A stretch of DNA of 64,000 nucleotides from Candidatus Doudnabacteria bacterium (lineage in GTDB: Bacteria > Patescibacteriota > Doudnabacteria > UBA920). The translations under genes and the position numbers were made by a program. The notes under the pieces are model-generated. The model ran no database searches. It saw nothing but the letters and a program-made list of their open reading frames with translations, and was not told where the DNA came from. The stretch lies in assembly GCA_963837465.1 (NCBI GenBank), contig CAWINB010000004.1:202853-266852 (forward strand), in the 5' to 3' direction. Below are positions 1 through 64,000 of the stretch, one piece after another (position 1 is the first letter of the stretch; every line of letters starts with the position of its first letter).

Positions 1-36
1 AAACAAAGTTACTAAGCTCTATCCGCTAAACGCTTT

Positions 37-1422
37 TTACCATCCGAAAAGCTTGCCGACCTCTTCGGAAGATTCGCGACGACGAGCGATTTTTATTTCC
101 CCGTTTTGGGCGATAAGCTTGGCCGGAGAAGACAACAGGCAGTGGTGGGAAGCCAGCGCGTCCTGGTAGGCGCCGGTATCCAGCAGCGCTATATAAAGCT
201 CCTCTACCTCATCCAGTCTGGGCAATAAAACACAGTCGCCGCCGGCCGTGTACTTGTCGTCGCTGTCGCAGCTGGAGCCGGCCAGCCAGACCTTGGCCAT
301 TTTTTTTGTATTCATGTGGTTAATGGGAATGACGTGCCATTTTTGGTGGATGGCCCAGGTATCTATTAAATCATTCATGAAACTGCCGTCAATAATATAC
401 CATTTAAAATTTCCTTTGTTGCCGACGTCTTTTTGCGCCAGGATTTTATAAATGGTGATTTGCGCGGGCGCGGCCACATAGCTGCCCCACTCCACGATTA
501 AATTAGGGTGTTTTAACCCGAGCTTATCGCACTCTTTTTTGGCCGTTTTAACAATTTGCTGGACCAGGCTTTTGCCGCTGTAAAAATGCTTCTTTTTTTC
601 AAAGGGCACGCCGGCTCCGCCGCCAATGTCCAGAGTGTCCAGGGCGGGATTTTTTTCCTTCATTTTGGCGTACAAATCCATGGCGCGTTTTATGGGTTTA
701 ATAAAACCCTGAATGCTTTCTATCTGTTTGGAAATGTGGTAATGGAGCGTGGACAGGTTTCTGACTTTGCCGATTTTTATAAGTTCTTCCTCGGTGAAAC
801 CGTAACGGTTGAATTTTTTATCCCAGTGGGCCTGGACTTTAATATCCAGGTTGACGCGGATGCCGACCTCGCCTTTAAATTTTTGCAGCCGTTCCAGTTC
901 GTTGTAATCTTCAATAATTGGGATAACCGTCAGGCCTTTGCCCTTAAGCTCTTCAATCAAGCTGATGTATTTTTCGGTTTTCGGACCGTTGCAGATGACG
1001 CGGATTTTGGTGTTGAATTTGTCCTGTTCTATCATCCTTTTGACCAGAAACAGTTCGTTGGCGGAAGCCACGTCCAAGTTGGCGCCTTCGGCCACGGCAG
1101 GCAGCACGAATTCCTTGGTCTGGTTGGCCTTCATGGCATAATGGTAAAAAAACTTGCCCTTGTAGCCCAAAACTTTTATGTAGGCGTTGAATGTTTCTAT
1201 CAGGTCGCGCACGCGGTTTTCTATAACCGTGGGAAAAACAATTTCCGTGGAAGTTCCGTATTTTTTGACGATGTCAAAAATATTGTACTGGTAGTTGCCT
1301 TCGCGCACAATCAGTTCGCCGTCCGGGCTGATGTCAAACATGGAAGTGTTGTATTCATCTATGCCCAGCCGCCAAAATTTACGGAAACCGTTTTTCTTTT
1401 TAGCCGCGGATTTTGTGGTCAT
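37..1422 (-). CDS. Fold-type III PLP-dependent decarboxylase, short SpeA-like (biosynthetic arginine decarboxylase family)
   Basis: 461 aa ORF. HYAMKANQ resembles the YxxKAN PLP-lysine motif of Orn/DAP/Arg decarboxylases, and a GGGAGVP glycine-rich loop is present. The N-terminal layout (YNIFD...FPTVIENRVRDL...LGYKGKFFYHYAMKANQ...ANLDVASANEL) follows E. coli SpeA. The exact substrate is not certain. Confidence 0.7.
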   Translation of the reverse strand: MTTKSAAKKKNGFRKFWRLGIDEYNTSMFDISPDGELIVREGNYQYNIFDIVKKYGTSTEIVFPTVIENRVRDLIETFNAYIKVLGYKGKFFYHYAMKANQTKEFVLPAVAEGANLDVASANELFLVKRMIEQDKFNTKIRVICNGPKTEKYISLIEELKGKGLTVIPIIEDYNELERLQKFKGEVGIRVNLDIKVQAHWDKKFNRYGFTEEELIKIGKVRNLSTLHYHISKQIESIQGFIKPIKRAMDLYAKMKEKNPALDTLDIGGGAGVPFEKKKHFYSGKSLVQQIVKTAKKECDKLGLKHPNLIVEWGSYVAAPAQITIYKILAQKDVGNKGNFKWYIIDGSFMNDLIDTWAIHQKWHVIPINHMNTKKMAKVWLAGSSCDSDDKYTAGGDCVLLPRLDEVEELYIALLDTGAYQDALASHHCLLSSPAKLIAQNGEIKIARRRESSEEVGKLFGW

Positions 1423-1778
1423 GTTAAATTAGGTGATAGGGATTAGGGATTAGAGCCTGAAAAATAAAAAAGCAAACTCTGGTGAATTTGCGTAAGTTTA
1501 ATTAAGCCATTGGGTTGACTTGTCGGTTGGGGATGAAATGGTCGCCGGATAATATCGTTTGTTTGCCTTTCAGACTTTAATATTGCAGATAATGTAGCAT
1601 TTGAACCTTGGTTTGTCAAATACACAACGGATGATTTTATGATTTATTCGTTCTGTCCTTCGGCCGCGCTTAGGAGATTCGGCCCGCTATTATTGGCCGA
1701 AGGTTACCAGCGAACTTATCCAAAAATGGTGAATCTATTTTACGAAGTCCAAACCTATTTTATCAAAAACAGCTAACC

Positions 1779-2204
1779 TTGACTACTCCTAAACCACCTT
1801 CTGTCTTAGCTATAACCCAAGACCTGCGGCTAAAGACCGAGGATATTGACCGGAGGCAAGAACGGCTTTTCCAGGGCTATCTTTCCGAAGACATTAACCC
1901 AGAAAAATACCGGCAGGAGAAGAACAAGCTAACTTTGGAAAAGAAGACCCTTACCGAGCAAATTACAAAGTTGGAACATAAACAAAAAATTTGGGTTGAA
2001 CCCCTTAAAAATTTCATCAAAGACGCTGAAAATTTGGGCGAAATAACGCTTTCGCCCGAACTGCACCCCAAAAAATCGGCTGCACAACAAATCTTTGGCT
2101 CGAACCTGTTTTTAAAAAACCGTCAGTTGCAGTTTAGCCCACAAACACAATGGGCTGCGCTAAGCGCAGCCCTGCAAAAAGTCGGGGAAAGTTCCTTTGT
2201 GTAA
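1779..2204 (+). pseudogene. C-terminal coiled-coil remnant of a large serine recombinase (LSR)
   Basis: The 141 aa ORF aligns with the C-terminal ~130 aa of the LSR at 44658..45725 (QDLR..TDEIDR..IW..PLK.WI.DAE.LGEITLSP.L.PKKS.AQ.IFGS.L.LKN). No catalytic or zinc-ribbon part lies upstream. It ends 5 nt from the 3' end of the convergent tRNA-Leu. Confidence 0.7.
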
Positions 2205-2209
2205 TATTC

Positions 2210-2296
2210 TGGTGCCCGGGGAGGGAGTTGAACCCTCAATCCCTTACGGGCGACTGATCTTAAGTCAGTAGCGTATGCCAGTTCCGCCACCCGGGC
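2210..2296 (-). tRNA. tRNA-Leu(TAA), long variable arm, CCA encoded
   Basis: The reverse complement folds as a cloverleaf. Acceptor GCCCGGG/CCCGGGC, anticodon stem ACTGA/TCAGT, loop CTTAAGA, variable hairpin CCC-GTAA-GGG, T-arm GAGGG-TTCAACT-CCCTC. Confidence 0.85.
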
Positions 2297-2360
2297 TTGG
2301 GTTATTAAATTGTTTCGCGCTCCGGCCGCGCTCAGGACAAAAATCTGCCGCGTAAATTTT

Positions 2361-2435
2361 TGGAGGTGCAGATGGGAATCGAACCCATGCATTGCGGTTT
2401 TGCAGACCGCCGCGTTACCACTTCGCCACTGCACC
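2361..2435 (-). tRNA. tRNA-Cys(GCA), CCA encoded
   Basis: The reverse complement folds as a cloverleaf. Acceptor GGTGCAG/CTGCACC, anticodon stem GCGGT/ACCGC, loop CTGCAAA, T-arm ATGGG-TTCGATT-CCCAT. Confidence 0.85.
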
Positions 2436-2561
2436 CCGCGCTGATGTTTATTTTTTATTCGGCGCCCAAAATTACAGCCCTTATATTTTAATCAAAAATC
2501 CGCATTTGTTCAATAGCCCGGGCAAATTTAAACCCCCCGACTGGCGGAGGGTTTAAATTAT

Positions 2562-3230
2562 TTATTGGGCAATGGTAGCCAGTTGCTGGTTGGCGGTAGC
2601 TGTAGCTATGGAGCTTTGGGCCATAGCCACGCGCTGCTGGTCGGAAGTCTGCTGTATCTGGGTCAGCTCAGCCAGTATCTTCTTGGAACCATAACGCCAG
2701 TTACTGCTGTATGGCTGCACATAGACGCCATCCATTTTGTCCAAGCTCCAGCCGTTGTAGCGGGTGTCGAGCAGGGTGCTCATATCGTTAATCCACTCGC
2801 CGAAGTTGTTGTATTTTCTTAAGTACTGCTGGCCTCCGATGCCGCTGCAGTTATAGTAAAGGTTGCGCTGGCACATATCGCTTTCCACAAAACTTATGGA
2901 AATGACCATGGGCCAGTTGTCCTTTGTAATCAATTGCGGCACATAGTTCGCCAGCGGTGAATCGCGGGCCTGTAAATAGGCCTGTAAATTGACGGTTAAA
3001 GGGTCTGCCTGCTGGACCGTGTTTATGTTTAAAGAATTTTGGTCTGTATTTGGGTTTGGGTTGAGTAAATTCGCATCCGCGACGTTGATTTTAAAAATTG
3101 CGGCTGATTGTCCAGAAGTATCTGCCATGGCCAACTGCGGGTATAGCATAGGAGTTAGTAAGACTAACGCCATAATACCCAGTAGCACACTTTGGTCCAA
3201 GACAAGCTTCAAGTTGGAAAGAGCTTTCAT
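2562..3230 (-). CDS. Secreted or membrane-anchored hypothetical protein
   Basis: 222 aa ORF with an N-terminal hydrophobic signal/anchor (LVLDQSVLLGIMALVLLTPMLY) and an N/Q/T-rich body. A palindromic terminator-like hairpin lies downstream at about 2530..2556. No domain recognised. Confidence 0.5.
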   Translation of the reverse strand: MKALSNLKLVLDQSVLLGIMALVLLTPMLYPQLAMADTSGQSAAIFKINVADANLLNPNPNTDQNSLNINTVQQADPLTVNLQAYLQARDSPLANYVPQLITKDNWPMVISISFVESDMCQRNLYYNCSGIGGQQYLRKYNNFGEWINDMSTLLDTRYNGWSLDKMDGVYVQPYSSNWRYGSKKILAELTQIQQTSDQQRVAMAQSSIATATANQQLATIAQ

Positions 3231-3764
3231 TCTTTAAATCAAACTCCTTTCTCCCCTGTCCCGTTTAACCCGGGAAAGTCTTTATGTTAAGGAACGACTG
3301 TTGGACCCACCCAGCTTTTTAATTAAACAAAGGTGTCAGTCGTCCGGGCTTAAGCTTGTCAAAATAGGCTCAAGCTCCGGAAGTGATTGCGCTGCTTATG
3401 TTTATAAAGCAGGGCTTATATAAAACAAAAAAGCGCCAAGTAGCACTTTTCTAAACCCATTATAGCTCTTTCCAGACATTTTTTCAAGGCCTTTTAGCGA
3501 CTTTTTGGCTTAAATAAAACAGAAAACATTATTCCATTAATAGAATGGGCAATTTTTGGCATTTAAAAAAACCCTATATTTAAAGGGTTTTATGCCAGTA
3601 CTCCGTAATCGGATGCGCGAGTCCTAATTAAAATCAGTCCGGGTTGAGCGCCTCTTTTAATAAAATTCAGAATATCAGAATAATGCCCAAGCGATACAAT
3701 ACTGTTTTGATATCGCTAAAGACGTGATATACTGAAAATCAGTTTAAATTAATAAACACTATAT

Positions 3765-4028
3765 ATGTCAACAAACGCATCAAATCCCGTTTCTAACCAA
3801 GATCCCAACCCCACTATTTACCAGGCAAAGAATCACGAAGATAGTCACGAAGTTTTACGGCTGCTTGGGGAGCATGGAATACAGGGAGTGGCTTTTACCA
3901 GTTTTGAGGGCGTAGACCTTACAAAACCGGAACAGGATTTTTCAAATTTGCCCGTATCTGTTTCAGTAAAGGCCCCGGAAGCAGAAACTGCCAAACAGAT
4001 TTTAAGAAATCACGGAAGAGAGTGCTAG
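3765..4028 (+). CDS. Small hypothetical protein
   Basis: 87 aa ORF in an intergenic gap with coding-like composition. No motif recognised. Confidence 0.3.
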   Translation: MSTNASNPVSNQDPNPTIYQAKNHEDSHEVLRLLGEHGIQGVAFTSFEGVDLTKPEQDFSNLPVSVSVKAPEAETAKQILRNHGREC

Positions 4029-4199
4029 CGCCATATAGGTTTAATTTTGACTGTCAAACTATCCTTGAATAATTGAAAAAACCGGCAAATCACCTGCCGG
4101 AATTAATCGTTTATGGCGCTGGCATAGCCGGTTTTCAAAGCAGGTTCCAAACTCTCCGGACAAAAACACGATGCGTAACGGTCTTAATTAAAATAGCAC

Positions 4200-4673
4200 A
4201 TGAACCAAAACGCGGAATTAATAAATAAATTTTATACTTGTTTTCAAGGTAGGGATTTCAAGGGTATGCAGGAATGTTACGCTGATAATGCTGTTTTTAA
4301 TGACGAAATTTTTACAAATCTTGGCTCTAAAGAGGTAAGGGCCATGTGGGAAATGCTTTGTATAAACGGAAATGACCTAAAATTGGAGTTTCGAAACATA
4401 TTGGCCGGCGAAAAAACCGCAACCGCGGAATGGACAGCCTGCTATACTTTTCCAGCCACAGGAAGAAAAGTGGTGAATCATGTCAAAGCCGATTTTTTTA
4501 TCGAGCAAGGGAAAATTATAAAACACACGGATATTTTTAGTTTTTACCAATGGGCGAAACAATCCCTGGGGCTTATGGGGGTTTTGTTCGGCTGGACCTG
4601 GCTGGTGAAAAACAAGATAAGGACAGAGGCGGCGAGGAAGCTTAATGACTATATATACCAGAAAATGATCTAA
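4200..4673 (+). CDS. NTF2/SnoaL-like (ketosteroid isomerase-like) family protein
   Basis: 157 aa ORF. The N-terminal pattern (LINKFYTCFQGRDFKGMQECYADNAVFNDEIF...G...V..MWEML) is typical of SnoaL-like polyketide cyclase/NTF2 domains. Confidence 0.6.
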   Translation: MNQNAELINKFYTCFQGRDFKGMQECYADNAVFNDEIFTNLGSKEVRAMWEMLCINGNDLKLEFRNILAGEKTATAEWTACYTFPATGRKVVNHVKADFFIEQGKIIKHTDIFSFYQWAKQSLGLMGVLFGWTWLVKNKIRTEAARKLNDYIYQKMI

Positions 4674-4785
4674 AATAGGTTCTAGCGCGCCTTTAATTTA
4701 ATTATGCCTATCAGATGTGTCTGAAAGTCCAATCAGCAGAGTATTTTAAACAACTTACTATAGTCAAATTTAAATTAATGGAGCG

Positions 4786-6060
4786 CTAGTCATTCCTGCC
4801 GTAGACTTCCCAATCAAAAATAGTATATTTTACCGCTTTGTACCAGCCGACCACGGAGGCATAGTAGCGGAGGTTGGCCAGGACGCGGAAGATATAGGCA
4901 AAGTAGCCGGTAAAGTAAAAACCCGCGTAATCAAAGATTGCCCATTTGCCTCCAAGGGCCACGATAAAACCGTGCTTTTTGCCGGCGTAAGCCAGCGGTT
5001 TTTGGTTTTCCATAATTAAAGGCAACGCGTAGGCCAGGTACTCGCCCTGGGCTACGGCATCCTGGGCAGTTGGGGGAGCGGGGCGGCTATCGGCGTTAAC
5101 AATGCAGGCGCAATCGCCCAGGGCAAAAATACTTTGGTCTTTGTCCGACTGAAAAAATTGATTGGTGATAATTCTGCCTTTGCGGTCCAGATTTAACGGA
5201 TCGGTAAACGGCAGAGCGCAGGCTTTAACGCCGGTGGTCCAAACTAAAGCGTCGTACTCTACCCGCTCCTGGGTAGCCATTTCTACAAAGCGCCCGTCAA
5301 CTTTAAAAATCGGACTGCTTAGTCTGACATTTACTCCCAAATTTTTTAGATGCCACAGCGCGTCCTGGCTTAAACGGTTGGAAAAACCGGCAATAAGCTG
5401 ATTGGCCGCTTCTATAATCATGACTTCAATTTTTTCCGGCGGGAAATCATTTTTCCATGCCATAAAGCGCAACTCATGAACCAGTTCGGCCGCGAATTCG
5501 CAGCCGGTGTAGCCGCCGCCGGCTATGACAATACGGATGTTTGACTTGGTCATTTCCAGCCGCTGCTTTTGCATGGCGAATTCTATTTTATTGCGCGCGC
5601 GCAAACCATCGGCCAGAGTTTTTAAAGTGGAAGCAAAATTTTCCGCGCCCTGGATGCCAAAAAAATCACTGACGGAGCCCAGGGCCACCGCCAGATAATC
5701 GTATTGCAATTTTTTATCGCCGGCCTGGACGAATTTTTGTTCCCTATTAATAGCTGTAACTTCGGCCTGAACAACTTCAATTGTCCTTCCGGCGAAAATT
5801 TCCTTTAAAGGGATGGTTACGCTCTTTTTTAACTGGCTCTGGCTAACCAATTCTTCTTCGGCCGTGGCCACTTCGTACAAATTGGAGGTAAATAATTGGT
5901 AGTCGCGCTTATCAACAAGAGTGATGGAAACGTCTTTGCTGTTCCTGAATTTTTTTTCCAAACCCCTGGCCGCGGCCACGCCGGCATAACCGGCTCCTAA
6001 AATTACAATTTTTTTCCCGCCGGAGGCGGATCCGCCTCCGGCGGACATTTTATTTTTCAT
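4786..6060 (-). CDS. ndh: Type II NADH:quinone oxidoreductase (NDH-2), FAD/NAD-binding
   Basis: 424 aa ORF with two Rossmann dinucleotide-binding motifs (IVILGAGYAGVAAA and IVIAGGGYTGCEFAAEL). The length and C-terminal hydrophobic tail are typical of NDH-2. Confidence 0.8.
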   Translation of the reverse strand: MKNKMSAGGGSASGGKKIVILGAGYAGVAAARGLEKKFRNSKDVSITLVDKRDYQLFTSNLYEVATAEEELVSQSQLKKSVTIPLKEIFAGRTIEVVQAEVTAINREQKFVQAGDKKLQYDYLAVALGSVSDFFGIQGAENFASTLKTLADGLRARNKIEFAMQKQRLEMTKSNIRIVIAGGGYTGCEFAAELVHELRFMAWKNDFPPEKIEVMIIEAANQLIAGFSNRLSQDALWHLKNLGVNVRLSSPIFKVDGRFVEMATQERVEYDALVWTTGVKACALPFTDPLNLDRKGRIITNQFFQSDKDQSIFALGDCACIVNADSRPAPPTAQDAVAQGEYLAYALPLIMENQKPLAYAGKKHGFIVALGGKWAIFDYAGFYFTGYFAYIFRVLANLRYYASVVGWYKAVKYTIFDWEVYGRND

Positions 6061-6403
6061 TTTTTGTTTCTAAGCGCTTACTTATTGATGAGTTGATTAT
6101 AACATAATAGCACTGGCGCGGACAGAGGCAATTCTCATAGTACTGTCAACCGTAGCCGGGTAATATCAGAGCTCGGTTAAACTAAGTAAAATTCAAGTAC
6201 TTTATATTACATAGAGACTGCTAAAATGGTCAAGGCCGCGCCAGGCCAATTTCTAAATCCTAAGCTCTAAATACTAAACAAATTGTAAATTACAAAGCTG
6301 TGAGATCCTGTAATTAATAAACAATAAACGGGAACACCCTGCGCGTTGTTCCCGTTTATTGTTTGTAATTTGTTTAGGGTTTCGCTATTAGAATTTCGGA
6401 TTT

Positions 6404-7651
6404 TTACTCGTATCGTAACGCCTCTATCGGATCCATCTTAGAAGCGCTCCTGGCCGGAAGCACTCCAAAGCCAATACCAATGGCGCCGGAAACTCCCACG
6501 GCGATAAAAATCGCGTACAAAGGCACGGAAAATGTCCAGGCCAGACCGGCGGCAGTTGCTATAACCGAAACCAGCCAGCCGAGCAGTGAGCCAAAAATAA
6601 TGCCAATTATCCCACCGGCAACAGTAACCAAAACCGATTCAATTAAAAATTCGTTTAAAATGTCGGCGTTGGTGGCGCCCAATGCTTTTTTAAGTCCAAT
6701 CTCGGCCGTGCGTTCGGTAACCACCACGTACATAATATTCATAATACCCACGCCGCCAACCACCAGGGAAATCGCGGCGATGGCAATAAGCAAAATTGTG
6801 ATGCCGTTAAAAATAGTGTTAAAGGAATCCAGCGCCTGCGCCTGGGTTTGCACCGTAAAATCATCCTTGGCCGGGTCGGTAATATTGTGGTTGTGTTCCA
6901 TTACGGAAGTTATGTCAGCGGCAGTTTCATCACCCAGCTGGATGTTCTGCAGCTGGACCACGCCAATAGAAATATAATTAATACCCAGCATTTTTCTTTG
7001 CGCCGTAACAAGGGGCATATACAGGCTGTCATCGGCGGAGCTTAAGGCGCCTTCGGGATTATAGACTCCTATGACCTGAAAATTTAAAGTGCCCAAACGA
7101 ATAAGCTGTCCGAGCGGGTTGCTTTGGTTGAATAAATCCGTTGCCAGCTGGCTGCCTAAAATTACCACCTGAGCTGCGCCGGCATCTTCGCTTTCGGTGT
7201 AAAACCTGCCCTCAGCCAGAGTATTCTGGTCAATCTGGAAGCGCGAGGCCGAGGCGCCATAGTAAATAACGCTTTTGTCGGTATCGCCAAAACTGGCCAC
7301 AGCCTGGCCCGTTACCATACCGTAGTCGTTAACCACATTGGGCAGTTGCTTAATATCATCCAAATCCCTCTGCGTAAAAGTGGTAATGACCACGCCGGAA
7401 AAAGCATTGGCCGCGCTACCGGCGGAAGCCGAAGCAAGATTTTTGGTGGTGGGTGGAACGCGGGTTTGGATAAACAACGTGTTGCTGCCAAGGGCGTTAA
7501 CCTGGGCGTTAATTAAACTCCTAAATCCGGCTCCGGCGGACAACACCAAAATCACCGTGGAAATGCCTATAACGATCCCCAAAGTAGTAAGGGCTGTACG
7601 CGCCGGGTTGGCGCGAAGGGCTTTTATGGATTGTCTAAAAGAATTGAACAT
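6404..7651 (-). CDS. ABC transporter permease, FtsX/MacB-like
   Basis: 415 aa ORF. It has an N-terminal TM helix, a large extracytoplasmic domain and a C-terminal 3-TM FtsX bundle ending in the conserved ...KMDPIEALRYE. Confidence 0.8.
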   Translation of the reverse strand: MFNSFRQSIKALRANPARTALTTLGIVIGISTVILVLSAGAGFRSLINAQVNALGSNTLFIQTRVPPTTKNLASASAGSAANAFSGVVITTFTQRDLDDIKQLPNVVNDYGMVTGQAVASFGDTDKSVIYYGASASRFQIDQNTLAEGRFYTESEDAGAAQVVILGSQLATDLFNQSNPLGQLIRLGTLNFQVIGVYNPEGALSSADDSLYMPLVTAQRKMLGINYISIGVVQLQNIQLGDETAADITSVMEHNHNITDPAKDDFTVQTQAQALDSFNTIFNGITILLIAIAAISLVVGGVGIMNIMYVVVTERTAEIGLKKALGATNADILNEFLIESVLVTVAGGIIGIIFGSLLGWLVSVIATAAGLAWTFSVPLYAIFIAVGVSGAIGIGFGVLPARSASKMDPIEALRYE

Positions 7652-7740
7652 AATTGACCAAAAATGACATAATTGACAAAATTATCCGGCTGAGTAGATT
7701 ATGTCAATTTTTTAAATTATTTAAATTTTGTCAATACTAT

Positions 7741-8928
7741 TTATTCGTATCTCAACGACTCTATCGGGTTCAACTTCGCGGCTTTGTAGGCCGGGTAGAG
7801 ACCGAAGACTACGCCGGTTAAAATGGAAACGCCTACGGACAGGATAACGGAGGTTAAGGAAATTACAAAGGCCCAGTCATAGCCCAAAGAATTCATAAGC
7901 AGCGAAACCAAATAGGCGACTATTACACCGGCAATAATTCCAATAAGTCCTCCGAGCAACGTAAGCGTGCCGGATTCAAATAAAAATTGCAGTAAGATGG
8001 CGCGGTTGCTGGCGCCCACGGCTTTGCGCAAACCAATTTCGCGGGTGCGCTCGGCCACGGTAACCATCATAATATTTAAAATACCGATGCCGCCCACCAC
8101 CAAGGCAATGCCGGCCATAGCGGTTAAAAATAAACTCAGCGCGGTGGTGACCGTGGTTAAAACGCTGACGGCCTCGGCGGTGTTGCGCACGGTAAAATCC
8201 ACCTCTGAAGGAGTCAGCACATGGTGGCGCTGGTCCAAAATATTGGTAACCTCGTTAATGCTTTCGTTTATATTATCCGCGGAATCAATCTTTAAATTTA
8301 TGGCCTGCAGATAATTGATACCCAAAATTTGCTGCTGGCCAATGGCCAAAGGCAGAAAAATTTGGTCATCCTGGTCCTGGAAAAACGCGCTGCCGCGCGA
8401 CTGGATAACTCCGATAACGCGCAGGGGAATACCGCCGGGCTGGTTTTCCGAACTTTGCGAACTGCTCCTGACTTTAATGACCTGGCCTAAAGGATCCGTG
8501 CCCGAATTGCCAAACAGCTCAGTTGCCACAGTTGAGCCCAAAACCACCACATTGGCGTCACCCTCGTCCTGTTGCTGATTAAAAAAAGAGCCTTCGCTCA
8601 TGGTAAAATTGACCACCCGCGGATAATAGTAATCGGTGCCGAAAAAATTGGTGTCCACGCTTTGGTTTTCCCAGGTCACTGTTACGCTGCCGCGCACATC
8701 GGCATTTACAGCCACGGCGTGAGGCACCGCGGAAGGAGCCCGGAGCGCCTCGGCATCGGCCGTTGTCAGTGTCGTCACCACCACGCCAAACACCTGGGCC
8801 GGCGGGCCTTTATCGTTGCTTTTGCCCGGTTGGACAGAAAGCAGATTGGATCCCAATTTGGTAACCTGTCCCAATACCAAAGCCTGGGCTCCGGCGCCAA
8901 GCGCGATAATAATAATCACTCCGGCCAC
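7741..8928 (-). CDS. ABC transporter permease, FtsX/MacB-like (paralogue)
   Basis: 395 aa ORF with the same architecture as the neighbouring permease and a C-terminal ...KLNPIESLRYE. Confidence 0.8.
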   Translation of the reverse strand: MAGVIIIIALGAGAQALVLGQVTKLGSNLLSVQPGKSNDKGPPAQVFGVVVTTLTTADAEALRAPSAVPHAVAVNADVRGSVTVTWENQSVDTNFFGTDYYYPRVVNFTMSEGSFFNQQQDEGDANVVVLGSTVATELFGNSGTDPLGQVIKVRSSSQSSENQPGGIPLRVIGVIQSRGSAFFQDQDDQIFLPLAIGQQQILGINYLQAINLKIDSADNINESINEVTNILDQRHHVLTPSEVDFTVRNTAEAVSVLTTVTTALSLFLTAMAGIALVVGGIGILNIMMVTVAERTREIGLRKAVGASNRAILLQFLFESGTLTLLGGLIGIIAGVIVAYLVSLLMNSLGYDWAFVISLTSVILSVGVSILTGVVFGLYPAYKAAKLNPIESLRYE

Positions 8929-9114
8929 GCCGATGACAATTCCGAGGATGGTGAAAAAGAACGACCCTTTCTGGCCAAAAGGGTTCTGAAAACCAATTTA
9001 ATTGTGGACAAGAAATTCATTGTCAGTTATGAGCTTTCAAGTTAAAAGTATCAGGCGCGAACCGTTTCCACTTGATAACTTTAAACGTTTAACTTGGGTT
9101 ATTTCACCAGCTCT

Positions 9115-9834
9115 TTATCCGGACTCTGCGATAGCGCGTTGTTTCACCTGTTCATCGCTGACTATATTTCCATCCTTTAAACGGATAATGCGCTTGGCGT
9201 GGTTGGCGGTGTCCTGTTCATGAGTTACCAAAATAATCGTGCGCCCGCCGTCATTTAATTTTTGTAAAATTTCCATTACGGTGTTACCGCTTTTGCTGTC
9301 CAAATTGCCCGTAGGCTCGTCGGCAAAAATTACCGCCGGGTCGCAGACCAAAGCCCGCGCTATGGCCACGCGCTGTTTTTCCCCGCCGGAAATCTGGTTG
9401 GTATAAAAATCCAGGCGGTGGCCCAAACCGACATCGGTTAAAGCTTTTTTGGCCAGAGCGTCCTGGTCCTTTTTTTTGCTGTAAAGCAAAGGCAGTTTGA
9501 CGTTATCCAAAACCGAAGTCCTGGACAATAAATTAAAAGATTGGAAGACAAAACCGATTTCTTCGTTTCGCAGACCGGCCAGATATTCATCCGGAAAAAT
9601 ATTGGTGTTCTGGCCCTTAAAAGCGTACAAACCCGAAGTCGGGCGGTCCAGAAAACTTAAGATGTGCATAAGCGTGGATTTGCCGCTGCCGGACGGACCC
9701 ATAATGGCCACAAACTCCCCTTTATCTATGGTAAAGCTGACGCCGTGCAAAACCGGAGTCACCACGCCTTCGTTGACGTAATTCTTTTTTAAATTTTCAA
9801 CGCGAATGAGATCCATAAACGAATTATGAAGCAT
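9115..9834 (-). CDS. ABC transporter ATP-binding protein (MacB/LolD-type nucleotide-binding domain)
   Basis: 239 aa ORF with Walker [13 protein letters not shown] signature [15 protein letters not shown], Walker [13 protein letters not shown] and an H-loop. Confidence 0.9.
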
Positions 9835-9889
9835 GAATCAGGAATTATGGGCGGCCGTTTCCTGATTCATGATTCCATATCCCTGACTC

Positions 9890-11501
9890 TTATTGTTTAA
9901 TATACGTTACCACGCTCTGTCCCGCGCTTAAGCCGCTGGTTATTTCCACCAAGCCGCCGTCGGCGTTAAGCCCGGTCTGCACCTGCGCCTGGTGATAGGT
10001 TTTCTTTTTCGGGTCATCAATCACCCGCACGTATTCGTTGCCGTTTTGGCTGATGATGGCGCTGCTGGGCACGGCCAAAACATTTTGTTTTTGCGCCACT
10101 AAAATTGTCATATTGGCAGTCATCCCCGGCTTAACATCAGAAATTTGCGGGATGCTGGCTTTAACCAGGTAATCCACTACTCCGGAAATTACCGTGGCTC
10201 CGGGATCAATGCTTAAAACGGTTCCGGCAAAGTGCCGGTCCGGACCCAAAGCGTCAAAAGTAATATCCACGCTTTGCCCTGGCTGCAAAGAAGCCACATC
10301 GGCCTCGCTGACATCGGCCTCAACATGCAAATTATTAACATCCTGCAAAATTATGGCTTCCTGCAAGGCCGGAGCCTGCTCGCCGACTTTGGTATCAACC
10401 GAAGTTATGGTCCCGTCGCTGGGCGCGGTAATAACAGTATCGGCCAAATTAGCCTGGGCCTGCTGCGCCTGTCCCTGGGCCGAAACTATCTGCGCCTGGG
10501 CCGCGGCAATGTCCGCCGGCTGCGCCTGGGCCGTTTGTTCGTTTAAACTGGCCTGGGCCTGGGCCAAAGCTGTTTCGCTGCTGTTAAGCTGGTCCTGGGC
10601 GGCCGCGATTTCGCTGTCGCGATTTTTTAAAACCGCCTGGTAAGCATTGTAATTGGTAAGATAGGAAGAAGAATAAGTATTGGGGATACTGACTGTCCAG
10701 CTGTCTGTGGTGGAAGGGTTGGAGCTGAATTGGATGTATAAACCGTTGCCGCCCATCGCCACCGGCTGGCCGCGTACCGGTCCGGAAGAGGTCTCAAGCC
10801 CGCTGAGATTAAACTGCAATCCGCTGCCGGTGCTGTAAATGGTAATATCATAAACTCCCTGGTTTGTGCCTGAATAAGTTCCGGTTATAACCGGAATGGT
10901 ATTGTCGCTGTTGCCGCTGCTGGGTACCGCGGAATTACCGCTGTTAAGCAAAGTAGTGTAGGCGTTCTGTACCGCGGTATCCTGTTGAGCCTGGGTGGTG
11001 GCCAGGCTGCTGGAGGCATTGGTAACCGCCACCTGAGCCGCGTCCACGGCTTCCTGCGCCACGGCAATTTGCTGGTCGCTGGACCCGTCCAGCACCTTTT
11101 GGTAATTGGCCCGAGCCTGATCCAATCCGCCTTCGGCGGAAGTTAAGGCGGCATCCGCTTTTGGCATCCAGGGTAGCCAAAACCTGGCCGGCTTTAACCG
11201 TATCGCCTTCCTGGACGTTAACCGTTTTTACCACGCCGCTGGTTTGGAAGCTTAAGTTTAAATCTGTCTGGCTAACCACCTGTCCCGTAGTCAAAACAGT
11301 CTGCTGGAGGTTTTGCTTTGCCACCACGGCAGTCTCTATATTGGAGGCATTGTTGCCGCCTTTAAAAATTTTATACAAAATCGGCGCGGCAATAACCAAA
11401 ATAACCACCGTCCAGATGATTTTCTTTTTGGTCAACCAGCGGCGCCAACCGGTTTTTGCCTGAGGGTTAAAGCCGGCGGAAGTTTCTTGATCCATATCCA
11501 T
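9890..11501 (-). CDS. MacA/HlyD-like periplasmic adaptor (membrane fusion protein), interrupted by a frameshift
   Basis: ORF 10944..11501 encodes a TM anchor, the first beta-barrel strand and the start of a coiled coil. ORF 9890..11167 continues in another frame with a long coiled coil, lipoyl/beta-barrel motifs and a membrane-proximal domain. The frames switch at an A4 run near 11161, where ...LDAK(S|A)DAALTSAEGG reads through. Confidence 0.75.
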
Positions 11502-11563
11502 AAAGGTAAAATATTTTTATTAAAATTAAATTATTAAGCAATAAGCCCAAAACGGCAAATTTG

Positions 11564-11932
11564 TTATGGTTCGCGGCGTTTTTTTTGCAAAACGCCCCCG
11601 AAAAAATTTTGAAAATGTTCTTTAGCCTGGCTCTCCAATCCCGTGCCGGATAAATTTCCCATAATTGTTTCCACAAAATCCGCCAGCTGGTCGGTCTTCA
11701 TCAGCCCCAGCACTTTGCCGAACTTGCCCATAACCACGATCTGGTCGCCGGGCTTTAGGCCAAGGTCCTTCCTGGCCTGGGCCGGAATCACCAACTGCCC
11801 GCGACTGCCCAAAGTAGTGGTGCCGTAAAGCTTATCCTGCGCCCGCATCCTTTTTTGGATTTTTTTTTGCAAATCCAGCTTCATAAAATTTACTGTTATT
11901 AAGTATGATATTTCATACTTATCATACACCAA
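11564..11932 (-). CDS. AbrB/MazE/SpoVT-family DNA-binding protein
   Basis: The swapped-hairpin motif LGSRGQLVIPAQARKDLGLKPGDQIVVM is present. The real start is probably the internal Met (MKLD or MRAQ). Confidence 0.6.
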   Translation of the reverse strand: MVYDKYEISYLITVNFMKLDLQKKIQKRMRAQDKLYGTTTLGSRGQLVIPAQARKDLGLKPGDQIVVMGKFGKVLGLMKTDQLADFVETIMGNLSGTGLESQAKEHFQNFFGGVLQKKRREP

Positions 11933-11967
11933 AGGCGGAGTTTGTCAAGAGGCTCCGGGGGAGCGGG

Positions 11968-13377
11968 TTAAAGAAGGCCGAAGTAATCCATGGATGACAG
12001 GGCTTTAAAGATCGCCTTATCCAGTTGTTTGGTTTGGAAAGCTTTATCCCGTTTCGCTTCAGGCACCGCTACTTCGTAAATAGTCGGCATGGCCAAAGCC
12101 AGAGATTGGCCAAGGGTTAGGCGTTGGGCCAGAGCGGAGTAGGCAGGATAATAGTCGCGGCCGCTAAAGTACAAATCCGAAGCGCTTGGAGCCGCGGGCT
12201 TGCCGTTGAACATCATCCAAGCCAGGGAACTTTCGGCAAAATTTTTACAGGGCGCGGACTGGGCTCTTGCCGATTCAAAATCCTCAACGCCGCCTAATTC
12301 CAAAAGCAGCGCTGTTAATTTTTCTTTTGTCCGGGTCAGCCTGGTGGTTTGGTTAAAGCCTCCGGCGCAGGCCAGCCCGGCATAAAGCAAAACCGTAAAA
12401 CACAAAGGGCTTGATGGATAAATTTTTCTTTTTTCCATCAAGCCAACAACATCCCGGCTTTCCCGCGGCAAATTAAGCAAAGCCTGCCTGCGACCGTCGG
12501 GACCAATACCCCAAAACATAAAGGTATGTTCCTGTCCAAAATGGCGCCGCCACAGGTTTTGGCCCTGGCGGCTTAAAACCATCCGGGAGAGGATATGGGC
12601 CGGGTTTTTAAAAACACGGATAAAGTAATTTATAATTAAAGTTTCCAAAGGCAGATAAACCGCTCTGGGAGCCGAAGGAAAAACAACCTGCCAAAACCTG
12701 TGGCTTATATGGCAGGCTTGGGCGGAAAAATTTTCCGCTCCGGGGCAATCTTCCATTTTCAGCAAATCCAGCAAATCACCAAAACGTCCGTCGCCGTGCT
12801 TTTTAATATAATCGATATTTTTTCCGGAAACAGCCGGCGCGGAAAAGACGGGCAGGGTTTTTTGGCGGTCCGGGAAAAAAGAATACCGCCGCAAATCCCC
12901 GCTGTTGTCACGGCAGAGCAGGGAGCCTGACCAGGAAGAAGTGTTATTTAAAGACACGCTCTCGGTGGCCAAAATCACGGCCGACTCCCCAGGCTTAAAA
13001 GCCAGGGAATAAATTAAGTCACTGTTGACAAAAATAGGATGCCCCCAAATACCGTGATGATCCACTGTGGAAACTAAGGGTTTTTTTATGAGTTGGGCGG
13101 TTGCGGAAGCGGCCAGGTCATCGCCATAATAAAATTTTAACAATTGGCCAAATACAAATAAAAAATCTTCGTCCGGCGGTTTGCCCGGAACTTCCCATCG
13201 CTTGGTTATGTAATCTTTTAAAATTTCACCGCCGTAACTGCCCGCTATTTCACCCAGCGCCGGCCGGCGTAAAAAAACTTCTTTTCGCATCTTCTCTATT
13301 ATATCCATATCCAGTATATTATACCGCCGCCGCCGGAATAAAAAAATACCCCCAAGAGGCTGTCTGAAAAGATCCAT
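11968..13377 (-). CDS. Hypothetical protein, 469 aa
   Basis: Long ORF with coding-like composition and no recognisable motif. Confidence 0.4.
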   Translation of the reverse strand: MDLFRQPLGGIFLFRRRRYNILDMDIIEKMRKEVFLRRPALGEIAGSYGGEILKDYITKRWEVPGKPPDEDFLFVFGQLLKFYYGDDLAASATAQLIKKPLVSTVDHHGIWGHPIFVNSDLIYSLAFKPGESAVILATESVSLNNTSSWSGSLLCRDNSGDLRRYSFFPDRQKTLPVFSAPAVSGKNIDYIKKHGDGRFGDLLDLLKMEDCPGAENFSAQACHISHRFWQVVFPSAPRAVYLPLETLIINYFIRVFKNPAHILSRMVLSRQGQNLWRRHFGQEHTFMFWGIGPDGRRQALLNLPRESRDVVGLMEKRKIYPSSPLCFTVLLYAGLACAGGFNQTTRLTRTKEKLTALLLELGGVEDFESARAQSAPCKNFAESSLAWMMFNGKPAAPSASDLYFSGRDYYPAYSALAQRLTLGQSLALAMPTIYEVAVPEAKRDKAFQTKQLDKAIFKALSSMDYFGLL

Positions 13378-13467
13378 TTCTGCCGCAATTTCAGCATTTC
13401 GGCAGAAATGGACTTTATGGACTGTTTCTTAGAAGGGGTATTCGCAAGTAAATTACGGCTACAAAGC

Positions 13468-13995
13468 TTACCTGACCCCTTCGGGGGTAAGGATGTGCAT
13501 GCCCGGGGCAAAGTCCCCTGTTTGGCTACTCAGGCAAAAATAATAGGCATAGTCGGGATACACCACGGTTGTGCCGTTGGCGCCCAAAAAAGTGGTGCCG
13601 CTTGGGTAATAATAATATTGGCTGCCATTGGTGCCCGGAGGAACCGGCGCCGGATAAGTAATGGATGGGCACACTCCGTCCGGCGGCTGGGGGTCTGAAG
13701 GGAGCGATGATGTGTATATAGGCACCAGCAGGCTGGTAATGGAAGGGTAGCCTTGGTTATCGGAAAAATACAGTTCCAGGCCCGTATTCATTTGGGCCAT
13801 ATCGGCAAGCCGTTTGGCATCCCGGCTTTTTTGTCGGGCCGACGACAAAGCTATTAAAGCTATGGAGGCCAAAAGACCGATAATGGCCACAACCACGAGC
13901 AATTCTATCAAAGTAAAACCCCTGGCGTTTTTATAAACGCCCGGGTTTTCGGGGTGTTGTTTTTCAGGCAAATTAATATTAAAAAAACCAAGCAC
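13468..13995 (-). CDS. Type IV pilin / pseudopilin-like protein (prepilin N-terminal methylation motif)
   Basis: The leader ends in G, followed by FTLIELLVVVAIIGLLASIAL, the class III signal and hydrophobic alpha1 helix. The mature domain is small. Confidence 0.8.
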   Translation of the reverse strand: MLGFFNINLPEKQHPENPGVYKNARGFTLIELLVVVAIIGLLASIALIALSSARQKSRDAKRLADMAQMNTGLELYFSDNQGYPSITSLLVPIYTSSLPSDPQPPDGVCPSITYPAPVPPGTNGSQYYYYPSGTTFLGANGTTVVYPDYAYYFCLSSQTGDFAPGMHILTPEGVR

Positions 13996-14182
13996 GATTT
14001 TTTGTTTTTAATTTTTTATTTCTTTCACAGACGGATATCTTATGCCCAATAATTATAGCAGATGTCCGGTATTTTTCAAAATGTATAACCAGGAAGTCGC
14101 GTTTTGCCCTTGAAAAAAAAGCCTAAATAGCGTAAAATGTCAGGGATAGTCAAAGGTTCCGGTCAAAAAGAGCTTGCGGTTT

Positions 14183-14258
14183 GGGACGGTAGCTCAGCTG
14201 GTAGAGCAGCGGCCTTTTAAGCCGTTTGTCCCGGGTTCGACCCCCGGCCGTCCCACCA
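14183..14258 (+). tRNA. tRNA-Lys(TTT), copy 1, CCA encoded
   Basis: Cloverleaf with acceptor GGGACGG/CCGTCCC, anticodon stem GCGGC/GCCGT, loop CTTTTAA, T-arm CCGGG-TTCGACC-CCCGG. Confidence 0.9.
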
Positions 14259-14261
14259 AAA

Positions 14262-14300
14262 TTTTCAAGCTTTCAAAGCAACTACTTTTAAATAAGTAGT
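14262..14300 (+). terminator. Rho-independent terminator-like hairpin after tRNA-Lys
   Basis: AAAGCAACTACTTTTAAATAAGTAGTTGCTTTTTTATTT, a perfect 12-bp stem followed by a T-run. Confidence 0.6.
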
Positions 14301-14551
14301 TGCTTTTTTATTTGTGTCCAGCTTTTTGCGGACTTCAGCCATTTATTTTGGAGATAACAAGTATGGAGCAACATTTTAAAGTTAACATTGGCGGCCGCTG
14401 CGGCTTGATGCATGTTTATGGAGATGGCGGTTGGTTAGAAATTGCGACCAATGAGCAGGACTACCATGACATGGGGGTTAAATACAATGTCGACAGCTGC
14501 GATCTGGTTAACGGCAAATGGGTTTTTCAGCCATTTGATTTTCAAAAATAA
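14300..14551 (+). CDS. Small hypothetical protein (island)
   Basis: 83 aa ORF at the island start. No motif recognised. Confidence 0.3.
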   Translation: MLFYLCPAFCGLQPFILEITSMEQHFKVNIGGRCGLMHVYGDGGWLEIATNEQDYHDMGVKYNVDSCDLVNGKWVFQPFDFQK

Positions 14552-14577
14552 TTAATCAAAAAAGAAAGGATAAATTT

Positions 14578-14802
14578 ATGGAGTATTTATTGGGTGTAGT
14601 AGTGTCTATTATAGTGGAAGTGGTCAAAAAATATTCTAACAGCAACACCGTTGGCACTTATGCCATTTTGCTGGTGGTGTCAGTGCTTGGAGCAGCTGGG
14701 TATTATTACGCCTCGCATTCGGCATACTGGCCGACTGCGCTGCAAATTTTGACCAGTGCTGCGGCATTCCACAACTTGGTGATTCGGCAGCTGGCTGATT
14801 AG
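14578..14802 (+). CDS. Small membrane protein with two predicted TM helices (island)
   Basis: 74 aa ORF with two hydrophobic helices, holin-like in size. Function unknown. Confidence 0.3.
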   Translation: MEYLLGVVVSIIVEVVKKYSNSNTVGTYAILLVVSVLGAAGYYYASHSAYWPTALQILTSAAAFHNLVIRQLAD

Positions 14803-15098
14803 GTGGGTATAACTTACGGCAGGCAGCTAAAAACAGGCTTGGTTTGCAGGCCTGTTTTTCATTTGACCTTAAGTATTTTTAGAGTATAATTAAGGTATAC
14901 AAAGTTGTCGCAGATTTAAAACAAAAGTTAAGATTTCATGTCTTTCAAGCAATTTAATTTTCCGGATAGCCGCAAGGACTCATTTTGCCGGTAACCAGCC
15001 ATTGTCACATCACCATTGACAATGGCCTTGACTCGTGGTAACATTAACGTTCCCTGTAACAGTCGGCCATCCCTATCGTTATTATTAATAGATGACTT

Positions 15099-15443
15099 AT
15101 GGCTGACGAAAAGTGCGTCATTGACATTTTAGATTACAGGCAAGTTCGGATAGTTTTCACCGAGAAGAAATGGATGTTTAAGTGCCAGACCCATCCTGAA
15201 CTAAAAAGCCAAACCTTTTTAAAAAACGTTGAACGGACGTTGCAAGAGCCTGAAGAGGTCTGGGAAGATTACGACGATCCTAAGCATAAATATTGTTATT
15301 ACCGAAAATACTCCACCAATACTATGGTCAAAGTCGTAGTATGGATGGATGGAGATAACCACATTGTTACGGCTTACGAAACTGATTTTATTAAAGAGAC
15401 CAAGTATCAACCGGATTTAAAACAAGTTTATAAAAAATTGTGA
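15099..15443 (+). CDS. Hypothetical protein (first gene of a small pair)
   Basis: 114 aa ORF placed 8 nt before the next ORF. No motif recognised. Confidence 0.35.
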   Translation: MADEKCVIDILDYRQVRIVFTEKKWMFKCQTHPELKSQTFLKNVERTLQEPEEVWEDYDDPKHKYCYYRKYSTNTMVKVVVWMDGDNHIVTAYETDFIKETKYQPDLKQVYKKL

Positions 15444-15450
15444 GGTATTT

Positions 15451-15861
15451 ATGACCGAAGCAATCCAAGAACAAAAGAAGAAAGAAATCTTTGATTTCGT
15501 TTACGGGCTTCCTGCAATGGCAAAAAAGGACGGCTGGGTTCTTCGCTATGATCCGGAAAGCGACGAAGCATCAATCACTGTCCCAGAACTCTCCGACGAC
15601 GCCCGCATCCACTATGTCAACGACGAAATCGCCCTCTATTTTTCCAAAGGTGTTATCCAGGGCTTGTTTATCGAATACTTCCGCAAGAACTTCGTTCAGC
15701 ATCAACCCAATGATCTCACCGCCTTGGCAGAAAAAATAAACACCCCTTCCGAAAATGAGGGTTTTGTTGAGATGTCTTGGAATAAGGTAGAAAAAATCGC
15801 TCCGGATTTGGAAGATTCCATCAAGCGCGCTTTGGTGAAAGACGCAGCACTATCAGTATAA
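15451..15861 (+). CDS. Hypothetical protein (second gene of the pair)
   Basis: 136 aa ORF followed by a terminator hairpin at about 15905..15955 (AAAAAAAAGCCGGGAG...CTCGGCTTTTTTG). Confidence 0.35.
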   Translation: MTEAIQEQKKKEIFDFVYGLPAMAKKDGWVLRYDPESDEASITVPELSDDARIHYVNDEIALYFSKGVIQGLFIEYFRKNFVQHQPNDLTALAEKINTPSENEGFVEMSWNKVEKIAPDLEDSIKRALVKDAALSV

Positions 15862-16198
15862 ATTACTTTGCTAAACCCCTCCGAATTCTGTAACAGGACC
15901 CGGAGGTTCCAAAAAAAAAGCCGGGAGTCCAGTGTTCTGGATATCTCGGCTTTTTTGTTATAATGGAGCTATGGGAACAGTAATTTTAATTATTTTAGCA
16001 TATCTTGTGGTCGGCTTACTCATGGTCTTTTGGGATTTCCGCAGAAACAACTCATTACATGAACCACCGCGTTTTATTCATGACCGTAGCGTAAGCACGG
16101 CAATAATTTTTGTATTAATTTGGCCTTACAAATTACTTGCAAAAATTTAACGATCGAGTTATATTAACTTTAGATTTTCGGCGAAGGCCTACCCTTTA

Positions 16199-16831
16199 TT
16201 GGTGGAGATTGGTCTAGTAGGTAGAATCAAACGGAACGGACCTGTTAGAATAGCCGAAAACGCAAACCCCGCAAGGGGTTTGTTTTATTACTTGCCAATA
16301 AATTTGGGGCAAGTTAATATGTTTAACAGCATGATAACTTTTGACAAAATTAAAGATTTTTTTAAACAAGGCTGGACTTATAAACGCATAGGCAATCAGT
16401 TTGGGGTGAGCAGGCAGCGTATCCAGCAGGTCGTTAAAGAGAATGGCTATGGTAATAGGCGGCCGCCTGTTCCCGATTTCACCGACGAAAAAAAATTTAA
16501 ACAGTCGGAATTTTATAGGAAGAGGGTCAAGCAATTCGGACGCTTTAATTTACGAGATTATTTAAACCGGCAACCAGTTTCAAAAAAGAAACGTTTAGAA
16601 GTTTTTCAGCGTGATAATTTTACCTGCCAATATTGCGGTAAAAAGAGAGGGGAAGTCAAACTTTCTGTTACTCACAAAATCCCCCTCTCTCGTGATAATC
16701 GAGACAACTTTCACGATATAGAAAATTTAATTACAGCTTGCAGGAGCTGCTCCAGTAAAAAAGGCTACAGAACCCACGAGGAATTCGTCAGCAATAAAAA
16801 GGTCACTATGTTTGAAGCTTTAGGCAAATAA
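16199..16831 (+). CDS. HNH endonuclease with N-terminal HTH
   Basis: HNH beta-beta-alpha zinc motif CQYCGKK...VTHKIPLSRDNRDNFHDIENLITACRSCSSKKG. An HTH (YKRIGNQFGVSRQRIQQVV) sits upstream. The real start is probably an internal Met. Confidence 0.75.
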   Translation: MVEIGLVGRIKRNGPVRIAENANPARGLFYYLPINLGQVNMFNSMITFDKIKDFFKQGWTYKRIGNQFGVSRQRIQQVVKENGYGNRRPPVPDFTDEKKFKQSEFYRKRVKQFGRFNLRDYLNRQPVSKKKRLEVFQRDNFTCQYCGKKRGEVKLSVTHKIPLSRDNRDNFHDIENLITACRSCSSKKGYRTHEEFVSNKKVTMFEALGK

Positions 16832-17149
16832 GGTAATTTTTATATCTAAAATAGACCTAATAAAGCCCGAAAAGGGCTATTTTTATTAGGTTTTCGCTTA
16901 TTCTTGACAAAATAGCTAAAATAATGTATAATTATATGTCTTAATAATTCCACTTTTGTAGGGGTTTATTAGGACGCATTTTGATCTTAAATATTTCAAA
17001 GGGGGACTATTTTTGAGAAGATAAAGAGATTCTTTGGGCAGATTTGCATACAACTTTTTGTATTCATCTCCGCCCAAGGAATCAGATAGTGTTCATGAGA
17101 CTATCTGGCACCTGGTTGCAGTTAACTTTCTGAAACAGGAGAATTCCAC

Positions 17150-17938
17150 ATGAAGACGCTTTCGATGATCATCACGCTTTCGCTTTCCGTTTCCGCATTC
17201 GGAGCCGATGTGCATCATATGCACAAAGGGAAGATCGAAGCTGACAGCACAACTACTGCCAACCCGGCCAGCACAGGAGCCAAGGTTCTCGTTTGGTCAG
17301 ACAAGAAGTTCTATCTGCCCGGCGAGGAAATCAAGCTCCGAGCGCTCGGCTTCGCCGCCGACGCAACCCAGCTCCAGATTTCCATCTCGGAGCAGTTCAC
17401 TGACGATCAGGGCAATGTGGTTTCCACAAACTACTATCCCTGTGAGTGCGGCGACAGCAACGCCGGATACGTCCCGACTCTGGCTAACTTCAACTTCATC
17501 ACGTTGCTTTCCAAACGCGTTCCGCAGCTTGCCATTGGCCGGTATGACTTCACGGTTACAATCAGCCAGTTTCCCGGCAACGGCGCAGCTAGTCTGCCTT
17601 ATCAGACCACTCAACTCACCGTATTTGGTATGATAAGCAATGCACCGGAGGTTAACCCGATCGTCATCAATCAGATCCAGCAGGGTGTCAGCCAGGGACC
17701 CATCATACTGGTCACCGGACGGTTTCCCAAGAATGTCCCGATGAACTACTTTATCGGCGCAGCACCTTATGAAGGGAGCTTTTCAGATCAACCGACCGCA
17801 ATCTCCACGGATGGCACGTCGCTGATCTTGCCGGGGCTGAGCGGATCTCGCATGGAAAGCCGGGTCATCCTCATGTTGCCGGACGGAAGTTTCAGCACCA
17901 CTTCGGCGCAGAACTTTCTGCCAGCGATCACGCACTAA
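17150..17938 (+). CDS. Secreted hypothetical protein in a GC-rich pocket
   Basis: Signal peptide MKTLSMIITLSLSVSAFGA. GC content is clearly higher than the surrounding AT-rich island, consistent with foreign origin. Confidence 0.5.
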   Translation: MKTLSMIITLSLSVSAFGADVHHMHKGKIEADSTTTANPASTGAKVLVWSDKKFYLPGEEIKLRALGFAADATQLQISISEQFTDDQGNVVSTNYYPCECGDSNAGYVPTLANFNFITLLSKRVPQLAIGRYDFTVTISQFPGNGAASLPYQTTQLTVFGMISNAPEVNPIVINQIQQGVSQGPIILVTGRFPKNVPMNYFIGAAPYEGSFSDQPTAISTDGTSLILPGLSGSRMESRVILMLPDGSFSTTSAQNFLPAITH

Positions 17939-18018
17939 CCTTCTCGATTCTAAATCCTTGCTTAATGCAAGGTAGCCGCGGCATCCTCAATGGATAGTCC
18001 GCGGCTTTCTTTTGGTTT

Positions 18019-18243
18019 CTAAAAAGTTTTAAATAGCTCCTCAAGGCTGGTGCCTAAGGCTTTGGCTATTTTTTCTATATTTTTCAAAGCTATATTCCGT
18101 TCCCCTCGTTCGACACCACCAATATATGTGCGATCTAACCCAGACTTATTGGCTAAAGCCATTTGGGAAGTGATCCCTTTTTTCAGGCGTAGCTGATAAA
18201 TGCGCTTACCAAACTTCTTTAAAATGTCATTGTTTTTATTCAC
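18019..18243 (-). CDS. XRE-family helix-turn-helix transcriptional regulator
   Basis: 74 aa ORF with the classic Cro/C1 HTH (LRLKKGITSQMALANKSGLDRTYIGGVERGERNIALKNIEKIAKALG). Confidence 0.8.
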   Translation of the reverse strand: MNKNNDILKKFGKRIYQLRLKKGITSQMALANKSGLDRTYIGGVERGERNIALKNIEKIAKALGTSLEELFKTF

Positions 18244-18363
18244 CCTTTAAGAATAAAGGGCAGATGATTATAAGGCGACGGACTATGAGTATCAGTAAAC
18301 CTGTGGTATAATGCGGGAAAAGGTGTATAATATAGGAAACATTAACTTTTAGAAACAAAAACA

Positions 18364-19848
18364 ATGGACAACCAAAATATAGGCATGGAGGGTAATTCTC
18401 CAGCGGTCTACACCCCGACAACTGCCATTCCACCAAGCAACGGCATGCCCGGCGCTAAATTGCCGGGACCCATTGCCATTTTAAGGCAAGCTTGGGAAAT
18501 TTATAAAAGCCGTTTTGGCTTATTGCTTGGTATAACATTGCTTCCCTCCGGATTATTGTTGGTTTATTTTTTGTTAGTTGGAGGAGGCGTAATCGCAGGA
18601 AGTTTTTTAACTCCACAGTTAGGGTCAACAGCTGGCGGTGCGACTGTAATCGCCGGGATAATACTTGCTGTCCTTCTATACATTGCGCTAATTTATGTTG
18701 GTATTTGGGCACAAACTGCTTTAATACTTGCTATAAAGGGTGCGGATCAGAAAGTTGGATTTAAACAATCGTTTGGTCAGGCTTCCCATAAAATCGGTTC
18801 ATTTTTTGGCGCCAGTTTACTTGTAGGAATGGCTGTTAGTGGCATGGCATTACTTTTTGAGGTGCCGGGTTTCCTTTTATTTTATAGTGTTTTGTTAAAA
18901 TTTTTACTGCCGTTTTATCAATACCTACTTTTCATCATTGGCGCCTTGGCTTTTATCTTAATTATTCCGGCTATTATTATTGGCGTTCGGTATTCCCTTT
19001 CTGCGTTTGTGGTTGTCGGAGATAACACCAAAGCCTTGTCTGCCGTTAAACGTAGTCGCGATTATGTAAGCGGCTATTGGTGGCCAGTGTTCTGGCGCTT
19101 TTTGTTCATTGGGGTAATAGCGATAATTTTTACTATAATTATTTTTATTATTACCGCATTTTTAACGACTGCCCTTAAAGGAGTAGCCGGATCAGTAGGG
19201 ACTATAATAGGGTCTATCATCAATCTAGCACTATCAGTCATTCTGCCGCCCTTATACATTACTTACGGCTATGAAGTATACACAAACTTAAAAGCCATCA
19301 AAGGAGAATCTCAGATACCGGCAGACAAATCTAGCGGAGTCGTGTGGATAATTATTGTGGTGGTAATACTAGTTATAGCCATAGCTGGGGTATCGATTGT
19401 TTTGCTCAGTTTAAACTCGGCTCGTTCAAAATCCCGCGATGCCAAAAGGTTGGCTGATGCCAGGCAAATCTCAGCAGCATTAGAACTCTACTTTAATGAT
19501 AACAACGCCTATCCGAATACTTTATCGCAATTAGTTCCTACCGATATAGGCGTATTGCCAGTAGCGCCAGAGCCTGCTGATGGTGCTTGCACCTCTTCTG
19601 AAAATCAATATCAATACCAACAAGTTAGCACTAATGATTATAAATTTACTTTCTGCACCGGTGCTTCGGTAGGCGGATATTCTGCCGGGATGCACACCAT
19701 GACCACTCAAGGTATAGATAGCGGTTCTAATAACTTAGAAAATTTTAACTTTCCAAATTCTATACCACAAAACACTACAGCTCCCGCTAGCCAAAGCAAT
19801 CTCGGCTCAAGCCTCAATAGCATTCAAAATTCCAATGGATCAAGATAA
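18364..19848 (+). CDS. Polytopic membrane protein fused to a C-terminal type IV pilin-like globular domain that lacks a prepilin cleavage site
   Basis: The N-terminal ~330 aa contain about 8 TM helices. The C-terminal ~150 aa (NSARSKSRDAKRLADARQISAALELYFNDNNAYP...GGYSAGMHTMTTQGI) are clearly homologous to the host pilin mature domain at 13468..13995 (SSARQKSRDAKRLADMAQMNTGLELYFSDNQGYP...GDFAPGMHILTPEGV). There is no G|FTLIE motif. Confidence 0.7.
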   Translation: MDNQNIGMEGNSPAVYTPTTAIPPSNGMPGAKLPGPIAILRQAWEIYKSRFGLLLGITLLPSGLLLVYFLLVGGGVIAGSFLTPQLGSTAGGATVIAGIILAVLLYIALIYVGIWAQTALILAIKGADQKVGFKQSFGQASHKIGSFFGASLLVGMAVSGMALLFEVPGFLLFYSVLLKFLLPFYQYLLFIIGALAFILIIPAIIIGVRYSLSAFVVVGDNTKALSAVKRSRDYVSGYWWPVFWRFLFIGVIAIIFTIIIFIITAFLTTALKGVAGSVGTIIGSIINLALSVILPPLYITYGYEVYTNLKAIKGESQIPADKSSGVVWIIIVVVILVIAIAGVSIVLLSLNSARSKSRDAKRLADARQISAALELYFNDNNAYPNTLSQLVPTDIGVLPVAPEPADGACTSSENQYQYQQVSTNDYKFTFCTGASVGGYSAGMHTMTTQGIDSGSNNLENFNFPNSIPQNTTAPASQSNLGSSLNSIQNSNGSR

Positions 19849-20755
19849 CGACCCAATTCCAGTGCCTAAACCTACAAGCTCGGATCCCGCCATTCAGGAG
19901 CTTGGAGAAATTACCGACGTTAATGCTGACGTTGATAAATATATCACCCAAAAATACCGTAACCAAATGATAGTTGGCGGATTAATTCTCTTAGCAGCTG
20001 AAGTCCTCTGGTTTATTTATATTTTTGCCAGCAATAATGTTTCTCAAGGCACTTTGGAAGTGGCCTTAATTCCGGTCTTCTTTGCCGTCGCTCTTTTCTC
20101 ACTCGTCAAAAATAAAATCCAAGACGCATTTTTCCAGCAGTTTGCAGCAAGCAACGGATTTACCTTCCAAAAAATCGGCTTGCCGGACAATTTGGATGGT
20201 TCGTTATTTTCCATCGGCCACAGCGCAGGGGGAAGAGATTTAGTTACCGGCAACTTCCAAAATTTGCCGTTGACCCTCTTTAGTTACCACTATACTATAG
20301 GTTACGGAAAAGGCGCACGGACTTATTTTTACACTATTTTCAGACTGGATTACCCCACCCCGTTGCCGCCGATTTTTTTACAAGTAAAAGGCCACGATTT
20401 CGGTGAAGGCATCTTTGATCACTTTTCCAAAAATGACCCGGAAAAAATCCAATTAGAAGGAGACTTTAATCAATACTTTACTCTTTATACCAAGAAAAGT
20501 TTTGAAACAGAGGCATTGCAGGTTTTATCCCCAGACTTTATGGTAAAAATTCAGGATGAGTGGAAAAATTTCAGCTTGGAATTTGTGGGAAGCCATTTGT
20601 ATATTTATACTTACCACGTTGTAGGCACCAAAGCCGAGCTAGACAGCATGTATCAGCTAGCCCAATACCTTATAACAAGAATAGAACCTATGGCGGCTAG
20701 AATGAAGACAACCCTAACTACTTTAGAAGGTTACTACAATGGAGAAAAACAATAA
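19835..20755 (+). CDS. Membrane-anchored hypothetical protein
   Basis: 306 aa ORF with two N-terminal TM helices, overlapping the previous gene by 14 nt. Confidence 0.4.
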   Translation: MDQDNDPIPVPKPTSSDPAIQELGEITDVNADVDKYITQKYRNQMIVGGLILLAAEVLWFIYIFASNNVSQGTLEVALIPVFFAVALFSLVKNKIQDAFFQQFAASNGFTFQKIGLPDNLDGSLFSIGHSAGGRDLVTGNFQNLPLTLFSYHYTIGYGKGARTYFYTIFRLDYPTPLPPIFLQVKGHDFGEGIFDHFSKNDPEKIQLEGDFNQYFTLYTKKSFETEALQVLSPDFMVKIQDEWKNFSLEFVGSHLYIYTYHVVGTKAELDSMYQLAQYLITRIEPMAARMKTTLTTLEGYYNGEKQ

Positions 20756-20848
20756 AAATTTGTTGACGGCTTGTCAAAAATGTGCTATAATTAAAGCAAT
20801 AATTCCTTTAAAATAAAAATTATTAATTCGATAATTAAAAAACCACAT

Positions 20849-23206
20849 ATGAAAAAAATACTTTCGACATTCGTTGCTATAGGGATGTTGACTTTTGTGC
20901 TGCTTCCAGCAGCGCAAGTTTGGGCTGCTGCGACAGTCACTTTGGCTGCCACAGCTCTACCTCATGCAAAGGTTAACCAACCCTATTCTGCCAGCGTTGC
21001 CTTTACCAACTCCGGTAATGGCAGCACCACCTATGCTCTTAACGGCACGTGGACGGGTTTGCCCAATGGCATTATTGGACAAGGTTTAGCTTCTAATCCT
21101 GATCAGGTTATGGGAATGTTGGGCAGTTCAGGAAATTTTACATTATCGGGAACCCCGACCCAAGCAGGGACTTACAACGTTAGCTTAAGCGTTAACGATC
21201 AATACGGCGGCTCTGCCAGCCAGAGTTTTGTATTATATGTAGACGGACCATCAGCTATTCAAATTAATGGGACATCAATTCCGGCCGGACTAGTTGGCAC
21301 ACCTTATAGCGCTTCCATCCCTTACACTTATAACGGCACTTACGCACTTAACGCTACTTGGACTGGATTGCCGCCGGGAATAATTGGTCAAGGATTAGCC
21401 TCCGATCCCAACCATGTTTATGGCTTGCTAGGAAACTCGGTTACTGTTCTTTTGCAAGGAACCCCAACTACAGCGGGCGTATACAGCGCGCACCTTTCGA
21501 TGACCGACCAATACGGCGCTACTGCCGATCAGTATTTTAACATCATCGTCAGCACGCCAAACTCTCTTAATATCACAGCAACTTCGTTAGCCAGTGGCAC
21601 AGTAGGTCAATCTTATTCAGCTACTATTCCTTACACCTATTCAGGCTCGCCTTGTTTGAATGCTACTTGGACAGGTTTACCGTCCGGCATCATCGGCCAA
21701 GGTTTGGCTTCTAACCCCAACTCTGTTCTCGGAGTATGCGGACAAGGAAATGAAAATCTAACTTTATCAGGAACACCCACTCAAGCCGGCACATTTACTG
21801 TTACGCTACAAATGACCGATCAGGGCGCGCTCAATGTCACTAAAACATTTGCTCTTTCCGTTAGCTCATCCGCGAACAGCACCGCGAATCAAAATTTTCA
21901 AGTTACAACCACTTCTCTACCGCCGGGGACAGTAGGCACCACTTATGCAAGCGGAATATATTACACTTACACAGGCCAAGATGCTTTAAACGCTACGTTT
22001 ACCAGTCTGCCACCCGGTTTATATACTGGCACGTGCGGGTCAAGTTGTTTAACCAATACTGGTATGACCCCGGCGAGCAATGGCGGCACTGGAACTGTAT
22101 ATATCAGTGGCACCCCTACTCAGGCAGGAAATTATAGCGTTTCTCTTTACATCAACGATCCAACATACGTAGGCTCTGCTTCTTCAGGAATCAGCAAACA
22201 GTTTACTATTCAGATAAACCCTACTGGTGTCAGTAATAATATGACCCCCACGGCTCCACTTTTTTCTGGACCGAGCACAGTCCAAGCGGGCACTTCCGCA
22301 TCTTATACTTTTAGTTCTTGGGATCAAGATAATGACGGCTATAATGGCGGTTCGTTAAGTTATTCAGTAAACTGGGGCGACAACTCTCCAATAAGCAACC
22401 AAAGTGGTTTTGCTTCCGGAGCCGGCTTTACTACATCTCATACATGGACAAATGCCGGCAATTACCAAATCACAGTTACTGTCACGCCGGGTTTGGGTAA
22501 TACAGTGCAAGGCAGTTATCCGGTGCAGGTGACTTCAACTGTTGTAACCCCAACTCCTACGCCGACTCCCACTCCCACACCATCTACTGGCAGCAGTATT
22601 AATTTACCCGACGGCACTGTCATAAAACTGCCTAATAGCCCGACTGTCTATTTGGTTTCCGGCGGTCAGCTTACACCGTTTACCTCGGCTCAAGACTTCT
22701 TAAGCAAAGGTTATACTTGGTCACAAGTCCAACAGGTTAGCCCCAGCCAAGTTTCTACTCCTACTACAAATACAAATTCTGGAAGTAATTCTGGATTAAG
22801 CACTTCCAGCTTCTATCCCTATCCTTCAGGTAGTTTGGTGAACGATGGGGGCACAGTTTACTTTATTGGCAGTGGTCATACCAAAGTCGCATTTACCAGC
22901 TCTCAGGCTTTTGTGGGATTAGGTTATTCATTCGGGAATGTCATTCAAGGTGACTTAACCAACTACCCCTTATCCAGCAGTTATGCTCTCTCTTCGTCAA
23001 ATATAGCTCACCCATGGGGAAGCTGGTTAATTAACAAAGGAACAGTTTACTATTCCTCTCAAAGCGGTTTAATAGGCGTTCCAAATTCTCAAATTTTCAC
23101 TGCCAATGGTGGAAATTGGAATTTACTAGTTAAAGCTAATTCCTACGATATGAGCGCCTCAATTCTTTCTGCTATGACGTTAAATGATACAAGAGTAATC
23201 CAGTAG
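20849..23206 (+). CDS. Large secreted cell-surface protein with tandem He_PIG-like (putative Ig) repeats, a (TP)n linker and a C-terminal domain
   Basis: Signal peptide present. At least four ~100-aa repeats follow the pattern NATWTGLPPGIIGQGLASNPN...LSGTPTQAGT..V.L.M.DQ, which resembles the 'LPxGL...G.ISGTPT..AGTY' signature of the PF05345 putative Ig domain. A PTPTPTPTPTP linker is also present. Terminator hairpins follow at 23221..23305. Confidence 0.6.
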   Translation: MKKILSTFVAIGMLTFVLLPAAQVWAAATVTLAATALPHAKVNQPYSASVAFTNSGNGSTTYALNGTWTGLPNGIIGQGLASNPDQVMGMLGSSGNFTLSGTPTQAGTYNVSLSVNDQYGGSASQSFVLYVDGPSAIQINGTSIPAGLVGTPYSASIPYTYNGTYALNATWTGLPPGIIGQGLASDPNHVYGLLGNSVTVLLQGTPTTAGVYSAHLSMTDQYGATADQYFNIIVSTPNSLNITATSLASGTVGQSYSATIPYTYSGSPCLNATWTGLPSGIIGQGLASNPNSVLGVCGQGNENLTLSGTPTQAGTFTVTLQMTDQGALNVTKTFALSVSSSANSTANQNFQVTTTSLPPGTVGTTYASGIYYTYTGQDALNATFTSLPPGLYTGTCGSSCLTNTGMTPASNGGTGTVYISGTPTQAGNYSVSLYINDPTYVGSASSGISKQFTIQINPTGVSNNMTPTAPLFSGPSTVQAGTSASYTFSSWDQDNDGYNGGSLSYSVNWGDNSPISNQSGFASGAGFTTSHTWTNAGNYQITVTVTPGLGNTVQGSYPVQVTSTVVTPTPTPTPTPTPSTGSSINLPDGTVIKLPNSPTVYLVSGGQLTPFTSAQDFLSKGYTWSQVQQVSPSQVSTPTTNTNSGSNSGLSTSSFYPYPSGSLVNDGGTVYFIGSGHTKVAFTSSQAFVGLGYSFGNVIQGDLTNYPLSSSYALSSSNIAHPWGSWLINKGTVYYSSQSGLIGVPNSQIFTANGGNWNLLVKANSYDMSASILSAMTLNDTRVIQ

Positions 23207-23289
23207 TTCGACTCAGAAAAAATTGCAAAACCGCCATGTCTAGAGCTGGCGGTTTTTGCTTTGTAAATAGGAAAAGCGGCCGCGAAACT

Positions 23290-24033
23290 TCATTGCGGCC
23301 GCTTGTAGATAGTCGGAGAACGAGGAGTTTTACCGCCAGCTTTCAGATAGTTTAGGAATTCAGCGCACCCTCTCTTGTAATCGCATCTCTGGAGGATATC
23401 GTCGGCTTCTAAAAAATCTGTATCAAGTGGCTGGCCGATGGCGCGAAGTTGCTTGACTGCAAGCTGGTCGACTTTTATCCATACCCTTTCTTCTTCCAGG
23501 AGCTGCTGTTCATCGGTCGCGTTGCCTTTGGTGTAGTAGGATTTGTCGCGCTCGAAGTGTGTAGCCTCATGCACCAGTCCCAAAGCAAAATTATTTTTAC
23601 TTAACTGGTTGAAGCCAACCGGCACTTTCTGTTGAACGCGCACGATCATAAGTAGCCGTGGCGTATAAATGAAAATGCAGGGCGTGTAGGGTGGTTTGTC
23701 ATCGCTGTTCTTAGACACGTAGGCAGAGCTCATCATCGTAGCCTTGTTTTCCAGCCCGGCCTTGATTTTGTAGTATTGCCCGATGGCTTCGATCTTGAGG
23801 CGACCAGCAGAATACTCATCCCAAATCCATTGAATTTTTTCTTTCATGAATGGTGTCATGTAGGAGTTCGCCGGATCGGATGCCCCCGTCGCCGTTAATA
23901 GGTCATTGACTAACTGCTTGGCTTCGTCTGCCGAAAACTGGAAAGTCTGCTCTGTAGGCTGTATTGGGGTTATAACCGTTGGTTCCTTTCTGGACTGTTT
24001 CGTTGGAAACAGAGCAAAAATTACCACGACCAT
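23290..24033 (-). CDS. Membrane-anchored putative zinc metallopeptidase (HExxH)
   Basis: The N-terminal TM segment is followed by a conserved VHEATHFE (HExxH) motif. The region is moderately GC-rich. Confidence 0.45.
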   Translation of the reverse strand: MVVVIFALFPTKQSRKEPTVITPIQPTEQTFQFSADEAKQLVNDLLTATGASDPANSYMTPFMKEKIQWIWDEYSAGRLKIEAIGQYYKIKAGLENKATMMSSAYVSKNSDDKPPYTPCIFIYTPRLLMIVRVQQKVPVGFNQLSKNNFALGLVHEATHFERDKSYYTKGNATDEQQLLEEERVWIKVDQLAVKQLRAIGQPLDTDFLEADDILQRCDYKRGCAEFLNYLKAGGKTPRSPTIYKRPQ

Positions 24034-24562
24034 AGCTGCAACGATTGCCAGTAGAGCGATCCAGTTCGGTTGCTTTTTACGGACTGCTCGACTCGTTTTC
24101 TTTGACTCAATTTTCTATCCTCCAATTGGTGTTGTAACAGACAATTATATAGGATTTTTGACACTTTGACAATGGTCGTATTTTTCGATTTGACACCTTC
24201 CTAACCACAAGGTAACATACGCCAAATTGCATAGATTATAACCCTTGTTAAGGCTTGCAGGCACAAGGATTGCAATATTGGCATTTTTCGTTATAATACG
24301 GAAAATCCACTTTTTGAAACCTATCAGCCTGCAAGCTGGGGAGTAAAAGAGTGGATTTTTCGTTTTGGAACTCCGCACACCGAACTCACTACAAGTGGCT
24401 TAAAAGTGATTTTGTTTACCTCGGGTCGTGAGGTGGAAAATTTTATTTTCTTTTAAGCCTGTGGATAAACATGTGCTAATTTTAGGAACCTCTAATAAAT
24501 TTAAAGTCTTGTTTCTTAGTGAACGTTCGTTCATAATAGATTCATGACTCCTCAAAAAACCG

Positions 24563-25723
24563 ATGAGCCAAATTCAAATAGACAGTTTACGAAAAACCCC
24601 ATCAAGGTCTTTCGTTGCAGAAACTTTTGGAAGGATATTTTCTATGTCCAAGCCTACAAAAACTTTCAGCGAGGCCGGCCAAGAGTTTCTCTATTGGTGC
24701 CAGTATGGCAGATCAGAAGCCGTTGCAAAAACCACGCTCAAAACCTATACCAGAACATTGGAACTTATTGCCAAGCATTTTGGAGATGTCCCGGTTAGTG
24801 AGGTTACGCTGGAGCATGTCCTGAATTTGAAAAAGGATTTTTTGGATCGGGGTGCCAAGCCTGGCTATTTGAATAAGGTGGTAATGCTAGTTCGGTCGGT
24901 TATAAAACACGCAGCAGAAAAAATGCATTTACCAGTTATGTCTTGGCGCGAGATTGAGCTGCCAAGAAAGCCCCGGCCGGAAGTCAGGTATTTGAGTCAG
25001 AGCGAGCTTGACCGGGCAATGTCTTTCATTCATACCGACACACTGCAAGGTATCCGCTTTAAAGCCGTCTTTACAGCCATGCTGGACACGGGCATGCGTA
25101 TTTCCGAGGTTTTGTCGCTAAACAGGGATTCTATTGAATGGGGAGATAAGTCAGCATATATTATTGGTAAGGGCAGTAAAAAACGAAAAGTCTTGTTTCA
25201 GGACTGGTCATTGTGGTGGATCCAACAATATTTATCTAACCGCAAAGACAAACATGAGGCCATGTTCGTTTCTCACCAGAGCGGATATCCCATAGCGCGG
25301 CTACAGACCAATGATGTGCAGCGGGTATTCCGGAGAATTGCCCTCAAGGCAGGTTTGGAAAAATTCACACCACACACGGCCAGAAAAACAGCGGGATCAA
25401 CCATGTGGAATAATGGGGCAGATATTCAGGACGTGCAGGTATTTTTAGGTCATGAAAAGTTGCAAACTACTCAAATTTACGTCGGTAAAAATTATGACCG
25501 TGTCCGGGAGGTGCAAAGCCGAACCTTACAGTATCGGGCTGTGGACGTGGGTGTTACAGCAGTCATCAGGTGGGCAAAGGGCTACGACAAATGCAGCAAT
25601 TGCGGCAAAACGGACAAGCCTCATGGCGCAAAAGGTTATTGCATTAATTGCTACATGAATTTGAAGAACGCGCGAATACGGGCAGAACAGGCACAAACCG
25701 TCGAGAAACCGGTGCCAATTTAG
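24563..25723 (+). CDS. Tyrosine site-specific integrase (phage integrase family) with a C-terminal Cys4 zinc ribbon
   Basis: An N-terminal SAM-like core-binding region is followed by a catalytic domain with R...HTARKTAGSTMWNNGADIQDVQVFLGHEKLQTTQIY, matching the integrase H-x-x-R...Y signature. The C-terminus has CSNCGK...CINCY. The start may be the internal Met at about 24644. Confidence 0.85.
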   Translation: MSQIQIDSLRKTPSRSFVAETFGRIFSMSKPTKTFSEAGQEFLYWCQYGRSEAVAKTTLKTYTRTLELIAKHFGDVPVSEVTLEHVLNLKKDFLDRGAKPGYLNKVVMLVRSVIKHAAEKMHLPVMSWREIELPRKPRPEVRYLSQSELDRAMSFIHTDTLQGIRFKAVFTAMLDTGMRISEVLSLNRDSIEWGDKSAYIIGKGSKKRKVLFQDWSLWWIQQYLSNRKDKHEAMFVSHQSGYPIARLQTNDVQRVFRRIALKAGLEKFTPHTARKTAGSTMWNNGADIQDVQVFLGHEKLQTTQIYVGKNYDRVREVQSRTLQYRAVDVGVTAVIRWAKGYDKCSNCGKTDKPHGAKGYCINCYMNLKNARIRAEQAQTVEKPVPI

Positions 25724-25760
25724 ACTTGCATTTGTATACCGGTTATGTTAATATGGATGT

Positions 25761-25949
25761 ATGCATGAACAAAAGCTTAGTCGGAACATGGCAGTGGTGA
25801 TTTTAAGGAAGGCTAACCCAAAAGTCTTTACTTTTGACGAATTAGCCGATTTATTTGAGGTTCAGAAGCATGTTGTGCATAAAGTGTTTCTGCGAGATAA
25901 GGATAAATATAACTTGCCAAACGAAAGTCTAGTAAATTCAAGGGTTTGA
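25761..25949 (+). CDS. Small hypothetical protein downstream of the integrase
   Basis: 62 aa ORF between the integrase gene and the att-like core and tRNA-Lys. Confidence 0.25.
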   Translation: MHEQKLSRNMAVVILRKANPKVFTFDELADLFEVQKHVVHKVFLRDKDKYNLPNESLVNSRV

Positions 25950-26148
25950 TAGGATTAGCAAATCTTGTATACCCATTTTGGAAAAATTTGGCAAAGTTCT
26001 TTAAAAAATTGGTGTTTATATAAAAGTAGTAAAGAAAATTTTGGCTCAATGATTGATGCTTTATCACACTGGGCTGAGTTCGACCCCATTAGACGACAAA
26101 GGCTCCTAATTTCCCAGTCTGTATACCTTTGAAAAATTTAATACTCGT

Positions 26149-26224
26149 GGGTCGGTAGCTCAGCTGGTAGAGCAGCGGCCTTTTAAGCCGTTTGTCGAGG
26201 GTTCGACCCCCTCCCGACCCACCA
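26149..26224 (+). tRNA. tRNA-Lys(TTT), copy 2 (different acceptor and T stems from copy 1)
   Basis: Cloverleaf with acceptor GGGTCGG/CCGACCC and T-arm GAGGG-TTCGACC-CCCTC. Positions 8-47 are identical to copy 1. Confidence 0.9.
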
Positions 26225-27665
26225 TATTGAACTTCTTGGAATCTGCAACGAGTTTAAACTCATTTTTCCAATTGGGGATTAGTGTTTCTCCATTCCAAGA
26301 AAAGTTTTCCAACATAGACTTCACCAAACGCCTTTTCCCTTCGGGAGAGGCTTTTTGGTAAGAGAAATAAGGATTTCTTAAAAGTTTTCCAAGTAGCACC
26401 ATTTGGTCTAAAATCTTTTCATCCGCAGTATCCAAAGCAACCCGCCTTTGCCTAAGCACTAATGATTGGTTAACAAACCTGGCCTTTAGCGAATTGTAAG
26501 TGTCTTCCTCAATTTTACCCTCAATTAGCCTCATTGCCAAGGCCTCAGTTTGTTGCCTTATTCTGACCTCGTCCATCTGAATTTTCTTTAGTTCGTCATC
26601 CTTGCAAAAGTTCATATCAGTCCGAAAACTCTTGACGGCTTCAATATATTTCTGCCCCTCTTGCTCGCTGAACTGGATTTCTTTTAACCGTTTTAAAAAC
26701 TGTTTTTCAATGACGGCTTCCCCAATATTTTTAAAGCCGCAGTTTTTATTTCGGCAATTGTAATATTTATATTTTTTCTTTGCCGAAACACAGCGTAGTT
26801 TACCTTTGCACAAAGGGCAGAATACTAAATTTTGAAAAACATAAATAAAAGTTTTGCTATGCTTGTAGCCTCTGCCACTTAAAACTACCTGCACTTGATC
26901 GTAAAGGTCTTTGGTGACAATGGGGGTATGCTTGCCCTCAATCGGTTCCTTGCGATAGCGAAAGAAGCCGTAGTAAAACGGATTGCGTAATATGTGAGCC
27001 AGTTTATTTTTACTTAACTTACAGCCTTTTTTAGTAAGTAAGCCCATTTCAGTTAAAATATCGGTTAACTGCACTAGCGAATAATTGCCTGTAGCGTACA
27101 TTTCAAAAGCTCTTTTTATAAACGGTGCTTTCACTGGATCTGGTTCTTTAAAAGCTTTCTTGCCCATGTTGACATAGCCTATCGGAGCAGGTAATGGAGT
27201 CATCCCTAAATTTAATAATCCGCTTATGCCTTTGTTGACTTCCTGCTTTAGGTTGGCAACGTAAGACTTGGCAAAACCAAATTGGATAAATAATATGCCC
27301 TTGTTGGGAGTTGAACTGGAAATTCCGTCAGCTACAAAATGCAGATCAAAACCAGCGTTCATCATATCTTCTAAAATTATCATATCCTGAAAATTCCTGG
27401 AGGCTCGGTCAACTTTATTAAAAATAATGCCTTTAACTTTATAATGTTTAGCTAATGCTATCATTTCGTGAAATTCATGGCGATCAATTTTTGAAGCACT
27501 TTCAATCTCCCTGAAAACTTTGAAAATTGGCAGTGGCGGATGATGATGTTCCGCATAAAATTGGTTTTGCCGTGTTTGTTCGTCTAAAGACGCTCCATCC
27601 GATTGCATTTGGCTGGAGACCCTGACATAGGAAATATAGGAATTTTGGTAGTCAATTGCTTTCAT
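26160..27665 (-). CDS. Large serine recombinase (resolvase catalytic domain, recombinase domain, zinc ribbon and coiled coil)
   Basis: Catalytic domain YISYVRVSSQMQ...KVDRASRN with the Ser nucleophile. The recombinase domain and zinc ribbon CPLCKGKLRCV...YYNCRNKNCGF follow, then a coiled coil. The last ~16 codons are encoded antisense to tRNA-Lys copy 2. Confidence 0.85.
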   Translation of the reverse strand: MKAIDYQNSYISYVRVSSQMQSDGASLDEQTRQNQFYAEHHHPPLPIFKVFREIESASKIDRHEFHEMIALAKHYKVKGIIFNKVDRASRNFQDMIILEDMMNAGFDLHFVADGISSSTPNKGILFIQFGFAKSYVANLKQEVNKGISGLLNLGMTPLPAPIGYVNMGKKAFKEPDPVKAPFIKRAFEMYATGNYSLVQLTDILTEMGLLTKKGCKLSKNKLAHILRNPFYYGFFRYRKEPIEGKHTPIVTKDLYDQVQVVLSGRGYKHSKTFIYVFQNLVFCPLCKGKLRCVSAKKKYKYYNCRNKNCGFKNIGEAVIEKQFLKRLKEIQFSEQEGQKYIEAVKSFRTDMNFCKDDELKKIQMDEVRIRQQTEALAMRLIEGKIEEDTYNSLKARFVNQSLVLRQRRVALDTADEKILDQMVLLGKLLRNPYFSYQKASPEGKRRLVKSMLENFSWNGETLIPNWKNEFKLVADSKKFNMVGREGVEPSTNGLKGRCSTS

Positions 27666-28429
27666 AATATCTTTGAATAGGCTCCGCTGTAAGTTTGATT
27701 TTTATAGGTTATAAATCCCTTATACATCTTATTGCTTAAAATTTTGCGTATTGATGAGGGATGCCAAAGACTGACTCCTCGCTTGGTCGGTATGTTATTT
27801 TGGTTAAGATGCTTGGCAATACGGGCAACGCTCATTTTTTGATAGCGCTTGAGGTAATAAATTTTTTTGACTACTTCCGCTTCTTTTTTATTTATAGTAA
27901 GTTGTCCGTCTTTGCTGTTATAGCCATAAATAAGCCCTCCGTGCCAGTTGCCTTTGGCAACGGATTGGTCACGGCCTGTCTTCATGCGAATGGTGATAAG
28001 ACTTCTTTCAAACTCGGAAAAAATTCCGATCATTTGCCTAAAGGCTTTGCGGAACGGATCATTATCCGATAAATTAGGCTCTAAAACTGAAACAATATTC
28101 TTTTTTAATTCGGCAAATTTTTTAATTAAAAGTTCCTGTAAAACCAAATCCCTGGCAAGCCTTGTCAGGCTGTAAATTAGTACTGTATCCACATCATCAT
28201 TGGTTTCCAAAAACTTCATTAGTTTTAGTAAGGCTGGTCTGTCTTGCAGTTCTTTGCTTCCGCTAACTCCGTCATCCTTGAAGCAGTCAATAATTTCCAT
28301 ATCATGTTTTTTTGCATAATCAGTCAAGCTTTTGACTTGTAATTCTATATTGTCATTTTCGGCCTGTATCGCTGTGGAAACTCGGCAGTAAATTATGCAA
28401 CGGGTCATTTTGACCTCCTTAAAGCCCAA
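27662..28429 (-). CDS. Short serine recombinase (resolvase catalytic domain and recombinase domain, no zinc ribbon or coiled coil)
   Basis: Catalytic motif CIIYCRVSTAIQ...SLTRLARD is followed by a partial recombinase domain. It overlaps the downstream LSR by ATGA, indicating translational coupling. Confidence 0.75.
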   Translation of the reverse strand: MGFKEVKMTRCIIYCRVSTAIQAENDNIELQVKSLTDYAKKHDMEIIDCFKDDGVSGSKELQDRPALLKLMKFLETNDDVDTVLIYSLTRLARDLVLQELLIKKFAELKKNIVSVLEPNLSDNDPFRKAFRQMIGIFSEFERSLITIRMKTGRDQSVAKGNWHGGLIYGYNSKDGQLTINKKEAEVVKKIYYLKRYQKMSVARIAKHLNQNNIPTKRGVSLWHPSSIRKILSNKMYKGFITYKNQTYSGAYSKIL

Positions 28430-28599
28430 CTCACTTTCTTAAATTCATCTCTGGCAAACTTTATGCCTTTTAGGAGAGAAAAGGCTTGTCCAAAGTCTCC
28501 GCTCATAATGCACTGTAAGCGTTCCCTCTCCATAGCTTGGATTTTCTGGCCTGCTAACCGCAACCAGTTAATCCGATCTTCTCTTGAAGAGAATTTCAT
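28405..28599 (-). CDS. Small basic hypothetical protein upstream of the recombinase pair
   Basis: 64 aa ORF overlapping the start of the recombinase gene. It could be an RDF or regulator, but nothing supports that directly. Confidence 0.25.
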   Translation of the reverse strand: MKFSSREDRINWLRLAGQKIQAMERERLQCIMSGDFGQAFSLLKGIKFARDEFKKVSWALRRSK

Positions 28600-28909
28600 A
28601 TTATCTCCAACTAAAAAACCACCAGAGATTGAACCGTCGATTGTTGCTACACAACAACAGTTTTCTCTGATGGCTTATTAGTAATATACCAATAAAAATA
28701 AGACCGTTCAATACCTATTGTTGTGTAGCAATTTAATTTTATAACATTTCTATGAGGGTGTACAATCGTTTATTAACAATTGCGATAAAGTATCGCCCTG
28801 TAATAACAATATGCAAAAACTTGGATACTTTTATATTGGTTTTTAGTCATATAATATATAGACTGAGGACAGATGGTGTCTTTACCGTCCATGCTGTCCA
28901 AAGACATCT

Positions 28910-30520
28910 TTAGAACTTCACACCTTCTACGCTTTCCTGTCCAGCATCGTCGTCTGCGGTAACGTCTTGTTCGTCCCCGGCTTTGTTTTGATTGGCTAGG
29001 ACAGCAGAGACGGCATTGACGGCATTTTCGTCCGTCTTTATTAAGCTAATGGTCCTTCCACCTGATTTGTCTTTTTCTACCTTAATCCCAATTGCAGCAA
29101 GGTTTGTGACGACCATTTCAAGCCTACGCCAGAGCCAGTTTGAGGTTTGCGGGAAATATTTGTTTTTGGTGTTAAGGCCAAGGCGTTCGGCTTCCGCAGT
29201 AAGTTCCCGTAATAAATCAGTAGGACTCGCTGTGTATTCCACCTGATCCCGCATGATCTCAATTACCACCTGGGCCACTAGCGAATCTTCAATGGCTTGG
29301 TAATTTTGCATAGCTAGGTTGGCTTTTAAGGCATTTACGAATTCCTCGTCCTTATGGCCTAAGGCGTTGCTAATAGCACAACCCCAGCGGACAAAATCAG
29401 CCATGCGCAAGTTCTCAATATCTTTGGGTAAAACTGTTTTCTCAAATAACTCCAGTGATCTCTTGACTGCGTCAAATAGTGCGCCGACCAAATGAGGTTT
29501 TGCCTTTGTAAACTTTGCCAACAGTTGGGCTTCGTCTTGATAGACTTCAGGCCTTTCAAGTTCAATTATTAATGAACGTTCCAACAGGTTAGGCTTGCTC
29601 ACAACGAGGTTAATTCCATTCATCGCCACAAGTCTACGGAAGCTGTAAATAATGTCGTCATCATCGCTGAAAAGTTCGCGTTTTGACATCGCCTCACCCG
29701 TAACTACGCGGCATAACATATCGGAAAAATTTGACTGTATGATAGACAAATTATCCAGTGGTAAAAGGTAGTGATGACTGGCAAGTTGAACGAATTCTTT
29801 GCTATCTCCAGTCGCTGTTAGCGTTTCCATTATTGATGGGTCAATCAACCTGCGGAGCAGTTTGCATAATGTAGTTTTACGGGAACCCTGCGCTCCGTGG
29901 ATTACCAAGACTGGATGAGGAAAATCAGGCACTATTCCAGCAACCATCCAAACCAGTAGTAATAATTTTTGTCCAGAATCTTTTGGCGTAGGGATAAAAT
30001 TATAGACTTCTTCTAAACTGCCTCCCGATATCGGCTCATCCTGGGCTCTCTGGTGTGAAAACCGATAAAACAATATCGGGGACGGATCAATAATTTTCCA
30101 GCCCTCTTTGCCGATTTCTACTGCTCTTCCGTCGCCAAGGTCGTAATAGATTTTATCCTTTAAAGTCGCAATCCGCACTTGCAACTTTATTTCCTCTCCA
30201 TCATGGGTAGCATGACCCTCAAGCGTCCTTACTGCGGTCTCAATCACGGCCGGGGAAACTGCTTTTTTTAATTCTTTCCAACCCAGGAATGACAGCCATT
30301 TTTTGAATTCTTTTGACTTAAGTTTTAAAACTTTTTTGCCATTGCCATCTATGGCCAAAAGTCCATTTTTAAACTGGTCAAAAAATAATTTAGATTTGCT
30401 GTTTAAAACCAAATTCACCAATTTTTTTGCCTGACTTTCATCCTCATCTTTTTCGCCCTCAATATTTCTTTCAATCTGTTGCAAAAGTTCTTCATCTTTT
30501 GTGTCTTTATTATCTTGCAT
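28910..30520 (-). CDS. P-loop NTPase of the primase-associated helicase type (VirE/D5/P4-like)
   Basis: Walker A VIHGAQGSRKTT and Walker B-like LLPLDNL. The acidic N- and C-termini and the 536 aa size are typical of mobile-element primase-helicases. Confidence 0.55.
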   Translation of the reverse strand: MQDNKDTKDEELLQQIERNIEGEKDEDESQAKKLVNLVLNSKSKLFFDQFKNGLLAIDGNGKKVLKLKSKEFKKWLSFLGWKELKKAVSPAVIETAVRTLEGHATHDGEEIKLQVRIATLKDKIYYDLGDGRAVEIGKEGWKIIDPSPILFYRFSHQRAQDEPISGGSLEEVYNFIPTPKDSGQKLLLLVWMVAGIVPDFPHPVLVIHGAQGSRKTTLCKLLRRLIDPSIMETLTATGDSKEFVQLASHHYLLPLDNLSIIQSNFSDMLCRVVTGEAMSKRELFSDDDDIIYSFRRLVAMNGINLVVSKPNLLERSLIIELERPEVYQDEAQLLAKFTKAKPHLVGALFDAVKRSLELFEKTVLPKDIENLRMADFVRWGCAISNALGHKDEEFVNALKANLAMQNYQAIEDSLVAQVVIEIMRDQVEYTASPTDLLRELTAEAERLGLNTKNKYFPQTSNWLWRRLEMVVTNLAAIGIKVEKDKSGGRTISLIKTDENAVNAVSAVLANQNKAGDEQDVTADDDAGQESVEGVKF

Positions 30521-30676
30521 ATTTTTGCTCCTCCCTAATTAATTTTGCCTTTTTTAATTTAGCTAACTTAAGACCCTTTCTAACTGCCCGACTTAAATTT
30601 TGACGATACGTAAGCCTCATTGCTTCTAAAAAATGCTGGGCTATGCGTCGTTTAAAACTTTTATTACCTTCAATTC

Positions 30677-31372
30677 TCATATATTTGAATCTCCTGTCAG
30701 TTGCCCGATTGCTTCTTTAAAAGCGCAACCTGTTTGCAACATAATTAGTTTTATTACGTCTCCCTGCATCCCGCAACCGAAACACTTAAAAGTATTAGTG
30801 CTGGTATAAATGGTAAACGAAGGTGTTTTTTCTTGATGTAGCATGCAAAGACCTACTTTGGTTTTGCCGCTCCGCCTCAACTTTCCTCGGTAAAAATTTT
30901 CTATAGGGACTTGTTTAGCATAATTTATCTGCTCTTGGGTTAGCCGTCCCTTTAAGACCTTGCCTCTTTTAATCCACAATAACCCCATGACTCGGTAAAT
31001 CTGTTTTTTCGCTTCAATTATTTTTTGGACTTCGTACGACTTCAGCCCTTGCCGCAGAAACCAAAGGTCGTTGGAATTTTTGGCAATAAGTTTAAAGGTT
31101 TTGAGTTTTTTACGAATTTCCGTAGATATAATTTGCTTGACGTTTTCCCAATCCTTGATTTTTTGTACCAACAAAGCTTCGTCTACTTCAGGGAAAATTT
31201 TTAATAGTTCTATTTCCGTGTATCTTACTTGGTGAAAGCGGTAATATTCTTCTTCAAGTTTCAAAAGATAAAGTAGTTGCCTATGCTCGGCCTCATCTTT
31301 TAAATCTGCTTCATTTAATATTTTCATCTTTAGCTGATTTTTTACCTTTCTGCTTAGCGACCAGTTCTTCAT
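30677..31372 (-). CDS. DNA primase zinc-finger (zf-CHC2) domain protein
   Basis: The C-terminal CMLHQEKTPSFTIY...FKCFGCGMQGDVIKL matches the DnaG/P4 primase CHC2 finger (C..H..PS......F.CFGCG..GD.I.). Confidence 0.6.
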   Translation of the reverse strand: MKNWSLSRKVKNQLKMKILNEADLKDEAEHRQLLYLLKLEEEYYRFHQVRYTEIELLKIFPEVDEALLVQKIKDWENVKQIISTEIRKKLKTFKLIAKNSNDLWFLRQGLKSYEVQKIIEAKKQIYRVMGLLWIKRGKVLKGRLTQEQINYAKQVPIENFYRGKLRRSGKTKVGLCMLHQEKTPSFTIYTSTNTFKCFGCGMQGDVIKLIMLQTGCAFKEAIGQLTGDSNI

Positions 31373-31585
31373 AAATGAAAAGTATTGATCGGCAGTATTC
31401 TGCCAAGTTTGGAGAAAGCTGGTCGCTAAGATTTAATAATTTTTTTTCTGGATCCATGCATTAATTATAAAATTTTCCAGAAAAATATTTTATTTCAACT
31501 TGTTTACTGTACAAAATAAAAAACGGCTAACTTTAGCCGTTTAAAAAAATTTATTAACAATAACCAAAAGTAAACAAACGGTAAA

Positions 31586-32590
31586 CTAATCGTCTTGCGT
31601 AAATTTTATATCATACCTATCGTAGTTTAACCTATACCCCCCAGTAGGAACTTTTTCAATTAACTTATAATGCAAATTCAATTTTTCTTGAAAATGTCGG
31701 TTAATTTCATTTACCGCTGTAGTGACAACAGTATAGCGGGTCTTTAATATTGCTATTAATAAGGGACCTGTTAAAAATCCGTTCTCTAAAGATTTTACCA
31801 AGACCATACGTTTGCGACTAATCGGATACTTCAACTCCCCAAGATCTCCAATTCTCCAAATGCCTTTGTTTCCAGATATATAAATTTGCATGCCGGTATG
31901 ATAGTCTGCCGGTTTGGGAACTTTAACTTTTTCGTATGGATTTTTATTTTTAGACAATGGCTTTAATAGTTCAACTGAATATTCATAACAATGAAGCTTG
32001 GAAGAAATATCATAATCCAAAAATAGACGCAATGATACGTTTAAAATTTTTATAAAGCCGTCATCGCTTATAGCCTGTATTGCTTCGCTAAGTGACACTG
32101 CCTGGTAATCATCTTGAGCGACTTTAAATAAATCCTTTTCAGTAAAGATAAACTTATCGCTATCCGCTCTTGACTTCGCTTCCAAAAGGGCTCGTGTCAA
32201 AATATTTTTCTGCTGTTCAATTTTATAAAATTTTTTGGGTATACAATTCTGGTTATTAAAAAACCAATTGGCAACCTCAAACACATTTTTCCAGTTAACG
32301 CCTTTCAAATGGTAAGCATATTCTACACGGTCATCCCCAGGCTCTCTTTCCACATCAACAACTCTAATTTGGTAGCTTTTAAATAAGCCCCACATATTAA
32401 ACCTCTCCACGCAGTTTTTTAAATCATTATCAACATCATCAATTATCATTTCCCCATCAGTTGCCCCGAATTGATAATTTTTTATAATCCCATTGAGCAG
32501 TTTAATTTCTGCCTCCGTTGGGTTCTGCATTAGGTCAGTTAGATGAATCATGGTTGTCACTCGGTTAAAACCGGATTTTTTAAAATTCAC
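31586..32590 (-). CDS. Hypothetical protein, 334 aa
   Basis: AT-rich ORF. No motif recognised. Confidence 0.35.
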   Translation of the reverse strand: MNFKKSGFNRVTTMIHLTDLMQNPTEAEIKLLNGIIKNYQFGATDGEMIIDDVDNDLKNCVERFNMWGLFKSYQIRVVDVEREPGDDRVEYAYHLKGVNWKNVFEVANWFFNNQNCIPKKFYKIEQQKNILTRALLEAKSRADSDKFIFTEKDLFKVAQDDYQAVSLSEAIQAISDDGFIKILNVSLRLFLDYDISSKLHCYEYSVELLKPLSKNKNPYEKVKVPKPADYHTGMQIYISGNKGIWRIGDLGELKYPISRKRMVLVKSLENGFLTGPLLIAILKTRYTVVTTAVNEINRHFQEKLNLHYKLIEKVPTGGYRLNYDRYDIKFTQDD

Positions 32591-32901
32591 AATGTCTATA
32601 CAGGGAACGTTTTTTATCGTTTTGTTCTATTATAGCCCTGCTTAATTAAGCTGGCAATTATTCACTTTAAGCTGATTTTGGTATATAATAGTAATGGAAA
32701 ATTTAACACCTAAACCGTAATTTTTACGGCATGGTGTGACAAAAAACGATTGAAGTTCAAGGGTGGTCATCCACCTTGCTTTACTTCAATCGTCATAGCC
32801 GAAAGGTTATGGGCAAATCCGAAAGGACGAGCCGAGCAAGCTCTGGATGGCCTTTTTGTTTGGCTAACCAACTTGCTCCTTAACAATTAAAACAATAAAA
32901 A

Positions 32902-33705
32902 ATGGATAAAAACATTACAAATGCTGTCTCCACAGAATCCAAAACTATTAATAAAGATGAAATGAAAGAGCTGCAAAAAAATAAAAAAATTGGTTTCATC
33001 GTTGGAATTATAGGGTTAGTTCTTTTGCCTGTTTATGGCCTTGGCATACTTCTGTTGCTACTAGCAGTATGGTTTTGGAATGGAAAGAAAATTCCAAAAA
33101 TTGTTAAATCTGTTACTGATTTTTCAAAGGATTCAAAACAAGAAAAAATTTTTTGGGATTTGATGAATGGAAAATATGGCCATACCGATCTAGGCGTAGG
33201 AGATATTATAATGTTGTATATTATCAGCTTAGTAAGAGAACTTCGTGTTGGAGATTTTCCCATCAAAAGTGCAACTGACCAAAATAGCTTTAATAAAAAT
33301 ATAATACAGGAAAGTAACGGGTCATTTAAAAATATTCAAATATTATGTGACGCTATGGAAGAAAAAAAGAAAATCAGTAAAGAACTCTTTAACAAGATTA
33401 CTTTTATTTCTACTGATGCTGAGGCACTTAAAAAATTTGAAGATTTTAAAAATGATATGATGAATCGTAATATTGAAGGAATTGACAAAGTTTTATCGTC
33501 TATTATTGATGCGGCAAAAGATCCAAAAAACGAAACTACGGTCTTGGAGGCCATGAATAAGTTTGGGGAGGACGGTATTTACGACCCACTTTATAAAAAA
33601 ATCCAAGAAAAAGAAACGGCAAAAAAATTAAAAGAAACTCTTAACGATTGGGAATACTTAAATATGCTAAGGTGGTGTATAGCAAGTTTTAAAGCAAGAA
33701 GCTAA
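32902..33705 (+). CDS. Membrane-anchored hypothetical protein
   Basis: 267 aa ORF with one N-terminal TM hairpin. A terminator hairpin follows at 33735..33770 (AAAAGCTCCCC...GGGGAGCTTTTTTG). Confidence 0.4.
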   Translation: MDKNITNAVSTESKTINKDEMKELQKNKKIGFIVGIIGLVLLPVYGLGILLLLLAVWFWNGKKIPKIVKSVTDFSKDSKQEKIFWDLMNGKYGHTDLGVGDIIMLYIISLVRELRVGDFPIKSATDQNSFNKNIIQESNGSFKNIQILCDAMEEKKKISKELFNKITFISTDAEALKKFEDFKNDMMNRNIEGIDKVLSSIIDAAKDPKNETTVLEAMNKFGEDGIYDPLYKKIQEKETAKKLKETLNDWEYLNMLRWCIASFKARS

Positions 33706-33846
33706 AAAATGAAAAACTTAAAAAAATAATTATTTTAAAAGCTCCCTTGTAATGGGGAGCTTTTTTGTATGAGGTTTTATACGGCCAACCTCGGATAAGT
33801 GTTCTGCCGGTCAATCTTCTTTCACAAAACTACACATCTGTTAGAG

Positions 33847-34239
33847 TTAGCCGATAGCCTCTTGTAATTTTCTTTCGTATTCCAAATCTACTTCTCCGTC
33901 AATATCTGGTTGTAATTCTTCTATCTGTTGTTCAGACCGTTCGGCTATAATTCCCTTATTTCTAGATCGGATTTCACGAAGTATGCCAGCCAATGGACCT
34001 TCCGTAGGAGTTGAAATTTCCATGCTGTCCTTAACCTTACCTAATGACCTGTCAAAAACTTCTTTTAATGCAGAAACCTCACCAGATTTAGCTTTCTCAA
34101 TCAGAGCTTCAACTAGCTCTTTTTTATTTGCTATAACCTGCTCTATCATATACTGCCGAAAGGTTATGGCTTCCAGCGTATGGCTAGCTAAACTGCCTTT
34201 TGGCCTGCCTGAGTTTTTGCGTTTTCCGCCGTGATTCAT
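33847..34239 (-). CDS. Hypothetical protein with a basic GGKRKNSGRPKG N-terminus
   Basis: 130 aa ORF. The GRPKG-type motif is reminiscent of phage small terminase or AT-hook-like DNA binders, but the assignment is weak. Confidence 0.3.
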   Translation of the reverse strand: MNHGGKRKNSGRPKGSLASHTLEAITFRQYMIEQVIANKKELVEALIEKAKSGEVSALKEVFDRSLGKVKDSMEISTPTEGPLAGILREIRSRNKGIIAERSEQQIEELQPDIDGEVDLEYERKLQEAIG

Positions 34240-34375
34240 AAAACTTGGTTAAATAATCAAATAACCAAGTTTATTATAATTGGTCTGCCAGTCCTGTAAA
34301 CGGATTAATTTTACTCTTTATAATAAGCCAATTTAGGTATATTATATATAAGTACACTTATTTTTATACTATAAA

Positions 34376-35314
34376 ATGCCTACTAAATTTAAACCAGGGG
34401 AGATAATTGATAAAGTATATATGGTTGAAGAAGCCTTTACAGGAGGTTCATTTGGGCATGCTTATAAAATAAAAAATGGTACAGGCTATGAAGTTATAAA
34501 AATCTGTGCAGAACCTGCTGGTACAACCGAAGCACTAAGATTTGTGCAAGAAAATGATTTTTTGTACAAACTATTTCCAAACCCCGCTATTATTGAGCCA
34601 CTAAGTAAAATCAGCCCATTAAATCCCGACAGTATTTATTATAGGATGAAGTTTGCTGATTATAATCTAGAAACTTATCTAGACGATTTTGAATCAAGCC
34701 TTGACCTAAATAGTAAATTGTCTATATTCAAAGGAATATGCGAGGGCTTAAAGCATGCACATGCAAATAAAATTTTGCATAGAGATTTGCATTGGGGGAA
34801 TATTTTAATTGACATGCTAAATAACATGCCAGTCCCTAAACTGACCGATTTTGGAAGATCTAAAGATCTAAAAGCTTTAATAGCATTATCATCAAATCCT
34901 GGAATTTGGGGAGAATTTGTTTGTCCACCAGAAATAAGGTTTAGGATTTGGGATAAACTTCCGACAAATTATATGGAGGGTGATATATACTCTTTGGGGA
35001 TTATATTTTATTATATATTAGGGGCTATGCCGAACTTCCCATTTATATTTCAAAATGAAATTATAAATTTTTTAAGAAATAAAAAGGTGACTCTTAAGAC
35101 AGTTAATGATGAAAGTATCCGTCATGGTTTGTATAAAGAATGGCTAGGAACCCTCACAGACCAAAAGATTAATAGTCATCTCAGCATTTTAATAAATGGA
35201 AGTGCGGTAATAAATGACAAAATTAATACCATTTTAAAAAAACTTAGCCATCCTAATTATGAGTTGCGGTATCGTTCGGTAGAGGATGTGTTAAAAGAAA
35301 TAGCAACACTATAA
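34376..35314 (+). CDS. Ser/Thr protein kinase-like protein
   Basis: Glycine loop GGSFGHAY, a VIKI lysine, catalytic loop HRDLHWGNILI and DFG motif LTDFGRS. Confidence 0.7.
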   Translation: MPTKFKPGEIIDKVYMVEEAFTGGSFGHAYKIKNGTGYEVIKICAEPAGTTEALRFVQENDFLYKLFPNPAIIEPLSKISPLNPDSIYYRMKFADYNLETYLDDFESSLDLNSKLSIFKGICEGLKHAHANKILHRDLHWGNILIDMLNNMPVPKLTDFGRSKDLKALIALSSNPGIWGEFVCPPEIRFRIWDKLPTNYMEGDIYSLGIIFYYILGAMPNFPFIFQNEIINFLRNKKVTLKTVNDESIRHGLYKEWLGTLTDQKINSHLSILINGSAVINDKINTILKKLSHPNYELRYRSVEDVLKEIATL

Positions 35315-37086
35315 TGGAAGACTTATTAATAATTCGTAATGCCACCAAAGCACAGCCAGCAGAAATTATTGCTGACCCTAATTTGGATTTGCCAGATTTT
35401 TATTTAGACCAAAAAAATCCGGAAAAAAATAAGTATTATGAAAAAGAAAAGTCCGAAGACTATTCCTTTTTAAGTAAAAATTTAAATAAAGAATTCCTAA
35501 AAAATCAATACAAAATAGCAAAATCAAATTTTGCAAGAAAAAAAAGCACCAGGAATGCTTACGCATTAGGTGAAATATTTTTATTAAAAAAAATCTTTTC
35601 CACTGCTAAAAATTATTACAAAATTAGCATAGAACTTGATAAGTCTTTTCTGCCTGCTTATGAAAAATTAGTATTGGTGTCCATAATTCTAAACGAAACA
35701 GATAGGGCAAATTACTATTATAAATTGCTTTTAGAAGTTTCCAATCATAGACCAGATCTAGTTCATAGTTACGCGCTTTTTAGAGTTGCAAGCTCTGCTG
35801 GAGATAAAACGACTTTGGATGAGACGCTCAAAGACTTAGATCAAATTTTAGCTCTGCAACCATTGGATATTGCCGCAATAAATAGTTATGGATTTATTTT
35901 ACTAAATTTTTACCAAAAACTTGATGAGGCACAACAGTATTTTGAGAAGGCTTTAGAAATAGATTCTACCTTTGTTCACTCAATGAATAATTTAGCGGTT
36001 TGTTATATTCATAAAAATGACTTAACAAAGGCTATATCACTACTTGAAAAAGCAATAAAAATCCATCCAAACTATGTGATGGCATATCAAAATTTAGCTG
36101 GCATATATTTTAGAACAAATAAATTAGCAGAAGTGTCCAAGATACTTAAGCAAGCAGTAAAAAATAATATTACCTTATCTGACGAAACCAAACATCTGTC
36201 TGGTTGGCTTTTAATTCTTACTCATAAATATGAGGAGGCAAAAAATTGGTACCTGAAAGAAATAATGGGAGAGCCAGGAAATAATCTTTTATATAACAAT
36301 TTAGGGTACGCATACCAACAACTCAAAGATTTAAACAAAGCAGAAGAATACTATAAACAGGCTGTTGATATAGCGAAAAGAAGAAAGGCAAAAAATTTAT
36401 TTGTTGATGACAGATCTCTTTTTGCCTTTTATAATCTTGGCCGACTTTTTCAATTTTTTGGTAAAGTTGACGAACTCCATAAAATTTCAAATGATATTCT
36501 TAATTGGAAGCCCGAAGATCCTTTTGGCCAATATTTGTATGGGAGCGCTTTAGTCATAGATGGTAAGCATGATGCCGCTAAAAAACAATTATTAAAGGTA
36601 GTTGAAAAATATCCGAAACTTCCAGAAACCTATCAAGACCTTTCTTACATATATGACTCTATAGATAAAGATTATAAAGCTTCTATTGATTTGTTGAATG
36701 ATGCCATAAAAATTGGAATTAACTTACCTATAATTTATAATAACTTGGCAATAGCCTATATAAATTTAGGAGACTTTAAAAATGCAGAGGACACGCTTAA
36801 TAAAATAACGGATGATTGTGAGCCTACAATAATTGCAACCCGGGGACTTTTAGCTTTTAGAAAAAATGATTCGGAGAAAGGTAATAAATATTACAAAAAA
36901 GCTGTCGATGAAATTAAACCGCAATTAAAAAATTTGGCGAATCAAATTTGGTTATATGAGCAAGCATTTTATTTCTTTCGTACTGGAAAGTTAGAAGAAG
37001 CAAAGATAAAACTCAAAGAATCAAAGAAAATGGGTAAATCATATATGACTAAGGATATAACCGAATTAGAAAATAAACTGACCTAA
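35314..37086 (+). CDS. TPR-repeat protein
   Basis: 590 aa ORF with multiple 34-aa TPR-like repeats (A..YY..AL..DP....A.NNLG..Y). Its start overlaps the kinase stop (ATAATGG). Confidence 0.7.
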   Translation: MEDLLIIRNATKAQPAEIIADPNLDLPDFYLDQKNPEKNKYYEKEKSEDYSFLSKNLNKEFLKNQYKIAKSNFARKKSTRNAYALGEIFLLKKIFSTAKNYYKISIELDKSFLPAYEKLVLVSIILNETDRANYYYKLLLEVSNHRPDLVHSYALFRVASSAGDKTTLDETLKDLDQILALQPLDIAAINSYGFILLNFYQKLDEAQQYFEKALEIDSTFVHSMNNLAVCYIHKNDLTKAISLLEKAIKIHPNYVMAYQNLAGIYFRTNKLAEVSKILKQAVKNNITLSDETKHLSGWLLILTHKYEEAKNWYLKEIMGEPGNNLLYNNLGYAYQQLKDLNKAEEYYKQAVDIAKRRKAKNLFVDDRSLFAFYNLGRLFQFFGKVDELHKISNDILNWKPEDPFGQYLYGSALVIDGKHDAAKKQLLKVVEKYPKLPETYQDLSYIYDSIDKDYKASIDLLNDAIKIGINLPIIYNNLAIAYINLGDFKNAEDTLNKITDDCEPTIIATRGLLAFRKNDSEKGNKYYKKAVDEIKPQLKNLANQIWLYEQAFYFFRTGKLEEAKIKLKESKKMGKSYMTKDITELENKLT

Positions 37087-37126
37087 ATCATATATTTTTG
37101 TTTAAATTAAAATATTTATTAACCGT

Positions 37127-37657
37127 ATGAAAATTTCCTCAATGATACTATTTCCACATAATCCTCATTCTAGTAAGCTAGATAGATTTATCAAAGTGAT
37201 ACTGTTAGTAGGGGTTTTAACCTTTTTTATCTTAATATATGAAAATATCATCGTACCTGCCCAGCAACGCCAGCCTTATTATGCCTTTTCTTTTCAAAAT
37301 AACTATGATACATTTCCGGAAAAAGAAATTTATTGTAATTTAAAGCCTCTATGCATGAACCCAGATCAAATTGTCATTTCTTATGACACTTATGCTGATA
37401 ATACAGCCGAAAAAAATTATGTATCACAGGCAATGATACAAAATGTTGATAACCAACAAATATTGAACCACTTAGAAAATGATGGGGCAATTAACGTAGC
37501 CCAACTAAAAGCTAAAGACATTAATGATTACCAAGACTACGTCAATCAAGCGATTACCCGAACTATTTTATATACAATTATTGCCTATTTTTTTGCTACG
37601 CAAATACTTTATAGAATTTTTTTATATATTGTTTATGGTAAGACGAAACAAGTTTAA
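37127..37657 (+). CDS. Membrane hypothetical protein (N- and C-terminal TM segments)
   Basis: 176 aa ORF with no recognised motif. Confidence 0.35.
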   Translation: MKISSMILFPHNPHSSKLDRFIKVILLVGVLTFFILIYENIIVPAQQRQPYYAFSFQNNYDTFPEKEIYCNLKPLCMNPDQIVISYDTYADNTAEKNYVSQAMIQNVDNQQILNHLENDGAINVAQLKAKDINDYQDYVNQAITRTILYTIIAYFFATQILYRIFLYIVYGKTKQV

Positions 37658-37666
37658 TTTAAAAAA

Positions 37667-37981
37667 ATGCGCAACATTAATAAGTCAGTTGCTATAATTA
37701 TACCTAAAAAGCCCTTTGCAAACTGGGCTAATCATCTGCCAGGTGTTGACACGGAACTTAGCTTTAACGAGCTTAAAAAATATGCTAAAGCTATTTTGCT
37801 AGAAAAATTTACAACTTCTAAAGAAGCCAAGGAAGTATTCAGTCAAACATGGAATGAGGTTTTTGAAGAGTATCTAACAAGCTGGTCTAACGACGTGGAT
37901 TATTGGCCAACAGGTAGAACCAAAGAATTATTTTACAAATGGTTTGATGTAGAATTTTATTCTAACGTTTTAGATCTATAG
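37667..37981 (+). CDS. Small hypothetical protein
   Basis: 104 aa ORF with no recognised motif. Confidence 0.3.
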   Translation: MRNINKSVAIIIPKKPFANWANHLPGVDTELSFNELKKYAKAILLEKFTTSKEAKEVFSQTWNEVFEEYLTSWSNDVDYWPTGRTKELFYKWFDVEFYSNVLDL

Positions 37982-38002
37982 AAAGATAAAAAATAAAAAT
38001 TT

Positions 38003-38578
38003 ATGGATTATAAGATATTCGTTAGTATAATTTCAGTCATCCTTGTTTTTGTAGGATACGGCCCGTACATTCGGGATATTTTTAAGCGAAAGACAACCCC
38101 ACATACTTTTACTTTTTTGGTTTGGGGTATTTCAAGTTCAATTACTTGGGCTTTACAAGTGATGGGGGGGGCTGGAGTGGGTGCGTGGATAACATTTGCG
38201 GTTTCTGCCGTGTGTATATTTATTTTTTTCCTGTGTCTAAAATATGGTGAAAAAAGTATCGCTATTTCAGACGTTGTATTTTTAATACTTGCCCTGTTTT
38301 CGCTTTTTCTTTGGCTTGTGGTAAAACAGCCAGTCTTGTCAGTAATACTTGTGGTTTTAACGGATATATTAGGTTTTGGGCCAACTATAAGAAAGTCTTG
38401 GAATAAACCTCATTCCGAAACATTATTTACTTGGTGGGTCGCGGCATTTAGGCACGCATTAGGTATTATTGCCTTACAAAAGTTTAATATTTTTACACTT
38501 CTTTATCCAGTAGCCTGGACGATAGCCAACTTAATTTTTTGTCTAATTTTGCTTATAAGACGTAAGCAAATTAAGTAA
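38003..38578 (+). CDS. Polytopic membrane protein (about 6 TM)
   Basis: 191 aa ORF made up almost entirely of hydrophobic helices. Confidence 0.45.
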   Translation: MDYKIFVSIISVILVFVGYGPYIRDIFKRKTTPHTFTFLVWGISSSITWALQVMGGAGVGAWITFAVSAVCIFIFFLCLKYGEKSIAISDVVFLILALFSLFLWLVVKQPVLSVILVVLTDILGFGPTIRKSWNKPHSETLFTWWVAAFRHALGIIALQKFNIFTLLYPVAWTIANLIFCLILLIRRKQIK

Positions 38579-38590
38579 ATTTGTCCTTTT

Positions 38591-38980
38591 ATGGAACGTG
38601 CAGAAACATTAGGCCTTTTGGCCTTTAAAAACTGGGTAGGAGATCGGGGCGAAATCCTTAATACTTCTAGGGATGGAGTTGGGTATGATTGCAAAGTAAA
38701 ATGGAAGGACACGGGCTTGGCCGAAACATACGAAATTAAAGGAACAGCAAAAGTATTGAAAATTCCCGATATGAGCGTCGTTGAATTTGATGAAAGCCAT
38801 AGATTAAAGGCCGATTTTCTTTTTGTGGCCGGAAACGTATTTGAAACTGGTAAAGAAGTGCTGTTTAAAATTCCAAGAGAAGCCTTAACTGAAGAAAATC
38901 TAAAACTGAAACAAACCTATCATATAAGGCTTTTCCAAAACCAAAAGAAAATGGGGAAATACCGCCTTACCAGTAATTAA
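38591..38980 (+). CDS. Stand-alone DUF3883 (NOV C-terminal, restriction-endonuclease-like) domain protein
   Basis: G.RGE...GVGYDCKV...ETYEIKGT matches the remembered DUF3883 signature G..GE...GyDi...yIEVKtT. Confidence 0.5.
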   Translation: MERAETLGLLAFKNWVGDRGEILNTSRDGVGYDCKVKWKDTGLAETYEIKGTAKVLKIPDMSVVEFDESHRLKADFLFVAGNVFETGKEVLFKIPREALTEENLKLKQTYHIRLFQNQKKMGKYRLTSN

Positions 38981-39260
38981 ATTGCTCTGATAAGGCAAAC
39001 CCGTCTGAAATAAAAAATTGACCTCAGATGAGGTCTTTGTGTAGAATGTATATAATATCGGCTTGGCTATTTAGATCATTCCTGACGTTAGCAGTGAACT
39101 CTGGGATAACCCTAATAAGGCCTGATAGATGTCCTTAACCAAACGAGCAAATAGTTTTCCAATTGGTTCTATATGCTCCACCAAAAAAAGCGCCGAGACT
39201 TTTTGGGCGCTTGTTAGTAAAAATAAAAAGTGGTATAATTAAGATAATTAAACTTATCTT

Positions 39261-39875
39261 ATGAGAAAAACATTATTACTTGCAGTTCCTTTAATTGCCT
39301 TGATGGCAGCTGGTTGTTCGTCAAATTCCAACAACAGCCCCCAGAGCAGCGCTTCGCAGTCACCAATTGCAAATTCTCCTAGCGTCCAACAACCATCGAC
39401 ATTGACGGCACCGTCAGCTGCCGAATCAGATTTTAAACAAGCCAGCGACCTAGCAGCACAGCAATGCAGTAATTTACAGCTGGTCGAATATTTCAAAAAT
39501 TTTAAACCAGCAGATAAGGGTAATACTGCCAGTGGTTATAAATTTATTTGCGACGATGGAAAATATGTCTCGGTTGATATAATGAGCACCGGAAACATGC
39601 AAACGAGAAAATTAACTAATCTTTACTATAAACCCATTACATTGGCAGATTGGAAAGTTAATTTAGATTCGGCAAAAAACATAGCTTTACAGAATGGTGG
39701 GAACGATTTTATTAGCAAAAATAGTGGAGCATTTTTGAATGGTGAAATTTTAACCAGCAGAACCGATGAAGGCTTTAAGTGGATTATAGATTTTGAGTCG
39801 CAAAATTATAATTCGGAATTGCAGATATTTATCGATCCGACGACTGGCGCAATACTAGGTCAGAAAACTTACTAA
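39261..39875 (+). CDS. Lipoprotein
   Basis: Signal peptide with a lipobox (LIALMAAGC|SSNSNNS). 204 aa. Confidence 0.6.
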   Translation: MRKTLLLAVPLIALMAAGCSSNSNNSPQSSASQSPIANSPSVQQPSTLTAPSAAESDFKQASDLAAQQCSNLQLVEYFKNFKPADKGNTASGYKFICDDGKYVSVDIMSTGNMQTRKLTNLYYKPITLADWKVNLDSAKNIALQNGGNDFISKNSGAFLNGEILTSRTDEGFKWIIDFESQNYNSELQIFIDPTTGAILGQKTY

Positions 39876-39983
39876 ATCGTATACCTTTAAAATTTCGGTC
39901 TGGGCAGGTTCTTTAAAAAATCGCACCAAACTTAAGCAAAGTTAAAATAATTCTCGCTTACAAATTGGTGGTTTGGCACATGT

Positions 39984-40012
39984 GCTGAGTTCGATCCCCG
40001 GCCGTCCCACCA
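39984..40012 (+). repeat. Partial tRNA-Lys 3' end (att-site remnant or direct repeat of tRNA-Lys copy 1)
   Basis: GCTGAGTTCGATCCCCGGCCGTCCCACCA. The 3' 24 nt match copy 1 with one mismatch. The 5' GCTGAGTTCGA part matches the attP-like core at 26073. Confidence 0.7.
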
Positions 40013-40044
40013 TAGTGTCCTTTTTCGCTTCTGCGACTAACCTG

Positions 40045-40152
40045 AATTCGTTTTTCCAGTTGACCTGTATAACCTTTTCGCTATTCCAGGTTAGGTTTTC
40101 AACCATAGATTTCACCAAACGCCTTTTCCCTTCGGGAGAGGCGTTTTGGTAT
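40045..40152 (+). repeat. Diverged ~105-bp direct repeat of 26255..26360 (LSR C-terminal coding remnant)
   Basis: CATAGATTTCACCAAACGCCTTTTCCCTTCGGGAGAGGCGTTTTGG aligns with CATAGACTTCACCAAACGCCTTTTCCCTTCGGGAGAGGCTTTTTGG. In both places the sequence lies directly 3' of a tRNA-Lys sequence. Confidence 0.7.
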
Positions 40153-40178
40153 GCCGGGTGCGGATTCTTCAGCCGTAT

Positions 40179-41261
40179 TTATTTTGCCTCCGCGCCAACT
40201 GCCTGGCTGATATTTGTAAAACCATCGCGCTTCAATAATTCAACCAACCCCCGGTTGATTTTTTTTACCAAACCCGGACCTTCATAAACCAAACCCGTGT
40301 AAATTTGAATTAAACTCGCGCCGGCTTTTATTCTTTCATAGGCGGTTTCGGCCGAATCAATGCCACCTAAGCCAATTATGCAAGGGCGCTTAAGCTGTTT
40401 GTAAGCGTGCCTTACCAGTTCCGTAGCTTTTTGCCTTAGAGGTTGTCCCGAGATTCCGCCTTTGCCGATTTTTTCCAAAATTGTTTTGTCCGTTTTTAAG
40501 TTGTCCCTGAACTTGGCGGTGTTGGTTAAAATATATCCGTCTATTTTACGCGCTTCACAAACTTCCAAAATTTTATCCAATTGCTCAAAATTCACATCCG
40601 GGGAAATTTTAACCAGTACAGGCTTTCCGTGGGCCATCGCGGCTTTAGCTTTATTAATTTCGTCCAGCAAAACTTTTAAAGCGCCGGGGTCTTCAAAAGT
40701 TTTCCCTTCCGCCGTATTGGGACAGCTGACGTTTAAAGTAGTGTAAGCAAACAAAGGGTAAAGTTTTTTAAACGTGTACAAAAAATCTTCCACCGCTTTA
40801 TCGCCCAAAATATTTGGATCGTGGGTCTTGGCGATGTTAATACCCACAGGCACCTGAAACTGTTTTCCGCCTAAACGCCAAGCGATAACATTAGCTCCTT
40901 CGTTATTTAGGCCTAAACGATTTATCAAACCGCTATCATCAGGCAACCTAAAAAGACGTGGCTTGGGATTGCCCGGAGAGGGGAGCGCCGTTATGTTTCC
41001 CATTTCAATATGGCCAAATCCTAAGGCCGGTAAAAAATCCAAAATTTTACCGTCTTTATCAAAACCCGCGGCCAAGCCCACGGGATTTTTAAACTTTATG
41101 CCAAAGACTTCGGTTTCCAAACTTGGATGTCCAAATTTATATACCGCGGAAACCGGACCGCTTAAACCTGCCGTATTGGCCACGCCGCACAGCCCCAGCA
41201 TCATGCCGTGCGATGCCTCCGGATCAAGCCCAAACAAAAACGGACGGATGAGTTTGTACAT
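40179..41261 (-). CDS. pyrD: Dihydroorotate dehydrogenase (class 2)
   Basis: 360 aa ORF with an N-terminal membrane-association helix and a TIM-barrel DHOD pattern (GLAAGFDKDG, GGISG, GLGGIDSAETAYERIKAGASLIQIYTGLVYEGPGLV). Confidence 0.85.
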   Translation of the reverse strand: MYKLIRPFLFGLDPEASHGMMLGLCGVANTAGLSGPVSAVYKFGHPSLETEVFGIKFKNPVGLAAGFDKDGKILDFLPALGFGHIEMGNITALPSPGNPKPRLFRLPDDSGLINRLGLNNEGANVIAWRLGGKQFQVPVGINIAKTHDPNILGDKAVEDFLYTFKKLYPLFAYTTLNVSCPNTAEGKTFEDPGALKVLLDEINKAKAAMAHGKPVLVKISPDVNFEQLDKILEVCEARKIDGYILTNTAKFRDNLKTDKTILEKIGKGGISGQPLRQKATELVRHAYKQLKRPCIIGLGGIDSAETAYERIKAGASLIQIYTGLVYEGPGLVKKINRGLVELLKRDGFTNISQAVGAEAK

Positions 41262-41263
41262 TA

Positions 41264-42064
41264 TTATCTAAACTGGTTAATTCGGTAACTTAACCTTTTT
41301 GTTTCCCCTGCCGGGTCTTCGGCAAAAATTATGGCGCGGGAAGAATTTATAATCAGGCCGCGTTTTTGGCTGTCCAGTCCGGCGCCAAGCACAGCCTGCA
41401 CATCCCCCCCTTGCGCCCCCACGCCGGGAACCAGCAAAGTCATTTCCGGAGCGATGGCTCTTATGGCCCTGATTTCGTCGGGATAGGTGGCGCCGGCCAC
41501 CAGCATGCAATTGTGGTTATAATCCCAGTCCTGGGACACTTTTTCCGCGATAATTTTCCACAGGGCTTTGCCGTTGACTTCCAAGTCCTGGATTTCCCCC
41601 GCCCCCGGGTTGGATGTCCTGCATAATATAACAGAGGCTTTATCCGGCCGGTCCAAAAACGGACCCAGGGCTTCCTTGCCCAAATAAGGATGCAAAGTTA
41701 TGGCGTCAAAACCCAGCCAGTCAAAAACAGAAGTCGCGTAGCCGTTATTGGTACTGCCAATGTCGCCGCGTTTGGCGTCGCAAATGGTAAAAACGTCCGG
41801 ATGTTTCTTCAGCAAGTAATCCATGGTCATTTTTAATTCCTTCATTCCCTGTTCGCCGCGCGCCTCGTAAAACGCCGTGTTCGGCTTGTAAGCGGCCGCG
41901 TAATCCGCCGTCTGGTCAATTATCCATTTGTTAAACTCAAACTGCGGATTCTCCAAACTTTTAAACCGCGGCGGCAACTTGTCGTAGTCGCTGTCCAGCC
42001 CGACACAAACCAAAGAATTAACCTTTTTGGCCCGCAAATTGTATTTTTCCGTGGGGATGTTCAT
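41264..42064 (-). CDS. pyrF: Orotidine 5'-phosphate decarboxylase (type 2)
   Basis: Motifs VCVGLDSD and ICDAKRGDIGSTNNGY. The start is taken as the internal Met, whose ATG overlaps the pyrE stop as ATGA. The longest ORF runs to 42142. Confidence 0.8.
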   Translation of the reverse strand: MNIPTEKYNLRAKKVNSLVCVGLDSDYDKLPPRFKSLENPQFEFNKWIIDQTADYAAAYKPNTAFYEARGEQGMKELKMTMDYLLKKHPDVFTICDAKRGDIGSTNNGYATSVFDWLGFDAITLHPYLGKEALGPFLDRPDKASVILCRTSNPGAGEIQDLEVNGKALWKIIAEKVSQDWDYNHNCMLVAGATYPDEIRAIRAIAPEMTLLVPGVGAQGGDVQAVLGAGLDSQKRGLIINSSRAIIFAEDPAGETKRLSYRINQFR

Positions 42065-42741
42065 TTTGTTTGTTTTAATTTTTCTTCCAAAAATTTTTTT
42101 CCGTGCCCGACCCTGGTATTTATGGGAACACCGGCTTTGCACAGGGGACAGTCATCGGCGTCAAAATTCTCGGCTTTAAAAATACACAGCGGATAAAACG
42201 GAGCGCCTAAAAATTCCGCGGTCACGTTTTCCGGATTACGGTTGGCAATCGCGGCAACAGCCGCTACTTCTCCCCCGACTTCCTTAACGGCCTCCACGGT
42301 CTTTCGCGCGCTGGCGCCGGTATTGGTAATATCCTCTACCACCAAAACTTTTTTCCCTTTAACCAACTGATCATAATTGCGGCGGCCGATTAACGTCATT
42401 CCCCCTTCCGGGGTTTTTTCAGCGTAAAGGCCTAAAATATCCTTATTCTTGATTTTTGACAAATGGTACGCCACCAGCTGAGAAAGAATAACCCCACCAA
42501 TAACCGGACCGACCACCGCATCGACATCCAGATACTTAATTTTTTGGGCGAATAGTTCGCAAAGCCTGAAGGTTTCCCGCGTGTGCGGATATATAGCGTC
42601 TTTGTTGATATAAACGCTCATATGACCGCCTTTGGTGCCAACAATGTGGCTGTCCGTAATAACAGCTTCCGTTCTTTTTAAAATGCCCAAAACTTCTTCT
42701 TGGATGTTCATAAATTTAGTCGGGCTCCGGACCAAGTCCAA
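42061..42741 (-). CDS. pyrE: Orotate phosphoribosyltransferase-like type I PRTase
   Basis: PRPP-binding motif KVLVVEDITNTGASA. The gene sits in the pyr operon. Confidence 0.7.
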   Translation of the reverse strand: MDLVRSPTKFMNIQEEVLGILKRTEAVITDSHIVGTKGGHMSVYINKDAIYPHTRETFRLCELFAQKIKYLDVDAVVGPVIGGVILSQLVAYHLSKIKNKDILGLYAEKTPEGGMTLIGRRNYDQLVKGKKVLVVEDITNTGASARKTVEAVKEVGGEVAAVAAIANRNPENVTAEFLGAPFYPLCIFKAENFDADDCPLCKAGVPINTRVGHGKKFLEEKLKQTK

Positions 42742-42783
42742 GGCATCTTATATTAAATATGAGTGTATGAGTGTTTGTCAATT

Positions 42784-43716
42784 TTAAAACAAAGTCCTCG
42801 TGCCGCTCAGTTTTTCCATAAGTTTTTCTTTTATGGAAACTTTGGCGTGGTCGTTAATTATAGTGTCGGTGGAATAAACGAAAGTGGTAAGTTTGCGGAT
42901 TTTATCCATGCAGTTGTATAAAAACAGGCCGTGGGTGGCGGCGCAGCAGACTTTTTTGGCCCCGGCCGCTTTGAGTTTTTCCAGGGCTTTTATCATAGTG
43001 GCGCCGGTGCTTATCATATCATCCAACACCAAAACATTTTTACCGGCGACTTCAAAGTCTCCGTCCATTTCGCCCACATCACGGTAATGGATTTTGTCGC
43101 CCTCGTATTCCTTGCGCGCTTTTTTGTATGACTTGCCGCCGTGCTCTGCCGCCATGTAACCGGCGCCCATGTCCGGCGAGATAACTTCACAGCCCTCCCC
43201 GCCAAAAGCTTCGCGGCGGGCAAAAGCCCCCAGCTCTTTGCCCATGGAAATATTTTCTATATCCAGCTCCGCGAATTTAGCCGGACCCTCCTTGTTTAAA
43301 AAATGGCAGTCAAAAGTCACCAACTTGTCGCAGCCGGCGCGCTTAAGCAAATTACAAAGCACGAAAGCGCTGGCTACTTCGCCGTTCAACTTTTTTTTAT
43401 CCTGCCGGGAATAGGCTAAATACGGGGCCACCACCGCCACGCTTTTGGCGCCTGCCTCTTTTACGGAATCCAAAATAAAAAGCAGCGCCACCAAGGAAGT
43501 GTTCTGCTCGGGATACAGCCTGTGAAATACGATTACGTCACTATCTTCGCATTCTGCCAAATTTAAAATCCTGACATGGGTGTCGCCGTCCGGGAATTTG
43601 CCAATTTCAATACTGGGCGGAAAAATATCGCTAAAATTCGGGGAAACCAAATGGACGGCTTTGGACATAGTATAATTGACAAAAATGGCAAGATTGACAA
43701 AAATGAGCAAAAACAA
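42784..43716 (-). CDS. prs: Ribose-phosphate pyrophosphokinase (PRPP synthetase)
   Basis: Motifs KFPDGDTHVRI, VISPDMGAGYMAAEHGG and VLVLDDMISTGATM. The real start is probably the internal MSKAV at about 43668. Confidence 0.8.
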   Translation of the reverse strand: MFLLIFVNLAIFVNYTMSKAVHLVSPNFSDIFPPSIEIGKFPDGDTHVRILNLAECEDSDVIVFHRLYPEQNTSLVALLFILDSVKEAGAKSVAVVAPYLAYSRQDKKKLNGEVASAFVLCNLLKRAGCDKLVTFDCHFLNKEGPAKFAELDIENISMGKELGAFARREAFGGEGCEVISPDMGAGYMAAEHGGKSYKKARKEYEGDKIHYRDVGEMDGDFEVAGKNVLVLDDMISTGATMIKALEKLKAAGAKKVCCAATHGLFLYNCMDKIRKLTTFVYSTDTIINDHAKVSIKEKLMEKLSGTRTLF

Positions 43717-43781
43717 GACCCCGACCCATGAATACTGACTTTATCATAACAAAAGTTTTTGGATTGTGCTAATATTTTCTT

Positions 43782-44117
43782 ATGAAACATCCCGGAACCA
43801 CTACAAAAAAATTTCAGCGGAAAATTGAGAATTTTACCTGCCAAAATTGCGGATTTAAAGTTACGGGCAACGGCTACACCAACCACTGTCCCAATTGCCT
43901 GTGGAGCAGGCACGTGGACATTAATCCCGGAGACAGGGCCGGGGCGTGCGGCGGATTAATGGAGCCGGTGAATTTGGAATTGCGAAAAAAGCAATATATT
44001 ATTACCCACCGCTGCCAAAAATGCGGCCTTGAAAGCAAAAACCGCCCGGCCGAAAATGACAACTCCGATGCTTTGCTTAATTTAGCCGGTACCCTTGCCA
44101 AAAAGGCAATGTTTTGA
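43782..44117 (+). CDS. RNHCP domain protein
   Basis: FTCQNCGFKVTGNGYTNHCPNCLWSRHVD matches the conserved R-N-H-C-P zinc-binding signature. Confidence 0.7.
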   Translation: MKHPGTTTKKFQRKIENFTCQNCGFKVTGNGYTNHCPNCLWSRHVDINPGDRAGACGGLMEPVNLELRKKQYIITHRCQKCGLESKNRPAENDNSDALLNLAGTLAKKAMF

Positions 44118-44175
44118 TATATTATTCTGGCAATCTTAAAAATATTTTGCGGCGAATCTGCGGTTAATATTCCTC

Positions 44176-44252
44176 GGGCGGTTAGCTCAGTTGGTTAGAG
44201 CGCCTCGTTTACACCGAGGAGGCCACAGGTTCGAATCCTGTATCGCCCACCA
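44176..44252 (+). tRNA. tRNA-Val(TAC), CCA encoded
   Basis: Cloverleaf with acceptor GGGCGGT/ATCGCCC, anticodon stem CCTCG/CGAGG, loop TTTACAC, T-arm ACAGG-TTCGAAT-CCTGT. Confidence 0.85.
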
Positions 44253-44312
44253 GATAAGTTGGAAGATGAAAATTATCAAGTGGAGCCACTTTTCACTTGA
44301 AATTTATTTATA

Positions 44313-44641
44313 TGCCTCGGTAGCTCATTGGTAGAGCGTTGCCCTATAAAAACAATCTTTGGGGCCATTCGCCGTAAGGCGGATTGAGAAAAACTGGGTG
44401 AACTCGGGGAAAACTTCATCTCATAAAAAAGATGAAATAATCCCGAGCCAAGTTCCGAAGGGCTTCGCCGGCTGGCGGAAGGTTTCGGAAAAGGTGTAGA
44501 GACTAATAGGTGAGTCCCAACAATAATCCTATACAAGCGCCCAGCCCCGGCCCTTTAATATAAAGAGCCGGGTGATGATATAGTCCAAATTAGCCTCGGA
44601 AGAGGCAAGCGTAGTCAGTTCGATTCTGACCCGAGGCACCA
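44313..44641 (+). tRNA. tRNA-Phe(GAA) interrupted by a 254-nt group I intron after U33
   Basis: The 5' exon 44313..44344 (GCCTCGGTAGCTCATTGGTAGAGCGTTGCCCT) and the 3' exon 44599..44641 (GAAGAGGCAAGCGTAGTCAGTTCGATTCTGACCCGAGGCACCA) join to a canonical cloverleaf with loop CTGAAGA. The intron carries the group I R element (GTAGAGACTAATAGG) and S element (GATATAGTCC). The IGS GGGGC can pair with the exon end GCCCU, with a U.G pair at the splice site. Omega-G is at 44598. Confidence 0.75.
44345..44598 (+). ncRNA. Group I self-splicing intron (no ORF)
   Basis: Conserved P7-flanking R and S elements and P1 pairing. 254 nt, too short for a homing endonuclease. Confidence 0.7.
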
Positions 44642-44702
44642 GATTTTACTAAGTTTTTTAGCGCGGACAGAGTTCCCCTAAAAAAAGCAACAATCCAAAC
44701 AA

Positions 44703-44776
44703 GCGGCCATGGTTCAATGGTAGAACTCCTCCTTGCCAAGGAGGGGATAGGGGTTCGATTCCCCTTGGCCGCTCCA
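44703..44776 (+). tRNA. tRNA-Gly(GCC), CCA encoded
   Basis: Cloverleaf with acceptor GCGGCCA/TGGCCGC, anticodon stem CTCCT/AGGAG, loop TGCCAAG, T-arm AGGGG-TTCGATT-CCCCT. Confidence 0.85.
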
Positions 44777-44930
44777 GTAGCAAACTTTCAGACATTTCAG
44801 ATTTTTTTGCACGGGCTTCGCAGAGCGAAGCCCATTGTGTCGGGGGGACGGAAACGATTTTTTGATTTTTTAAAACAAGGTGCGAGCCGAAGATTTTTTG
44901 TGCAGACGATTTTTTGGGGGGTAAGTCGGG
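44772..44930 (+). repeat. Perfect ~160-bp inverted repeat, copy A (partner 50672..50828)
   Basis: Copy A, from CTCCAGTAGCAAACTTTCAGACATTTCAG to GACGATTTTTTGGGG, is the exact reverse complement of copy B. It starts at the CTCCA 3' end of tRNA-Gly and encodes the penultimate ~50 aa of the LSR. Confidence 0.85.
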
Positions 44931-46329
44931 CGAAAGCGTTATTTCGCCGAGTTTTTCTGCGTCTTGTATCCACTCTTTGAGAGGTGCGAGCCAGATTGTC
45001 CGTTGTTGTTCAAGACGGGCTATTTGCTCCTCCAGCGACTTCTTATCGGACACAAGAACGTTCTTTTGTGTCCGATAGGTTTCCTGCTCAATGTCTTGGT
45101 CTAAATAGGCGTTAAGAAGTCGCTGGAGCTTGCGGTCAATCTCATCTGTCCTTGAACGCAAGTCTTGGACAACCACGGCCACGGAGCGGGCGGAGTCCTT
45201 GTCGTCCTTGTCCGCCATAGCGTTTAGCTGTTCCGCCCACTCTGGTGGCATTACAAAGGTTTTAAGGATAGTTGTAAGCTGGTTGTCCAGTTCCGTGTCC
45301 CTGACGGACAACTGCGAGCAATGGGTGTTTTTCTTAGTGCAACGATAGTATAGGTAATTATGGACATTGCCGTTTTTTTGGTGCTTGGTCTTGGTTTCGG
45401 CGGTTATGCTGCGGCCGCACTCGCCGCACTTGAGCAAACCACAAAACGGCTGGGGCTGGTTCTTGGGATTGTCGCGCTGGTGGCCGCGTTTTTCTAAAAC
45501 CTCCTGTACTTTATCCCAAAGCTGCTTGGTAATGATTGGCTCGTGTCGCCCTTGGTGCAACTCACCTGCGTATTGGAAAAATCCGTAATAAAAAGGGTCG
45601 TTTAAAATATATGTTATCCTGTCCCGTTTTAGGATTTTTCCGCTCTTGGCTACTATGCCCTTATCTTTTAAAAACAAAGAAATGGCCTCAAGGGTATTAC
45701 TACCTTGAGCGTATAGTTCAAACATCTGTTTAATGATTTTGGACTTCCTTTTGTCTATGACAATAGTTTTAGTCCGGCTGTCGTTAAGATAGCCGATAGG
45801 CGCACGGCTGGGATACTCGCCGCGCCGGACTTTTCTCTAAGCCCCCGTTTAGTGTTGTTGCTTAGGTCTAAAATAAACTGGTTAGCCATTCCAAACTCAA
45901 CGCTCATAAGCAGAACGTTATCAGTCGAGCGATAGCTCCGCTCATTGGTTTGGATATGCTGGATTATGCCGCGCTGTAAAAACCAGCTAATCTGCCCGCC
46001 GTCCACGGGGTTGCGGGCGAGCCTGTCCAGTTTCCAGCAGACAAGGCCTTGAGCTTCGCCTTTTTCAATCCGGCTCATCATCTCGGAAAACACCGGACGG
46101 CCTAAAGATTTAGCCGACTGTTTTTCCACAAACTCGCAAGCAATAGATAAGTCCTGCTCTTTTGCCAAAGCCCGCAACTCCGTGAGCTGGGCTTCTATGG
46201 ATAAAACCTGTTTATCCTCAACATCGGTGGACTTGCGGGCGTAGAGAAAATAGTTATCGTTTACCAAAATTGATTTTTTTGCTATCATATAATTGTAGTA
46301 AATTGTTATATATTGATACTAGCAAATAG

Positions 46330-46545
46330 TTGAAGAATATGCAAACAACCCCGAACATTGGGAATAATATAAAAAAATACAGGGGCAAGCTCGGCTTAAC
46401 ACAGGAAGATTTGGTAAAAAAATCAGGCGTAAAATACACCACCCTTTCTAAGATTGAAAGCGGAGCGTCAAAAAAACCGACAGTTCACATAATCGCTAAA
46501 ATCGCTAAAGCCCTCGGCGTTTCTATTGAAAATTTAATAAAATAA
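46330..46545 (+). CDS. XRE-family HTH regulator (possible controller of the R-M operon)
   Basis: 71 aa ORF with the HTH KKYRGKLGLTQEDLVKKSGVKYTTLSKIESG. It lies 5 nt upstream of mod. Confidence 0.7.
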   Translation: MKNMQTTPNIGNNIKKYRGKLGLTQEDLVKKSGVKYTTLSKIESGASKKPTVHIIAKIAKALGVSIENLIK

Positions 46546-46549
46546 ACTT

Positions 46550-48277
46550 ATGAAAAATCCAGAACGCGCGCCGGAAGATAACAAAAAGGCGCAGTTAGAA
46601 AATGAAGTGGCGAGGCTTAACAAAAAAATTGCCAAATACGAGGCCATAGAGTTAAAGCAAAATCGTTTTGGCTTGGTTTGGATTGATGTGCCGGAAGCCT
46701 TTGAAGATGATGTTGAAAACAAACTGCCGATTTTAGAAGAAGTGCCAAAGTTGGCAATAAACAGCAAAGACGGCAAGCCAACACATTTGCTTATTGAGGG
46801 CGACAACTATCACGCTTTAACCTGCTTAAATTATACTCACAAAGACAAAGTTGATGTTATTTACATTGACCCTCCGTATAATACTGGCTCCGCTGATTTT
46901 AAATATAAAGATAAGAGAATTTTAGACAAGTTTCCCGATGGGACTTTAGTGCCAGTTGACCACCCTTTACGCCATAGCTATTGGCTTTCTTTTATGAAAA
47001 AGCGTTTGGAATTGGCTAAAGATATTTTGAAAAAAACCGGAGTTATTTTTATTAGCATAGATGACAATGAACTTGCACAACTAAAATTATTATGTGATGA
47101 AATTTTTGGAACAGAAAACTTCATTGAAACAATTATATGGAAAAAAAGAGCTACTCCTCCAAATGACCGTGAAATTGGAAGAAATCACGAATATATTTTG
47201 TGTTATGGCAAAACCCAAAATGTAAATTTAAATTTGCTTCCAAGAACCGAAGAAGGGATAGCGAGATATAAAAATCCAGACAATGACCCGAATGGAGCGT
47301 GGGCGGCTTCTGATTTAAGCGCAAATGGAAAAGGTGGAAGATTAGTCCAATCTTTAGTATTTCCGATAAAAAACCCATTAAATAAAAAAGAATACTTGCC
47401 GCCTAAAGATAAGTGTTGGCTTTATAACAAAGAAAAAATTGATAAGTTCATATCCGAGGGAAGAATTATTTTTCGTAATAGTGGAGCGCCATTTTTAAAA
47501 AGATATTTGAGTGAAGTTAGACAAGGCCAAACCGCACCGACTATTTGGGTTGACGCAGGCTTTTCTCAAGATTCCGCTCAAGAGATAAAAGATTTGTTTA
47601 ACGGGGAAAATATTTTTGAAAGCCCAAAGCCTTTAAAGCTAATAAGCAGACTTTGTTTTTTGGGTTGCAAAAAAAAGGACGCTGTAATTTTGGATTTTTT
47701 CGCTGGCTCTGGTACAACAGGCCAAGCAATTATGGATTTAAATGAAGAAGACAAGGGAAGCAGGCGGTTTATTCTGATTACCAATAATGACGAAATAACA
47801 AACGGGGGAAAGCATAAAATAATGACAGATATTTGTTACCCAAGAATAAAAAAGGTTATTAAAGGTTATAATTCAAAAAAGGGCTTGGGTAATTCCATAA
47901 AGTATTTCAAAACGGCTTTCGTTGGGAAAAATAACATATTGAAAGCTGATGACGCAGATAAAATAGAATTAGCTCACAATGCAGGCGGTATGTTGGCTAT
48001 TGCAGAAAATACTTTTGATCAAGTTGAACAGAATAATTATTGGCAAATTTTTGAAAGTAACAAACAATATACAGCCGTATATTTTAGAGAAGAATTTGGC
48101 AAGTTTGATGAATTTATAGAAAAGGTTAAGAAACTAAAAAAACCGGCTGTTGTTTACATTTTTAGCTGGGAAAAAGAATTTGAATTTAACGAATTTGAAG
48201 AAGACAAAAACATAAAAATTAAAACTATTCCCCAGCCGATTTTAGAAATTTACAAACAGATTTATAACCTTGTTTAA
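46550..48277 (+). CDS. mod: Type III restriction-modification methyltransferase (Mod), beta-class N6-adenine/N4-cytosine MTase
   Basis: Motif IV DVIYIDPPYNTG comes before motif I ILDFFAGSGTTGQA. The 575 aa size and the position directly upstream of res support the call. Confidence 0.85.
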   Translation: MKNPERAPEDNKKAQLENEVARLNKKIAKYEAIELKQNRFGLVWIDVPEAFEDDVENKLPILEEVPKLAINSKDGKPTHLLIEGDNYHALTCLNYTHKDKVDVIYIDPPYNTGSADFKYKDKRILDKFPDGTLVPVDHPLRHSYWLSFMKKRLELAKDILKKTGVIFISIDDNELAQLKLLCDEIFGTENFIETIIWKKRATPPNDREIGRNHEYILCYGKTQNVNLNLLPRTEEGIARYKNPDNDPNGAWAASDLSANGKGGRLVQSLVFPIKNPLNKKEYLPPKDKCWLYNKEKIDKFISEGRIIFRNSGAPFLKRYLSEVRQGQTAPTIWVDAGFSQDSAQEIKDLFNGENIFESPKPLKLISRLCFLGCKKKDAVILDFFAGSGTTGQAIMDLNEEDKGSRRFILITNNDEITNGGKHKIMTDICYPRIKKVIKGYNSKKGLGNSIKYFKTAFVGKNNILKADDADKIELAHNAGGMLAIAENTFDQVEQNNYWQIFESNKQYTAVYFREEFGKFDEFIEKVKKLKKPAVVYIFSWEKEFEFNEFEEDKNIKIKTIPQPILEIYKQIYNLV

Positions 48278-48279
48278 TT

Positions 48280-50664
48280 ATGCCAGCATTTAACCTTTTA
48301 CCATTCCAAAAGACAACGATTGATGATTTAAACGAAGCCTTTTTAAGACTTTGGAAAAAACAAGGCAGGCAGTTGCCTTTGGTTTTTAAATCGCCAACTG
48401 GAAGCGGTAAGACTTTGACCGCCGCCCATTTTATAAAAGGACTTAATCATTTGCCGCAATGGAAAATTGATAAAGCATTTATTTGGATTACTTTTAGCGA
48501 TGACTTGGCAATGCAGAGCAAGGATAAGTTCAAAGACTATTTTGAAAACAATCTAGAAAATGCTCTGTTAACTGTAAACGATATAAACAGAGGCAAACTA
48601 TACGAAAATGATATTTTATTTTTGAACTGGCAAAAGGTTGTGCAGGATAATGCCGCAACCCGAAAACTTAAATTACGCAAACCCAAAGACGAAAGATTTA
48701 AAAAAGAAACGGGCAGTTATTTTGAAGATGTAATGGCAGAAACTAAAAAGGCTGCTCGAGAAATTATTTTGTTTGTTGATGAAGCCCACACCCACAAATC
48801 AACAGAGCTGGCGCAGGAGATTATTGACCTTATTAACCCTAAAATAATTGTGCATATAACCGCAACACCAGATGAAAAAGACGAACTGACGGCAAGGCGG
48901 TTAAAAAGTTTTGTAGAAGTAGCCCGAGAACAGGTTGTTGATGAGGGTTTAATAAAAGAAAAAATTTTAGTGCAGACTGAGGAAGACTTAAAAAAATACA
49001 AGGGCAAAGATTTAGATGAAGTCCTTTTGACACTGGGAATGGAAAGGCGGGAAGAGCTGGCAAATGAACTAAAAGCATTGGGTAAGGATATAAACCCGCT
49101 AATGCTTATTCAGTTGCCCAATGATGATAAAGAGCTTATAGCCAAAGGTGATAAGACTAAAGAAGAAGTTGTGAGCCAATTTTTAGCCTCTAAGGGCATA
49201 AAAAGCCAGCACATAGCCAAATGGTTTGACGGCAAAAAAGACAACTTGGACTTTATAGCCGACAATGACAGCAAGGTTGATTTTATGCTTTTCAAACAGG
49301 CCGCAGGCACGGGCTGGGACTGTCCCCGTGCGAGTGTTTTGGTTATGTTTAGGGAAATAAAAAAGGAAACTTTTTACACTCAAACAGTTGGCCGCATTTT
49401 AAGAATGGCCGAACCACAGGCAAAAGAAGATTATAAGAACAGTCCGAATTTAAGAACCGGCTATTTATATACCAACTATAAGCGTAGCCAAGTTGAACTG
49501 CCCGATTTAAAGAAAAATGAAATTCCAAGCCAGCACGCTTACAGGAAACAAGGTATTAAAAATATTAAATTGCAATCAGCCTATATTTCACGCATTGACT
49601 ATGGCGACATTCCAGCCTCGTCCAAATTCCAAGAGAGCTTTGTGAACTCAATGAACTCCTATTTTGGAATTACCAAAACAGACTTGCAAGCAATGGGGAA
49701 AGCCGAAGCGAAGCTAAAAAAGGCGGGCGTTGATTTAAGCCGCAAGCTAACCAACAGCATTATTGCCAATGCCAAGTTTGAAGATTTTGACCAAATGGCT
49801 TATGACTTTAAAAAGAGAGGCATTGATGTTGAGCTGGAAATATCAACCAATGATGTAGAAAAAACTTTTAATTATTTTTGCCTAATGCTCTTAAAAGAAC
49901 AAACAGATGAGCAGGCAAAATATACCAATGTCGCCCGTGCTTGGGGCGTGTTTAAATCAGCTATCCGTATTTGGTTTCAGGCTGTGTTAAACACAGACAG
50001 TAATTATTATTACAGGGTTTTTGTTAAGGATATACAAAAGGGGGCGGCCAGCAAATTCAGACCGGCAATAACCAAAGCCTTAATTGATTTTAAGCCTATT
50101 GCTCAAAGCATACTAAAAGACCGGAAGAAAAAACAGGAAGAAGCAGAAGCTCCGATTTTTGAAATTTTAGAGCAATACGGTTTTACATCTGATTACGAAG
50201 AACTGCCCCAAAAACTTTGCGCTTTGGATAAATGTTTTGTGCTTAAAGATTATAAAGGCAAAGAGAATGAATTGAATTTTATTAAATATCTTGAGGGCAA
50301 AGGCAAACAGATTGACTGGTGGTTTAAAAACGGCAATCAAGGCAAAGAATATTTTGCGATTAAGTATTTTAACAGCGTGGACGGCAAAGAAGCCCTGTTT
50401 TACCCCGACTTCATAATACGCTTTAAAAGTGGCGGGATAGGGATTTTTGACCCTAAAAAAGACCAGACGGCAACAGACCCCGAAACGGCCGACAAAGCCA
50501 AAGCGTTGGCGTTGAAACTAAATAAGTTAGGCAAGGTCTATGTTGGCGGTATAGCTGTTTTTGAAAATGGCGTTTGGAATTATAATAGCTCTGAAAAATA
50601 CAAATACCAAAAAGGTAAGATGAACCAAGATAAAAATTGGCAACCTCTTGAAAATTTATTTTAG
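48280..50664 (+). CDS. res: Type III restriction enzyme Res subunit (SF2 helicase-like with a C-terminal nuclease region)
   Basis: Walker A FKSPTGSGKT and a DEAH box LFVDEAHT. 794 aa, with its start 3 nt after the mod stop. Confidence 0.8.
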   Translation: MPAFNLLPFQKTTIDDLNEAFLRLWKKQGRQLPLVFKSPTGSGKTLTAAHFIKGLNHLPQWKIDKAFIWITFSDDLAMQSKDKFKDYFENNLENALLTVNDINRGKLYENDILFLNWQKVVQDNAATRKLKLRKPKDERFKKETGSYFEDVMAETKKAAREIILFVDEAHTHKSTELAQEIIDLINPKIIVHITATPDEKDELTARRLKSFVEVAREQVVDEGLIKEKILVQTEEDLKKYKGKDLDEVLLTLGMERREELANELKALGKDINPLMLIQLPNDDKELIAKGDKTKEEVVSQFLASKGIKSQHIAKWFDGKKDNLDFIADNDSKVDFMLFKQAAGTGWDCPRASVLVMFREIKKETFYTQTVGRILRMAEPQAKEDYKNSPNLRTGYLYTNYKRSQVELPDLKKNEIPSQHAYRKQGIKNIKLQSAYISRIDYGDIPASSKFQESFVNSMNSYFGITKTDLQAMGKAEAKLKKAGVDLSRKLTNSIIANAKFEDFDQMAYDFKKRGIDVELEISTNDVEKTFNYFCLMLLKEQTDEQAKYTNVARAWGVFKSAIRIWFQAVLNTDSNYYYRVFVKDIQKGAASKFRPAITKALIDFKPIAQSILKDRKKKQEEAEAPIFEILEQYGFTSDYEELPQKLCALDKCFVLKDYKGKENELNFIKYLEGKGKQIDWWFKNGNQGKEYFAIKYFNSVDGKEALFYPDFIIRFKSGGIGIFDPKKDQTATDPETADKAKALALKLNKLGKVYVGGIAVFENGVWNYNSSEKYKYQKGKMNQDKNWQPLENLF

Positions 50665-50671
50665 TTTATTG

Positions 50672-50828
50672 ACGTTACCCCAAAAAATCGTCTGCACAAA
50701 AAATCTTCGGCTCGCACCTTGTTTTAAAAAATCAAAAAATCGTTTCCGTCCCCCCGACACAATGGGCTTCGCTCTGCGAAGCCCGTGCAAAAAAATCTGA
50801 AATGTCTGAAAGTTTGCTACTGGAGTCC
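50672..50828 (-). repeat. Inverted repeat copy B
   Basis: Exact reverse complement of 44772..44930. Confidence 0.85.
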
Positions 50829-50873
50829 CTGTATCAGGACGCACGCACCCATTTTATCAAAAATTCCTGACTT
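50680..50873 (+). pseudogene. Orphan LSR C-terminal fragment (...PKKSSAQKIFGSHLVLKNQKIVSVPPTQWASLCEARAKKSEMSESLLLESLYQDARTHFIKNS*)
   Basis: The in-frame translation of repeat copy B on the plus strand is identical to the tail of the LSR at 44658 up to the CTGGAG junction. After the junction it continues with a different 15-aa tail. Confidence 0.6.
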
Positions 50874-51118
50874 CCGATAGGCCAAAACAGGGTCAAAAGG
50901 GGGGTCGTTTACCCCTTCATTCAGGTAGTCACTAGCCATTTTCAGAGTGACTACCCTCCGGTCTTAAAATAGCCCTGCTGCTATTGGCTTTCCTGCTCCG
51001 GCACTACCCAAAATCCAATGCCGACTTCACTCCGCTACAGTGTGCTCACTTCCGCTCCGTGATTGCCCCTCGGCCTTCTCTCCCGTCCGTCTTTTGACTT
51101 TACTCGTTGGTGGGGGTG
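50824..51118 (+). repeat. Near-perfect ~295-bp inverted repeat, copy C (partner 53928..54220)
   Basis: The reverse complement of 50824..51118 matches 53928..54220 except for a ~10-nt indel near one end. The sequence runs from CCCCCACCAACGAGTAAAG to GGTGCGTGCGTCCTGATACAGGGA. Confidence 0.85.
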
Positions 51119-51196
51119 TGTGAATTGAAACAAAAAAATTGCGCTCAAGGCCGCAAGGCCGAGCGCGAAAAAAATAAAAACTTGAATTTCTAACAA

Positions 51197-51988
51197 TCAA
51201 TTTAAATCATTTGATTTCTTCCATCGTTTATCAAAGACAGCTTTTAAAGCTGGCAAAAAGATTGATACCGTTTGTGTCGGCAGGAATATAACGAATGACT
51301 CTTTATTCGCAAAATCTTTAATGCCATAGCCAACTATCACCAAAGCGTTATCTGCTATTATGTATCTGTCGTGTAGCTCGTAAAACTTATCGTATTTTTT
51401 TAATTTTATGTTTTTAAATTCGCGTTTAAATCTTTTTAAGTTATTCTGAAAATTTGTTAAATTTCTTTGTTCCTCATTTCCTAATTGAGAAGATAAAAAT
51501 TTTATTTTGGTTTTTTTACCAAACTTTTCTAGTGTAAAAAATGTTCCATTACCATAGTATGGGTCAACAATACGCAAATCTCCTTTTAACATTTTAATAA
51601 TATTTGGAAGTTCTCTGTTTGAGTCTGTCCAAGCATTAACGCCGCTTAAAAATACTATTTTGTTTGTTGGTATATCAGGATTTTCTACTTTATTTTTATC
51701 TATCCAAGCAGGAAACCAATATTTCTTCTTATTGCGACCCCTGCCAACAATTTTAACCTTGACCACATCATTTTCTAAGAGAGGCTCCATCAATGATGTT
51801 AAGTTATTTGCTTTAATTTTTTTACCAGCACCCTCATTAAGTAAATGGGTAAGTTGCGATGAAGATATCACAGCGTCAAATTCCTCATCTTTCAATAATT
51901 TACATACCCGAAAAGCAAAACTCCCTTTGCGAGTGAGTTGTTTCGAATTTTCTATTTTATTAAAAACAGTCTTTTTTGCAATAACCAT
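51197..51988 (-). CDS. Hypothetical protein, 263 aa (cargo of the inverted-repeat cassette)
   Basis: AT-rich, basic ORF with no confident motif. Confidence 0.4.
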   Translation of the reverse strand: MVIAKKTVFNKIENSKQLTRKGSFAFRVCKLLKDEEFDAVISSSQLTHLLNEGAGKKIKANNLTSLMEPLLENDVVKVKIVGRGRNKKKYWFPAWIDKNKVENPDIPTNKIVFLSGVNAWTDSNRELPNIIKMLKGDLRIVDPYYGNGTFFTLEKFGKKTKIKFLSSQLGNEEQRNLTNFQNNLKRFKREFKNIKLKKYDKFYELHDRYIIADNALVIVGYGIKDFANKESFVIFLPTQTVSIFLPALKAVFDKRWKKSNDLN

Positions 51989-52035
51989 ATTATATTTTTA
52001 TGTAAAGCAGAACTTTTAATATCTCACTTTTTCAG

Positions 52036-52257
52036 TTAGACAAAATATTTGTACTTTCCGTCTTCTTTTTTTCTCATCACCCGCTCTCTCCTTAGTAAAT
52101 AAAGTAAATTAACCCTGATGTCTTCAGGTTTTTCGTTGTGGCCAAATCTGTCTTTCAGTTCTTTTCTGATTTCCTCTGCTATCTTTGGCTGCTTACTAAT
52201 TACTTTCATAATTTTTTCTGCAACACTTGGTTTTGATTTATTTGTTTTCATATTCAT
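52036..52257 (-). CDS. Small basic hypothetical protein (C-terminal ...GKYKYFV)
   Basis: 73 aa ORF. Its C-terminal motif is shared with the next ORF. Confidence 0.35.
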   Translation of the reverse strand: MNMKTNKSKPSVAEKIMKVISKQPKIAEEIRKELKDRFGHNEKPEDIRVNLLYLLRRERVMRKKEDGKYKYFV

Positions 52258-52260
52258 AAT

Positions 52261-52617
52261 TTATCTTTTAAAATATTTATAAGTGCCTTTTTGAGGCTTG
52301 TTTCTCCCAAGAACTTTTTTTCGAACCAATAATATTAAAGAGGGCATTAGCGAAGTGGTTGGCTTTACAACCCCCTCATCGCGCAGTTTTTTTTGTATTT
52401 CAGATATATCCTTAGGGTCTTTAAAAAACCCGTCTTTAACCAGTGTATATATTTCCCCAGTCAAACCAGAGAACTGGCTATGCTCTAAACCCTGTTTTCC
52501 AGTCCGTTTAGCCAAAATTGCCGACTTTTGTTGTTTAATGCCTACTGATTGTTTCAGTTCAACCAAAAGCGATTCGATTTCTTCAATGATATCTTTGCTA
52601 TTTCTTACTTTTTGCAT
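52261..52617 (-). CDS. Small basic hypothetical protein (C-terminal ...GTYKYFKR)
   Basis: 118 aa ORF, 3 nt from the previous ORF. It appears paralogous to that ORF at its C-terminus. Confidence 0.35.
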   Translation of the reverse strand: MQKVRNSKDIIEEIESLLVELKQSVGIKQQKSAILAKRTGKQGLEHSQFSGLTGEIYTLVKDGFFKDPKDISEIQKKLRDEGVVKPTTSLMPSLILLVRKKVLGRNKPQKGTYKYFKR

Positions 52618-52966
52618 ATTAGGTTTTATAATTTAATTAATAATTAAGTATAACGAATAGTTAAATAATATTAGTTGACCACCGTAAACATCTGAATTTA
52701 AAGCTGATTATGTCTTTTCCTATTGAACGTATAATATTACAAAATGGAATAGTTGTCAAGAATTAAATAGTAATAAACTAAAAAAAGCCTTATTTAAAGG
52801 CTTTAATGCTATTTTAGTTTATATCTTTAACTGAATAGGGATATAAAAACTATTTTAAAGTATATTCAGCTTGAGAAAGGAACGTTAATCAAACCGGACG
52901 ATTTTTAAGGGAGCTTAGAAGCTCTCTTTGCCCGCGCAACGGGAGGGTTGGGGCAAGGACAAAACC

Positions 52967-53833
52967 TTAATGCAAAATCGTTTTCGGCATATCGTCCTTC
53001 GGCGACTTCCATATCGGCTCAAAAATCGCCTCCGGCTTGGAGATTGAATAGTTTTTATCAGACGTAAACAGGAACATATTACTGCCCTGCTGGTTTGAGT
53101 TGGCCACCTTGGAGGCGATTCGCAAGTTTTCGCTCCGCGTTTCGTTAGGGGTTATAGTAATGACCCGAAAACGGGTGAAGCCTAAAGAATCTTTGAGCCG
53201 TTCTTCCCGCCCCCACCGCCAGTAAAGTTTTAGTTTGTTTACAAATCTTTCCTCGGTCATCGTCCCTCTATCGGCTTCAAGGAAGACGGGATATTTATAT
53301 TCCTTGGTATCCAAGACAAAGAAAGCGTCCGGCACGAGTTCGGGATTTTGGCCGTGCCGCCCCCGCAATGCGGACTTTAAGTCATAGCCCTGTAACCACC
53401 GGTGGAGCTTGAGGTCGTCTCGTTTCCGTATCGCCAATGTAAGACAAGTTCTAAACTGCGAAATCATCAGGGCGTGGGCAATCAAGGGCAGGGAGCGTTC
53501 AATCTCACGCATACGGCGCAAAATCCCTTGGAACTGTTCCGAGTCTCCGTAGACAACTTCCGCTCCTTTCTTGCCGAGGGAATAGATGATGTGGGAGGAA
53601 GGAAGCTTTGAATGGCTCTGGTTCTTAGGCCTGTCCAAGAATCCCAAGTCAAACATAGCGGCAAGACGGCGAAGGAAGTTACGTCTGCCTCCGGGGTGCA
53701 GGGCAAGGATTTGCTCGGTGTTGAGGAAACGATATTCTCCCAACTCTTGGAGCAGTTCCATATCCCGTGCCTGTAGCTGGAGGGGGTCTTTTACCTCTCT
53801 CCTGACTAACCTTTTTCTTAAAGCGGTAGCCAT
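52967..53833 (-). CDS. Replication-relaxation (Replic_Relax)-like family protein, GC-rich
   Basis: An N-terminal wHTH-like region is followed by a conserved ...FFVLD...YPVFLEADRGTM motif, as remembered for PF13814. GC content is far above that of neighbouring genes. Confidence 0.5.
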   Translation of the reverse strand: MATALRKRLVRREVKDPLQLQARDMELLQELGEYRFLNTEQILALHPGGRRNFLRRLAAMFDLGFLDRPKNQSHSKLPSSHIIYSLGKKGAEVVYGDSEQFQGILRRMREIERSLPLIAHALMISQFRTCLTLAIRKRDDLKLHRWLQGYDLKSALRGRHGQNPELVPDAFFVLDTKEYKYPVFLEADRGTMTEERFVNKLKLYWRWGREERLKDSLGFTRFRVITITPNETRSENLRIASKVANSNQQGSNMFLFTSDKNYSISKPEAIFEPIWKSPKDDMPKTILH

Positions 53834-53927
53834 AAAAGAATCTGTTATAATTCCATTATAGCAGGTTCCAAGACCCCCTCTGTCCGAGGCCTTCTCGACC
53901 CGTCCGCTACCTTATTTATCTGTTTCA

Positions 53928-54220
53928 CACCCCCACCAACGAGTAAAGTCAAAAGACGGACGGGAGAGAAGGCCGAGGGGCAATCACGGAGCGGAAGTGA
54001 GCACACTGTAGCGGAGTGAAGTCGGCATTGGATTTTGGGTAGTGCCGGAGCAGGAAAGCCAATAGCAGCAGGGCTATTTTAAGACCGGAGGGTAGTCACT
54101 CTGAAAATGGCTAGTGACTACCTGAATGAAGGGGTAAACGACCCCCCTTTTGACCCTGTTTTGGCCTATCGGAAGTCAGGAATTTTTGATAAAATGGGTG
54201 CGTGCGTCCTGATACAGGGA
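53928..54220 (-). repeat. Inverted repeat copy D
   Basis: Reverse complement of 50824..51118. It overlaps the 3' end of the truncated LSR gene. Confidence 0.85.
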
Positions 54221-54852
54221 CTCCAATCGGAACTTTCAGCCCTTTGACGCACCCTGTCAAAGGGTTTTCCGTAAGTAAATTGGGGCTTTTGGTCAATTAG
54301 TTTAGAGTTCTGAAGTAAGAAACCCAACAGCTCCCGTTTTTCATCGGGTTTCGCATTTTCATACAGTATTGCCGCATTTTTAGCGAGTTCTAAAGTTTTT
54401 ACGCCAAATTGGTAATAATCAATGTCCGCATAAGTATATTTGCTAATCAGCGTATCCAAGTCTTTAATTTTTTTAGAATACTCGGCAAACCTTTGGTTAT
54501 AAAATTCATCGCTAATCTTCCTGTCCAGCCTGTCCTCATACATAACGCTAAGCCGATTTTGTAGCTTGGCCTTTTCCGCTTCCAGCTTTTCCCGTGTTAC
54601 ATCCTCTGTATTGCGCTTAAAATACAAAGACTGCTTAAGACCCTCTGCCACATAATCAACAGCGTCCTGGGGCATTTTGTGCATTATGTGTAGTGAATTT
54701 AGTATATCCTCATCAAAGACAGTTTCATTTACGGCCTTTTGCATACAGTTAGTGCCAAACTTGGTGCAATGGTAATAAATAAATTCCTTGCCGGATTTTT
54801 TAACAACCTTTTCTGCCGTTACTGTGCGGCCACATTCGCCGCAAGCCAGCAA
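54166..54852 (-). pseudogene. 5'-truncated large serine recombinase (zinc ribbon and coiled coil only)
   Basis: The ORF begins directly in the zinc ribbon (CGECGR...YYHCTKFGTNC) and is followed by a coiled coil. No resolvase or recombinase domain lies upstream. Confidence 0.75.
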
Positions 54853-54951
54853 ACCCAGGCTTAAAAGTTAGTCCTAATTCCATAACCCCATTTATTTTTG
54901 ATATTGCTGACTCAAAAAACCTTTCTAGCATTGAAAGGCAGCTAATTAAGC

Positions 54952-56013
54952 TTGGCGAAAAACTACAAATTGAACTTATTGAAAACAAGGCTAAGAATCT
55001 TAAAAAGTATGCCTACTAAAACACAACACAGATATCCAAAGGTTTTTATACGCAGTAAAAACGAGCTGGCTAAAAGATTTGAGTCACCTGGGTTAACAAA
55101 AACCCAAGCTCTGGAGCTTATCAACGATGTTGTTAGTAATTTTAATAACTACTGGCGAGACAGCAAACACTCTCAGCCGAAAAAAAATAAATACGTTAGG
55201 AACGCTAAAGGTAAACCTCTAGGTAGACTCCTTAAATTGATAGACAAGAAGTTGTTAGCGCCCCACGACAAACTTATACCGGGATTTATTTTTGGCGGCG
55301 TATCCGGAAAAAGTCACATGGACGCCGCCTACTATCTTTTGGGTAAACAGCGGGAACGAACGCTACTAGCTTTGGATATTGGAAGATTTTTTGAGCAAAT
55401 ATCCGAGGATAGAGTATTTCACTTTTTTTATAATAAGGCCCAATGCAGTAAAAAAGCCGCGACCCTGTTGGCTAGGTTGTGTTGCGTAGAGGAAGGACCC
55501 AAAGGTAATGGCACTAATAAAAAAGTTTTAGCTCGCGGGTTTGCTACATCAACCAGATTGGCAGCTTGGTGCAATCTAGACACATTCTTAAAACTACATT
55601 GGCTAGCAAAAAATAATCTAAAACGGCACGACCCCCGACTGGCTATATTTGTTGATGACATTGGTATTTCTGCCAGCAGAATCTCACGAGATAATATGCT
55701 TACACTCCAAAAAGAAGTTGAAGACATTCTTGTAAATTCTGACCGTAATCAAAAATTACCTGTAAATCCTGAAAAAACTTTTATTTACTCCTATGAAGAA
55801 GGCATAGAACACTTGGGACTTAATCTTGGCAGGAACAAACTTTCATTCGGAAGCAAGACTCTTTCCCGTAAAGCCAAAGTAAACCACTTGCTAAAAATTA
55901 GTACTAAAAAATCAGAAAAAATAAAGTTGCGTATAAAAAGAAAGTCATATTTCGCTTACCGCGAGCAAATTAACAAACTTAATAAACAGGCAGCCAAGTT
56001 GCCACTAGCATGA
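54952..56013 (+). CDS. Compact reverse transcriptase (RT domain only)
   Basis: RT motif A LALDIGRFFEQI, motif B' LARGFATSTRLAAWCN and motif C AIFVDDIGIS (an xxDD variant). There is no endonuclease, maturase or other fused domain. 353 aa, or about 334 aa from the second Met. Confidence 0.7.
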   Translation: MAKNYKLNLLKTRLRILKSMPTKTQHRYPKVFIRSKNELAKRFESPGLTKTQALELINDVVSNFNNYWRDSKHSQPKKNKYVRNAKGKPLGRLLKLIDKKLLAPHDKLIPGFIFGGVSGKSHMDAAYYLLGKQRERTLLALDIGRFFEQISEDRVFHFFYNKAQCSKKAATLLARLCCVEEGPKGNGTNKKVLARGFATSTRLAAWCNLDTFLKLHWLAKNNLKRHDPRLAIFVDDIGISASRISRDNMLTLQKEVEDILVNSDRNQKLPVNPEKTFIYSYEEGIEHLGLNLGRNKLSFGSKTLSRKAKVNHLLKISTKKSEKIKLRIKRKSYFAYREQINKLNKQAAKLPLA

Positions 56014-56630
56014 TTTCAGACAAAAACAACTTAACACCATACGGCGGACCCAAGCGTTCTGAAGACGGACCTTTTCACGAATTATTTTTAATGCTTGGGA
56101 AAATTCCTGCCCAAAAAAGGCCTAAGCTTATACTGATAGATAAATTTCAGATGCTCATTTGTGATGGTGAAAGAATGACACTAAACACCACAATGAGGCC
56201 ACACGGCACAATTACTGGCCTGAGCTTTGACAGAGGCGAAGTGCTTGAGCTATTTGCCAAAGTAGAATTTTTAATAAACACCCTTGTTTTAAGTTATATA
56301 AAACCTACTGGAGGGAGCTTTGATGACTTTAATAAATTACTCGACAGTACGGACCTGTTTTCAAAAATAAAAGTTTTGATGGAGTGGGGTGTATTAAGTC
56401 CTAAATTAGGTAGTAAACTAATCTCAATAAAAAAGGTGCGCAATAGTTTCGCACACAGATGGTCGGAGGATGATGTGCTGTTTGAAGGTAAACCGCTCAA
56501 TAAGGATGCTGTTTTTGAAAAATTTGTAAAAGAAATTACTACTATTTGGATGGAGTTAATAAAAATTAGCCAATCGATCCAGCCTGACATTAAGGAATTG
56601 CTGAAAAAGTACGCCGTGCCGACAGAATAA
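56010..56630 (+). CDS. Small HEPN-like protein translationally coupled to the RT
   Basis: Its start overlaps the RT stop by ATGA. The C-terminal KKVRNSFAHRWSEDD fits the HEPN Rx4-6H motif (R-N-x-x-x-H). 206 aa. Confidence 0.5.
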   Translation: MISDKNNLTPYGGPKRSEDGPFHELFLMLGKIPAQKRPKLILIDKFQMLICDGERMTLNTTMRPHGTITGLSFDRGEVLELFAKVEFLINTLVLSYIKPTGGSFDDFNKLLDSTDLFSKIKVLMEWGVLSPKLGSKLISIKKVRNSFAHRWSEDDVLFEGKPLNKDAVFEKFVKEITTIWMELIKISQSIQPDIKELLKKYAVPTE

Positions 56631-56651
56631 TTTTTCAGCCTTATGTAGCCA

Positions 56652-56692
56652 CTCACAAAAAAGCCTGGACTTTTCCAGGCTTTTTTGATATA
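56652..56692 (+). terminator. Rho-independent terminator after the RT/HEPN operon
   Basis: AAAAGCCTGGACTTTTCCAGGCTTTTTTG. Confidence 0.65.
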
Positions 56693-57492
56693 TTAAATGG
56701 TCTTTGATACATATCAAGGCAAAAGGAGCAGGAGGATGAAAGTCACCGAATTGTATCGCTACCCCTTAAAGTCTGCGGGCGGCCTCGCTCAAGCTTTTAT
56801 TGAGGTTGATTCCCGCGGCTTCGTTCATGACCGGCAGTATATGGTCGTGGATGAAAACACCGACATGTTTGTTTCGCAGCGCAGCGATCGAGGTCTCGGA
56901 ATTGAGATTAAAATCATGTGCCAAATCCGTCCGACGTTGAGCAGCCTCGGCAATCTCGTTTTGCATGCCGAGGAAATGCAGTCTATGTTCATCTCTCACG
57001 ATGAAGCGAACTTTTGGCCTTCGCGTGACGTGCAGGTCTGGAGCAATAAATTCCAAGCCAAAGATGCCGGCGACGAGGCGGCAGAATGGGTTACCACCTT
57101 CCTAACGAAGGAGCGTCCGGGGAAGTATCGGCTCGTTCGCTTCGACGACGGACACCATCGTAACGCCAAACGCGGCGAAGCGGAACTCGCTTTTGCTGAC
57201 GCATACCCCTTTCTGTTTATCTCGCGAGCATCGCTCAAAGACCTTAACCAACGCATCAATGGCGAGGTGCTGGGCATGGACCGCTTCCGTCCCAACATCG
57301 TCATCAATGACTGCGAACCGTATGCCGAAGACCGCATGAAGCGCGTCCGGATAAACGGAGTCGAGTTCGAAGGAATGAAACTCTGCGTCCGCTGCCCGTT
57401 GACCATGACCGACCAGGATACGGCAAAACGTGGCAAGGAGCCGTTGCGCACATTGAGCACTTACCGCAAGAACCCTTACCCGTTACCGTTCG

Positions 57493-58691
57493 GGAATCCG
57501 TTGTTAGTAATCGCTTTTTTCGAAAAAATTTATTTTGTTAATTCCTAAAGTTTTTAAAGTTTCAGGCCACAGGGCCTGTTTTTTAATGGTAAATTCCAGG
57601 GAGCAGTGTTTGTTTAAATATTTAAATTTTTTGTCGCAATCGGTAAAAGTCTTGCTGCGGCGCCGAATCATCCAGGCGTTAAGCCAGCGATTTGCCGACT
57701 TAAAACTCTGGAAACCCTTGATGGTTTTAAGGCGGCCGTTTAAGTGGGAATTAAAAAGTTCTATGAGGTTGGTGTTGTTGGGACAGTCTTTGACTTTCAG
57801 GTAATTAAACAAGGCTTCGCGTCTACGCTTAACTTCCCAGATAATATCCTGGAGTTTGGGGCTGTGTTGGGCATGATTTCTTAAGACATGCTCCAGTCCG
57901 GCGTCAATTTTTTCCTCATCCGCTCCTTCGGTAAACACATGGAGCTTAAGTGAATTAAAAAAGTGTCTGTAGCGCTCCTCGGTTTTAACCCTAAGCACAG
58001 CGCGGATGTTTTCCAGGAAGTGGACATGGCAGAGCTGCAGCCGCGCGTAGGGAAAGACCTTGTTTAGAGCCTGTTTTATGCCTGCTCTGTCATCGGCGAC
58101 AACTATTTTAAGGTTGTAGCCCAGGTCTTTTAGTTTCTGAAAGTACTGGGAGAAAGCCGCTTCGTCCTCAGAAAAGAACAATTCTCCGTGTAAAATATCG
58201 TGAGTCAGGTAATCAATGCCGAACAGGAATGGAATCTTCCGCTCAAAGCCTTTAACCGCGATGTATTTGCCGTCAAGGATTAAAATCCCCTGGCAGTGGG
58301 CCAAATCACAGAGGGTTTTGGTCAAAAAGTCGTTTTTTGGCAGCTGATCCAGCTCTGTGATGACGCGCGCGTAGGTCTGGGGCCCTGACAGGGTGTTTTC
58401 ATCGCCTAAGCGTCTAAAGCCCACGCCGTCAATATGCTCTATCCAAAGGTTGTGAGAATCCTGGCCGTGGTAAATGGAAAAGGTGCGCTTACAAAAATGG
58501 CAGAGGTAGCGATGACTCTTGCCATCCTTACCAAATTTAATTGTTTTTAAACTGCTGCAATGTGGACAAACATGGCGACGTTTTTTTTGGCATGACTAGA
58601 TTCCTTTCTTAGTTAACTGGTTAAACCTTGGTTTTATCGCTTAAGCTTAACAGGAACATCTGATTTCACCAACGGATTTCCGAACGGTATC
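57493..58691. mobile_element. IS1595-family insertion sequence (~1.2 kb) with ~20-bp terminal inverted repeats and an 8-10 bp target-site duplication
   Basis: IRL TTACCGTTCGGGAATCCGTTG pairs with IRR (reverse complement) GATACCGTTCGGAAATCCGTTG. CCCTTACCCG is duplicated at 57483..57492 and 58692..58701. Confidence 0.8.
57504..58596 (-). CDS. IS1595-family transposase (N-terminal zinc ribbon and DDE domain), N-terminus frameshifted in an A8 run
   Basis: ORF 57504..58424 carries the DDE region (DGKYIAVKG...VVADDRAGIKQAL...CHVHFLENIR). Upstream in frame lies CPHCSSLKTIKFGKDGKSHRYLCHFCKRTFS, an IS1595-type zinc ribbon. The ATG at 58594..58596 is in the -1 frame relative to this and is separated from it by a poly-A(8) tract at 58583..58590. 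Confidence 0.7.
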
Positions 58692-59279
58692 CCCTTACCC
58701 GGGCGAGAACGGTGTGGTGTTCGGCCGCAACTTCAATCATGTGGGAACCGGCACAATCAAAATCGGCGACGAAATCGAAGTCCTCGAATGGGACTGAATG
58801 CTTTGGGAGCGTGCGCTGTTGACCTTAACCGGCAACGGCGTGCGCTTCTTCTTTTTTATTACTTAGTTCTAACTTAGTTAGATTCCCTTTAGGGGTCAAA
58901 AAGTTGGCAGATAGAATTTCTCACCAATAAGTGCAATGTTAGTTCTAACCTGCTGAACTAGGCAGCTCCAAAGAAAATTTACCGCCGCCATTTGGCGGTT
59001 TTTTCTTTTGTCTATTGGCGTTCCCTCCGCACATCTTTACACCCCCCGAAAGGGGGCTTTTGCTTTTAAGTGAAGCAAAAAAATTGGTTCGATTCTGGCA
59101 ATTTTGAATATACCGCTAAGTAGAATGTTTTTAACAAAATTCCAATAATTTTCTAATGACTATTGACGATTCTTTAAGTTCGAATGGATATTGATAAAAA
59201 ATGCTATAATATAATTAAATCCGACCACTGCGTCGTCGGTAACAGAATTAAATAACAAAGTTCATACAAAATAAATACT

Positions 59280-59804
59280 ATGGGAAATAATGACATAAAT
59301 CAACCTCATCATCGGCTTTTTGAAAGTCCTGATACGTCAACTCCGAAAGCAAAGCCGCCAAAACAACAAAGCGACGAATTTCTAAAATTACCTAAGAATG
59401 AAATGTATATCGCTTTAGTCATCTTAGGGTGGTCAGTTGGAATTATATTATTATTGTTCGTTATTTTTGCGGTAATAGTTGCATTTAGCCAGCCATATAA
59501 TTCCGACTCAATAAAAAGTATATTGTTGAATCATAACTACATAACGATTGGTAGCATAATTTTAATTCCTTTAGGCTGCTTCCTAACTTGGGTTGGTGTG
59601 CTTAAAGCAAAACAATATATTATGCCATCTCATTCGGCTTTAAAGCTAACGGGATATGCAGCTATTGTTTATTTCCTTTTGTATACCCAGCAAATTTCTA
59701 ACCCAACAACGATTATGATTCTTTTAATTTGGTTATGCGCCTATTACTACTTTGTAAACAAGGAAATAAAACTTGTCAAGAGCCGTAAGACCGCAAATAT
59801 ATAA
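59280..59804 (+). CDS. Membrane hypothetical protein (4 TM)
   Basis: 174 aa ORF with four hydrophobic helices. Confidence 0.4.
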   Translation: MGNNDINQPHHRLFESPDTSTPKAKPPKQQSDEFLKLPKNEMYIALVILGWSVGIILLLFVIFAVIVAFSQPYNSDSIKSILLNHNYITIGSIILIPLGCFLTWVGVLKAKQYIMPSHSALKLTGYAAIVYFLLYTQQISNPTTIMILLIWLCAYYYFVNKEIKLVKSRKTANI

Positions 59805-59810
59805 GTAGGA

Positions 59811-60037
59811 CTTACGCCTTCGCGTAATTTAAGTAATTAGCGACGGAAATTCTGGTAATGGATATTTTCTGCTCATACCAGCTGACCCCTTCGGCAATTC
59901 TGGCTCTTTCCAATTTAAAGAATGTCATGAATGCGGCAAGATTGTGAGTTTGCTGGGACTTGGCTTTTATGGAATAGCATTTTTCAATGCCGGTAGTTTG
60001 TTTAATGCCTCTGTGGAATTCTTCAATCTTCCAGCGG
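59811..60037 (-). pseudogene. Orphan C-terminal fragment of a DDE transposase (IS4/IS5-type C-terminus)
   Basis: Translation ...IEEFHRGIKQTTGIEKCYSIKAKSQQTHNLAAFMTFFKLERARIAEG...*. No N-terminal part is present. Confidence 0.5.
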
Positions 60038-60038
60038 T

Positions 60039-60637
60039 TAGAGCCTGTTTAATAAATCATTTAGTCAATCTTTTAAGCATTAAACTGGTCATCGCCAGGT
60101 AAATCATGTTCTCACTGGTCTCAGGGTTGTACTCATAGTCTTTGGAAAGCCTCCGATAGTTACCAAACCAGCCAAAGGCGCGCTCCACGATCCAGCGCTT
60201 AGACAAAACATGAAAGACTGGGAGTCAATAATCCCGGCGGCGGGCTGTTCCTTTTTACCGGCTTTGACGCGGACTGCGCTGCGGAGCGTATCATGAACTT
60301 TCTTCCAGGTGCCGTCTTTGCTGAATTTTTGAAAGTAGTAATAGACCTGTTCCCATTCAGGAAAGTCATTGGGAAGGAGTCTCCAGGCACAACCACTTTT
60401 TAACAAATACATAATGGCATTTATGACTTCCCGCGTATCAACCCGTCTTGGCCTGCCCCGTTTGCCTGGCCTGGGCGGCAAACTGAGCACCAAGACCCAT
60501 TCAGCATCGGAAAGGTCGGTTTCATAAGGTTTTCTGGGCACTTTTTGTTTTTGGTTTCGCATAAGGTTACAATCATCAGGTTAATGATTATATCCTTATT
60601 TTAAACCAAAATCAGTATTTATTAAACAGGCTCTAAG
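60039..60637. mobile_element. Internally deleted IS5-family element (~600 bp) with 19-bp terminal inverted repeats
   Basis: IR TAGAGCCTGTTTAATAAAT at 60039..60057 has its reverse complement at 60619..60637. Inside is a transposase with the DUF4096-type N-terminus (LSDAEWVLVLSLPPRPGKRGRPRRVDTREVINAIMYLLKSGCAWRLLP...IIDSQS). The typical C-terminus ([23 protein letters not shown]...LMLKRLTK*) is in another frame, and the DDE core is missing. Confidence 0.7.
60057..60562 (-). pseudogene. IS5-family transposase, internally deleted and frameshifted
   Basis: See the mobile-element entry. The listed ORF 60104..60562 is the N-terminal part only. Confidence 0.7.
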
Positions 60638-60765
60638 AGAATCGTGTTCCAATCTGTTGTTCTGAATAAATCAAATATAGGGAACCATTATTATTAACCA
60701 AAGCTCGGTACGAATAAAACTTCACCAACGGCCACCACTTTAGCTCGAACTTCCCTAATGAGGGA

Positions 60766-60806
60766 GCTCCAATCGGAACTTTCAGCCCTTTGACGCGTCC
60801 TGATAC
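60766..60806 (+). repeat. Copy of an LSR-junction motif (CTCCAATCGGAACTTTCAGCCCTTTGACGC + GTCCTGATACA)
   Basis: The 30-mer at 54221..54250 recurs at 60766..60795. The flanking GCGTCCTGATACA (54204..54216) recurs at 60794..60806 but in the opposite order, giving a circularly permuted arrangement. Confidence 0.6.
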
Positions 60807-60919
60807 AATAGCAGCCTCGCGACATCAGCAAACATTGATACGAAAAACGCGGACTTGTGTCCGCATTTTCTTTCCATATTCTTCTGACGCATCCTGGTCT
60901 GGTTCCAGGCTGCGCTATT

Positions 60920-60995
60920 TGGTGCGCGTGGTAGGACTCGAACCTACGGCCAGACGTGTATAAGACGTCCGCTCTACCAACTGAGCTACACGCGC
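60920..60995 (-). tRNA. tRNA with anticodon TAT (tRNA-Ile(UAU)-type, AUA decoding), CCA encoded
   Basis: The reverse complement folds as acceptor GCGCGTG/CACGCGC, D-arm GCTC-AGTTGGTA-GAGC, anticodon stem GACGT/ACGTC, loop CTTATAC, T-arm GTAGG-TTCGAGT-CCTAC. Confidence 0.7.
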
Positions 60996-61270
60996 ATGGT
61001 TGGCCTAACTAGGGTATTATAAAAAAACCAGGCAAAATAAGCAATGACTGAATTTTTCAAAATTTATTCCATAGCCCGTCAAACGGCATTTTTTGCCGTT
61101 TGACATATCGGCGCTCAATAGTTATTCAGCGACGGCGCGAACGACTTGCCGGTTTTATTTTTTAATGTGTTTAAGTCCGGTATTTTTTACGGGCGCCTCC
61201 GGCTATGTATTGCTTCATCCGGCTTTGGTAAGGGGCGTCCGGTTTGCTGGCCTGGATTTTAACCTCCCAA

Positions 61271-62113
61271 TTAAAACGTCCGGTTTTTGCCGACTATTAT
61301 TTTAAGTCTTTGGGGGATTATTTCCACTGTGGCCGGGAATTTGGCGACGACGCGGCCGAGCATGGTCAGGGAAAAACCGCGCGGCTCCAGGAACTGGATT
61401 TTTCTGCATTTTATAACCGTGGTGTTGGGGACTTTTTCCAAAAGACCCTCGGCCAGGTCCTTGCGATGGGCCAGGATTTGGGATTTTTTTAAGCGTTCCA
61501 CTATCAACAAATCCAAATAGCCGTCAGTTGGGTTGGCAATGGCTTCGTTTTTGCCCGAGCTGGAGCGGATGTTGGCCGCGAGTCCTCCCAGACCGCTAAG
61601 ATTGATGTTGTAGGAATCGTCTATCCTTATGGTAAAAGATTTGGATTCGCTGGATAAAAGCTTAAGGCTTTGCCACAAGCCGGCCTGCCGCAGCTGGTGG
61701 CTCATAACCCCGAACTCCAAAAAACTTATAAAGTAACTGCCGGAAATTTTGGCCAAGTCTATTTTTTCTATGCGCCGCGCCGCAATGGTTTTAATCCCGA
61801 CCGACAAATTTTCCGCCCCCAGAATTTTGGCCAGCATGGACTGTTCGTCCAGCGGGATGAATCCCAAAGTAAAATCCCTGCCCTTAAGCTGGGCCAGCAT
61901 GACGTTAAAGGTATCATCGCTGCCGCAGGCTACCAACGTGGTGGCGCCGCGCTGGCTGGCGGTGTTCACCAAATCCGCCACGGAACGCAGCGGCGTCACC
62001 CGCCCGGTTTCTCCGGCAATCTTAAATTCCGCCAGCAGGCCCTGGAGCTGGGTTTGCAGTTTTTCGAATTTATCTATGGGCATGCCGCCCTGGTCAAGGA
62101 TGTAGTAGTACAC
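61271..62113 (-). CDS. Diacylglycerol-kinase-catalytic-domain lipid kinase (YegS/BmrU family)
   Basis: 280 aa ORF with an N-terminal Rossmann-like part carrying ...TLVACGSDDTFNVMLAQL, equivalent to the GGDGT motif, and a C-terminal beta-sandwich. Confidence 0.6.
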   Translation of the reverse strand: MYYYILDQGGMPIDKFEKLQTQLQGLLAEFKIAGETGRVTPLRSVADLVNTASQRGATTLVACGSDDTFNVMLAQLKGRDFTLGFIPLDEQSMLAKILGAENLSVGIKTIAARRIEKIDLAKISGSYFISFLEFGVMSHQLRQAGLWQSLKLLSSESKSFTIRIDDSYNINLSGLGGLAANIRSSSGKNEAIANPTDGYLDLLIVERLKKSQILAHRKDLAEGLLEKVPNTTVIKCRKIQFLEPRGFSLTMLGRVVAKFPATVEIIPQRLKIIVGKNRTF

Positions 62114-62249
62114 AAAATAAAATGACTAAAATTAAAAAAATAATTCCGTCGGCGGCGGATCCGCCGCCGGCGGAAAAAACGGCAAAACCGGCGAACATCA
62201 ATTTGTTGCATTTGCCGTCCCGATTTAAAACAGGTTCCAATTTACCTTA

Positions 62250-62660
62250 TTATTCCGGCTCAATGCCAGGTTCGTGTTGTTTGGAATTTTTTTTGCCGCT
62301 GGCCGCCATTTCGCTTCCGTTCATTGAGCATTTGCCGGAAAATTGCGCGCCGTCTTCAATGCGTAAAACCTGGCAGGTAATGTCGCCGGTAATTTTAGCG
62401 GTTCCCTGCAGCACCAAATGCCCGCTGATTTTTAAATTTCCCTGCACGTCGCCGCCTATCATGGCGTTGCCGGCCAATACATCTGCCGCGATTTTGGCTC
62501 CCGGCATCACAAACACGCTCTGGCTGGTCTGGACTTTTCCCGCCACCTGGCCTTCTATTTTAATATTGCCTTCGCTGTTTAAGTCGCCCTGTATTTTTAC
62601 GCTTGGCCCGACTACGGTTTCGGCCGGCGCGTTTAAGTTATCATCCAGCATTTTGTCCAT
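62250..62660 (-). CDS. Bactofilin family cytoskeletal protein
   Basis: 136 aa ORF with repetitive beta-helix G-x-V/I-x-G repeats (IKIEGQVAGKVQ...IGGDVQGNLKISGHLVLQGTAKITGDI). Confidence 0.75.
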   Translation of the reverse strand: MDKMLDDNLNAPAETVVGPSVKIQGDLNSEGNIKIEGQVAGKVQTSQSVFVMPGAKIAADVLAGNAMIGGDVQGNLKISGHLVLQGTAKITGDITCQVLRIEDGAQFSGKCSMNGSEMAASGKKNSKQHEPGIEPE

Positions 62661-62699
62661 AAACTTTGTCTTTCCGATGGTTTAAATCCATTTTAATAT

Positions 62700-63191
62700 T
62701 TAATGATTGGCGTTTGATATTTGAAATTTGGTATTTGCCTCACTTATGGCTTGCTCCTCTTCTCCCGTGAGTTTTGATTCGCATTTTCCGTTTTCTATTT
62801 TTTTGCTGTAAACGCGATTTTGTTCCCGGCCATAAAGCGAGGTTATGATTATTCCGCTGCTGTGGGCATCCAGCAAAGCCAGGGAAAAACTAAAATTGCC
62901 CCCGCCGTCGCCAAAAGGATTAAAACGCACCAGCCCCATTTGCTGCAAAGAAAATCCGGAACCGCGCCGCAGCCCCGTAAGCTGGTTTTCCAAAGCTTCG
63001 GTCGCCCTTTGTCCGGCGTTGATTTTTTCTTCCAGCCGCAAAATTACGCTTTCCAGATCGTTGCCGTTTTTGCCCAAAAAAAATGTCCGGCGTAATTTTG
63101 CCAAAGACCTTCCCTGCCACAGGCAGTAGCCGGCAGTTAAAAAGGCCAAAACGCTTAAAATTAAGGTTAAATCGGGCGAAAAGAAGTTCAT
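62700..63191 (-). CDS. DUF4446 family protein
   Basis: An N-terminal TM helix is followed by the conserved RFNPFGDGGGNFSFSLALLD...SLYGRE core. Confidence 0.6.
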   Translation of the reverse strand: MNFFSPDLTLILSVLAFLTAGYCLWQGRSLAKLRRTFFLGKNGNDLESVILRLEEKINAGQRATEALENQLTGLRRGSGFSLQQMGLVRFNPFGDGGGNFSFSLALLDAHSSGIIITSLYGREQNRVYSKKIENGKCESKLTGEEEQAISEANTKFQISNANH

Positions 63192-63220
63192 AGCTAGAGT
63201 ATTGTAGCATTAGTTGTTGT

Positions 63221-63475
63221 TTGCTTTCAAATAGCGCCAAATGTTATAATTATCCTATGAGTAAAAAGCATAAAAAAAGCCAGTCGATGGCAGTGGCCCA
63301 GGCTCCCCATCCGGCAGCGTTGTCGCAAACCGCCGAATACCGGGTGATTAAGTTTGATTTAATCAAAGTTTTAATTCTGAACTTGGTCTACTTGGTCGTA
63401 ATTTTAGCGCTCTACTACGGCAATCAGCGCGATCATTTTTTGGATAACTGGTTCGCGAGGGTATTGCGCTTTTAG
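63221..63475 (+). CDS. Small membrane protein
   Basis: 84 aa ORF with one C-terminal TM helix. Confidence 0.35.
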   Translation: MLSNSAKCYNYPMSKKHKKSQSMAVAQAPHPAALSQTAEYRVIKFDLIKVLILNLVYLVVILALYYGNQRDHFLDNWFARVLRF

Positions 63476-63769
63476 GGGCCGCGGATTTGCCGCGGATTTT
63501 GTCCAGCGTAGCTTTGGCGAAGTTGGATATACGCGCTGAATAGACGCTGAATCTAAGTTGTTCCCATCCCGGAAATTTTGAGTGTACCCGAAAAATTATC
63601 CGGGATCCAGATTGACGTTTATAATTTAATCTGATAATTGCCAATAAAAACGCTATATTAAAACCCGCCATTACAGTGGGTTTTGTCATATATGATATAA
63701 TTTATTTACTATATTGACTCAAAGTCAAAATTTTGCTAAAATTATAATATAATTATATCACATACGATT

Positions 63770-64000
63770 ATGAAACCGACAATCCAGGATAATCAAAAAA
63801 TCGGCCGGTTCATAGCCGAAGTCAGGCAGTCCAAAGGTTTTACCCAAAGCGCTTTTGCCAAAGGATTAAAAACCAGCCAGTCGGCAGTGGCCAGGATGGA
63901 AAAGGGCGAACAGAATTTAACAACAGAAATGCTGGCTAAAATAAGCACGGTTTTAAACCAGGAAATTATCCAGCTGGCCGATAAATCCGTCAGCTTTAAA
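63770..64000 (+). CDS. XRE-family HTH protein, 3' end outside the window
   Basis: The ATG is at 63770. The translation MKPTIQDNQKIGRFIAEVRQSKGFTQSAFAKGLKTSQSAVARMEKGEQNLTTEMLAKIS... is a typical Cro/C1 HTH. The ORF runs to the window edge. Confidence 0.7.
   Translation, partial: MKPTIQDNQKIGRFIAEVRQSKGFTQSAFAKGLKTSQSAVARMEKGEQNLTTEMLAKISTVLNQEIIQLADKSVSFK

Follow-up and report, generated by a model that had tools for sequence, protein, structure and literature searches.

A kinase–TPR gene pair as candidate anti-phage module within patchwork cargo of a serine-recombinase island in a Candidatus Doudnabacteria genome

Results

The DNA analysed here, a stretch of 64,000 nucleotides that we call the window, belongs to a Parcubacteria-type genome and contains an AT-rich island of 13.8 kb that is located at a tRNA-Lys gene and carries serine recombinases (Table 1). 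Six open reading frames (ORFs), all on the plus strand, were confirmed on it at the coordinates and sizes of the original prediction, with intergenic spacings of -1, 40, 9, 21 and 12 nt. The island ends share a second repeat pair (26285-26360 matching 40076-40151), a 13,819-bp Logan contig covers window positions ~26322-40140, and a CHC2 primase-type protein is also encoded. The six-gene region has 30-38% GC and a GC3 of 25-35%, compared with 45-50% GC and a GC3 of 45-60% for the flanking pyrD/F/E and prs genes. Low GC relative to the flanks, the tRNA-Lys ends, the repeats and the recombinases together bear out that the genes lie on an AT-rich mobile element.

Table 1. Features of the island and its six-gene stretch, in window coordinates.
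Feature	Position	Strand	Basis or remark
tRNA-Lys(UUU), left island end	26149..26224	+	ARAGORN and Rfam
Two tandem serine recombinase genes (501 aa, full length; 255 aa)	26160..28429	-	Pfam Resolvase + Recombinase + Zn_ribbon_recom
Hanks-type Ser/Thr protein kinase, 312 aa	34376..35314	+	Pfam Pkinase; component A of two-gene module
TPR solenoid protein, 590 aa	35314..37086	+	TPR Pfam models and PDC-M71B; component B of two-gene module
176-aa protein, two hydrophobic segments	37127..37657	+	Outside conserved module
104-aa soluble protein	37667..37981	+	Outside conserved module
191-aa PQ-loop/SWEET-like seven-helix membrane protein	38003..38578	+	Model and Foldseek; independent of kinase-TPR pair
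129-aa stand-alone NOV_C (formerly DUF3883) family protein	38591..38980	+	Homologues match PF13020
Terminator-like hairpin, 3' of the last of six co-directional genes	39020..39035	+	Consensus scan only
Partial tRNA-Lys 3' end, right island end	39981..40012	+	Repeats 3' part of left tRNA-Lys; direct-repeat families D1 and D3

The product of the first ORF matches Pfam Pkinase (PF00069) with an E-value of 8e-20 and 71.7 bits (cut-off 31.7) over model positions 9-252 of 263, and its best relatives among solved structures are bacterial and eukaryotic Ser/Thr kinases. Residues G24/F26/G27, K42, E59, H135-R136-D137, N142, D158-F159-G160, P185-E186, D203 and R298 do not vary among 8 family members; the Gly-rich loop, VAIK Lys, alpha-C Glu, HRD Asp, catalytic-loop Asn, DFG Asp, APE Glu and subdomain XI Arg are all kept. 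Ser/Thr-specific kinases typically have a Lys in the catalytic loop HRDLKxxN; this residue is replaced here, the family reading HRDL[H/W]xxN. With a Pfam score above the cut-off and the canonical catalytic residues retained on alignment, the predicted Hanks-type kinase stands, and its sequence is that of a catalytically intact enzyme. The protein also matches phrog_2361 (2.5e-23) in PHROGs, and a search of 5.8 billion protein clusters yielded only ~8 close relatives.

The TPR protein matches many TPR Pfam models, including TPR-S at 40.9 bits, as well as phrog_7590 (3e-24). Its orthologues are colinear over their full length at 31-65% identity, and an exhaustive search of 1.84 billion proteins yielded a family of about 55-60 full-length representatives, counted as clusters at 50% identity.

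Kinase stop and TPR start share one base in the window (CTATAATGGAA). The kinase gene is directly followed by the TPR gene, always in this order, in 8 independent loci, where the two overlap by 1-11 nt in seven cases and are separated by a 3-nt gap in the eighth. Kinase and TPR identities to the window pair drop in parallel (60/65, 42/41, 35/38, 31/38, 33/34 and 35/32 %). The coupling that had been read from the window overlap is thus matched by an adjacent, conserved and mostly overlapping arrangement elsewhere, and the 1-nt overlap suggests that both genes are probably translationally coupled.

The neighbours of the pair differ at each locus and are often defence genes. The flanks of various loci hold a Type II restriction-modification (R-M) system (REase_II, 1.4e-36) and an SduA nuclease domain (6.7e-28; a Shedu fragment), those of others HEPN, a PD-Lambda-3_B-like protein or the integrase/terminase of a prophage-like element. 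At locus L106 the pair comes after NurA, a HerA/mad8-like ATPase and a Dam methylase; at L001/L002 it has a serine recombinase on one side and a terminase on the other; and at L105, L106 and L005 it is found amid R-M, HerA and Shedu-type genes, with no phage genes visible. Among the closest loci, two are on mobile elements, a placement also compatible with a function that serves the element rather than the host. These contexts come mostly from short contigs, so that the enrichment in defence islands is anecdotal rather than statistical. The carrier elements are unrelated, their recombinases being just 28% identical, and relatives of the pair are absent from 50,697 phage genomes and from IMG/VR contigs. 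The pair is a rare two-gene module that moves among unrelated mobile elements and defence islands.

Neighbourhoods of this kind could also mean that the pair works for the mobile element, as a host-takeover or counter-defence kinase acting on host defence or other proteins, or as a weapon against competing elements. In the two closest loci (the window island and L001/L002), the pair lies beside the integrase of an integrative or prophage-like element; both proteins match the PHROG families named above, and a precedent exists in the phage T7 kinase, which is described as broadly phosphorylating host defences (PMC13645617). We nevertheless consider such a role rather unlikely, given the lack of relatives in the phage genomes and IMG/VR contigs searched and the R-M, HerA and Shedu-type surroundings of L105, L106 and L005. 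Moreover, prophage-borne defence genes beside an integrase are equally common.

A second alternative is ordinary regulatory phospho-signalling, akin to a split kinase-TPR fusion such as mycobacterial PknG, in which the pair would act in host physiology with no link to phages. Hanks kinases that carry TPR domains are frequent among bacterial regulators, and among solved structures the kinase is similar to housekeeping enzymes of the PknB/Stk1 type. Against this count the AT-rich, foreign composition and the different neighbourhood at each locus, where a conserved substrate or phosphatase gene is absent, as well as the rare and patchy occurrence (~8 close kinases and ~60 TPR representatives in the searches above), and we hold host regulation to be quite improbable.

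Turning to known defence models, the window TPR protein matches PDC-M71B of PADLOC at 5e-21 and 73 bits. This model is matched by 53/53 TPR family members tested (best E 3.4e-32), whereas generic PADLOC TPR models match at most 10 of the 53; the PDC-M71B match is partial, its best stretch being model positions 355-474 of 515. PDC-M71A is matched by all 8 kinases (window 1.4e-13, 49 bits; best 5.6e-18), but the mad6, MkoA, PD-T4-6 and Stk2 models outscore it on these proteins, which leaves the TPR partner as the main tie to PDC-M71. Since every TPR member tested matches PDC-M71B, the pair and the kinase and TPR candidate PDC-M71 are distantly related. Both this resemblance and the mobile or defence-type neighbourhoods agree with the earlier view that kinase and TPR pairs recur in antiphage or signalling cargo.

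Four further genes lie downstream. The 176-aa protein, which had been called a membrane protein, does have two hydrophobic segments (residues 17-46 and 151-169) and gives no informative match in Pfam, NCBIfam, PHROGs, PADLOC or PDB. For the 104-aa protein, matches were sub-threshold only (e.g. DUF2004 at 18.5 bits, cut-off 27), and it is found solely on contigs of this same island.

The 191-aa protein, predicted to have six transmembrane segments, remains a membrane protein, yet its AF2 model (pLDDT 91.6) has seven helices. Foldseek aligns the model with cystinosin (TMq 0.62, probability 1.00, at a borderline E of 1e-3 and ~9% sequence identity) and with the KDEL receptor (TMq 0.54-0.56). No Pfam family was found at E<=1, PQ-loop and MtN3 included, and none of 120 listed homologues has a precomputed one; two internal G-x-G-P-x-I-R/K-like motifs are visible. 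Its 484 homologues, up to 90% identical and named from Nomura-, Taylor-, Moranii- and Uhrbacteria, occur in varying neighbourhoods. By its model, this is a PQ-loop-like transporter-fold protein that is widespread in Parcubacteria.

The 129-aa protein, described earlier as DUF3883-like, carries the GDRGE, GYD and YEIKGT motifs named in that description. Five close homologues (50-72% identity) score 21.9-33.9 bits against PF13020 over model positions 1-87 of 91, four of them (27.9, 28.9, 33.9 and 33.8 bits) above the cut-off of 22.1 and the fifth at 21.9. The window copy itself has no Pfam match even at E<=10, its model has no significant Foldseek match in PDB or BFVD, and a profile search of PDB sequences was empty. 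The assignment therefore holds at the level of the family, through the homologues. Residues E5, D33, E48 and K50 are invariant in the family, forming a PD-(D/E)xK-like E...D...ExK signature, and the alpha-beta-beta-beta order is compatible with a restriction-endonuclease-like fold. By sequence, we regard the protein as a small stand-alone member of the NOV_C/DUF3883 family, which probably either binds DNA or is a PD-(D/E)xK nuclease.

The original prediction had grouped all six genes as one cargo set, which may be taken to mean a single system in which kinase and TPR protein would be the sensor or switch, and the membrane proteins and DUF3883 nuclease the effectors. Co-directionality and spacing in this genome fit such a system, as does the consensus scan, which found no terminator-like site in the gaps and a hairpin after the last gene. 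Synteny of the set is, however, not seen elsewhere: no other kinase-TPR locus fetched contains any of the four downstream genes, NOV_C homologues of the 129-aa protein occur apart from kinase or TPR, and the gene for the 191-aa membrane protein is common in Parcubacteria, where its contexts are unrelated. The lack of synteny already largely refutes a single system, which we consider very improbable. The six-gene stretch is no conserved unit, and kinase and TPR protein are the only genes that recur together.

Discussion

We read the region, at the distal end of the serine-recombinase island, as a mosaic of cargo genes acquired independently of one another, in which the kinase-TPR operon would be the sole functional unit and a candidate abortive-infection-type anti-phage system; we give this reading as a whole about even odds (a probability of roughly 0.5). 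The four other genes, a 2-TM orphan, a 104-aa orphan, a PQ-loop-like protein and a solo NOV_C/DUF3883 mini-protein, are unrelated passengers. The unit worth testing thus consists of two genes rather than six, and the DUF3883-type mini-protein and the PQ-loop-like membrane protein are separate subjects for study.

Gene conservation, overlapping adjacency, intact catalytic residues, variable defence or mobile neighbourhoods and homology to PDC-M71 are the reasons for which the pair is probably a candidate abortive-infection-type system; from these we infer the anti-phage phenotype, the complex, sensing by the TPR protein and the targets alike. Translational coupling would let kinase and TPR protein be made in a fixed ratio. 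They may then assemble into a complex, with the long TPR solenoid acting as a sensor or regulator that either keeps the kinase inactive or recruits a phage protein. Upon infection, the active Hanks kinase would phosphorylate putative host or phage targets, and phage propagation would be blocked. A more specific version we put forward tentatively, as possible but somewhat doubtful: that the pair is a functional, uncharacterised abortive-infection system in which a minimal Hanks kinase is set free once a phage protein has been recognised by the free-standing TPR solenoid, and that it travels as exchangeable cargo of Patescibacteria integrative elements. If so, it would be an experimentally tractable immune module from ultra-small, episymbiotic bacteria, and PADLOC's PDC-M71 class would gain a function. 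Immunity is little studied in Parcubacteria/CPR, and a defence role would establish a compact two-protein immune system of sensor plus kinase, validating a PADLOC candidate class.

Two of the passengers can also be set beside known systems. The 129-aa family spans nearly the whole 91-position NOV_C/DUF3883 model. HmaA, the helicase of Hma systems, is listed as a DUF3883 protein (PMC11232893); there, the domain forms the C-terminus of a large helicase or ATPase, whereas here it stands alone. The 191-aa model superposes on PQ-loop/SWEET-type transporters such as cystinosin and the KDEL receptor, with seven helices, although the protein gives no Pfam PQ-loop match.

For the kinase, MAD6 of the MADS system is the best PADLOC and NCBIfam kinase match, yet the window protein reaches 65 bits against an equivalog cut-off of 460 (NF047741), and MAD6 is ~612-659 aa long and part of an eight-gene system, of which no further gene was found on the window island. 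Stk2 of Staphylococcus and PD-T4-6 of E. coli likewise have a Hanks-type Ser/Thr kinase as presumed effector, and their PADLOC models match the window kinase at 1e-15 to 4e-16 and other family members down to 6e-37. This similarity is generic to the kinase fold: Stk2 and PD-T4-6 are single genes with extra domains of their own, whereas the window kinase, at 312 aa, consists of the catalytic domain alone and has an obligatory TPR partner encoded by a separate gene.

The closest comparison is PDC-M71, cassette CAS_00219 with FAM_02024>>FAM_01393 (Payne et al., bioRxiv 10.1101/2024.01.29.577857; order from supplementary file 8). The main text and supplementary tables of this preprint present it as a guilt-by-embedding candidate only, and no experimental test of it was found in them. 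The window pair differs in that its matches are distant and partial, its protein sizes are not the same (312 and 590 aa), and it sits on a serine-recombinase island rather than inside a BREX, DISARM or Type I R-M system. Both share the layout of two adjacent genes, a Hanks-type kinase as component A (352 positions in the PDC-M71 model) followed by a TPR protein as component B (515 positions).

Results

Six co-directional genes on a foreign island

All six ORFs that the original prediction had placed in one cargo cluster (a kinase, a TPR protein, three small or membrane proteins and a DUF3883 protein) were confirmed in position, on the plus strand throughout (Table). A single base belongs both to the stop codon of the kinase gene and to the start codon of the TPR gene (CTATAATGGAA), the genes after the TPR gene follow at spacings of 40, 9, 21 and 12 nt, and a consensus scan returned no terminator-like site in the gaps separating the six genes and one hairpin 3' of the last, a consensus match only. 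With a GC content of 30–38% (GC3 25–35%), against 45–50% (GC3 45–60%) in the neighbouring pyrD, pyrF, pyrE and prs, the region is foreign by composition.

The genes are carried by a 13.8-kb AT-rich island at tRNA-Lys, together with two serine recombinases, a CHC2 zinc-finger primase-type protein, several orphans and a lipoprotein. The recombinase ORFs overlap by 4 nt: one, of 501 aa, is complete (Resolvase, Recombinase, Zn ribbon), and the other, of 255 aa, combines Resolvase with a truncated Recombinase domain. At its 3' end, the 501-aa ORF extends over both tRNA-Lys and the left copy of the second repeat. An independent 13,819-bp Logan contig spans window positions ~26322–40140, from repeat to repeat; we rejected it as an excised circle and as proof of excision because it ends inside the island-bounding repeat pair, where an assembly break accounts for its ends. 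Also within the island, a LOOT RNA motif (Rfam RF03000; 51.8 bits, gathering score 46.4) lies immediately 5' of a gene for a 267-aa membrane protein.

Upstream there is an additional tRNA-Lys(UUU), and a tyrosine integrase gene shortly precedes the tRNA-Lys of the island. Since the differences between the two tRNA-Lys copies are compensatory stem changes, and since the partial copy ends in 17 nt that are identical to the upstream tRNA and not to the one at the island's left end, positions 14183–26224 suggest elements that lie in tandem or nested at a single tRNA-Lys site. Further downstream, a group I intron (RF00028, 71.9 bits) interrupts a tRNA-like gene missed by ARAGORN, whose acceptor halves (gcctcgg ... 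ccgaggcacca) flank the intron. It is followed by a third mobile or defence patch beside tRNA-Gly, with a serine recombinase in two ORFs, one of which crosses the tRNA, and a Type III-like R-M pair.

Table. Features of the six-gene region, its island and adjacent elements (window positions)
Feature	Position	Strand	Remark
tRNA-Lys(UUU)	14183-14258		additional copy, upstream of island
Tyrosine integrase	24563-25723
tRNA-Lys(UUU)	26149-26224		complete; left end of island
Serine recombinases, two ORFs	26160-28429	-	501 and 255 aa
Second repeat pair	26285-26360; 40076-40151		87% identical
LOOT RNA motif	32707-32833	+
Membrane-protein gene	32902-33705		267 aa
Kinase	34376-35314	+	312 aa
TPR protein	35314-37086	+	590 aa
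176-aa protein	37127-37657	+
104-aa protein	37667-37981	+
191-aa membrane protein	38003-38578	+
129-aa NOV_C/DUF3883-family protein	38591-38980	+
Terminator-like hairpin	39020-39035		3' of last of the six genes
Copy of tRNA-Lys 3' end	39981-40012		32 nt; right end of island
tRNA-like gene	~44314-44641	+
Group I intron	44336-44608		within tRNA-like gene
Mobile/defence patch	44658-50664
Serine recombinase, two ORFs	45755-46288; 44658-45725		second ORF crosses tRNA-Gly
tRNA-Gly	44703-44776
N6_N4 methylase	46550-48277		Type III-like R-M pair
ResIII helicase-nuclease	48280-50664		Type III-like R-M pair

An intact kinase and its constant TPR partner

The kinase scores 71.7 bits against Pfam Pkinase (cut-off 31.7). 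In an alignment of the window copy with its seven closest relatives (34–60% identity), the Gly-rich loop (G24, F26, G27), K42, E59, H135-R136-D137, N142, D158-F159-G160, P185-E186 and R298 are invariant, and the sole canonical departure of the family is a His or Trp replacing the Lys of HRDLKxxN. As every canonical catalytic position is thus retained, the kinase assignment does not fail for missing residues. The family is rare, with only ~8 close relatives among 5.8 billion protein clusters. A scan of a genome collection with the kinase alignment, using a generic DFG-region pattern, returned only unrelated Planctomycetota kinases of <30% identity; it says nothing on distribution, because it missed even the source genome.

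In every locus with enough sequence (L001/L002, L003, L005/L006, L007, L008, L105, L106 and the window), a TPR gene encoding 576–590 aa directly follows the kinase, with an overlap of 1–11 nt in seven of the eight, the window included, and a 3-nt gap in the remaining one. Alignments of the TPR proteins extend over their full length at 31–65% identity, and identity to the window pair declines in parallel for both partners. This constant adjacency, together with the overlapping junctions, the colinear TPR proteins and the parallel identities, indicates co-inheritance and probably translational coupling. The coupling originally proposed for kinase and TPR protein holds. The single TPR protein, searched exhaustively by phmmer against 1.84 billion representatives, retrieved ~55–60 full-length, single-stretch relatives of 554–603 aa; the remaining strong matches are all giant multi-repeat TPR proteins. 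An alternative reading is a plain regulatory kinase module, which we regard as quite improbable for so rare a family with the neighbours described below.

The pair travels without the four downstream genes

The genes for the 176-, 104-, 191- and 129-aa proteins are absent, by tblastn, from every other kinase-TPR locus that was fetched. This missing synteny strongly contradicts a single system of all six genes, which their common orientation and short spacings might suggest and which we consider very improbable; the grouping as one set was not borne out, and the downstream four lie outside the kinase-TPR unit.

The 176-aa protein has two hydrophobic segments; neither it nor the 104-aa protein has an informative match in any library, and PDB sequence searches with both were empty. 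For the 191-aa protein, 484 homologues (E<=0.01) occur across Parcubacteria, with 57–90% identity among the 120 matches listed; identity reaches 90% for proteins assigned by name to Candidatus Nomurabacteria, Taylorbacteria and allied groups, and a Parcubacteria (Patescibacteria) source for the window is very probable. The family has no Pfam entry, and some genomes hold two copies. Its model (pLDDT 91.6, seven helices) resembles cystinosin and the KDEL receptor, that is, PQ-loop-type transporters or receptors. Homologues of one lineage stand directly beside a CBASS operon (CD-NTase and Cap15), near a serine recombinase, and those of another lie amid miscellaneous chromosomal genes.

The DUF3883 assignment of the 129-aa protein stands for the family: four of its five homologues (50–72% identity) pass the cut-off of PF13020 (NOV_C, formerly DUF3883) along almost its full length, and the fifth falls 0.2 bits short, whereas the window copy itself has no Pfam match even at E<=10. 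Residues E5, D33, E48 and K50 are invariant, and the core of the AF2 model (pLDDT 78) is alpha-beta-beta-beta. Since Foldseek detected no significant similarity of this model to PDB or BFVD entries, we infer a PD-(D/E)xK fold only as compatible with these residues and this core; PDB sequence and profile searches were likewise empty. The homologues neighbour DpnII, M78/DUF4411, exonuclease VII or unrelated genes and, in the neighbourhoods viewed, never a kinase or TPR gene.

Neighbourhoods of the pair

No two loci surround the pair with the same neighbours: a large serine recombinase on one side and a terminase and ParB-methylase on the other (L001/L002), a Hypoth_Ymh protein (PD-Lambda-3_B-like) and GIY-YIG (L003), a HEPN-type pair and a Shedu SduA nuclease-domain fragment (6.7e-28; L005), a HARE-HTH protein (L007), an HD-domain protein (L008), and a Dam methylase with a Type II restriction enzyme (REase_II 1.4e-36; L105). 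The metagenomic locus L106 (its positions 135–9509) encodes, co-directionally, NurA, a HerA/mad8-like ATPase, an SMC-like AAA_23 ATPase, a 296-aa protein, a Dam methylase and, last, the pair; in this MADS-like neighbourhood, the pair may be an embedded or accessory module.

Between the island and L001, the recombinases share only 28% identity, and the pair has therefore moved between unrelated elements. Such carriage would also agree with a kinase that serves the element in takeover or counter-defence, which we consider unlikely next to the defence-gene neighbours. Searches by tblastn found no relatives of the pair in 50,697 phage genomes or in PLSDB plasmids, and alignment scans found no close relatives of kinase or TPR protein in IMG/VR contigs.

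Discussion

The intact kinase, its obligatory overlapping TPR partner, the sporadic distribution, the unrelated mobile carriers, the defence-gene neighbours and the homology of the TPR protein to a defence candidate are consistent with a phage-defence complex, a reading to which we give a probability of about one half. The kinase and the TPR protein would assemble into a complex, with the TPR solenoid as its sensor or brake, and infection would free the kinase activity and thereby halt phage growth. The single-gene kinase defences Stk2 and PD-T4-6, whose PADLOC models the window kinase matches, block phage growth at the cell's expense; by analogy, the phage block would probably be costly here too. 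The defence flavour originally suggested for the whole cluster is thus retained for the pair, on the strength of the TPR homology and the defence-gene neighbours.

Against PADLOC-DB, the sole match of the TPR protein is PDC-M71B (5e-21), the TPR model of a two-gene phage-defence candidate. All 53 TPR family members tested match this model (best 3.4e-32), and no generic PADLOC TPR model matches more than 10 of the 53. The kinase model PDC-M71A is matched by all kinases of the family (window copy 1.4e-13) and is outscored by mad6, PD-T4-6, MkoA and Stk2, which reflects generic kinase similarity. An identification of the kinase as MAD6 (NCBIfam equivalog) was rejected, as the score of 65 bits lies below the cut-off of 460.

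According to section 10 and supplementary file 8 of the preprint that describes it, PDC-M71 corresponds to cassette CAS_00219 (FAM_02024>>FAM_01393, 31 occurrences) and was put forward because it occurs inside BREX, DISARM and Type I R-M loci ('guilt by embedding'; bioRxiv 10.1101/2024.01.29.577857). The literature consulted contained no experimental test of it, and its name is absent from the main text of the papers. The window pair is an established member of no validated system. With a homologous TPR component, the same architecture and an identical order of genes, it is best classed as a new and distant member of the PDC-M71 type, a candidate that is already known and still awaits validation.

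Follow-up and report, generated by a model that had tools for sequence, protein, structure and literature searches.

A 253-nt ORF-less group I intron of the Phe.2Ug class between U33 and G34 of tRNA-Phe(GAA) in a Doudnabacteria contig

A tRNA-Phe gene is split within its anticodon loop

The stretch of Candidatus Doudnabacteria DNA analyzed here (64 kb, hereafter the window) carries on its forward strand two tRNA halves, at 44314-44641, which are held apart by 253 nt. They belong to a Val-Phe-Gly tRNA cluster, and the same gene order is repeated in two related loci, L125 and L237. The genes and their parts are the following:

44176-44252, + strand: tRNA-Val(UAC), the upstream neighbor in the Val-Phe-Gly cluster
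44314-44345, + strand: tRNA-Phe 5' exon, 32 nt, nt 1-33 in standard numbering, ending with U33 (ARAGORN on the spliced product)
44346-44598, + strand: group I intron, 253 nt, no ORF, omega-G at 44598 (Rfam Intron_gpI and the U-1/omega-G rule)
44599-44641, + strand: tRNA-Phe 3' exon, 43 nt, G34 to A76, with encoded CCA
44703-44776, + strand: tRNA-Gly(GCC), the downstream neighbor of the split tRNA-Phe

Joining 44314-44345 to 44599-44641 in silico yielded a 75-nt canonical cloverleaf that ARAGORN called tRNA-Phe(GAA). It has a 7-bp acceptor stem, A73, the encoded CCA, a 5-nt variable loop, and the anticodon loop CUGAAGA. The exons proposed in the first-pass annotation, which placed a group I intron between U33 and G34 of this tRNA, therefore pass tRNA folding. 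Its gene limits of 44313-44641 were right at the 3' end, but G1 lies at 44314, and the intron, given there as 254 nt, measures 253 nt (44346-44598).

The split gene is missed by ARAGORN with default settings, which reports seven tRNAs in the 64-kb window, and the same search found no second tRNA-Phe there. Because default tRNA finders overlook genes of this kind, genomes that carry them can seem to lack tRNA-Phe. We infer that the cell draws its tRNA-Phe from the split gene.

The intron had been described as ORF-less, and we found a single frame of at least 80 aa in it, an 86-aa antisense frame with a TTG start and no Pfam hit, while the sense strand holds none. A homing endonuclease inside the intron was ruled out on the same grounds.

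The intervening sequence matches the group I model and its core covaries

The Rfam covariance model for group I introns (RF00028, Intron_gpI), which the first-pass annotation had proposed as a check, matched 44336-44608. The score of 71.9 bits exceeds the gathering score of 50 and corresponds to E = 2.7e-16 in the 64-kb window, and the match spans model positions 1-253 of 253. The R and S core elements were located where that annotation had predicted them. We assign the sequence to group I on the basis of the model score, a P1 helix with a U.G wobble, omega-G together with P10, and a covarying core that includes the P3/P7 pseudoknot. The core structure was written from the window's own sequence and evaluated on a 72-sequence MAFFT alignment (A1) of homologous introns; it was also compared with the closest intron among the matches listed, which lies in a Ca. 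Doudnabacteria MAG (L237) and is 85% identical. The elements of the fold, with the proportion of paired cells and the pairs showing double changes, are:

44367-44384, + strand: P2 hairpin, 7 bp, with a GUAA (GNRA) loop; 93% of cells paired, double changes in 7/7 pairs
44394-44400, + strand: P3 5' strand CUGGGUG, partner CGCCCAG at 44538-44544; 99.6% paired, double changes in 4/7 pairs
44404-44409 (UCGGGG) with 44441-44446 (UCCCGA), + strand: P4, enclosing P5; 99.8% paired
44415-44436, + strand: P5, variable and poorly aligned, 69% paired; three pairs compensated between the window and L237
44447-44495, + strand: P6/P6a/P6b arm; in P6a 96.8% of cells paired, double changes in 7/7 pairs
44496-44505, + strand: R element, GTAGAGACTA
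44499-44505, + strand: P7 5' strand G(A)GACUA, in the R element; partner UAGUCC at 44581-44586 in the S element
44506-44532, + strand: extra hairpin at the P7.1 position, between P7 and P3', 27 nt, with a 5-bp stem and the invariant loop UGAGUCCCAACAAUAAU
44546-44572, + strand: P8 hairpin, 68.7% paired in an imperfect alignment, double changes in 8/10 pairs; two pairs compensated relative to L237
44577-44586, + strand: S element, GATATAGTCC

Over the 62 core pairs, 90.7% of the cells are paired, compared with 74.1% after column shuffling, and none of 500 shuffles reached the observed value. When partners were slid by 1-3 columns, pairing fell to 33-47%. Double changes affect 42 of the 62 pairs across the 72 sequences. 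Covariation was strongest in P2, P3, P6a, and the P7.1 stem, the last being 100% paired with double changes in 5/5 pairs, while P5 and P8 vary in length and are poorly aligned by MAFFT. The six pairs of P7 show no variation in any of the 72 sequences; however, the P7 5' strand and the P7.1 loop together formed the pattern used to find the relatives, so that their invariance is partly a consequence of the search. Between the window and L237, eight pairs in P2, P5, P6b, and P8 have changed on both sides and are still paired, although L237 leaves seven of the changed positions, in P5, P6, and P6b, without a partner. The catalytic-core motifs, namely P7 with its bulged A, J8/7 (GAUAUAGUCC), and the GNRA L2, are intact.

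Covarying P1 and P10 pairings define the splice sites

Among the junctions of the same intron length within the anticodon loop, only U33|G34 combines U at -1 with G at the 3' end of the intron; all same-length shifts were tried as alternative junctions, and none of the others has both. Two further elements complete the description of the splice sites:

44341-44345, + strand: P1 exon strand GCCCU, tRNA nt 29-33, with the U33.G wobble at the 5' splice site
44356-44365, + strand: internal guide sequence, UCUUU (P10 strand, 44356-44360) followed by GGGGC (P1 strand, 44361-44365)

P1 forms between the exon end GCCCU and the guide GGGGC, as first proposed from the single sequence, and P10 between UCUUU and the 3'-exon bases GAAGA (44599-44603, nt 34-38). 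The G that had been noted at the 3' boundary is the omega-G, 44598. We then compared these pairings over the 81 distinct Phe introns among the matches listed. GCCCU/GGGGC occurs in 36 of them, GGACU/GGUCC in 21, UGCCU/GGGCC in 6, and GGAUU/GAUCC in 1. P1 reaches a mean of 4.73 of five pairs in this set, as compared to 3.75 (maximum 4.02) with shuffled guides, and P10 a mean of 4.86 of five. At the position that distinguishes the two main anticodon loops, tRNA nt 37 faces guide nt 2 as G-C in 47 introns and as A-U in 33, with one mismatch (same 81 introns, among the matches listed). Judged from these sequences, both splice sites are defined by covarying P1 and P10 pairings.

With nt 29-33 engaged in P1, the precursor can have no anticodon stem. 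Structural work has documented this situation for Azoarcus pre-tRNA-Ile as well, where the anticodon stem is likewise absent before splicing (PMC13168695).

Related introns are widespread in Patescibacteria and accompany either G37 or A37

To trace relatives, we searched species-representative genomes for the P7 5' strand in combination with the loop of the hairpin after it (GAGACTANNNNNTGAGTCCCAACAATAAT). A general R...S core pattern, GGTGTAGAGACTA N50-80 GATATAGTC, had matched unrelated phage introns on viral contigs and was too unspecific for tracing relatives, so the P7 and P7.1-loop pattern was used instead. At least 119 contigs match the latter, nearly all labeled Patescibacteria/CPR; the lineages among the matches listed are Saccharibacteria, Parcubacteria lineages, Moran-, Magasanik-, Doudna-, Peregrini-, and Gracilibacteria, and a few automated bins among them bear other labels.

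A split tRNA was found in 97 of 120 regions (119 contigs among the matches listed plus the window). By the U-1/omega-G rule, at least 83 of these are tRNA-Phe(GAA) genes split after the second loop nucleotide (at least 82 relatives and the window). The remaining split tRNAs among the matches listed are mostly Asn(GUU) interrupted at position 4; Asp(GUC) and Thr were called once each, and three others are probably miscalled. The Phe introns among the matches listed are 203-336 nt long, with a median of 233 nt. At the locus of the closest among them, L237, prs (PRPP synthetase), a gene for an RNHCP-domain protein (60% amino acid identity), tRNA-Val, and the split tRNA-Phe also follow one another as in the window. 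Intron similarity and gene order make a related Patescibacteria genome the most likely source of the window.

Longer introns of ~540-610 nt with the same loop motif were also present among the matches listed, with Asn, Asp, Thr, or Gly tRNAs as the called hosts. For several hosts called Thr(UGU), Asn(GUU) split at position 4 is the probable identity. Introns of this length interrupt tRNA-Asn(GUU) or tRNA-Asp(GUC) at loop position 4 in L135, L146, L184, L203, L188, L222, and others.

One locus departs from the common arrangement. In L173 (uncultured bacterium MFD02248.bin.2.6; region 6210-6470), an intact intronless tRNA-Phe(GAA) occupies 6210-6283, and ~25 nt past it only the 3' half of a Phe-type intron is present, starting at the P6 3' strand, along with another tRNA-Phe 3' exon. 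The terminal G of this relic is now A. It looks as if the 5' part of an intron-bearing gene was replaced by an intronless copy. L173 was the only place where an intact tRNA-Phe was found over the 119 related loci, of at most 8 kb each, among the matches listed.

The anticodon loop CUGAAGA of the spliced tRNA was confirmed, yet G37 is not the eukaryote- or archaeon-style sign that the first-pass annotation had seen in it. In the 83 split tRNA-Phe genes among the matches listed, nt 37 is G in 48 and A in 35, the loops being CUGAAGA (48), CUGAAAA (34), and UUGAAAA (1), and nt 37 covaries with the P10 guide. On the evidence of these genes, G37 is best described as a lineage feature of these bacterial tRNAs and no anomaly.

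The intron ends in a 12-nt tail that can pair with the 3' exon

Downstream of P7, the intron lacks a P9 hairpin and ends in a short tail:

44587-44598, + strand: 3' tail AAAUUAGCCUCG, 12 nt, no P9 hairpin; its GCCUC can pair with GAGGC of the 3' exon (nt 37-41, 44602-44606)

This pairing would place the 3' splice site inside a G|GAA loop of the GNRA type. The resulting hairpin, GCCUC-G|GAA-GAGGC, has a predicted energy of -9.4 kcal/mol, compared to -4.3 for the mature anticodon arm, and the Rfam model aligned it as its last stem.

The Phe introns fall into two classes in this respect. Among the matches listed, 40 of the 81 distinct introns have a long tail of 26-56 nt with a GNRA-capped P9, and A37 accompanies 30 of these 40. 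The other 41, the window and the published seed included, have tails of 8-15 nt without P9, and here G37 is found in 38 of 41 (again among the matches listed). In introns with the short tail, pairing between exon nt 37-41 and the five bases that precede the terminal G averages 4.37 of five pairs, as compared to 3.85 (maximum 4.17) with shuffled partners and 1.58 in the long class (all among the matches listed). Pairing of the tail with the guide is an alternative of nearly equal fit (4.29 against 4.37 of five pairs, among the matches listed). The exon was the better partner by one pair in 6/6 informative sequences among the matches listed, which are few and closely related. The comparison only hints at the 3' exon rather than the guide as the partner of the tail.

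What such a hairpin might do is a matter for a tentative proposal, which we consider possible but doubtful. In the P9-less subclass, the tail/exon hairpin may cover the exon strand freed by P1, stand in for P9/L9, or gate the transition from step 1 to step 2. As a gate, it would open so that P10 could form and omega-G could dock. Borrowing of the exon could also explain why the P9-less subclass is tied to G37. We found no mention of an exon-borrowing tail hairpin in the literature consulted.

In addition, the intron ends with the same six bases, GCCUCG (44593-44598), with which the tRNA begins (44314-44319). Given this identity, the tail might pair with the 3' strand of the acceptor stem too; the match is probably a coincidence.

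The intron is a member of the Phe.2Ug class

The host is tRNA-Phe(GAA), the insertion follows the second anticodon-loop nucleotide, U is at -1, and omega-G is present; identity to the Phe.2Ug intron Mba55.Phe.2Ug is 84.6% over aligned columns and 74.8% overall. The class is known, if only computationally, and the window adds one member to it. The intron of the window and Mba55.Phe.2Ug share the host tRNA, the site after U33, U-1, omega-G, the GCCCU/GGGGC P1, the UCUUU P10 guide, an identical 17-nt P7.1 loop (UGAGUCCCAACAAUAAU), the P3 strand AGCGCCCAG, and a short tail of the GCCUUG type. Only the peripheral helices P2, P5, P6, and P8 vary between them, both in sequence and in length, and Mba55.Phe.2Ug is ~234 nt long, compared to 253 nt here. 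It is included in the seed alignment of Williams (bioRxiv 2020, 10.1101/2020.01.27.920355); this preprint widened the list of tRNA introns from the four classical settings to 21, and the work is computational throughout. An insertion at position 33/34 of tRNA-Phe, considered unusual in the first-pass annotation, is so only in comparison with the four classical settings, as Phe.2Ug was listed by Williams in 2020 and is found here in at least 82 further genomes. Being already cataloged and common in Patescibacteria, the intron of the window is an ordinary one.

The classical IC3 introns comprise those of Azoarcus tRNA-Ile(CAU), cyanobacterial tRNA-Leu(UAA) and tRNA-fMet, and Agrobacterium tRNA-Arg(CCU). 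Like the intron of the window, they are ORF-less and compact (~200-250 nt), interrupt the anticodon loop, and use part of the anticodon stem as the exon strand of P1; the core motifs GAGCCAAG and AAGGUGUAGAGACUA and a GNRA L2 are also shared. They differ in their loop positions (Leu.3, fMet.2, Arg.5, and Ile2.5 in Williams' numbering), and, as represented by the seeds of the published alignment, they retain P9/P9.0 and lack a hairpin between P7 and P3'. In contrast, the window has the 27-nt hairpin at 44506-44532 and only 12 nt past P7. Judged by this architecture, and because the P7-P3' hairpin is absent from IC3 introns, we did not file the intron under IC3. For the Azoarcus tRNA-Ile intron, self-splicing and a precursor state in which P1 forms first have been established by experiment (PMC13168695).

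The order P7, extra hairpin, P3' is also present in the Lys.2Ug, Asn.4Ug, and Leu.1Ug tRNA introns and the tmRNA introns of Williams' alignment. Introns with the P7.1 hairpin share with the window an AGCGCCC-type P3 strand and AUGAGAUAGUCC in J8/7-P7. The exact loop motif was additionally found in Asn(GUU), Asp(GUC), and Thr tRNA introns of Patescibacteria among the matches listed; many of the Asn and Asp introns with this loop are ~540-610 nt long, in contrast to 253 nt in the window. The motif GAGACUA N5 UGAGUCCCAACAAUAAU further occurs on 18 IMG/VR viral contigs (L241-L257 and L104), where a tRNA context is absent for 18/18 copies; one of them (L253, 3563-3785) matches Intron_gpI at 59 bits. 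The presence of the loop on both viral and Patescibacteria DNA implies that its 17 nt are conserved in a wider intron lineage common to both. The Lys.2Ug, Asn.4Ug, Leu.1Ug, tmRNA, and viral introns lie in other genes than that of the window and are inserted at other points.

Protein-spliced tRNA introns of archaea and eukaryotes also interrupt the anticodon loop, including that of tRNA-Phe in yeast. However, they are short, have no ribozyme core, usually lie at 37/38, and need an endonuclease and a ligase. Removal at 37/38 would leave the tRNA of the window with the anticodon AUA on a body with a short variable loop, at a junction that has neither U-1 nor omega-G.

Probable splicing pathway and alternative explanations

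We consider it highly probable that an ORF-less group I intron of 253 nt, belonging to the cataloged Phe.2Ug class, interrupts the tRNA-Phe(GAA) gene between U33 and G34 and would be removed by the standard splicing pathway. By analogy with the established group I mechanism, the intron would itself catalyze the reaction. Nucleotides 29-33 (GCCCU) would switch from the anticodon stem to the guide GGGGC, forming P1 with U33.G at the cleavage site, and an exogenous guanosine bound in P7 would attack after U33. The 3' exon GAAGA (nt 34-38) would pair with UCUUU as P10, the terminal G (44598) would enter the G site, and the free 3'-OH of U33 would attack after it. Ligation of CCCU|GAAGA would produce the mature tRNA-Phe and release the intron.

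As P9 is absent and only the 12-nt tail remains, autonomous activity could be weak or dependent on a cofactor. A genuine but non-autonomous group I ribozyme, which without P9/L9 needs a host protein (chaperone or maturase-like) or the tRNA exons to splice, nonetheless appears unlikely to us. The short stretch after P7 is in keeping with such a dependence, given that half of the relatives among the matches listed have a GNRA-capped P9, and so is the ability of the tail to pair with the 3' exon instead. Yet the short tail is common to 41 of the 81 distinct introns among the matches listed, which argues that the P9-less form is evolutionarily stable, and further seeds of the published alignment, e.g., Mga42.Leu.1Ug, have very short tails as well. 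Moreover, the nearby genes offer no candidate cofactor, the neighbors being pyrimidine/PRPP genes and the RNHCP protein.

The intact state of the intron bears on whether it still functions at all. The core elements, U-1, omega-G, P1, and P10 are all preserved, the exons fold into a perfect cloverleaf, and the changes relative to L237 are largely compensatory, with eight double-changed pairs, though seven positions are unpaired in L237. These features make it very improbable that the window holds a decaying relic, that is, an inactive intron in a tRNA pseudogene, with tRNA-Phe made from an intact gene elsewhere in the genome. The view was confined to 64 kb of that genome, and L173 shows that an intron-bearing copy can give way to an intronless tRNA-Phe and persist only as a dead 3' half whose omega-G has become A; still, L173 has the one intact tRNA-Phe over the 119 related loci among the matches listed. 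Removal at another position, e.g., of a protein-spliced intron at the canonical 37/38, can be dismissed almost entirely. It would give a tRNA-Tyr(AUA), and ARAGORN with the -i option does report tRNA-Tyr(ata)i(37,253), but this call comes from the intron mode of the program alone, the junction has neither U-1 nor omega-G, and the covariation of P1 and P10 fixes the junctions at 33/34. To our knowledge, the anticodon AUA fits no standard Tyr tRNA and tRNA splicing endonuclease is absent from bacteria. Bacterial tRNA-Tyr has a long variable arm, in contrast to the 5-nt variable loop found here, whereas A73 and G34-A35-A36 of the spliced product fit Phe.

The Phe.2Ug intron at U33/G34 adds one more case to a step of tRNA-Phe maturation that depends on a ribozyme and is widespread, and probably essential, among Patescibacteria. 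Lui et al. 2021 (PMC8172020) noted that group I introns often hide the tRNAs of complete CPR genomes. The intron of the window opens no new question in this respect. The only mildly new angle is the P9-less subclass, with its tail pairing to the 3' exon and its link to G37, which bears on how minimal a tRNA-embedded group I intron can be.

Recombinase genes and other features of the window

The 3' end of a large serine recombinase gene runs through tRNA-Gly(GCC) (44703-44776). The gene lies on the reverse strand at 44658-46288 and is divided into two ORFs, with a Resolvase domain at 45755-46288 and Recombinase and Zn-ribbon domains at 44658-45725. It is followed by a type III restriction-modification pair (N6_N4_Mtase and ResIII; 46550-50664, + strand) of lower GC content (0.37). 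Together, they look like an island integrated at tRNA-Gly, adjoining the split tRNA-Phe. Homologous recombinases with 47-49% amino acid identity are present in the tRNA-containing loci of two relatives, L211 and L233.

The tRNA-Lys(UUU) gene at 26149-26224 is flanked and overlapped by a gene for a tyrosine integrase (24563-25723) and by two ORFs for serine recombinases on the - strand (26160-27665 and 27662-28429), and downstream of this integrase region, at about 30-40 kb, GC content falls to 0.30-0.37. The region 24563-28429 is probably another tRNA-targeted island. A second tRNA-Lys(UUU) (14183-14258) is located 12 kb upstream of the first. The low-GC stretch contains a LOOT RNA motif (RF03000; 32707-32833, + strand; 51.8 bits, gathering score 46.4), and the ORFs flanking it have no Pfam hit. 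Most bacteria read AUA with a lysidine-modified CAU tRNA, and a tRNA-Ile with the anticodon UAU is uncommon. In the window, a tRNA-Ile(UAU) is encoded at 60920-60995 on the reverse strand and scores 74.4 bits against the tRNA model.

Follow-up and report, generated by a model that had tools for sequence, protein, structure and literature searches.

A recombinase gene located between inverted copies of its own site is a hallmark of inversion systems such as Hin/Gin and Flp/FRT. In the integration-dependent immunity of mycobacteriophages, attP lies inside the repressor gene and integration removes a degradation tag. For the canonical large serine recombinases (LSRs), sites of ~50 bp suffice, neither attP x attP nor attP x attL recombination takes place, and the zinc-ribbon motif is found 5 bp further inward in attB than in attP (PMC3783163).

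The locus described here lies in the window, the whole 64,000-nucleotide stretch of Candidatus Doudnabacteria DNA that was analysed. Next to tRNA-Gly(GCC) we noticed a perfect inverted repeat (denoted a/a') that includes the 3' end of an LSR gene. This repeat probably represents part of an attachment site, namely the P' arm and the 5-bp core, that belongs to an integrative, plasmid-like LSR element of 9,444 bp at the CCA end of tRNA-Gly(GCC); the element carries two inverted copies of attP. No description of such a layout was found in the literature searched.

Two inverted repeats and the limits of the element

The original prediction described an exact inverted repeat of ~160 bp (44772-44930 and 50672-50828) that starts at the CCA end of tRNA-Gly and bounds the element. 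The repeat is real, with 100% identity and 0 mismatches, and it does start with the final 5 nt (CTCCA) of the tRNA, but its length is 148 bp (44772-44919 and 50678-50825), the sequences diverging immediately beyond both limits of the pair. A 44-nt piece of it occurs twice in the window, with 0.00 occurrences expected (100 shuffles). Also borne out was the presence between the arms of a frameshifted LSR gene, an XRE regulator, mod and res (ORFs, Pfam and PADLOC; Table 1), as was the finding that both copies encode the same LSR segment, residues 457-506 (PKKSSAQKIFGSH...SESLLLE). The breakpoint between res and copy B is clean: since res ends 13 nt before copy B, the latter has no LSR body upstream and is an LSR 3' end only.

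The claim that the repeat bounds the element, with copy B as its end, had to be given up. Copy B abuts a second perfect inverted repeat, p'/p, of 300 bp (50821-51120 and 53926-54225), the two having a 5-nt core in common, and because of this second repeat the right end of the element is at 54221-54225 and not at 50825. With attL at 44772-44776 and attR at 54221-54225, the element therefore spans 44777-54220 (9,444 bp). The order is tRNA-Gly, a, the LSR-XRE-mod-res segment enclosed by a/a', the joint a'·p', the segment of four genes including Replic_Relax enclosed by p'/p, then p and host DNA. CTCCA is all that the four junctions have in common, and the middle junction has this core in the orientation (TGGAG) opposite to that at attL and attR.

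Copy B in fact belongs to an intact attP inside the element, of which it forms the P' arm. The internal 443-bp block is the reverse complement of 53926-54225 joined to 44777-44919, with 0 mismatches. Its plus strand reads ...SESLLLE|SLYQDARTHFIKNS*, an LSR 3' end with its native tail and no body, and its flank is similar to the related locus L001. The circle junction and the internal attP are identical in sequence and indistinguishable.

Table 1. Coordinates of features at the tRNA-Gly locus (positions in the window)
Feature	Position	Strand	Evidence or remark
LSR C-terminal ORF: Recombinase domain, Zn ribbon, coiled coil, C-terminal domain	44658-45725	-	PF07508 2.5e-12, PF13408 1.1e-09
tRNA-Gly(GCC), attB B arm; core CTCCA 44772-44776 at attL	44703-44776	+	ARAGORN; Rfam 70.3 bits; four-junction comparison
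Repeat copy A (a): 5-nt core + 143-nt P' arm	44772-44919	.	minus strand encodes LSR residues 457-506
LSR N-terminal ORF, serine-recombinase catalytic domain (YARKSTD motif)	45755-46288	-	Pfam Resolvase 9.5e-21
1-nt deletion (GAGAAAAG run) breaking the LSR frame	45830-45837	-	three-frame translation; alignment with L004, L085, L002
XRE-type HTH regulator, divergent from LSR	46330-46545	+	Pfam HTH_3 8e-17
mod, Type III R-M methyltransferase	46550-48277	+	Pfam N6_N4_Mtase 4.7e-38; PADLOC MTase_III 9.3e-98
res, Type III R-M restriction/helicase subunit	48280-50664	+	Pfam ResIII 1.2e-19; PADLOC REase_III 8.3e-17
Internal intact inverted attP, 443 bp	50678-51120	.	complete inverted copy of the joined attP
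Parts of internal attP: a'; core TGGAG; P arm p'	50678-50825; 50821-50825; 50826-51120
Segment y: four genes (263 aa, 73 aa, 118 aa, Replic_Relax)	51197-53833	-	ORFs
263-aa gene of segment y, PDC-S05-like	within 51197-53833	-	PADLOC PDC-S05 8e-13
Replic_Relax gene	52967-53833	-	Pfam Replic_Relax 4.1e-25
P arm (p) + core CTCCA 54221-54225, making attR	53926-54225	.	exact reverse complement of 50821-51120
B' side of target: hairpin then TTTT, 54240-54268	54226-54852	-	sequence

The LSR element at the CCA end of tRNA-Gly carries the Type III R-M system as cargo, in agreement with the original prediction. The PADLOC (MTase_III) and Pfam (N6_N4_Mtase) matches of mod are those of a Type III Mod; res begins 3 nt past the end of mod, and its domain matches span the helicase part only (residues ~5-411). 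The XRE gene adjoins the LSR gene in the related loci L001, L004 and L086 and is located in the y segment of L056. Beyond attR we observed a retron-type reverse transcriptase and what is left of another LSR, older than that of the element. This remnant, within 54226-54852 on the minus strand, retains the Zn ribbon only (Pfam Zn_ribbon_recom 1.8e-06; BLASTP 41% identity over 58 aa to P0001) and reads toward the tRNA site.

The recombinase and its attachment site

The recombinase (506 aa plus tail) has the domains of an LSR: a catalytic domain with the nucleophile serine, and Recombinase, zinc-ribbon and coiled-coil domains. Alignment of relatives showed that Y16, R18, K19, S20 and T21 of the catalytic domain are near-invariant, and the closest solved structures (PDB) are the A118 and SPbeta integrases. 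The frame break falls downstream of the catalytic domain. If this 1-nt deletion is genuine and not an error of sequencing, the copy in the window may be inactive; the gene was presumably once active, and the LSR probably catalyses integration of the element.

Conserved LSR coding stops at 44772, and 44771-44658 is read-through antisense to the tRNA, so that the protein ends in a tRNA-coded tail (RPRGIEPLSPPWQGG...) as against the native tail (SLYQDARTHFIKNS*) of 14 codons located in the P arm. When the tails of 120 relatives were sorted by regex, 74 were tRNA-coded, 11 native and 35 unclassified, several of the last fitting one class or the other by eye. An AlphaFold2 model of P0007 predicted long helices (residues 347-395 and 400-427) after the zinc-ribbon strands, and placed the native tail in a confident terminal helix (residues 499-517, mean pLDDT ~88-92).

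Repeat copy A contains a 9-bp hairpin (44813-44833), which shows covariation in 91 relatives, and a distal motif, GGTGCGAGCC (44879-44888), found at -110 in 57 of 92 arms. On its P' side the conserved duplicated site measures 99-174 nt; its P side measures 147-306 nt in loci with a repeated P arm. With its conserved hairpin and distal motif this is a long site and not a simple one of ~50 bp. Since canonical sites are ~50 bp and canonical LSRs recombine attP with neither attP nor attL, the canonical mechanism leaves the long duplicated site unexplained. In 53 elements, the sequence TCGAAC is located 22 nt from TGG in the P arm versus 18 nt for the tRNA T-loop. This inward shift is 4 nt, not 5, and fits the published one in direction and size (PMC3783163); TCGAAC is a candidate recognition motif, and no shifted motif pair of this kind was detected on the P' and B' sides.

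Recurrence among relatives and a direct junction pair

We surveyed 160 loci, to which L001 and L085 were added from contig look-ups. In 92 loci the copy linked to the LSR lies directly at the 3' end of a tRNA, with ~8 further tRNA- or tmRNA-like ends, and the targets of the family comprise 15 tRNA species. The inverted LSR 3' end recurs upstream in 63 of the 91 related Patescibacteria loci in which the LSR abuts a tRNA, and in 26/33 tRNA-abutting loci whose upstream sequence reaches 6 kb or more. The LSRs of these relatives are only ~50-60% identical to that of the window, yet they are accompanied by the same orphan copy and P arm. Examined by eye, all orphan flanks run into the conserved P arm except three that abut a tRNA (L043, L078 and L184), which represent the opposite orientation. 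Comparison across related genomes found both orientations relative to the tRNA, but not mixed: ~100 loci have the one and 3 the other.

Of 45 loci with sufficient flanking sequence, 14 have the double inverted repeat seen in the window, among them L060 (OY970358.1, 881,652 bp, recorded as a whole chromosome), where both repeats are 100% identical; in 29 of the 45 no second P arm was found within reach. The joint a'·p' codes for an uninterrupted, conserved LSR C-terminus, which in L001, L003, L085, L086, L087, L139 and L147 is attached to full-length LSRs. In two of these, L086 and L147, each copy has its P arm, i.e. both attP copies are intact. Arms best match their own partner in 93 of 106 cases, indicating that the copies are homogenised within elements. 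One subfamily has an orphan with its own conserved 9-11-nt insertion and flanks identical to those of the coding copy, and the cargo of the two unique segments varies independently across loci. None of the contigs recovered was a closed circle with both attP copies. Two inverted copies of attP are the pattern of the family, found in most of its relatives within Patescibacteria.

A direct attL-versus-attP pair was found for one identical LSR. Positions 1-1248 of L085 and 1678-2925 of L004, which come from different samples, are 100.000% identical over 1,248 bp (LSR) and split exactly after CTGGAG, tRNA-Gly following in L004 and the P arm in L085, where a Replic_Relax homologue comes after the LSR-attP junction. 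The short common core, the hybrid attL and attR and the breakpoint at the core are what attP x attB recombination would be expected to leave.

Explanations for the inverted copies

The recombinase ORF of this LSR family reads through attP; because of this, its last ~50 conserved codons lie in the P' arm. The element holds two complete attP copies, inverted relative to each other. We propose that the LSR-linked attP recombined with the tRNA 3' end by a crossover inside CTCCA, generating attL and attR. The tRNA is left intact and the LSR ORF is fused to tRNA-antisense sequence, and the other attP copy remains intact within the element. The excised circle would carry two inverted ~445-bp repeats between two unique segments.

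Inversion in situ, in which the LSR or homologous recombination flips the LSR/R-M segment (a-a'), the Replic_Relax segment (p'-p) or both, is compatible with this anatomy and would add a function to it, namely a switch that rejoins the LSR body to its native tail and alters the sequence downstream of the tRNA. Formally the repeat is a substrate for inversion, as the original prediction stated, and the LSR gene is flanked by inverted copies of its own site, as in Hin/Gin and Flp/FRT. The occurrence of both orientations in the family and the homogenisation of arms within elements point the same way, as does the predicted terminal helix of the native tail, which the tRNA-coded tail (RPRGIEPLSPPW...) would replace. 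Inversion nevertheless seems to us possible but rather unlikely: a ratio of ~100:3 is not a mixed population, the gene order of L085 fits an excised joint or use of the other attP and not a flip of the LSR segment alone, and attL x attP is not recombined by canonical LSRs (PMC3783163).

That each unique segment has its own perfect inverted repeat and varies in cargo independently of the other might suggest two independent TIR elements side by side, X (a-LSR/R-M-a') and Y (p'-Replic_Relax-p), each with a palindromic joint. This is improbable, as what comes after the orphan a' is in no case host DNA but the P arm or, in three loci, a tRNA; a middle core reading TGGAG between two CTCCA cores is at odds with a crossover dinucleotide that repeats on the same strand; and a'·p' is a continuous LSR C-terminus, found on full-length LSRs in seven loci. 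An accident at this locus, either the recent duplication or gene conversion of the original prediction or the remains of a second LSR element that lost its body by deletion, would account for the perfect 148-bp identity and for the clean breakpoint 13 nt past the res stop codon. The family survey contradicts it and makes it highly improbable: the same arrangement occurs in no fewer than 63 independent loci, which differ in tRNA and cargo, the P arm accompanies the orphan save in the three loci with a tRNA, and the subfamily orphan combines its own insertion with the flanks of the coding copy. Among relatives, many contigs assembled from short reads stop 50-52, 115-123 or 137-138 nt inside the P arm; these distances resemble assembler word sizes and show that the spot is difficult for assemblers. 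Even so, a collapsed or chimeric join of integrated and excised forms is hardly credible, since the res|a' and p'|y junctions are unique sequences that must be present in reads and the layout recurs in assemblies of many projects, among them L060.

Comparison with known systems

The element with two inverted attP copies resembles several known systems in part. Phage-type large serine integrases (A118/LI, SPbeta, Bxb1, phiC31) have the same Resolvase, Recombinase and zinc-ribbon domains and likewise a long helical region after the zinc ribbon, here predicted; they also share a short common core, and their recognition motif is more distant from the centre in attP than in attB (PMC3783163), a position that the candidate motif TCGAAC would match here. 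Unlike them, the family found here targets the CCA end of tRNA genes with an ORF that crosses attP, and its LSR has, in the predicted model, an extra C-terminal domain of ~65 residues encoded by the att site. Further differences are the second, inverted attP and the length of the conserved site, which takes up 112-174 nt on the P' side and, in cases of a repeated P arm, 147-306 nt on the P side as against ~50 bp in all; no recombination directionality factor was identified. Hin/Gin-type invertases are ~190 aa with a C-terminal HTH and act at ~26-bp inverted sites; the LSR domains, the larger recombinase (506 aa plus tail) and the longer repeats (148 and 300 bp) do not agree with such an identity.

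The circular form, which we infer from the integrated element and the L086 and L147 contigs, would resemble the yeast 2-micron plasmid (Flp/FRT), with two long identical inverted repeats, each containing a recombinase target, and with the recombinase gene in one of the two unique segments between them and a replication-type gene in the other. The 2-micron plasmid uses a tyrosine recombinase (Flp) for copy amplification, whereas here a serine recombinase is found in a bacterial host with chromosomal integration. As in mycobacteriophage immunity, a gene that crosses attP yields a protein with a different C-terminus upon integration, the repressor there and the recombinase itself here. Genomic islands with tyrosine integrases likewise insert at tRNA 3' ends, leave the tRNA intact and form layered insertions at one tRNA, to which the older LSR remnant and the retron-type reverse transcriptase beyond attR correspond here, but their direct repeat comprises tens of nt of the tRNA, as against the 5 nt CTCCA of this serine recombinase element. 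In SSV1-type archaeal integrases the recombinase gene also contains attP and integration alters the product, as seen here in the L004/L085 pair; there a tyrosine recombinase gene is split into two large parts, whereas the serine recombinase here only exchanges a 14-codon tail for tRNA-antisense codons, and the element keeps a spare copy of the 3' end internally.

Layout of the integrated element and its surroundings

An exact inverted repeat of 148 bp begins at CTCCA, the last five nucleotides of tRNA-Gly(GCC), and a 44-nt piece of it is found twice in the window, against 0.00 expected in shuffles. The inverted repeat placed by the original prediction at the tRNA-Gly CCA end is thus real, with limits (44930, 50672 and 50828) that were too wide, since the sequences part just beyond 148 bp. 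Gene and domain matches agree with the genes assigned to the interval between the arms, namely a frameshifted large serine recombinase (LSR), an XRE gene, mod and res, and copy B is indeed an orphan LSR 3' end, its plus-strand reading continuing into the conserved native LSR tail SLYQDARTHFIKNS and stop. The repeat is not the boundary of the element. An inverted copy of the sequence that flanks copy B on the outside lies at 54.2 kb, and the two form a perfect 300-bp inverted repeat that had been missed and that has a 5-nt core in common with copy B.

The junction sequences give the layout tRNA - a - x - a'·p' - y - p - B', in which a and a' are the 148-bp arms (core and P' arm), p' and p the 300-bp arms (P arm and core), x the segment with LSR, XRE, mod and res, and y a segment with ORFs of 263, 73 and 118 aa and Replic_Relax. 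The element spans 9,444 bp, and its internal a'·p' block is an intact attP, the exact reverse complement of the attR-attL joint expected upon excision. G+C is 33-40% over 46-53 kb and higher in most flanking sequence. As a fragment of a tRNA or other RNA gene, the flank of copy B was rejected, having no Rfam match and matching the P arm of relatives. The 263-aa ORF of y matches a candidate defence family, so the element may carry a second defence gene besides the restriction-modification (R-M) system. A search of IMG/VR for a viral origin gave no relative above 35% identity.

Features of the element, its attachment sites and its surroundings (window positions)
Feature	Position	Strand	Remarks
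LSR 3'-end remnant	within 1800-2296	plus	~130 codons
tRNA-Leu(UAA)	2210-2296	opposite to remnant	adjoined by the remnant
tRNA-Lys(UUU), two copies	14183-14258; 26149-26224		92% identical
Tyrosine integrase	24563-25723		between the tRNA-Lys(UUU) copies
Another LSR, 501 aa	26160-27665	minus	overlaps 3' end of second tRNA-Lys
Resolvase/recombinase fragment	27662-28429
Direct repeat, 76 nt	26285-26360; 40076-40151		87%
tRNA-Phe(GAA)	44314-44645		anticodon loop split by intron, ~253 nt (~44346-44598)
tRNA-Gly(GCC)	44703-44776
Element	44777-54220
attL	44772-44776		junction ...GGCCGCTCCA/GTAGCAAACTTTCAG
a (copy A)	44772-44919
LSR Recombinase + Zn-ribbon ORF	45725-44658	minus
LSR Resolvase ORF	46288-45755	minus
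XRE-type HTH gene			between repeat arms
Type III mod			between repeat arms; PADLOC MTase_III 9e-98
res			between repeat arms; ResIII; REase_III 8e-17
a' (copy B, orphan)	50678-50825
Internal attP (a'·p')	50678-51120		junction ...GATACAGGGACTCCA/GTAGCAAACTTTCAG
p'	50821-51120
263-aa ORF	51197-51988		PADLOC PDC-S05, 8e-13
Replic_Relax gene	52967-53833
p	53926-54225
attR	54221-54225		junction ...GATACAGGGACTCCA/ATCGGAACTTTCAGCCC...
Empty tRNA-Gly site, predicted			...GGCCGCTCCAATCGGAACTTTCAGCCC
Hairpin in a and a'	44813-44833; 50764-50784		9 bp
Stump of a different LSR	54166-54852	minus	Zn ribbon only; reads towards tRNA site
Retron-type reverse transcriptase	54952-56013		PADLOC RT_VI 7e-29
206-aa ORF			beyond attR, in 54166-56630
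Transposase genes	57504-58424; 60104-60562		Mutator family and IS4/5 DUF4096 type, downstream of the island

Compared with three relatives, the window LSR lacks one nucleotide in a GAGAAAAG run (45830-45837), which splits its reading frame. Either the gene is truly damaged, in which case the protein may be inactive, or the homopolymer was misread in sequencing. The 148-bp repeat encodes residues 457-506 of the protein once its frame is restored. Repeat identity as a mark of an active element is unsupported, since the LSR ORF is intact in 17/17 loci with identity below 95% and in 24/26 with at least 98%.

Beyond attR lies a hairpin followed by TTTT, and 54166-56630 is an older layer at the same hotspot, tRNA-Gly evidently having been hit more than once. 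On the other side, the intron of tRNA-Phe(GAA) belongs to group I (Rfam RF00028, 71.9 bits), and ARAGORN finds the tRNA gene only once the exons are joined; L004, the closest integrated relative, matches this stretch between its tRNA-Val and tRNA-Gly. Further away, 26149-40151 is probably a separate island, with direct and not inverted repeats; its G+C is ~30-44% between 27 and 40 kb and falls to a minimum of 30-35% at 31-38 kb. The LSR remnant at tRNA-Leu(UAA) is a decayed element of the window LSR's family, 2020-2180 and 44804-44965 being 80% identical in nucleotides.

The LSR family, its tails and its targets

The LSR has 6,377 relatives at E <= 1e-10, mostly from Patescibacteria. Their conserved sequence stops at ...LE, precisely the tRNA boundary, beyond which most continue in tRNA-antisense codons such as GIEP... 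or GFEP.... Sorting the tails of 120 relatives by regular expression alone gave 74 tRNA-antisense, 11 native (..LY..ARTHFIKNS) and 35 unclassified, several of which could by eye be assigned to one of the two classes. The DNA past the native tail of copy B resembles the flank of a full-length LSR in the related locus L001. For P0007, a relative with a native tail, AlphaFold2 was run on an alignment with only ~14 native tails; it puts the tail within the confidently modelled last helix (residues 499-517) of a small C-terminal domain encoded almost wholly by the att region; according to this model, the helix would be replaced by a proline- and glycine-rich tRNA-coded tail.

We surveyed 160 related loci from species-representative genomes and metagenomes, with L001 and L085 added through contig look-ups. 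At 92 loci the LSR-linked arm adjoins the 3' end of a convergent tRNA, and about eight more adjoin tRNA- or tmRNA-like ends; 15 tRNA species are targeted. An inverted orphan LSR 3' end lies upstream in 63/91 tRNA-adjoining loci, and in 26 of the 33 whose upstream sequence reaches 6 kb or more. The repeat arms measure 99-174 nt (median 137), extend 3-7 nt into the tRNA (mode 5), and are identical in 16/52 loci and at least 98% identical in 26/52. Visual inspection shows a conserved P arm (TGGtg..T.T.Tac.ac...gctcGAAC.TaTTTta...aAAA) after every orphan, except in three cases that adjoin a tRNA. The second pair p'/p is seen in 14 of the 45 loci with enough flank, including L060, recorded as a whole chromosome, where both repeats stand at 100%. 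In 29/78 contigs the assembly ends 1-145 nt into the P arm, at distances clustering at 50-52, 115-123 and 137-138 nt. Such distances resemble the word sizes of assemblers and would be expected of a P arm that is repeated in those genomes too. The element explains frequent assembly breaks beside tRNA genes. Judged from these loci, the double-inverted-attP layout is a family trait.

Cargo varies in both x and y, and the smallest x segments (1,413-1,450 nt) are the LSR alone. In L004 (107-1357), whose LSR is 84% identical and which occupies the same tRNA-Gly, a tRNA-synt_2 gene comes after the XRE gene where the window has mod/res, so the LSR-adjacent cargo is exchangeable; no orphan copy lies within this contig. 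The paralogues P0015 and P0018 come from one 868-kb contig.

Anatomy of the attachment site

TCGAAC lies 22 nt from the core TGG in the P arm, and the T-loop TCGAAC lies at 18 nt in the tRNA arm. In the A118 system, the zinc-ribbon motif of attB is 5 bp nearer the centre than that of attP, and only attP x attB recombines without the directionality factor (PMC3783163). The direction and size of the TCGAAC shift fit an LSR that reads the tRNA T-loop, which would explain easy switching between tRNAs. The B' side shows no conservation between loci.

In 93/106 arms the best match is the arm's own partner, and LSRs with this architecture are 45-67% identical to that of the window. Ten orphans of one subfamily carry a conserved 9-11-nt insertion, GGC[TTTGAATTTTT]GAACC, in a distal TCGAAC motif (GGCTCGAACC) ~110 nt from the core, with flanks ~100% identical, and coding and orphan copies there differ almost only by this insertion, which is identical in two independent assemblies (L031 and L132). 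The shortest repeat class (112-116 nt) starts exactly at the distal motif. A G+C-rich 9-bp hairpin, 36-56 nt from the core and within the LSR coding region, is kept across 91 related arms by compensatory changes, some of which alter amino acids; an average of 7.0 of the 9 pairs is formed, and shifted controls reach 3.0-4.2. These features suggest that the orphan copy is selected and not decaying. To our knowledge, arm homogenisation, the orphan insertion, the distal motif and the hairpin have no role in the canonical LSR mechanism.

Two further roles for the repeat were considered and rejected. As a substitute tRNA terminator, the hairpin in a has its T-run before it on the tRNA strand and an A-run after it on the LSR strand; no T-run follows it on either strand, in the window arms or the 91 related arms. 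An LSR promoter inside a' is contradicted by minimal relatives, where the promoter (..TGCTATAAT) lies just interior to a', within the unique segment. In seven such relatives a ~100-nt leader, possibly a regulatory RNA, separates this strong promoter-like site from the LSR start and shows the long-range pairing AATGGCCGTC...GGCGGCCATT; the leader is absent from the window, which has XRE-mod-res in its place.

Recombination and the second attP

L085 (1-1248) and L004 (1678-2925), from two different samples, are 100.000% identical and part exactly after CTGGAG. Beyond it, L004 enters tRNA-Gly in the tRNA-Val / intron-bearing tRNA / tRNA-Gly context of the window, and L085 enters a P arm, a homologue of the window's Replic_Relax gene (52967-53833) and a TraG-like gene, a gene order that matches the one expected for the excised joint. 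Two other loci have a P arm on each copy and both attP sites intact, as expected for the free form, and in three more the orphan adjoins the tRNA and the LSR reads away from it. Three configurations therefore occur in nature, that of the window being by far the commonest; no closed circle was recovered.

On the best supported reading, the LSR uses an attP that spans the 3' end of its own gene to insert a small plasmid-like element at the CCA end of a tRNA, and a second, inverted attP in the element remains intact once integrated, the 148-bp repeat serving as P' arm of both. A folded single-stranded circle, in which a:a' and p:p' pairing would yield a duplex attP, was considered but not retained as an explanation for the product seen, because double-strand cleavage would cap the chromosome ends with hairpins. 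For the second attP, integration through either site, or flipping, would switch the LSR end between the native tail and tRNA-coded residues, which is plausible because the native tail lies in the modelled terminal helix of P0007. The second site may instead permit 2-micron-like isomerisation of the free circle, or may act as a regulatory or accessory site beside the LSR promoter.

A bolder reading, which we consider rather unlikely, casts these elements as integration-competent bacterial equivalents of 2-micron-type plasmids, with the second attP as a working part. If so, that site would be kept identical by recombination while bearing selected features of its own, and the element would exist in the chromosome in two states, with the native terminal helix or with a tRNA-antisense fusion, so that the recombinase C-terminus would record, and possibly control, integration state. 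Accessory sites, of which we know none for large serine recombinases, would then be provided by the long arms with their hairpin and distal TCGAAC (~110 bp from the core).

Mobile elements of Patescibacteria are poorly described, and the present family is a concrete, recurrent vehicle for defence genes there, the examples in this element being Type III R-M and a PDC-S05-like gene. In a search of open-access full text, neither a double inverted attP nor this LSR family was found described; the tycheposon preprint gives LSRs no more than a brief mention. The family offers a testable case of a recombinase C-terminus that depends on integration state. The value of large serine recombinases as tools lies in their simplicity, their one-way action and their ~50-bp sites, a picture from which this family departs. 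Its gene extends across its own attachment site, which is long and structured; it targets the T-loop and CCA end, near-universal features of tRNAs, in 15 tRNA species; and conservation of a second inverted copy spans a phylum-level group of bacteria with small genomes.
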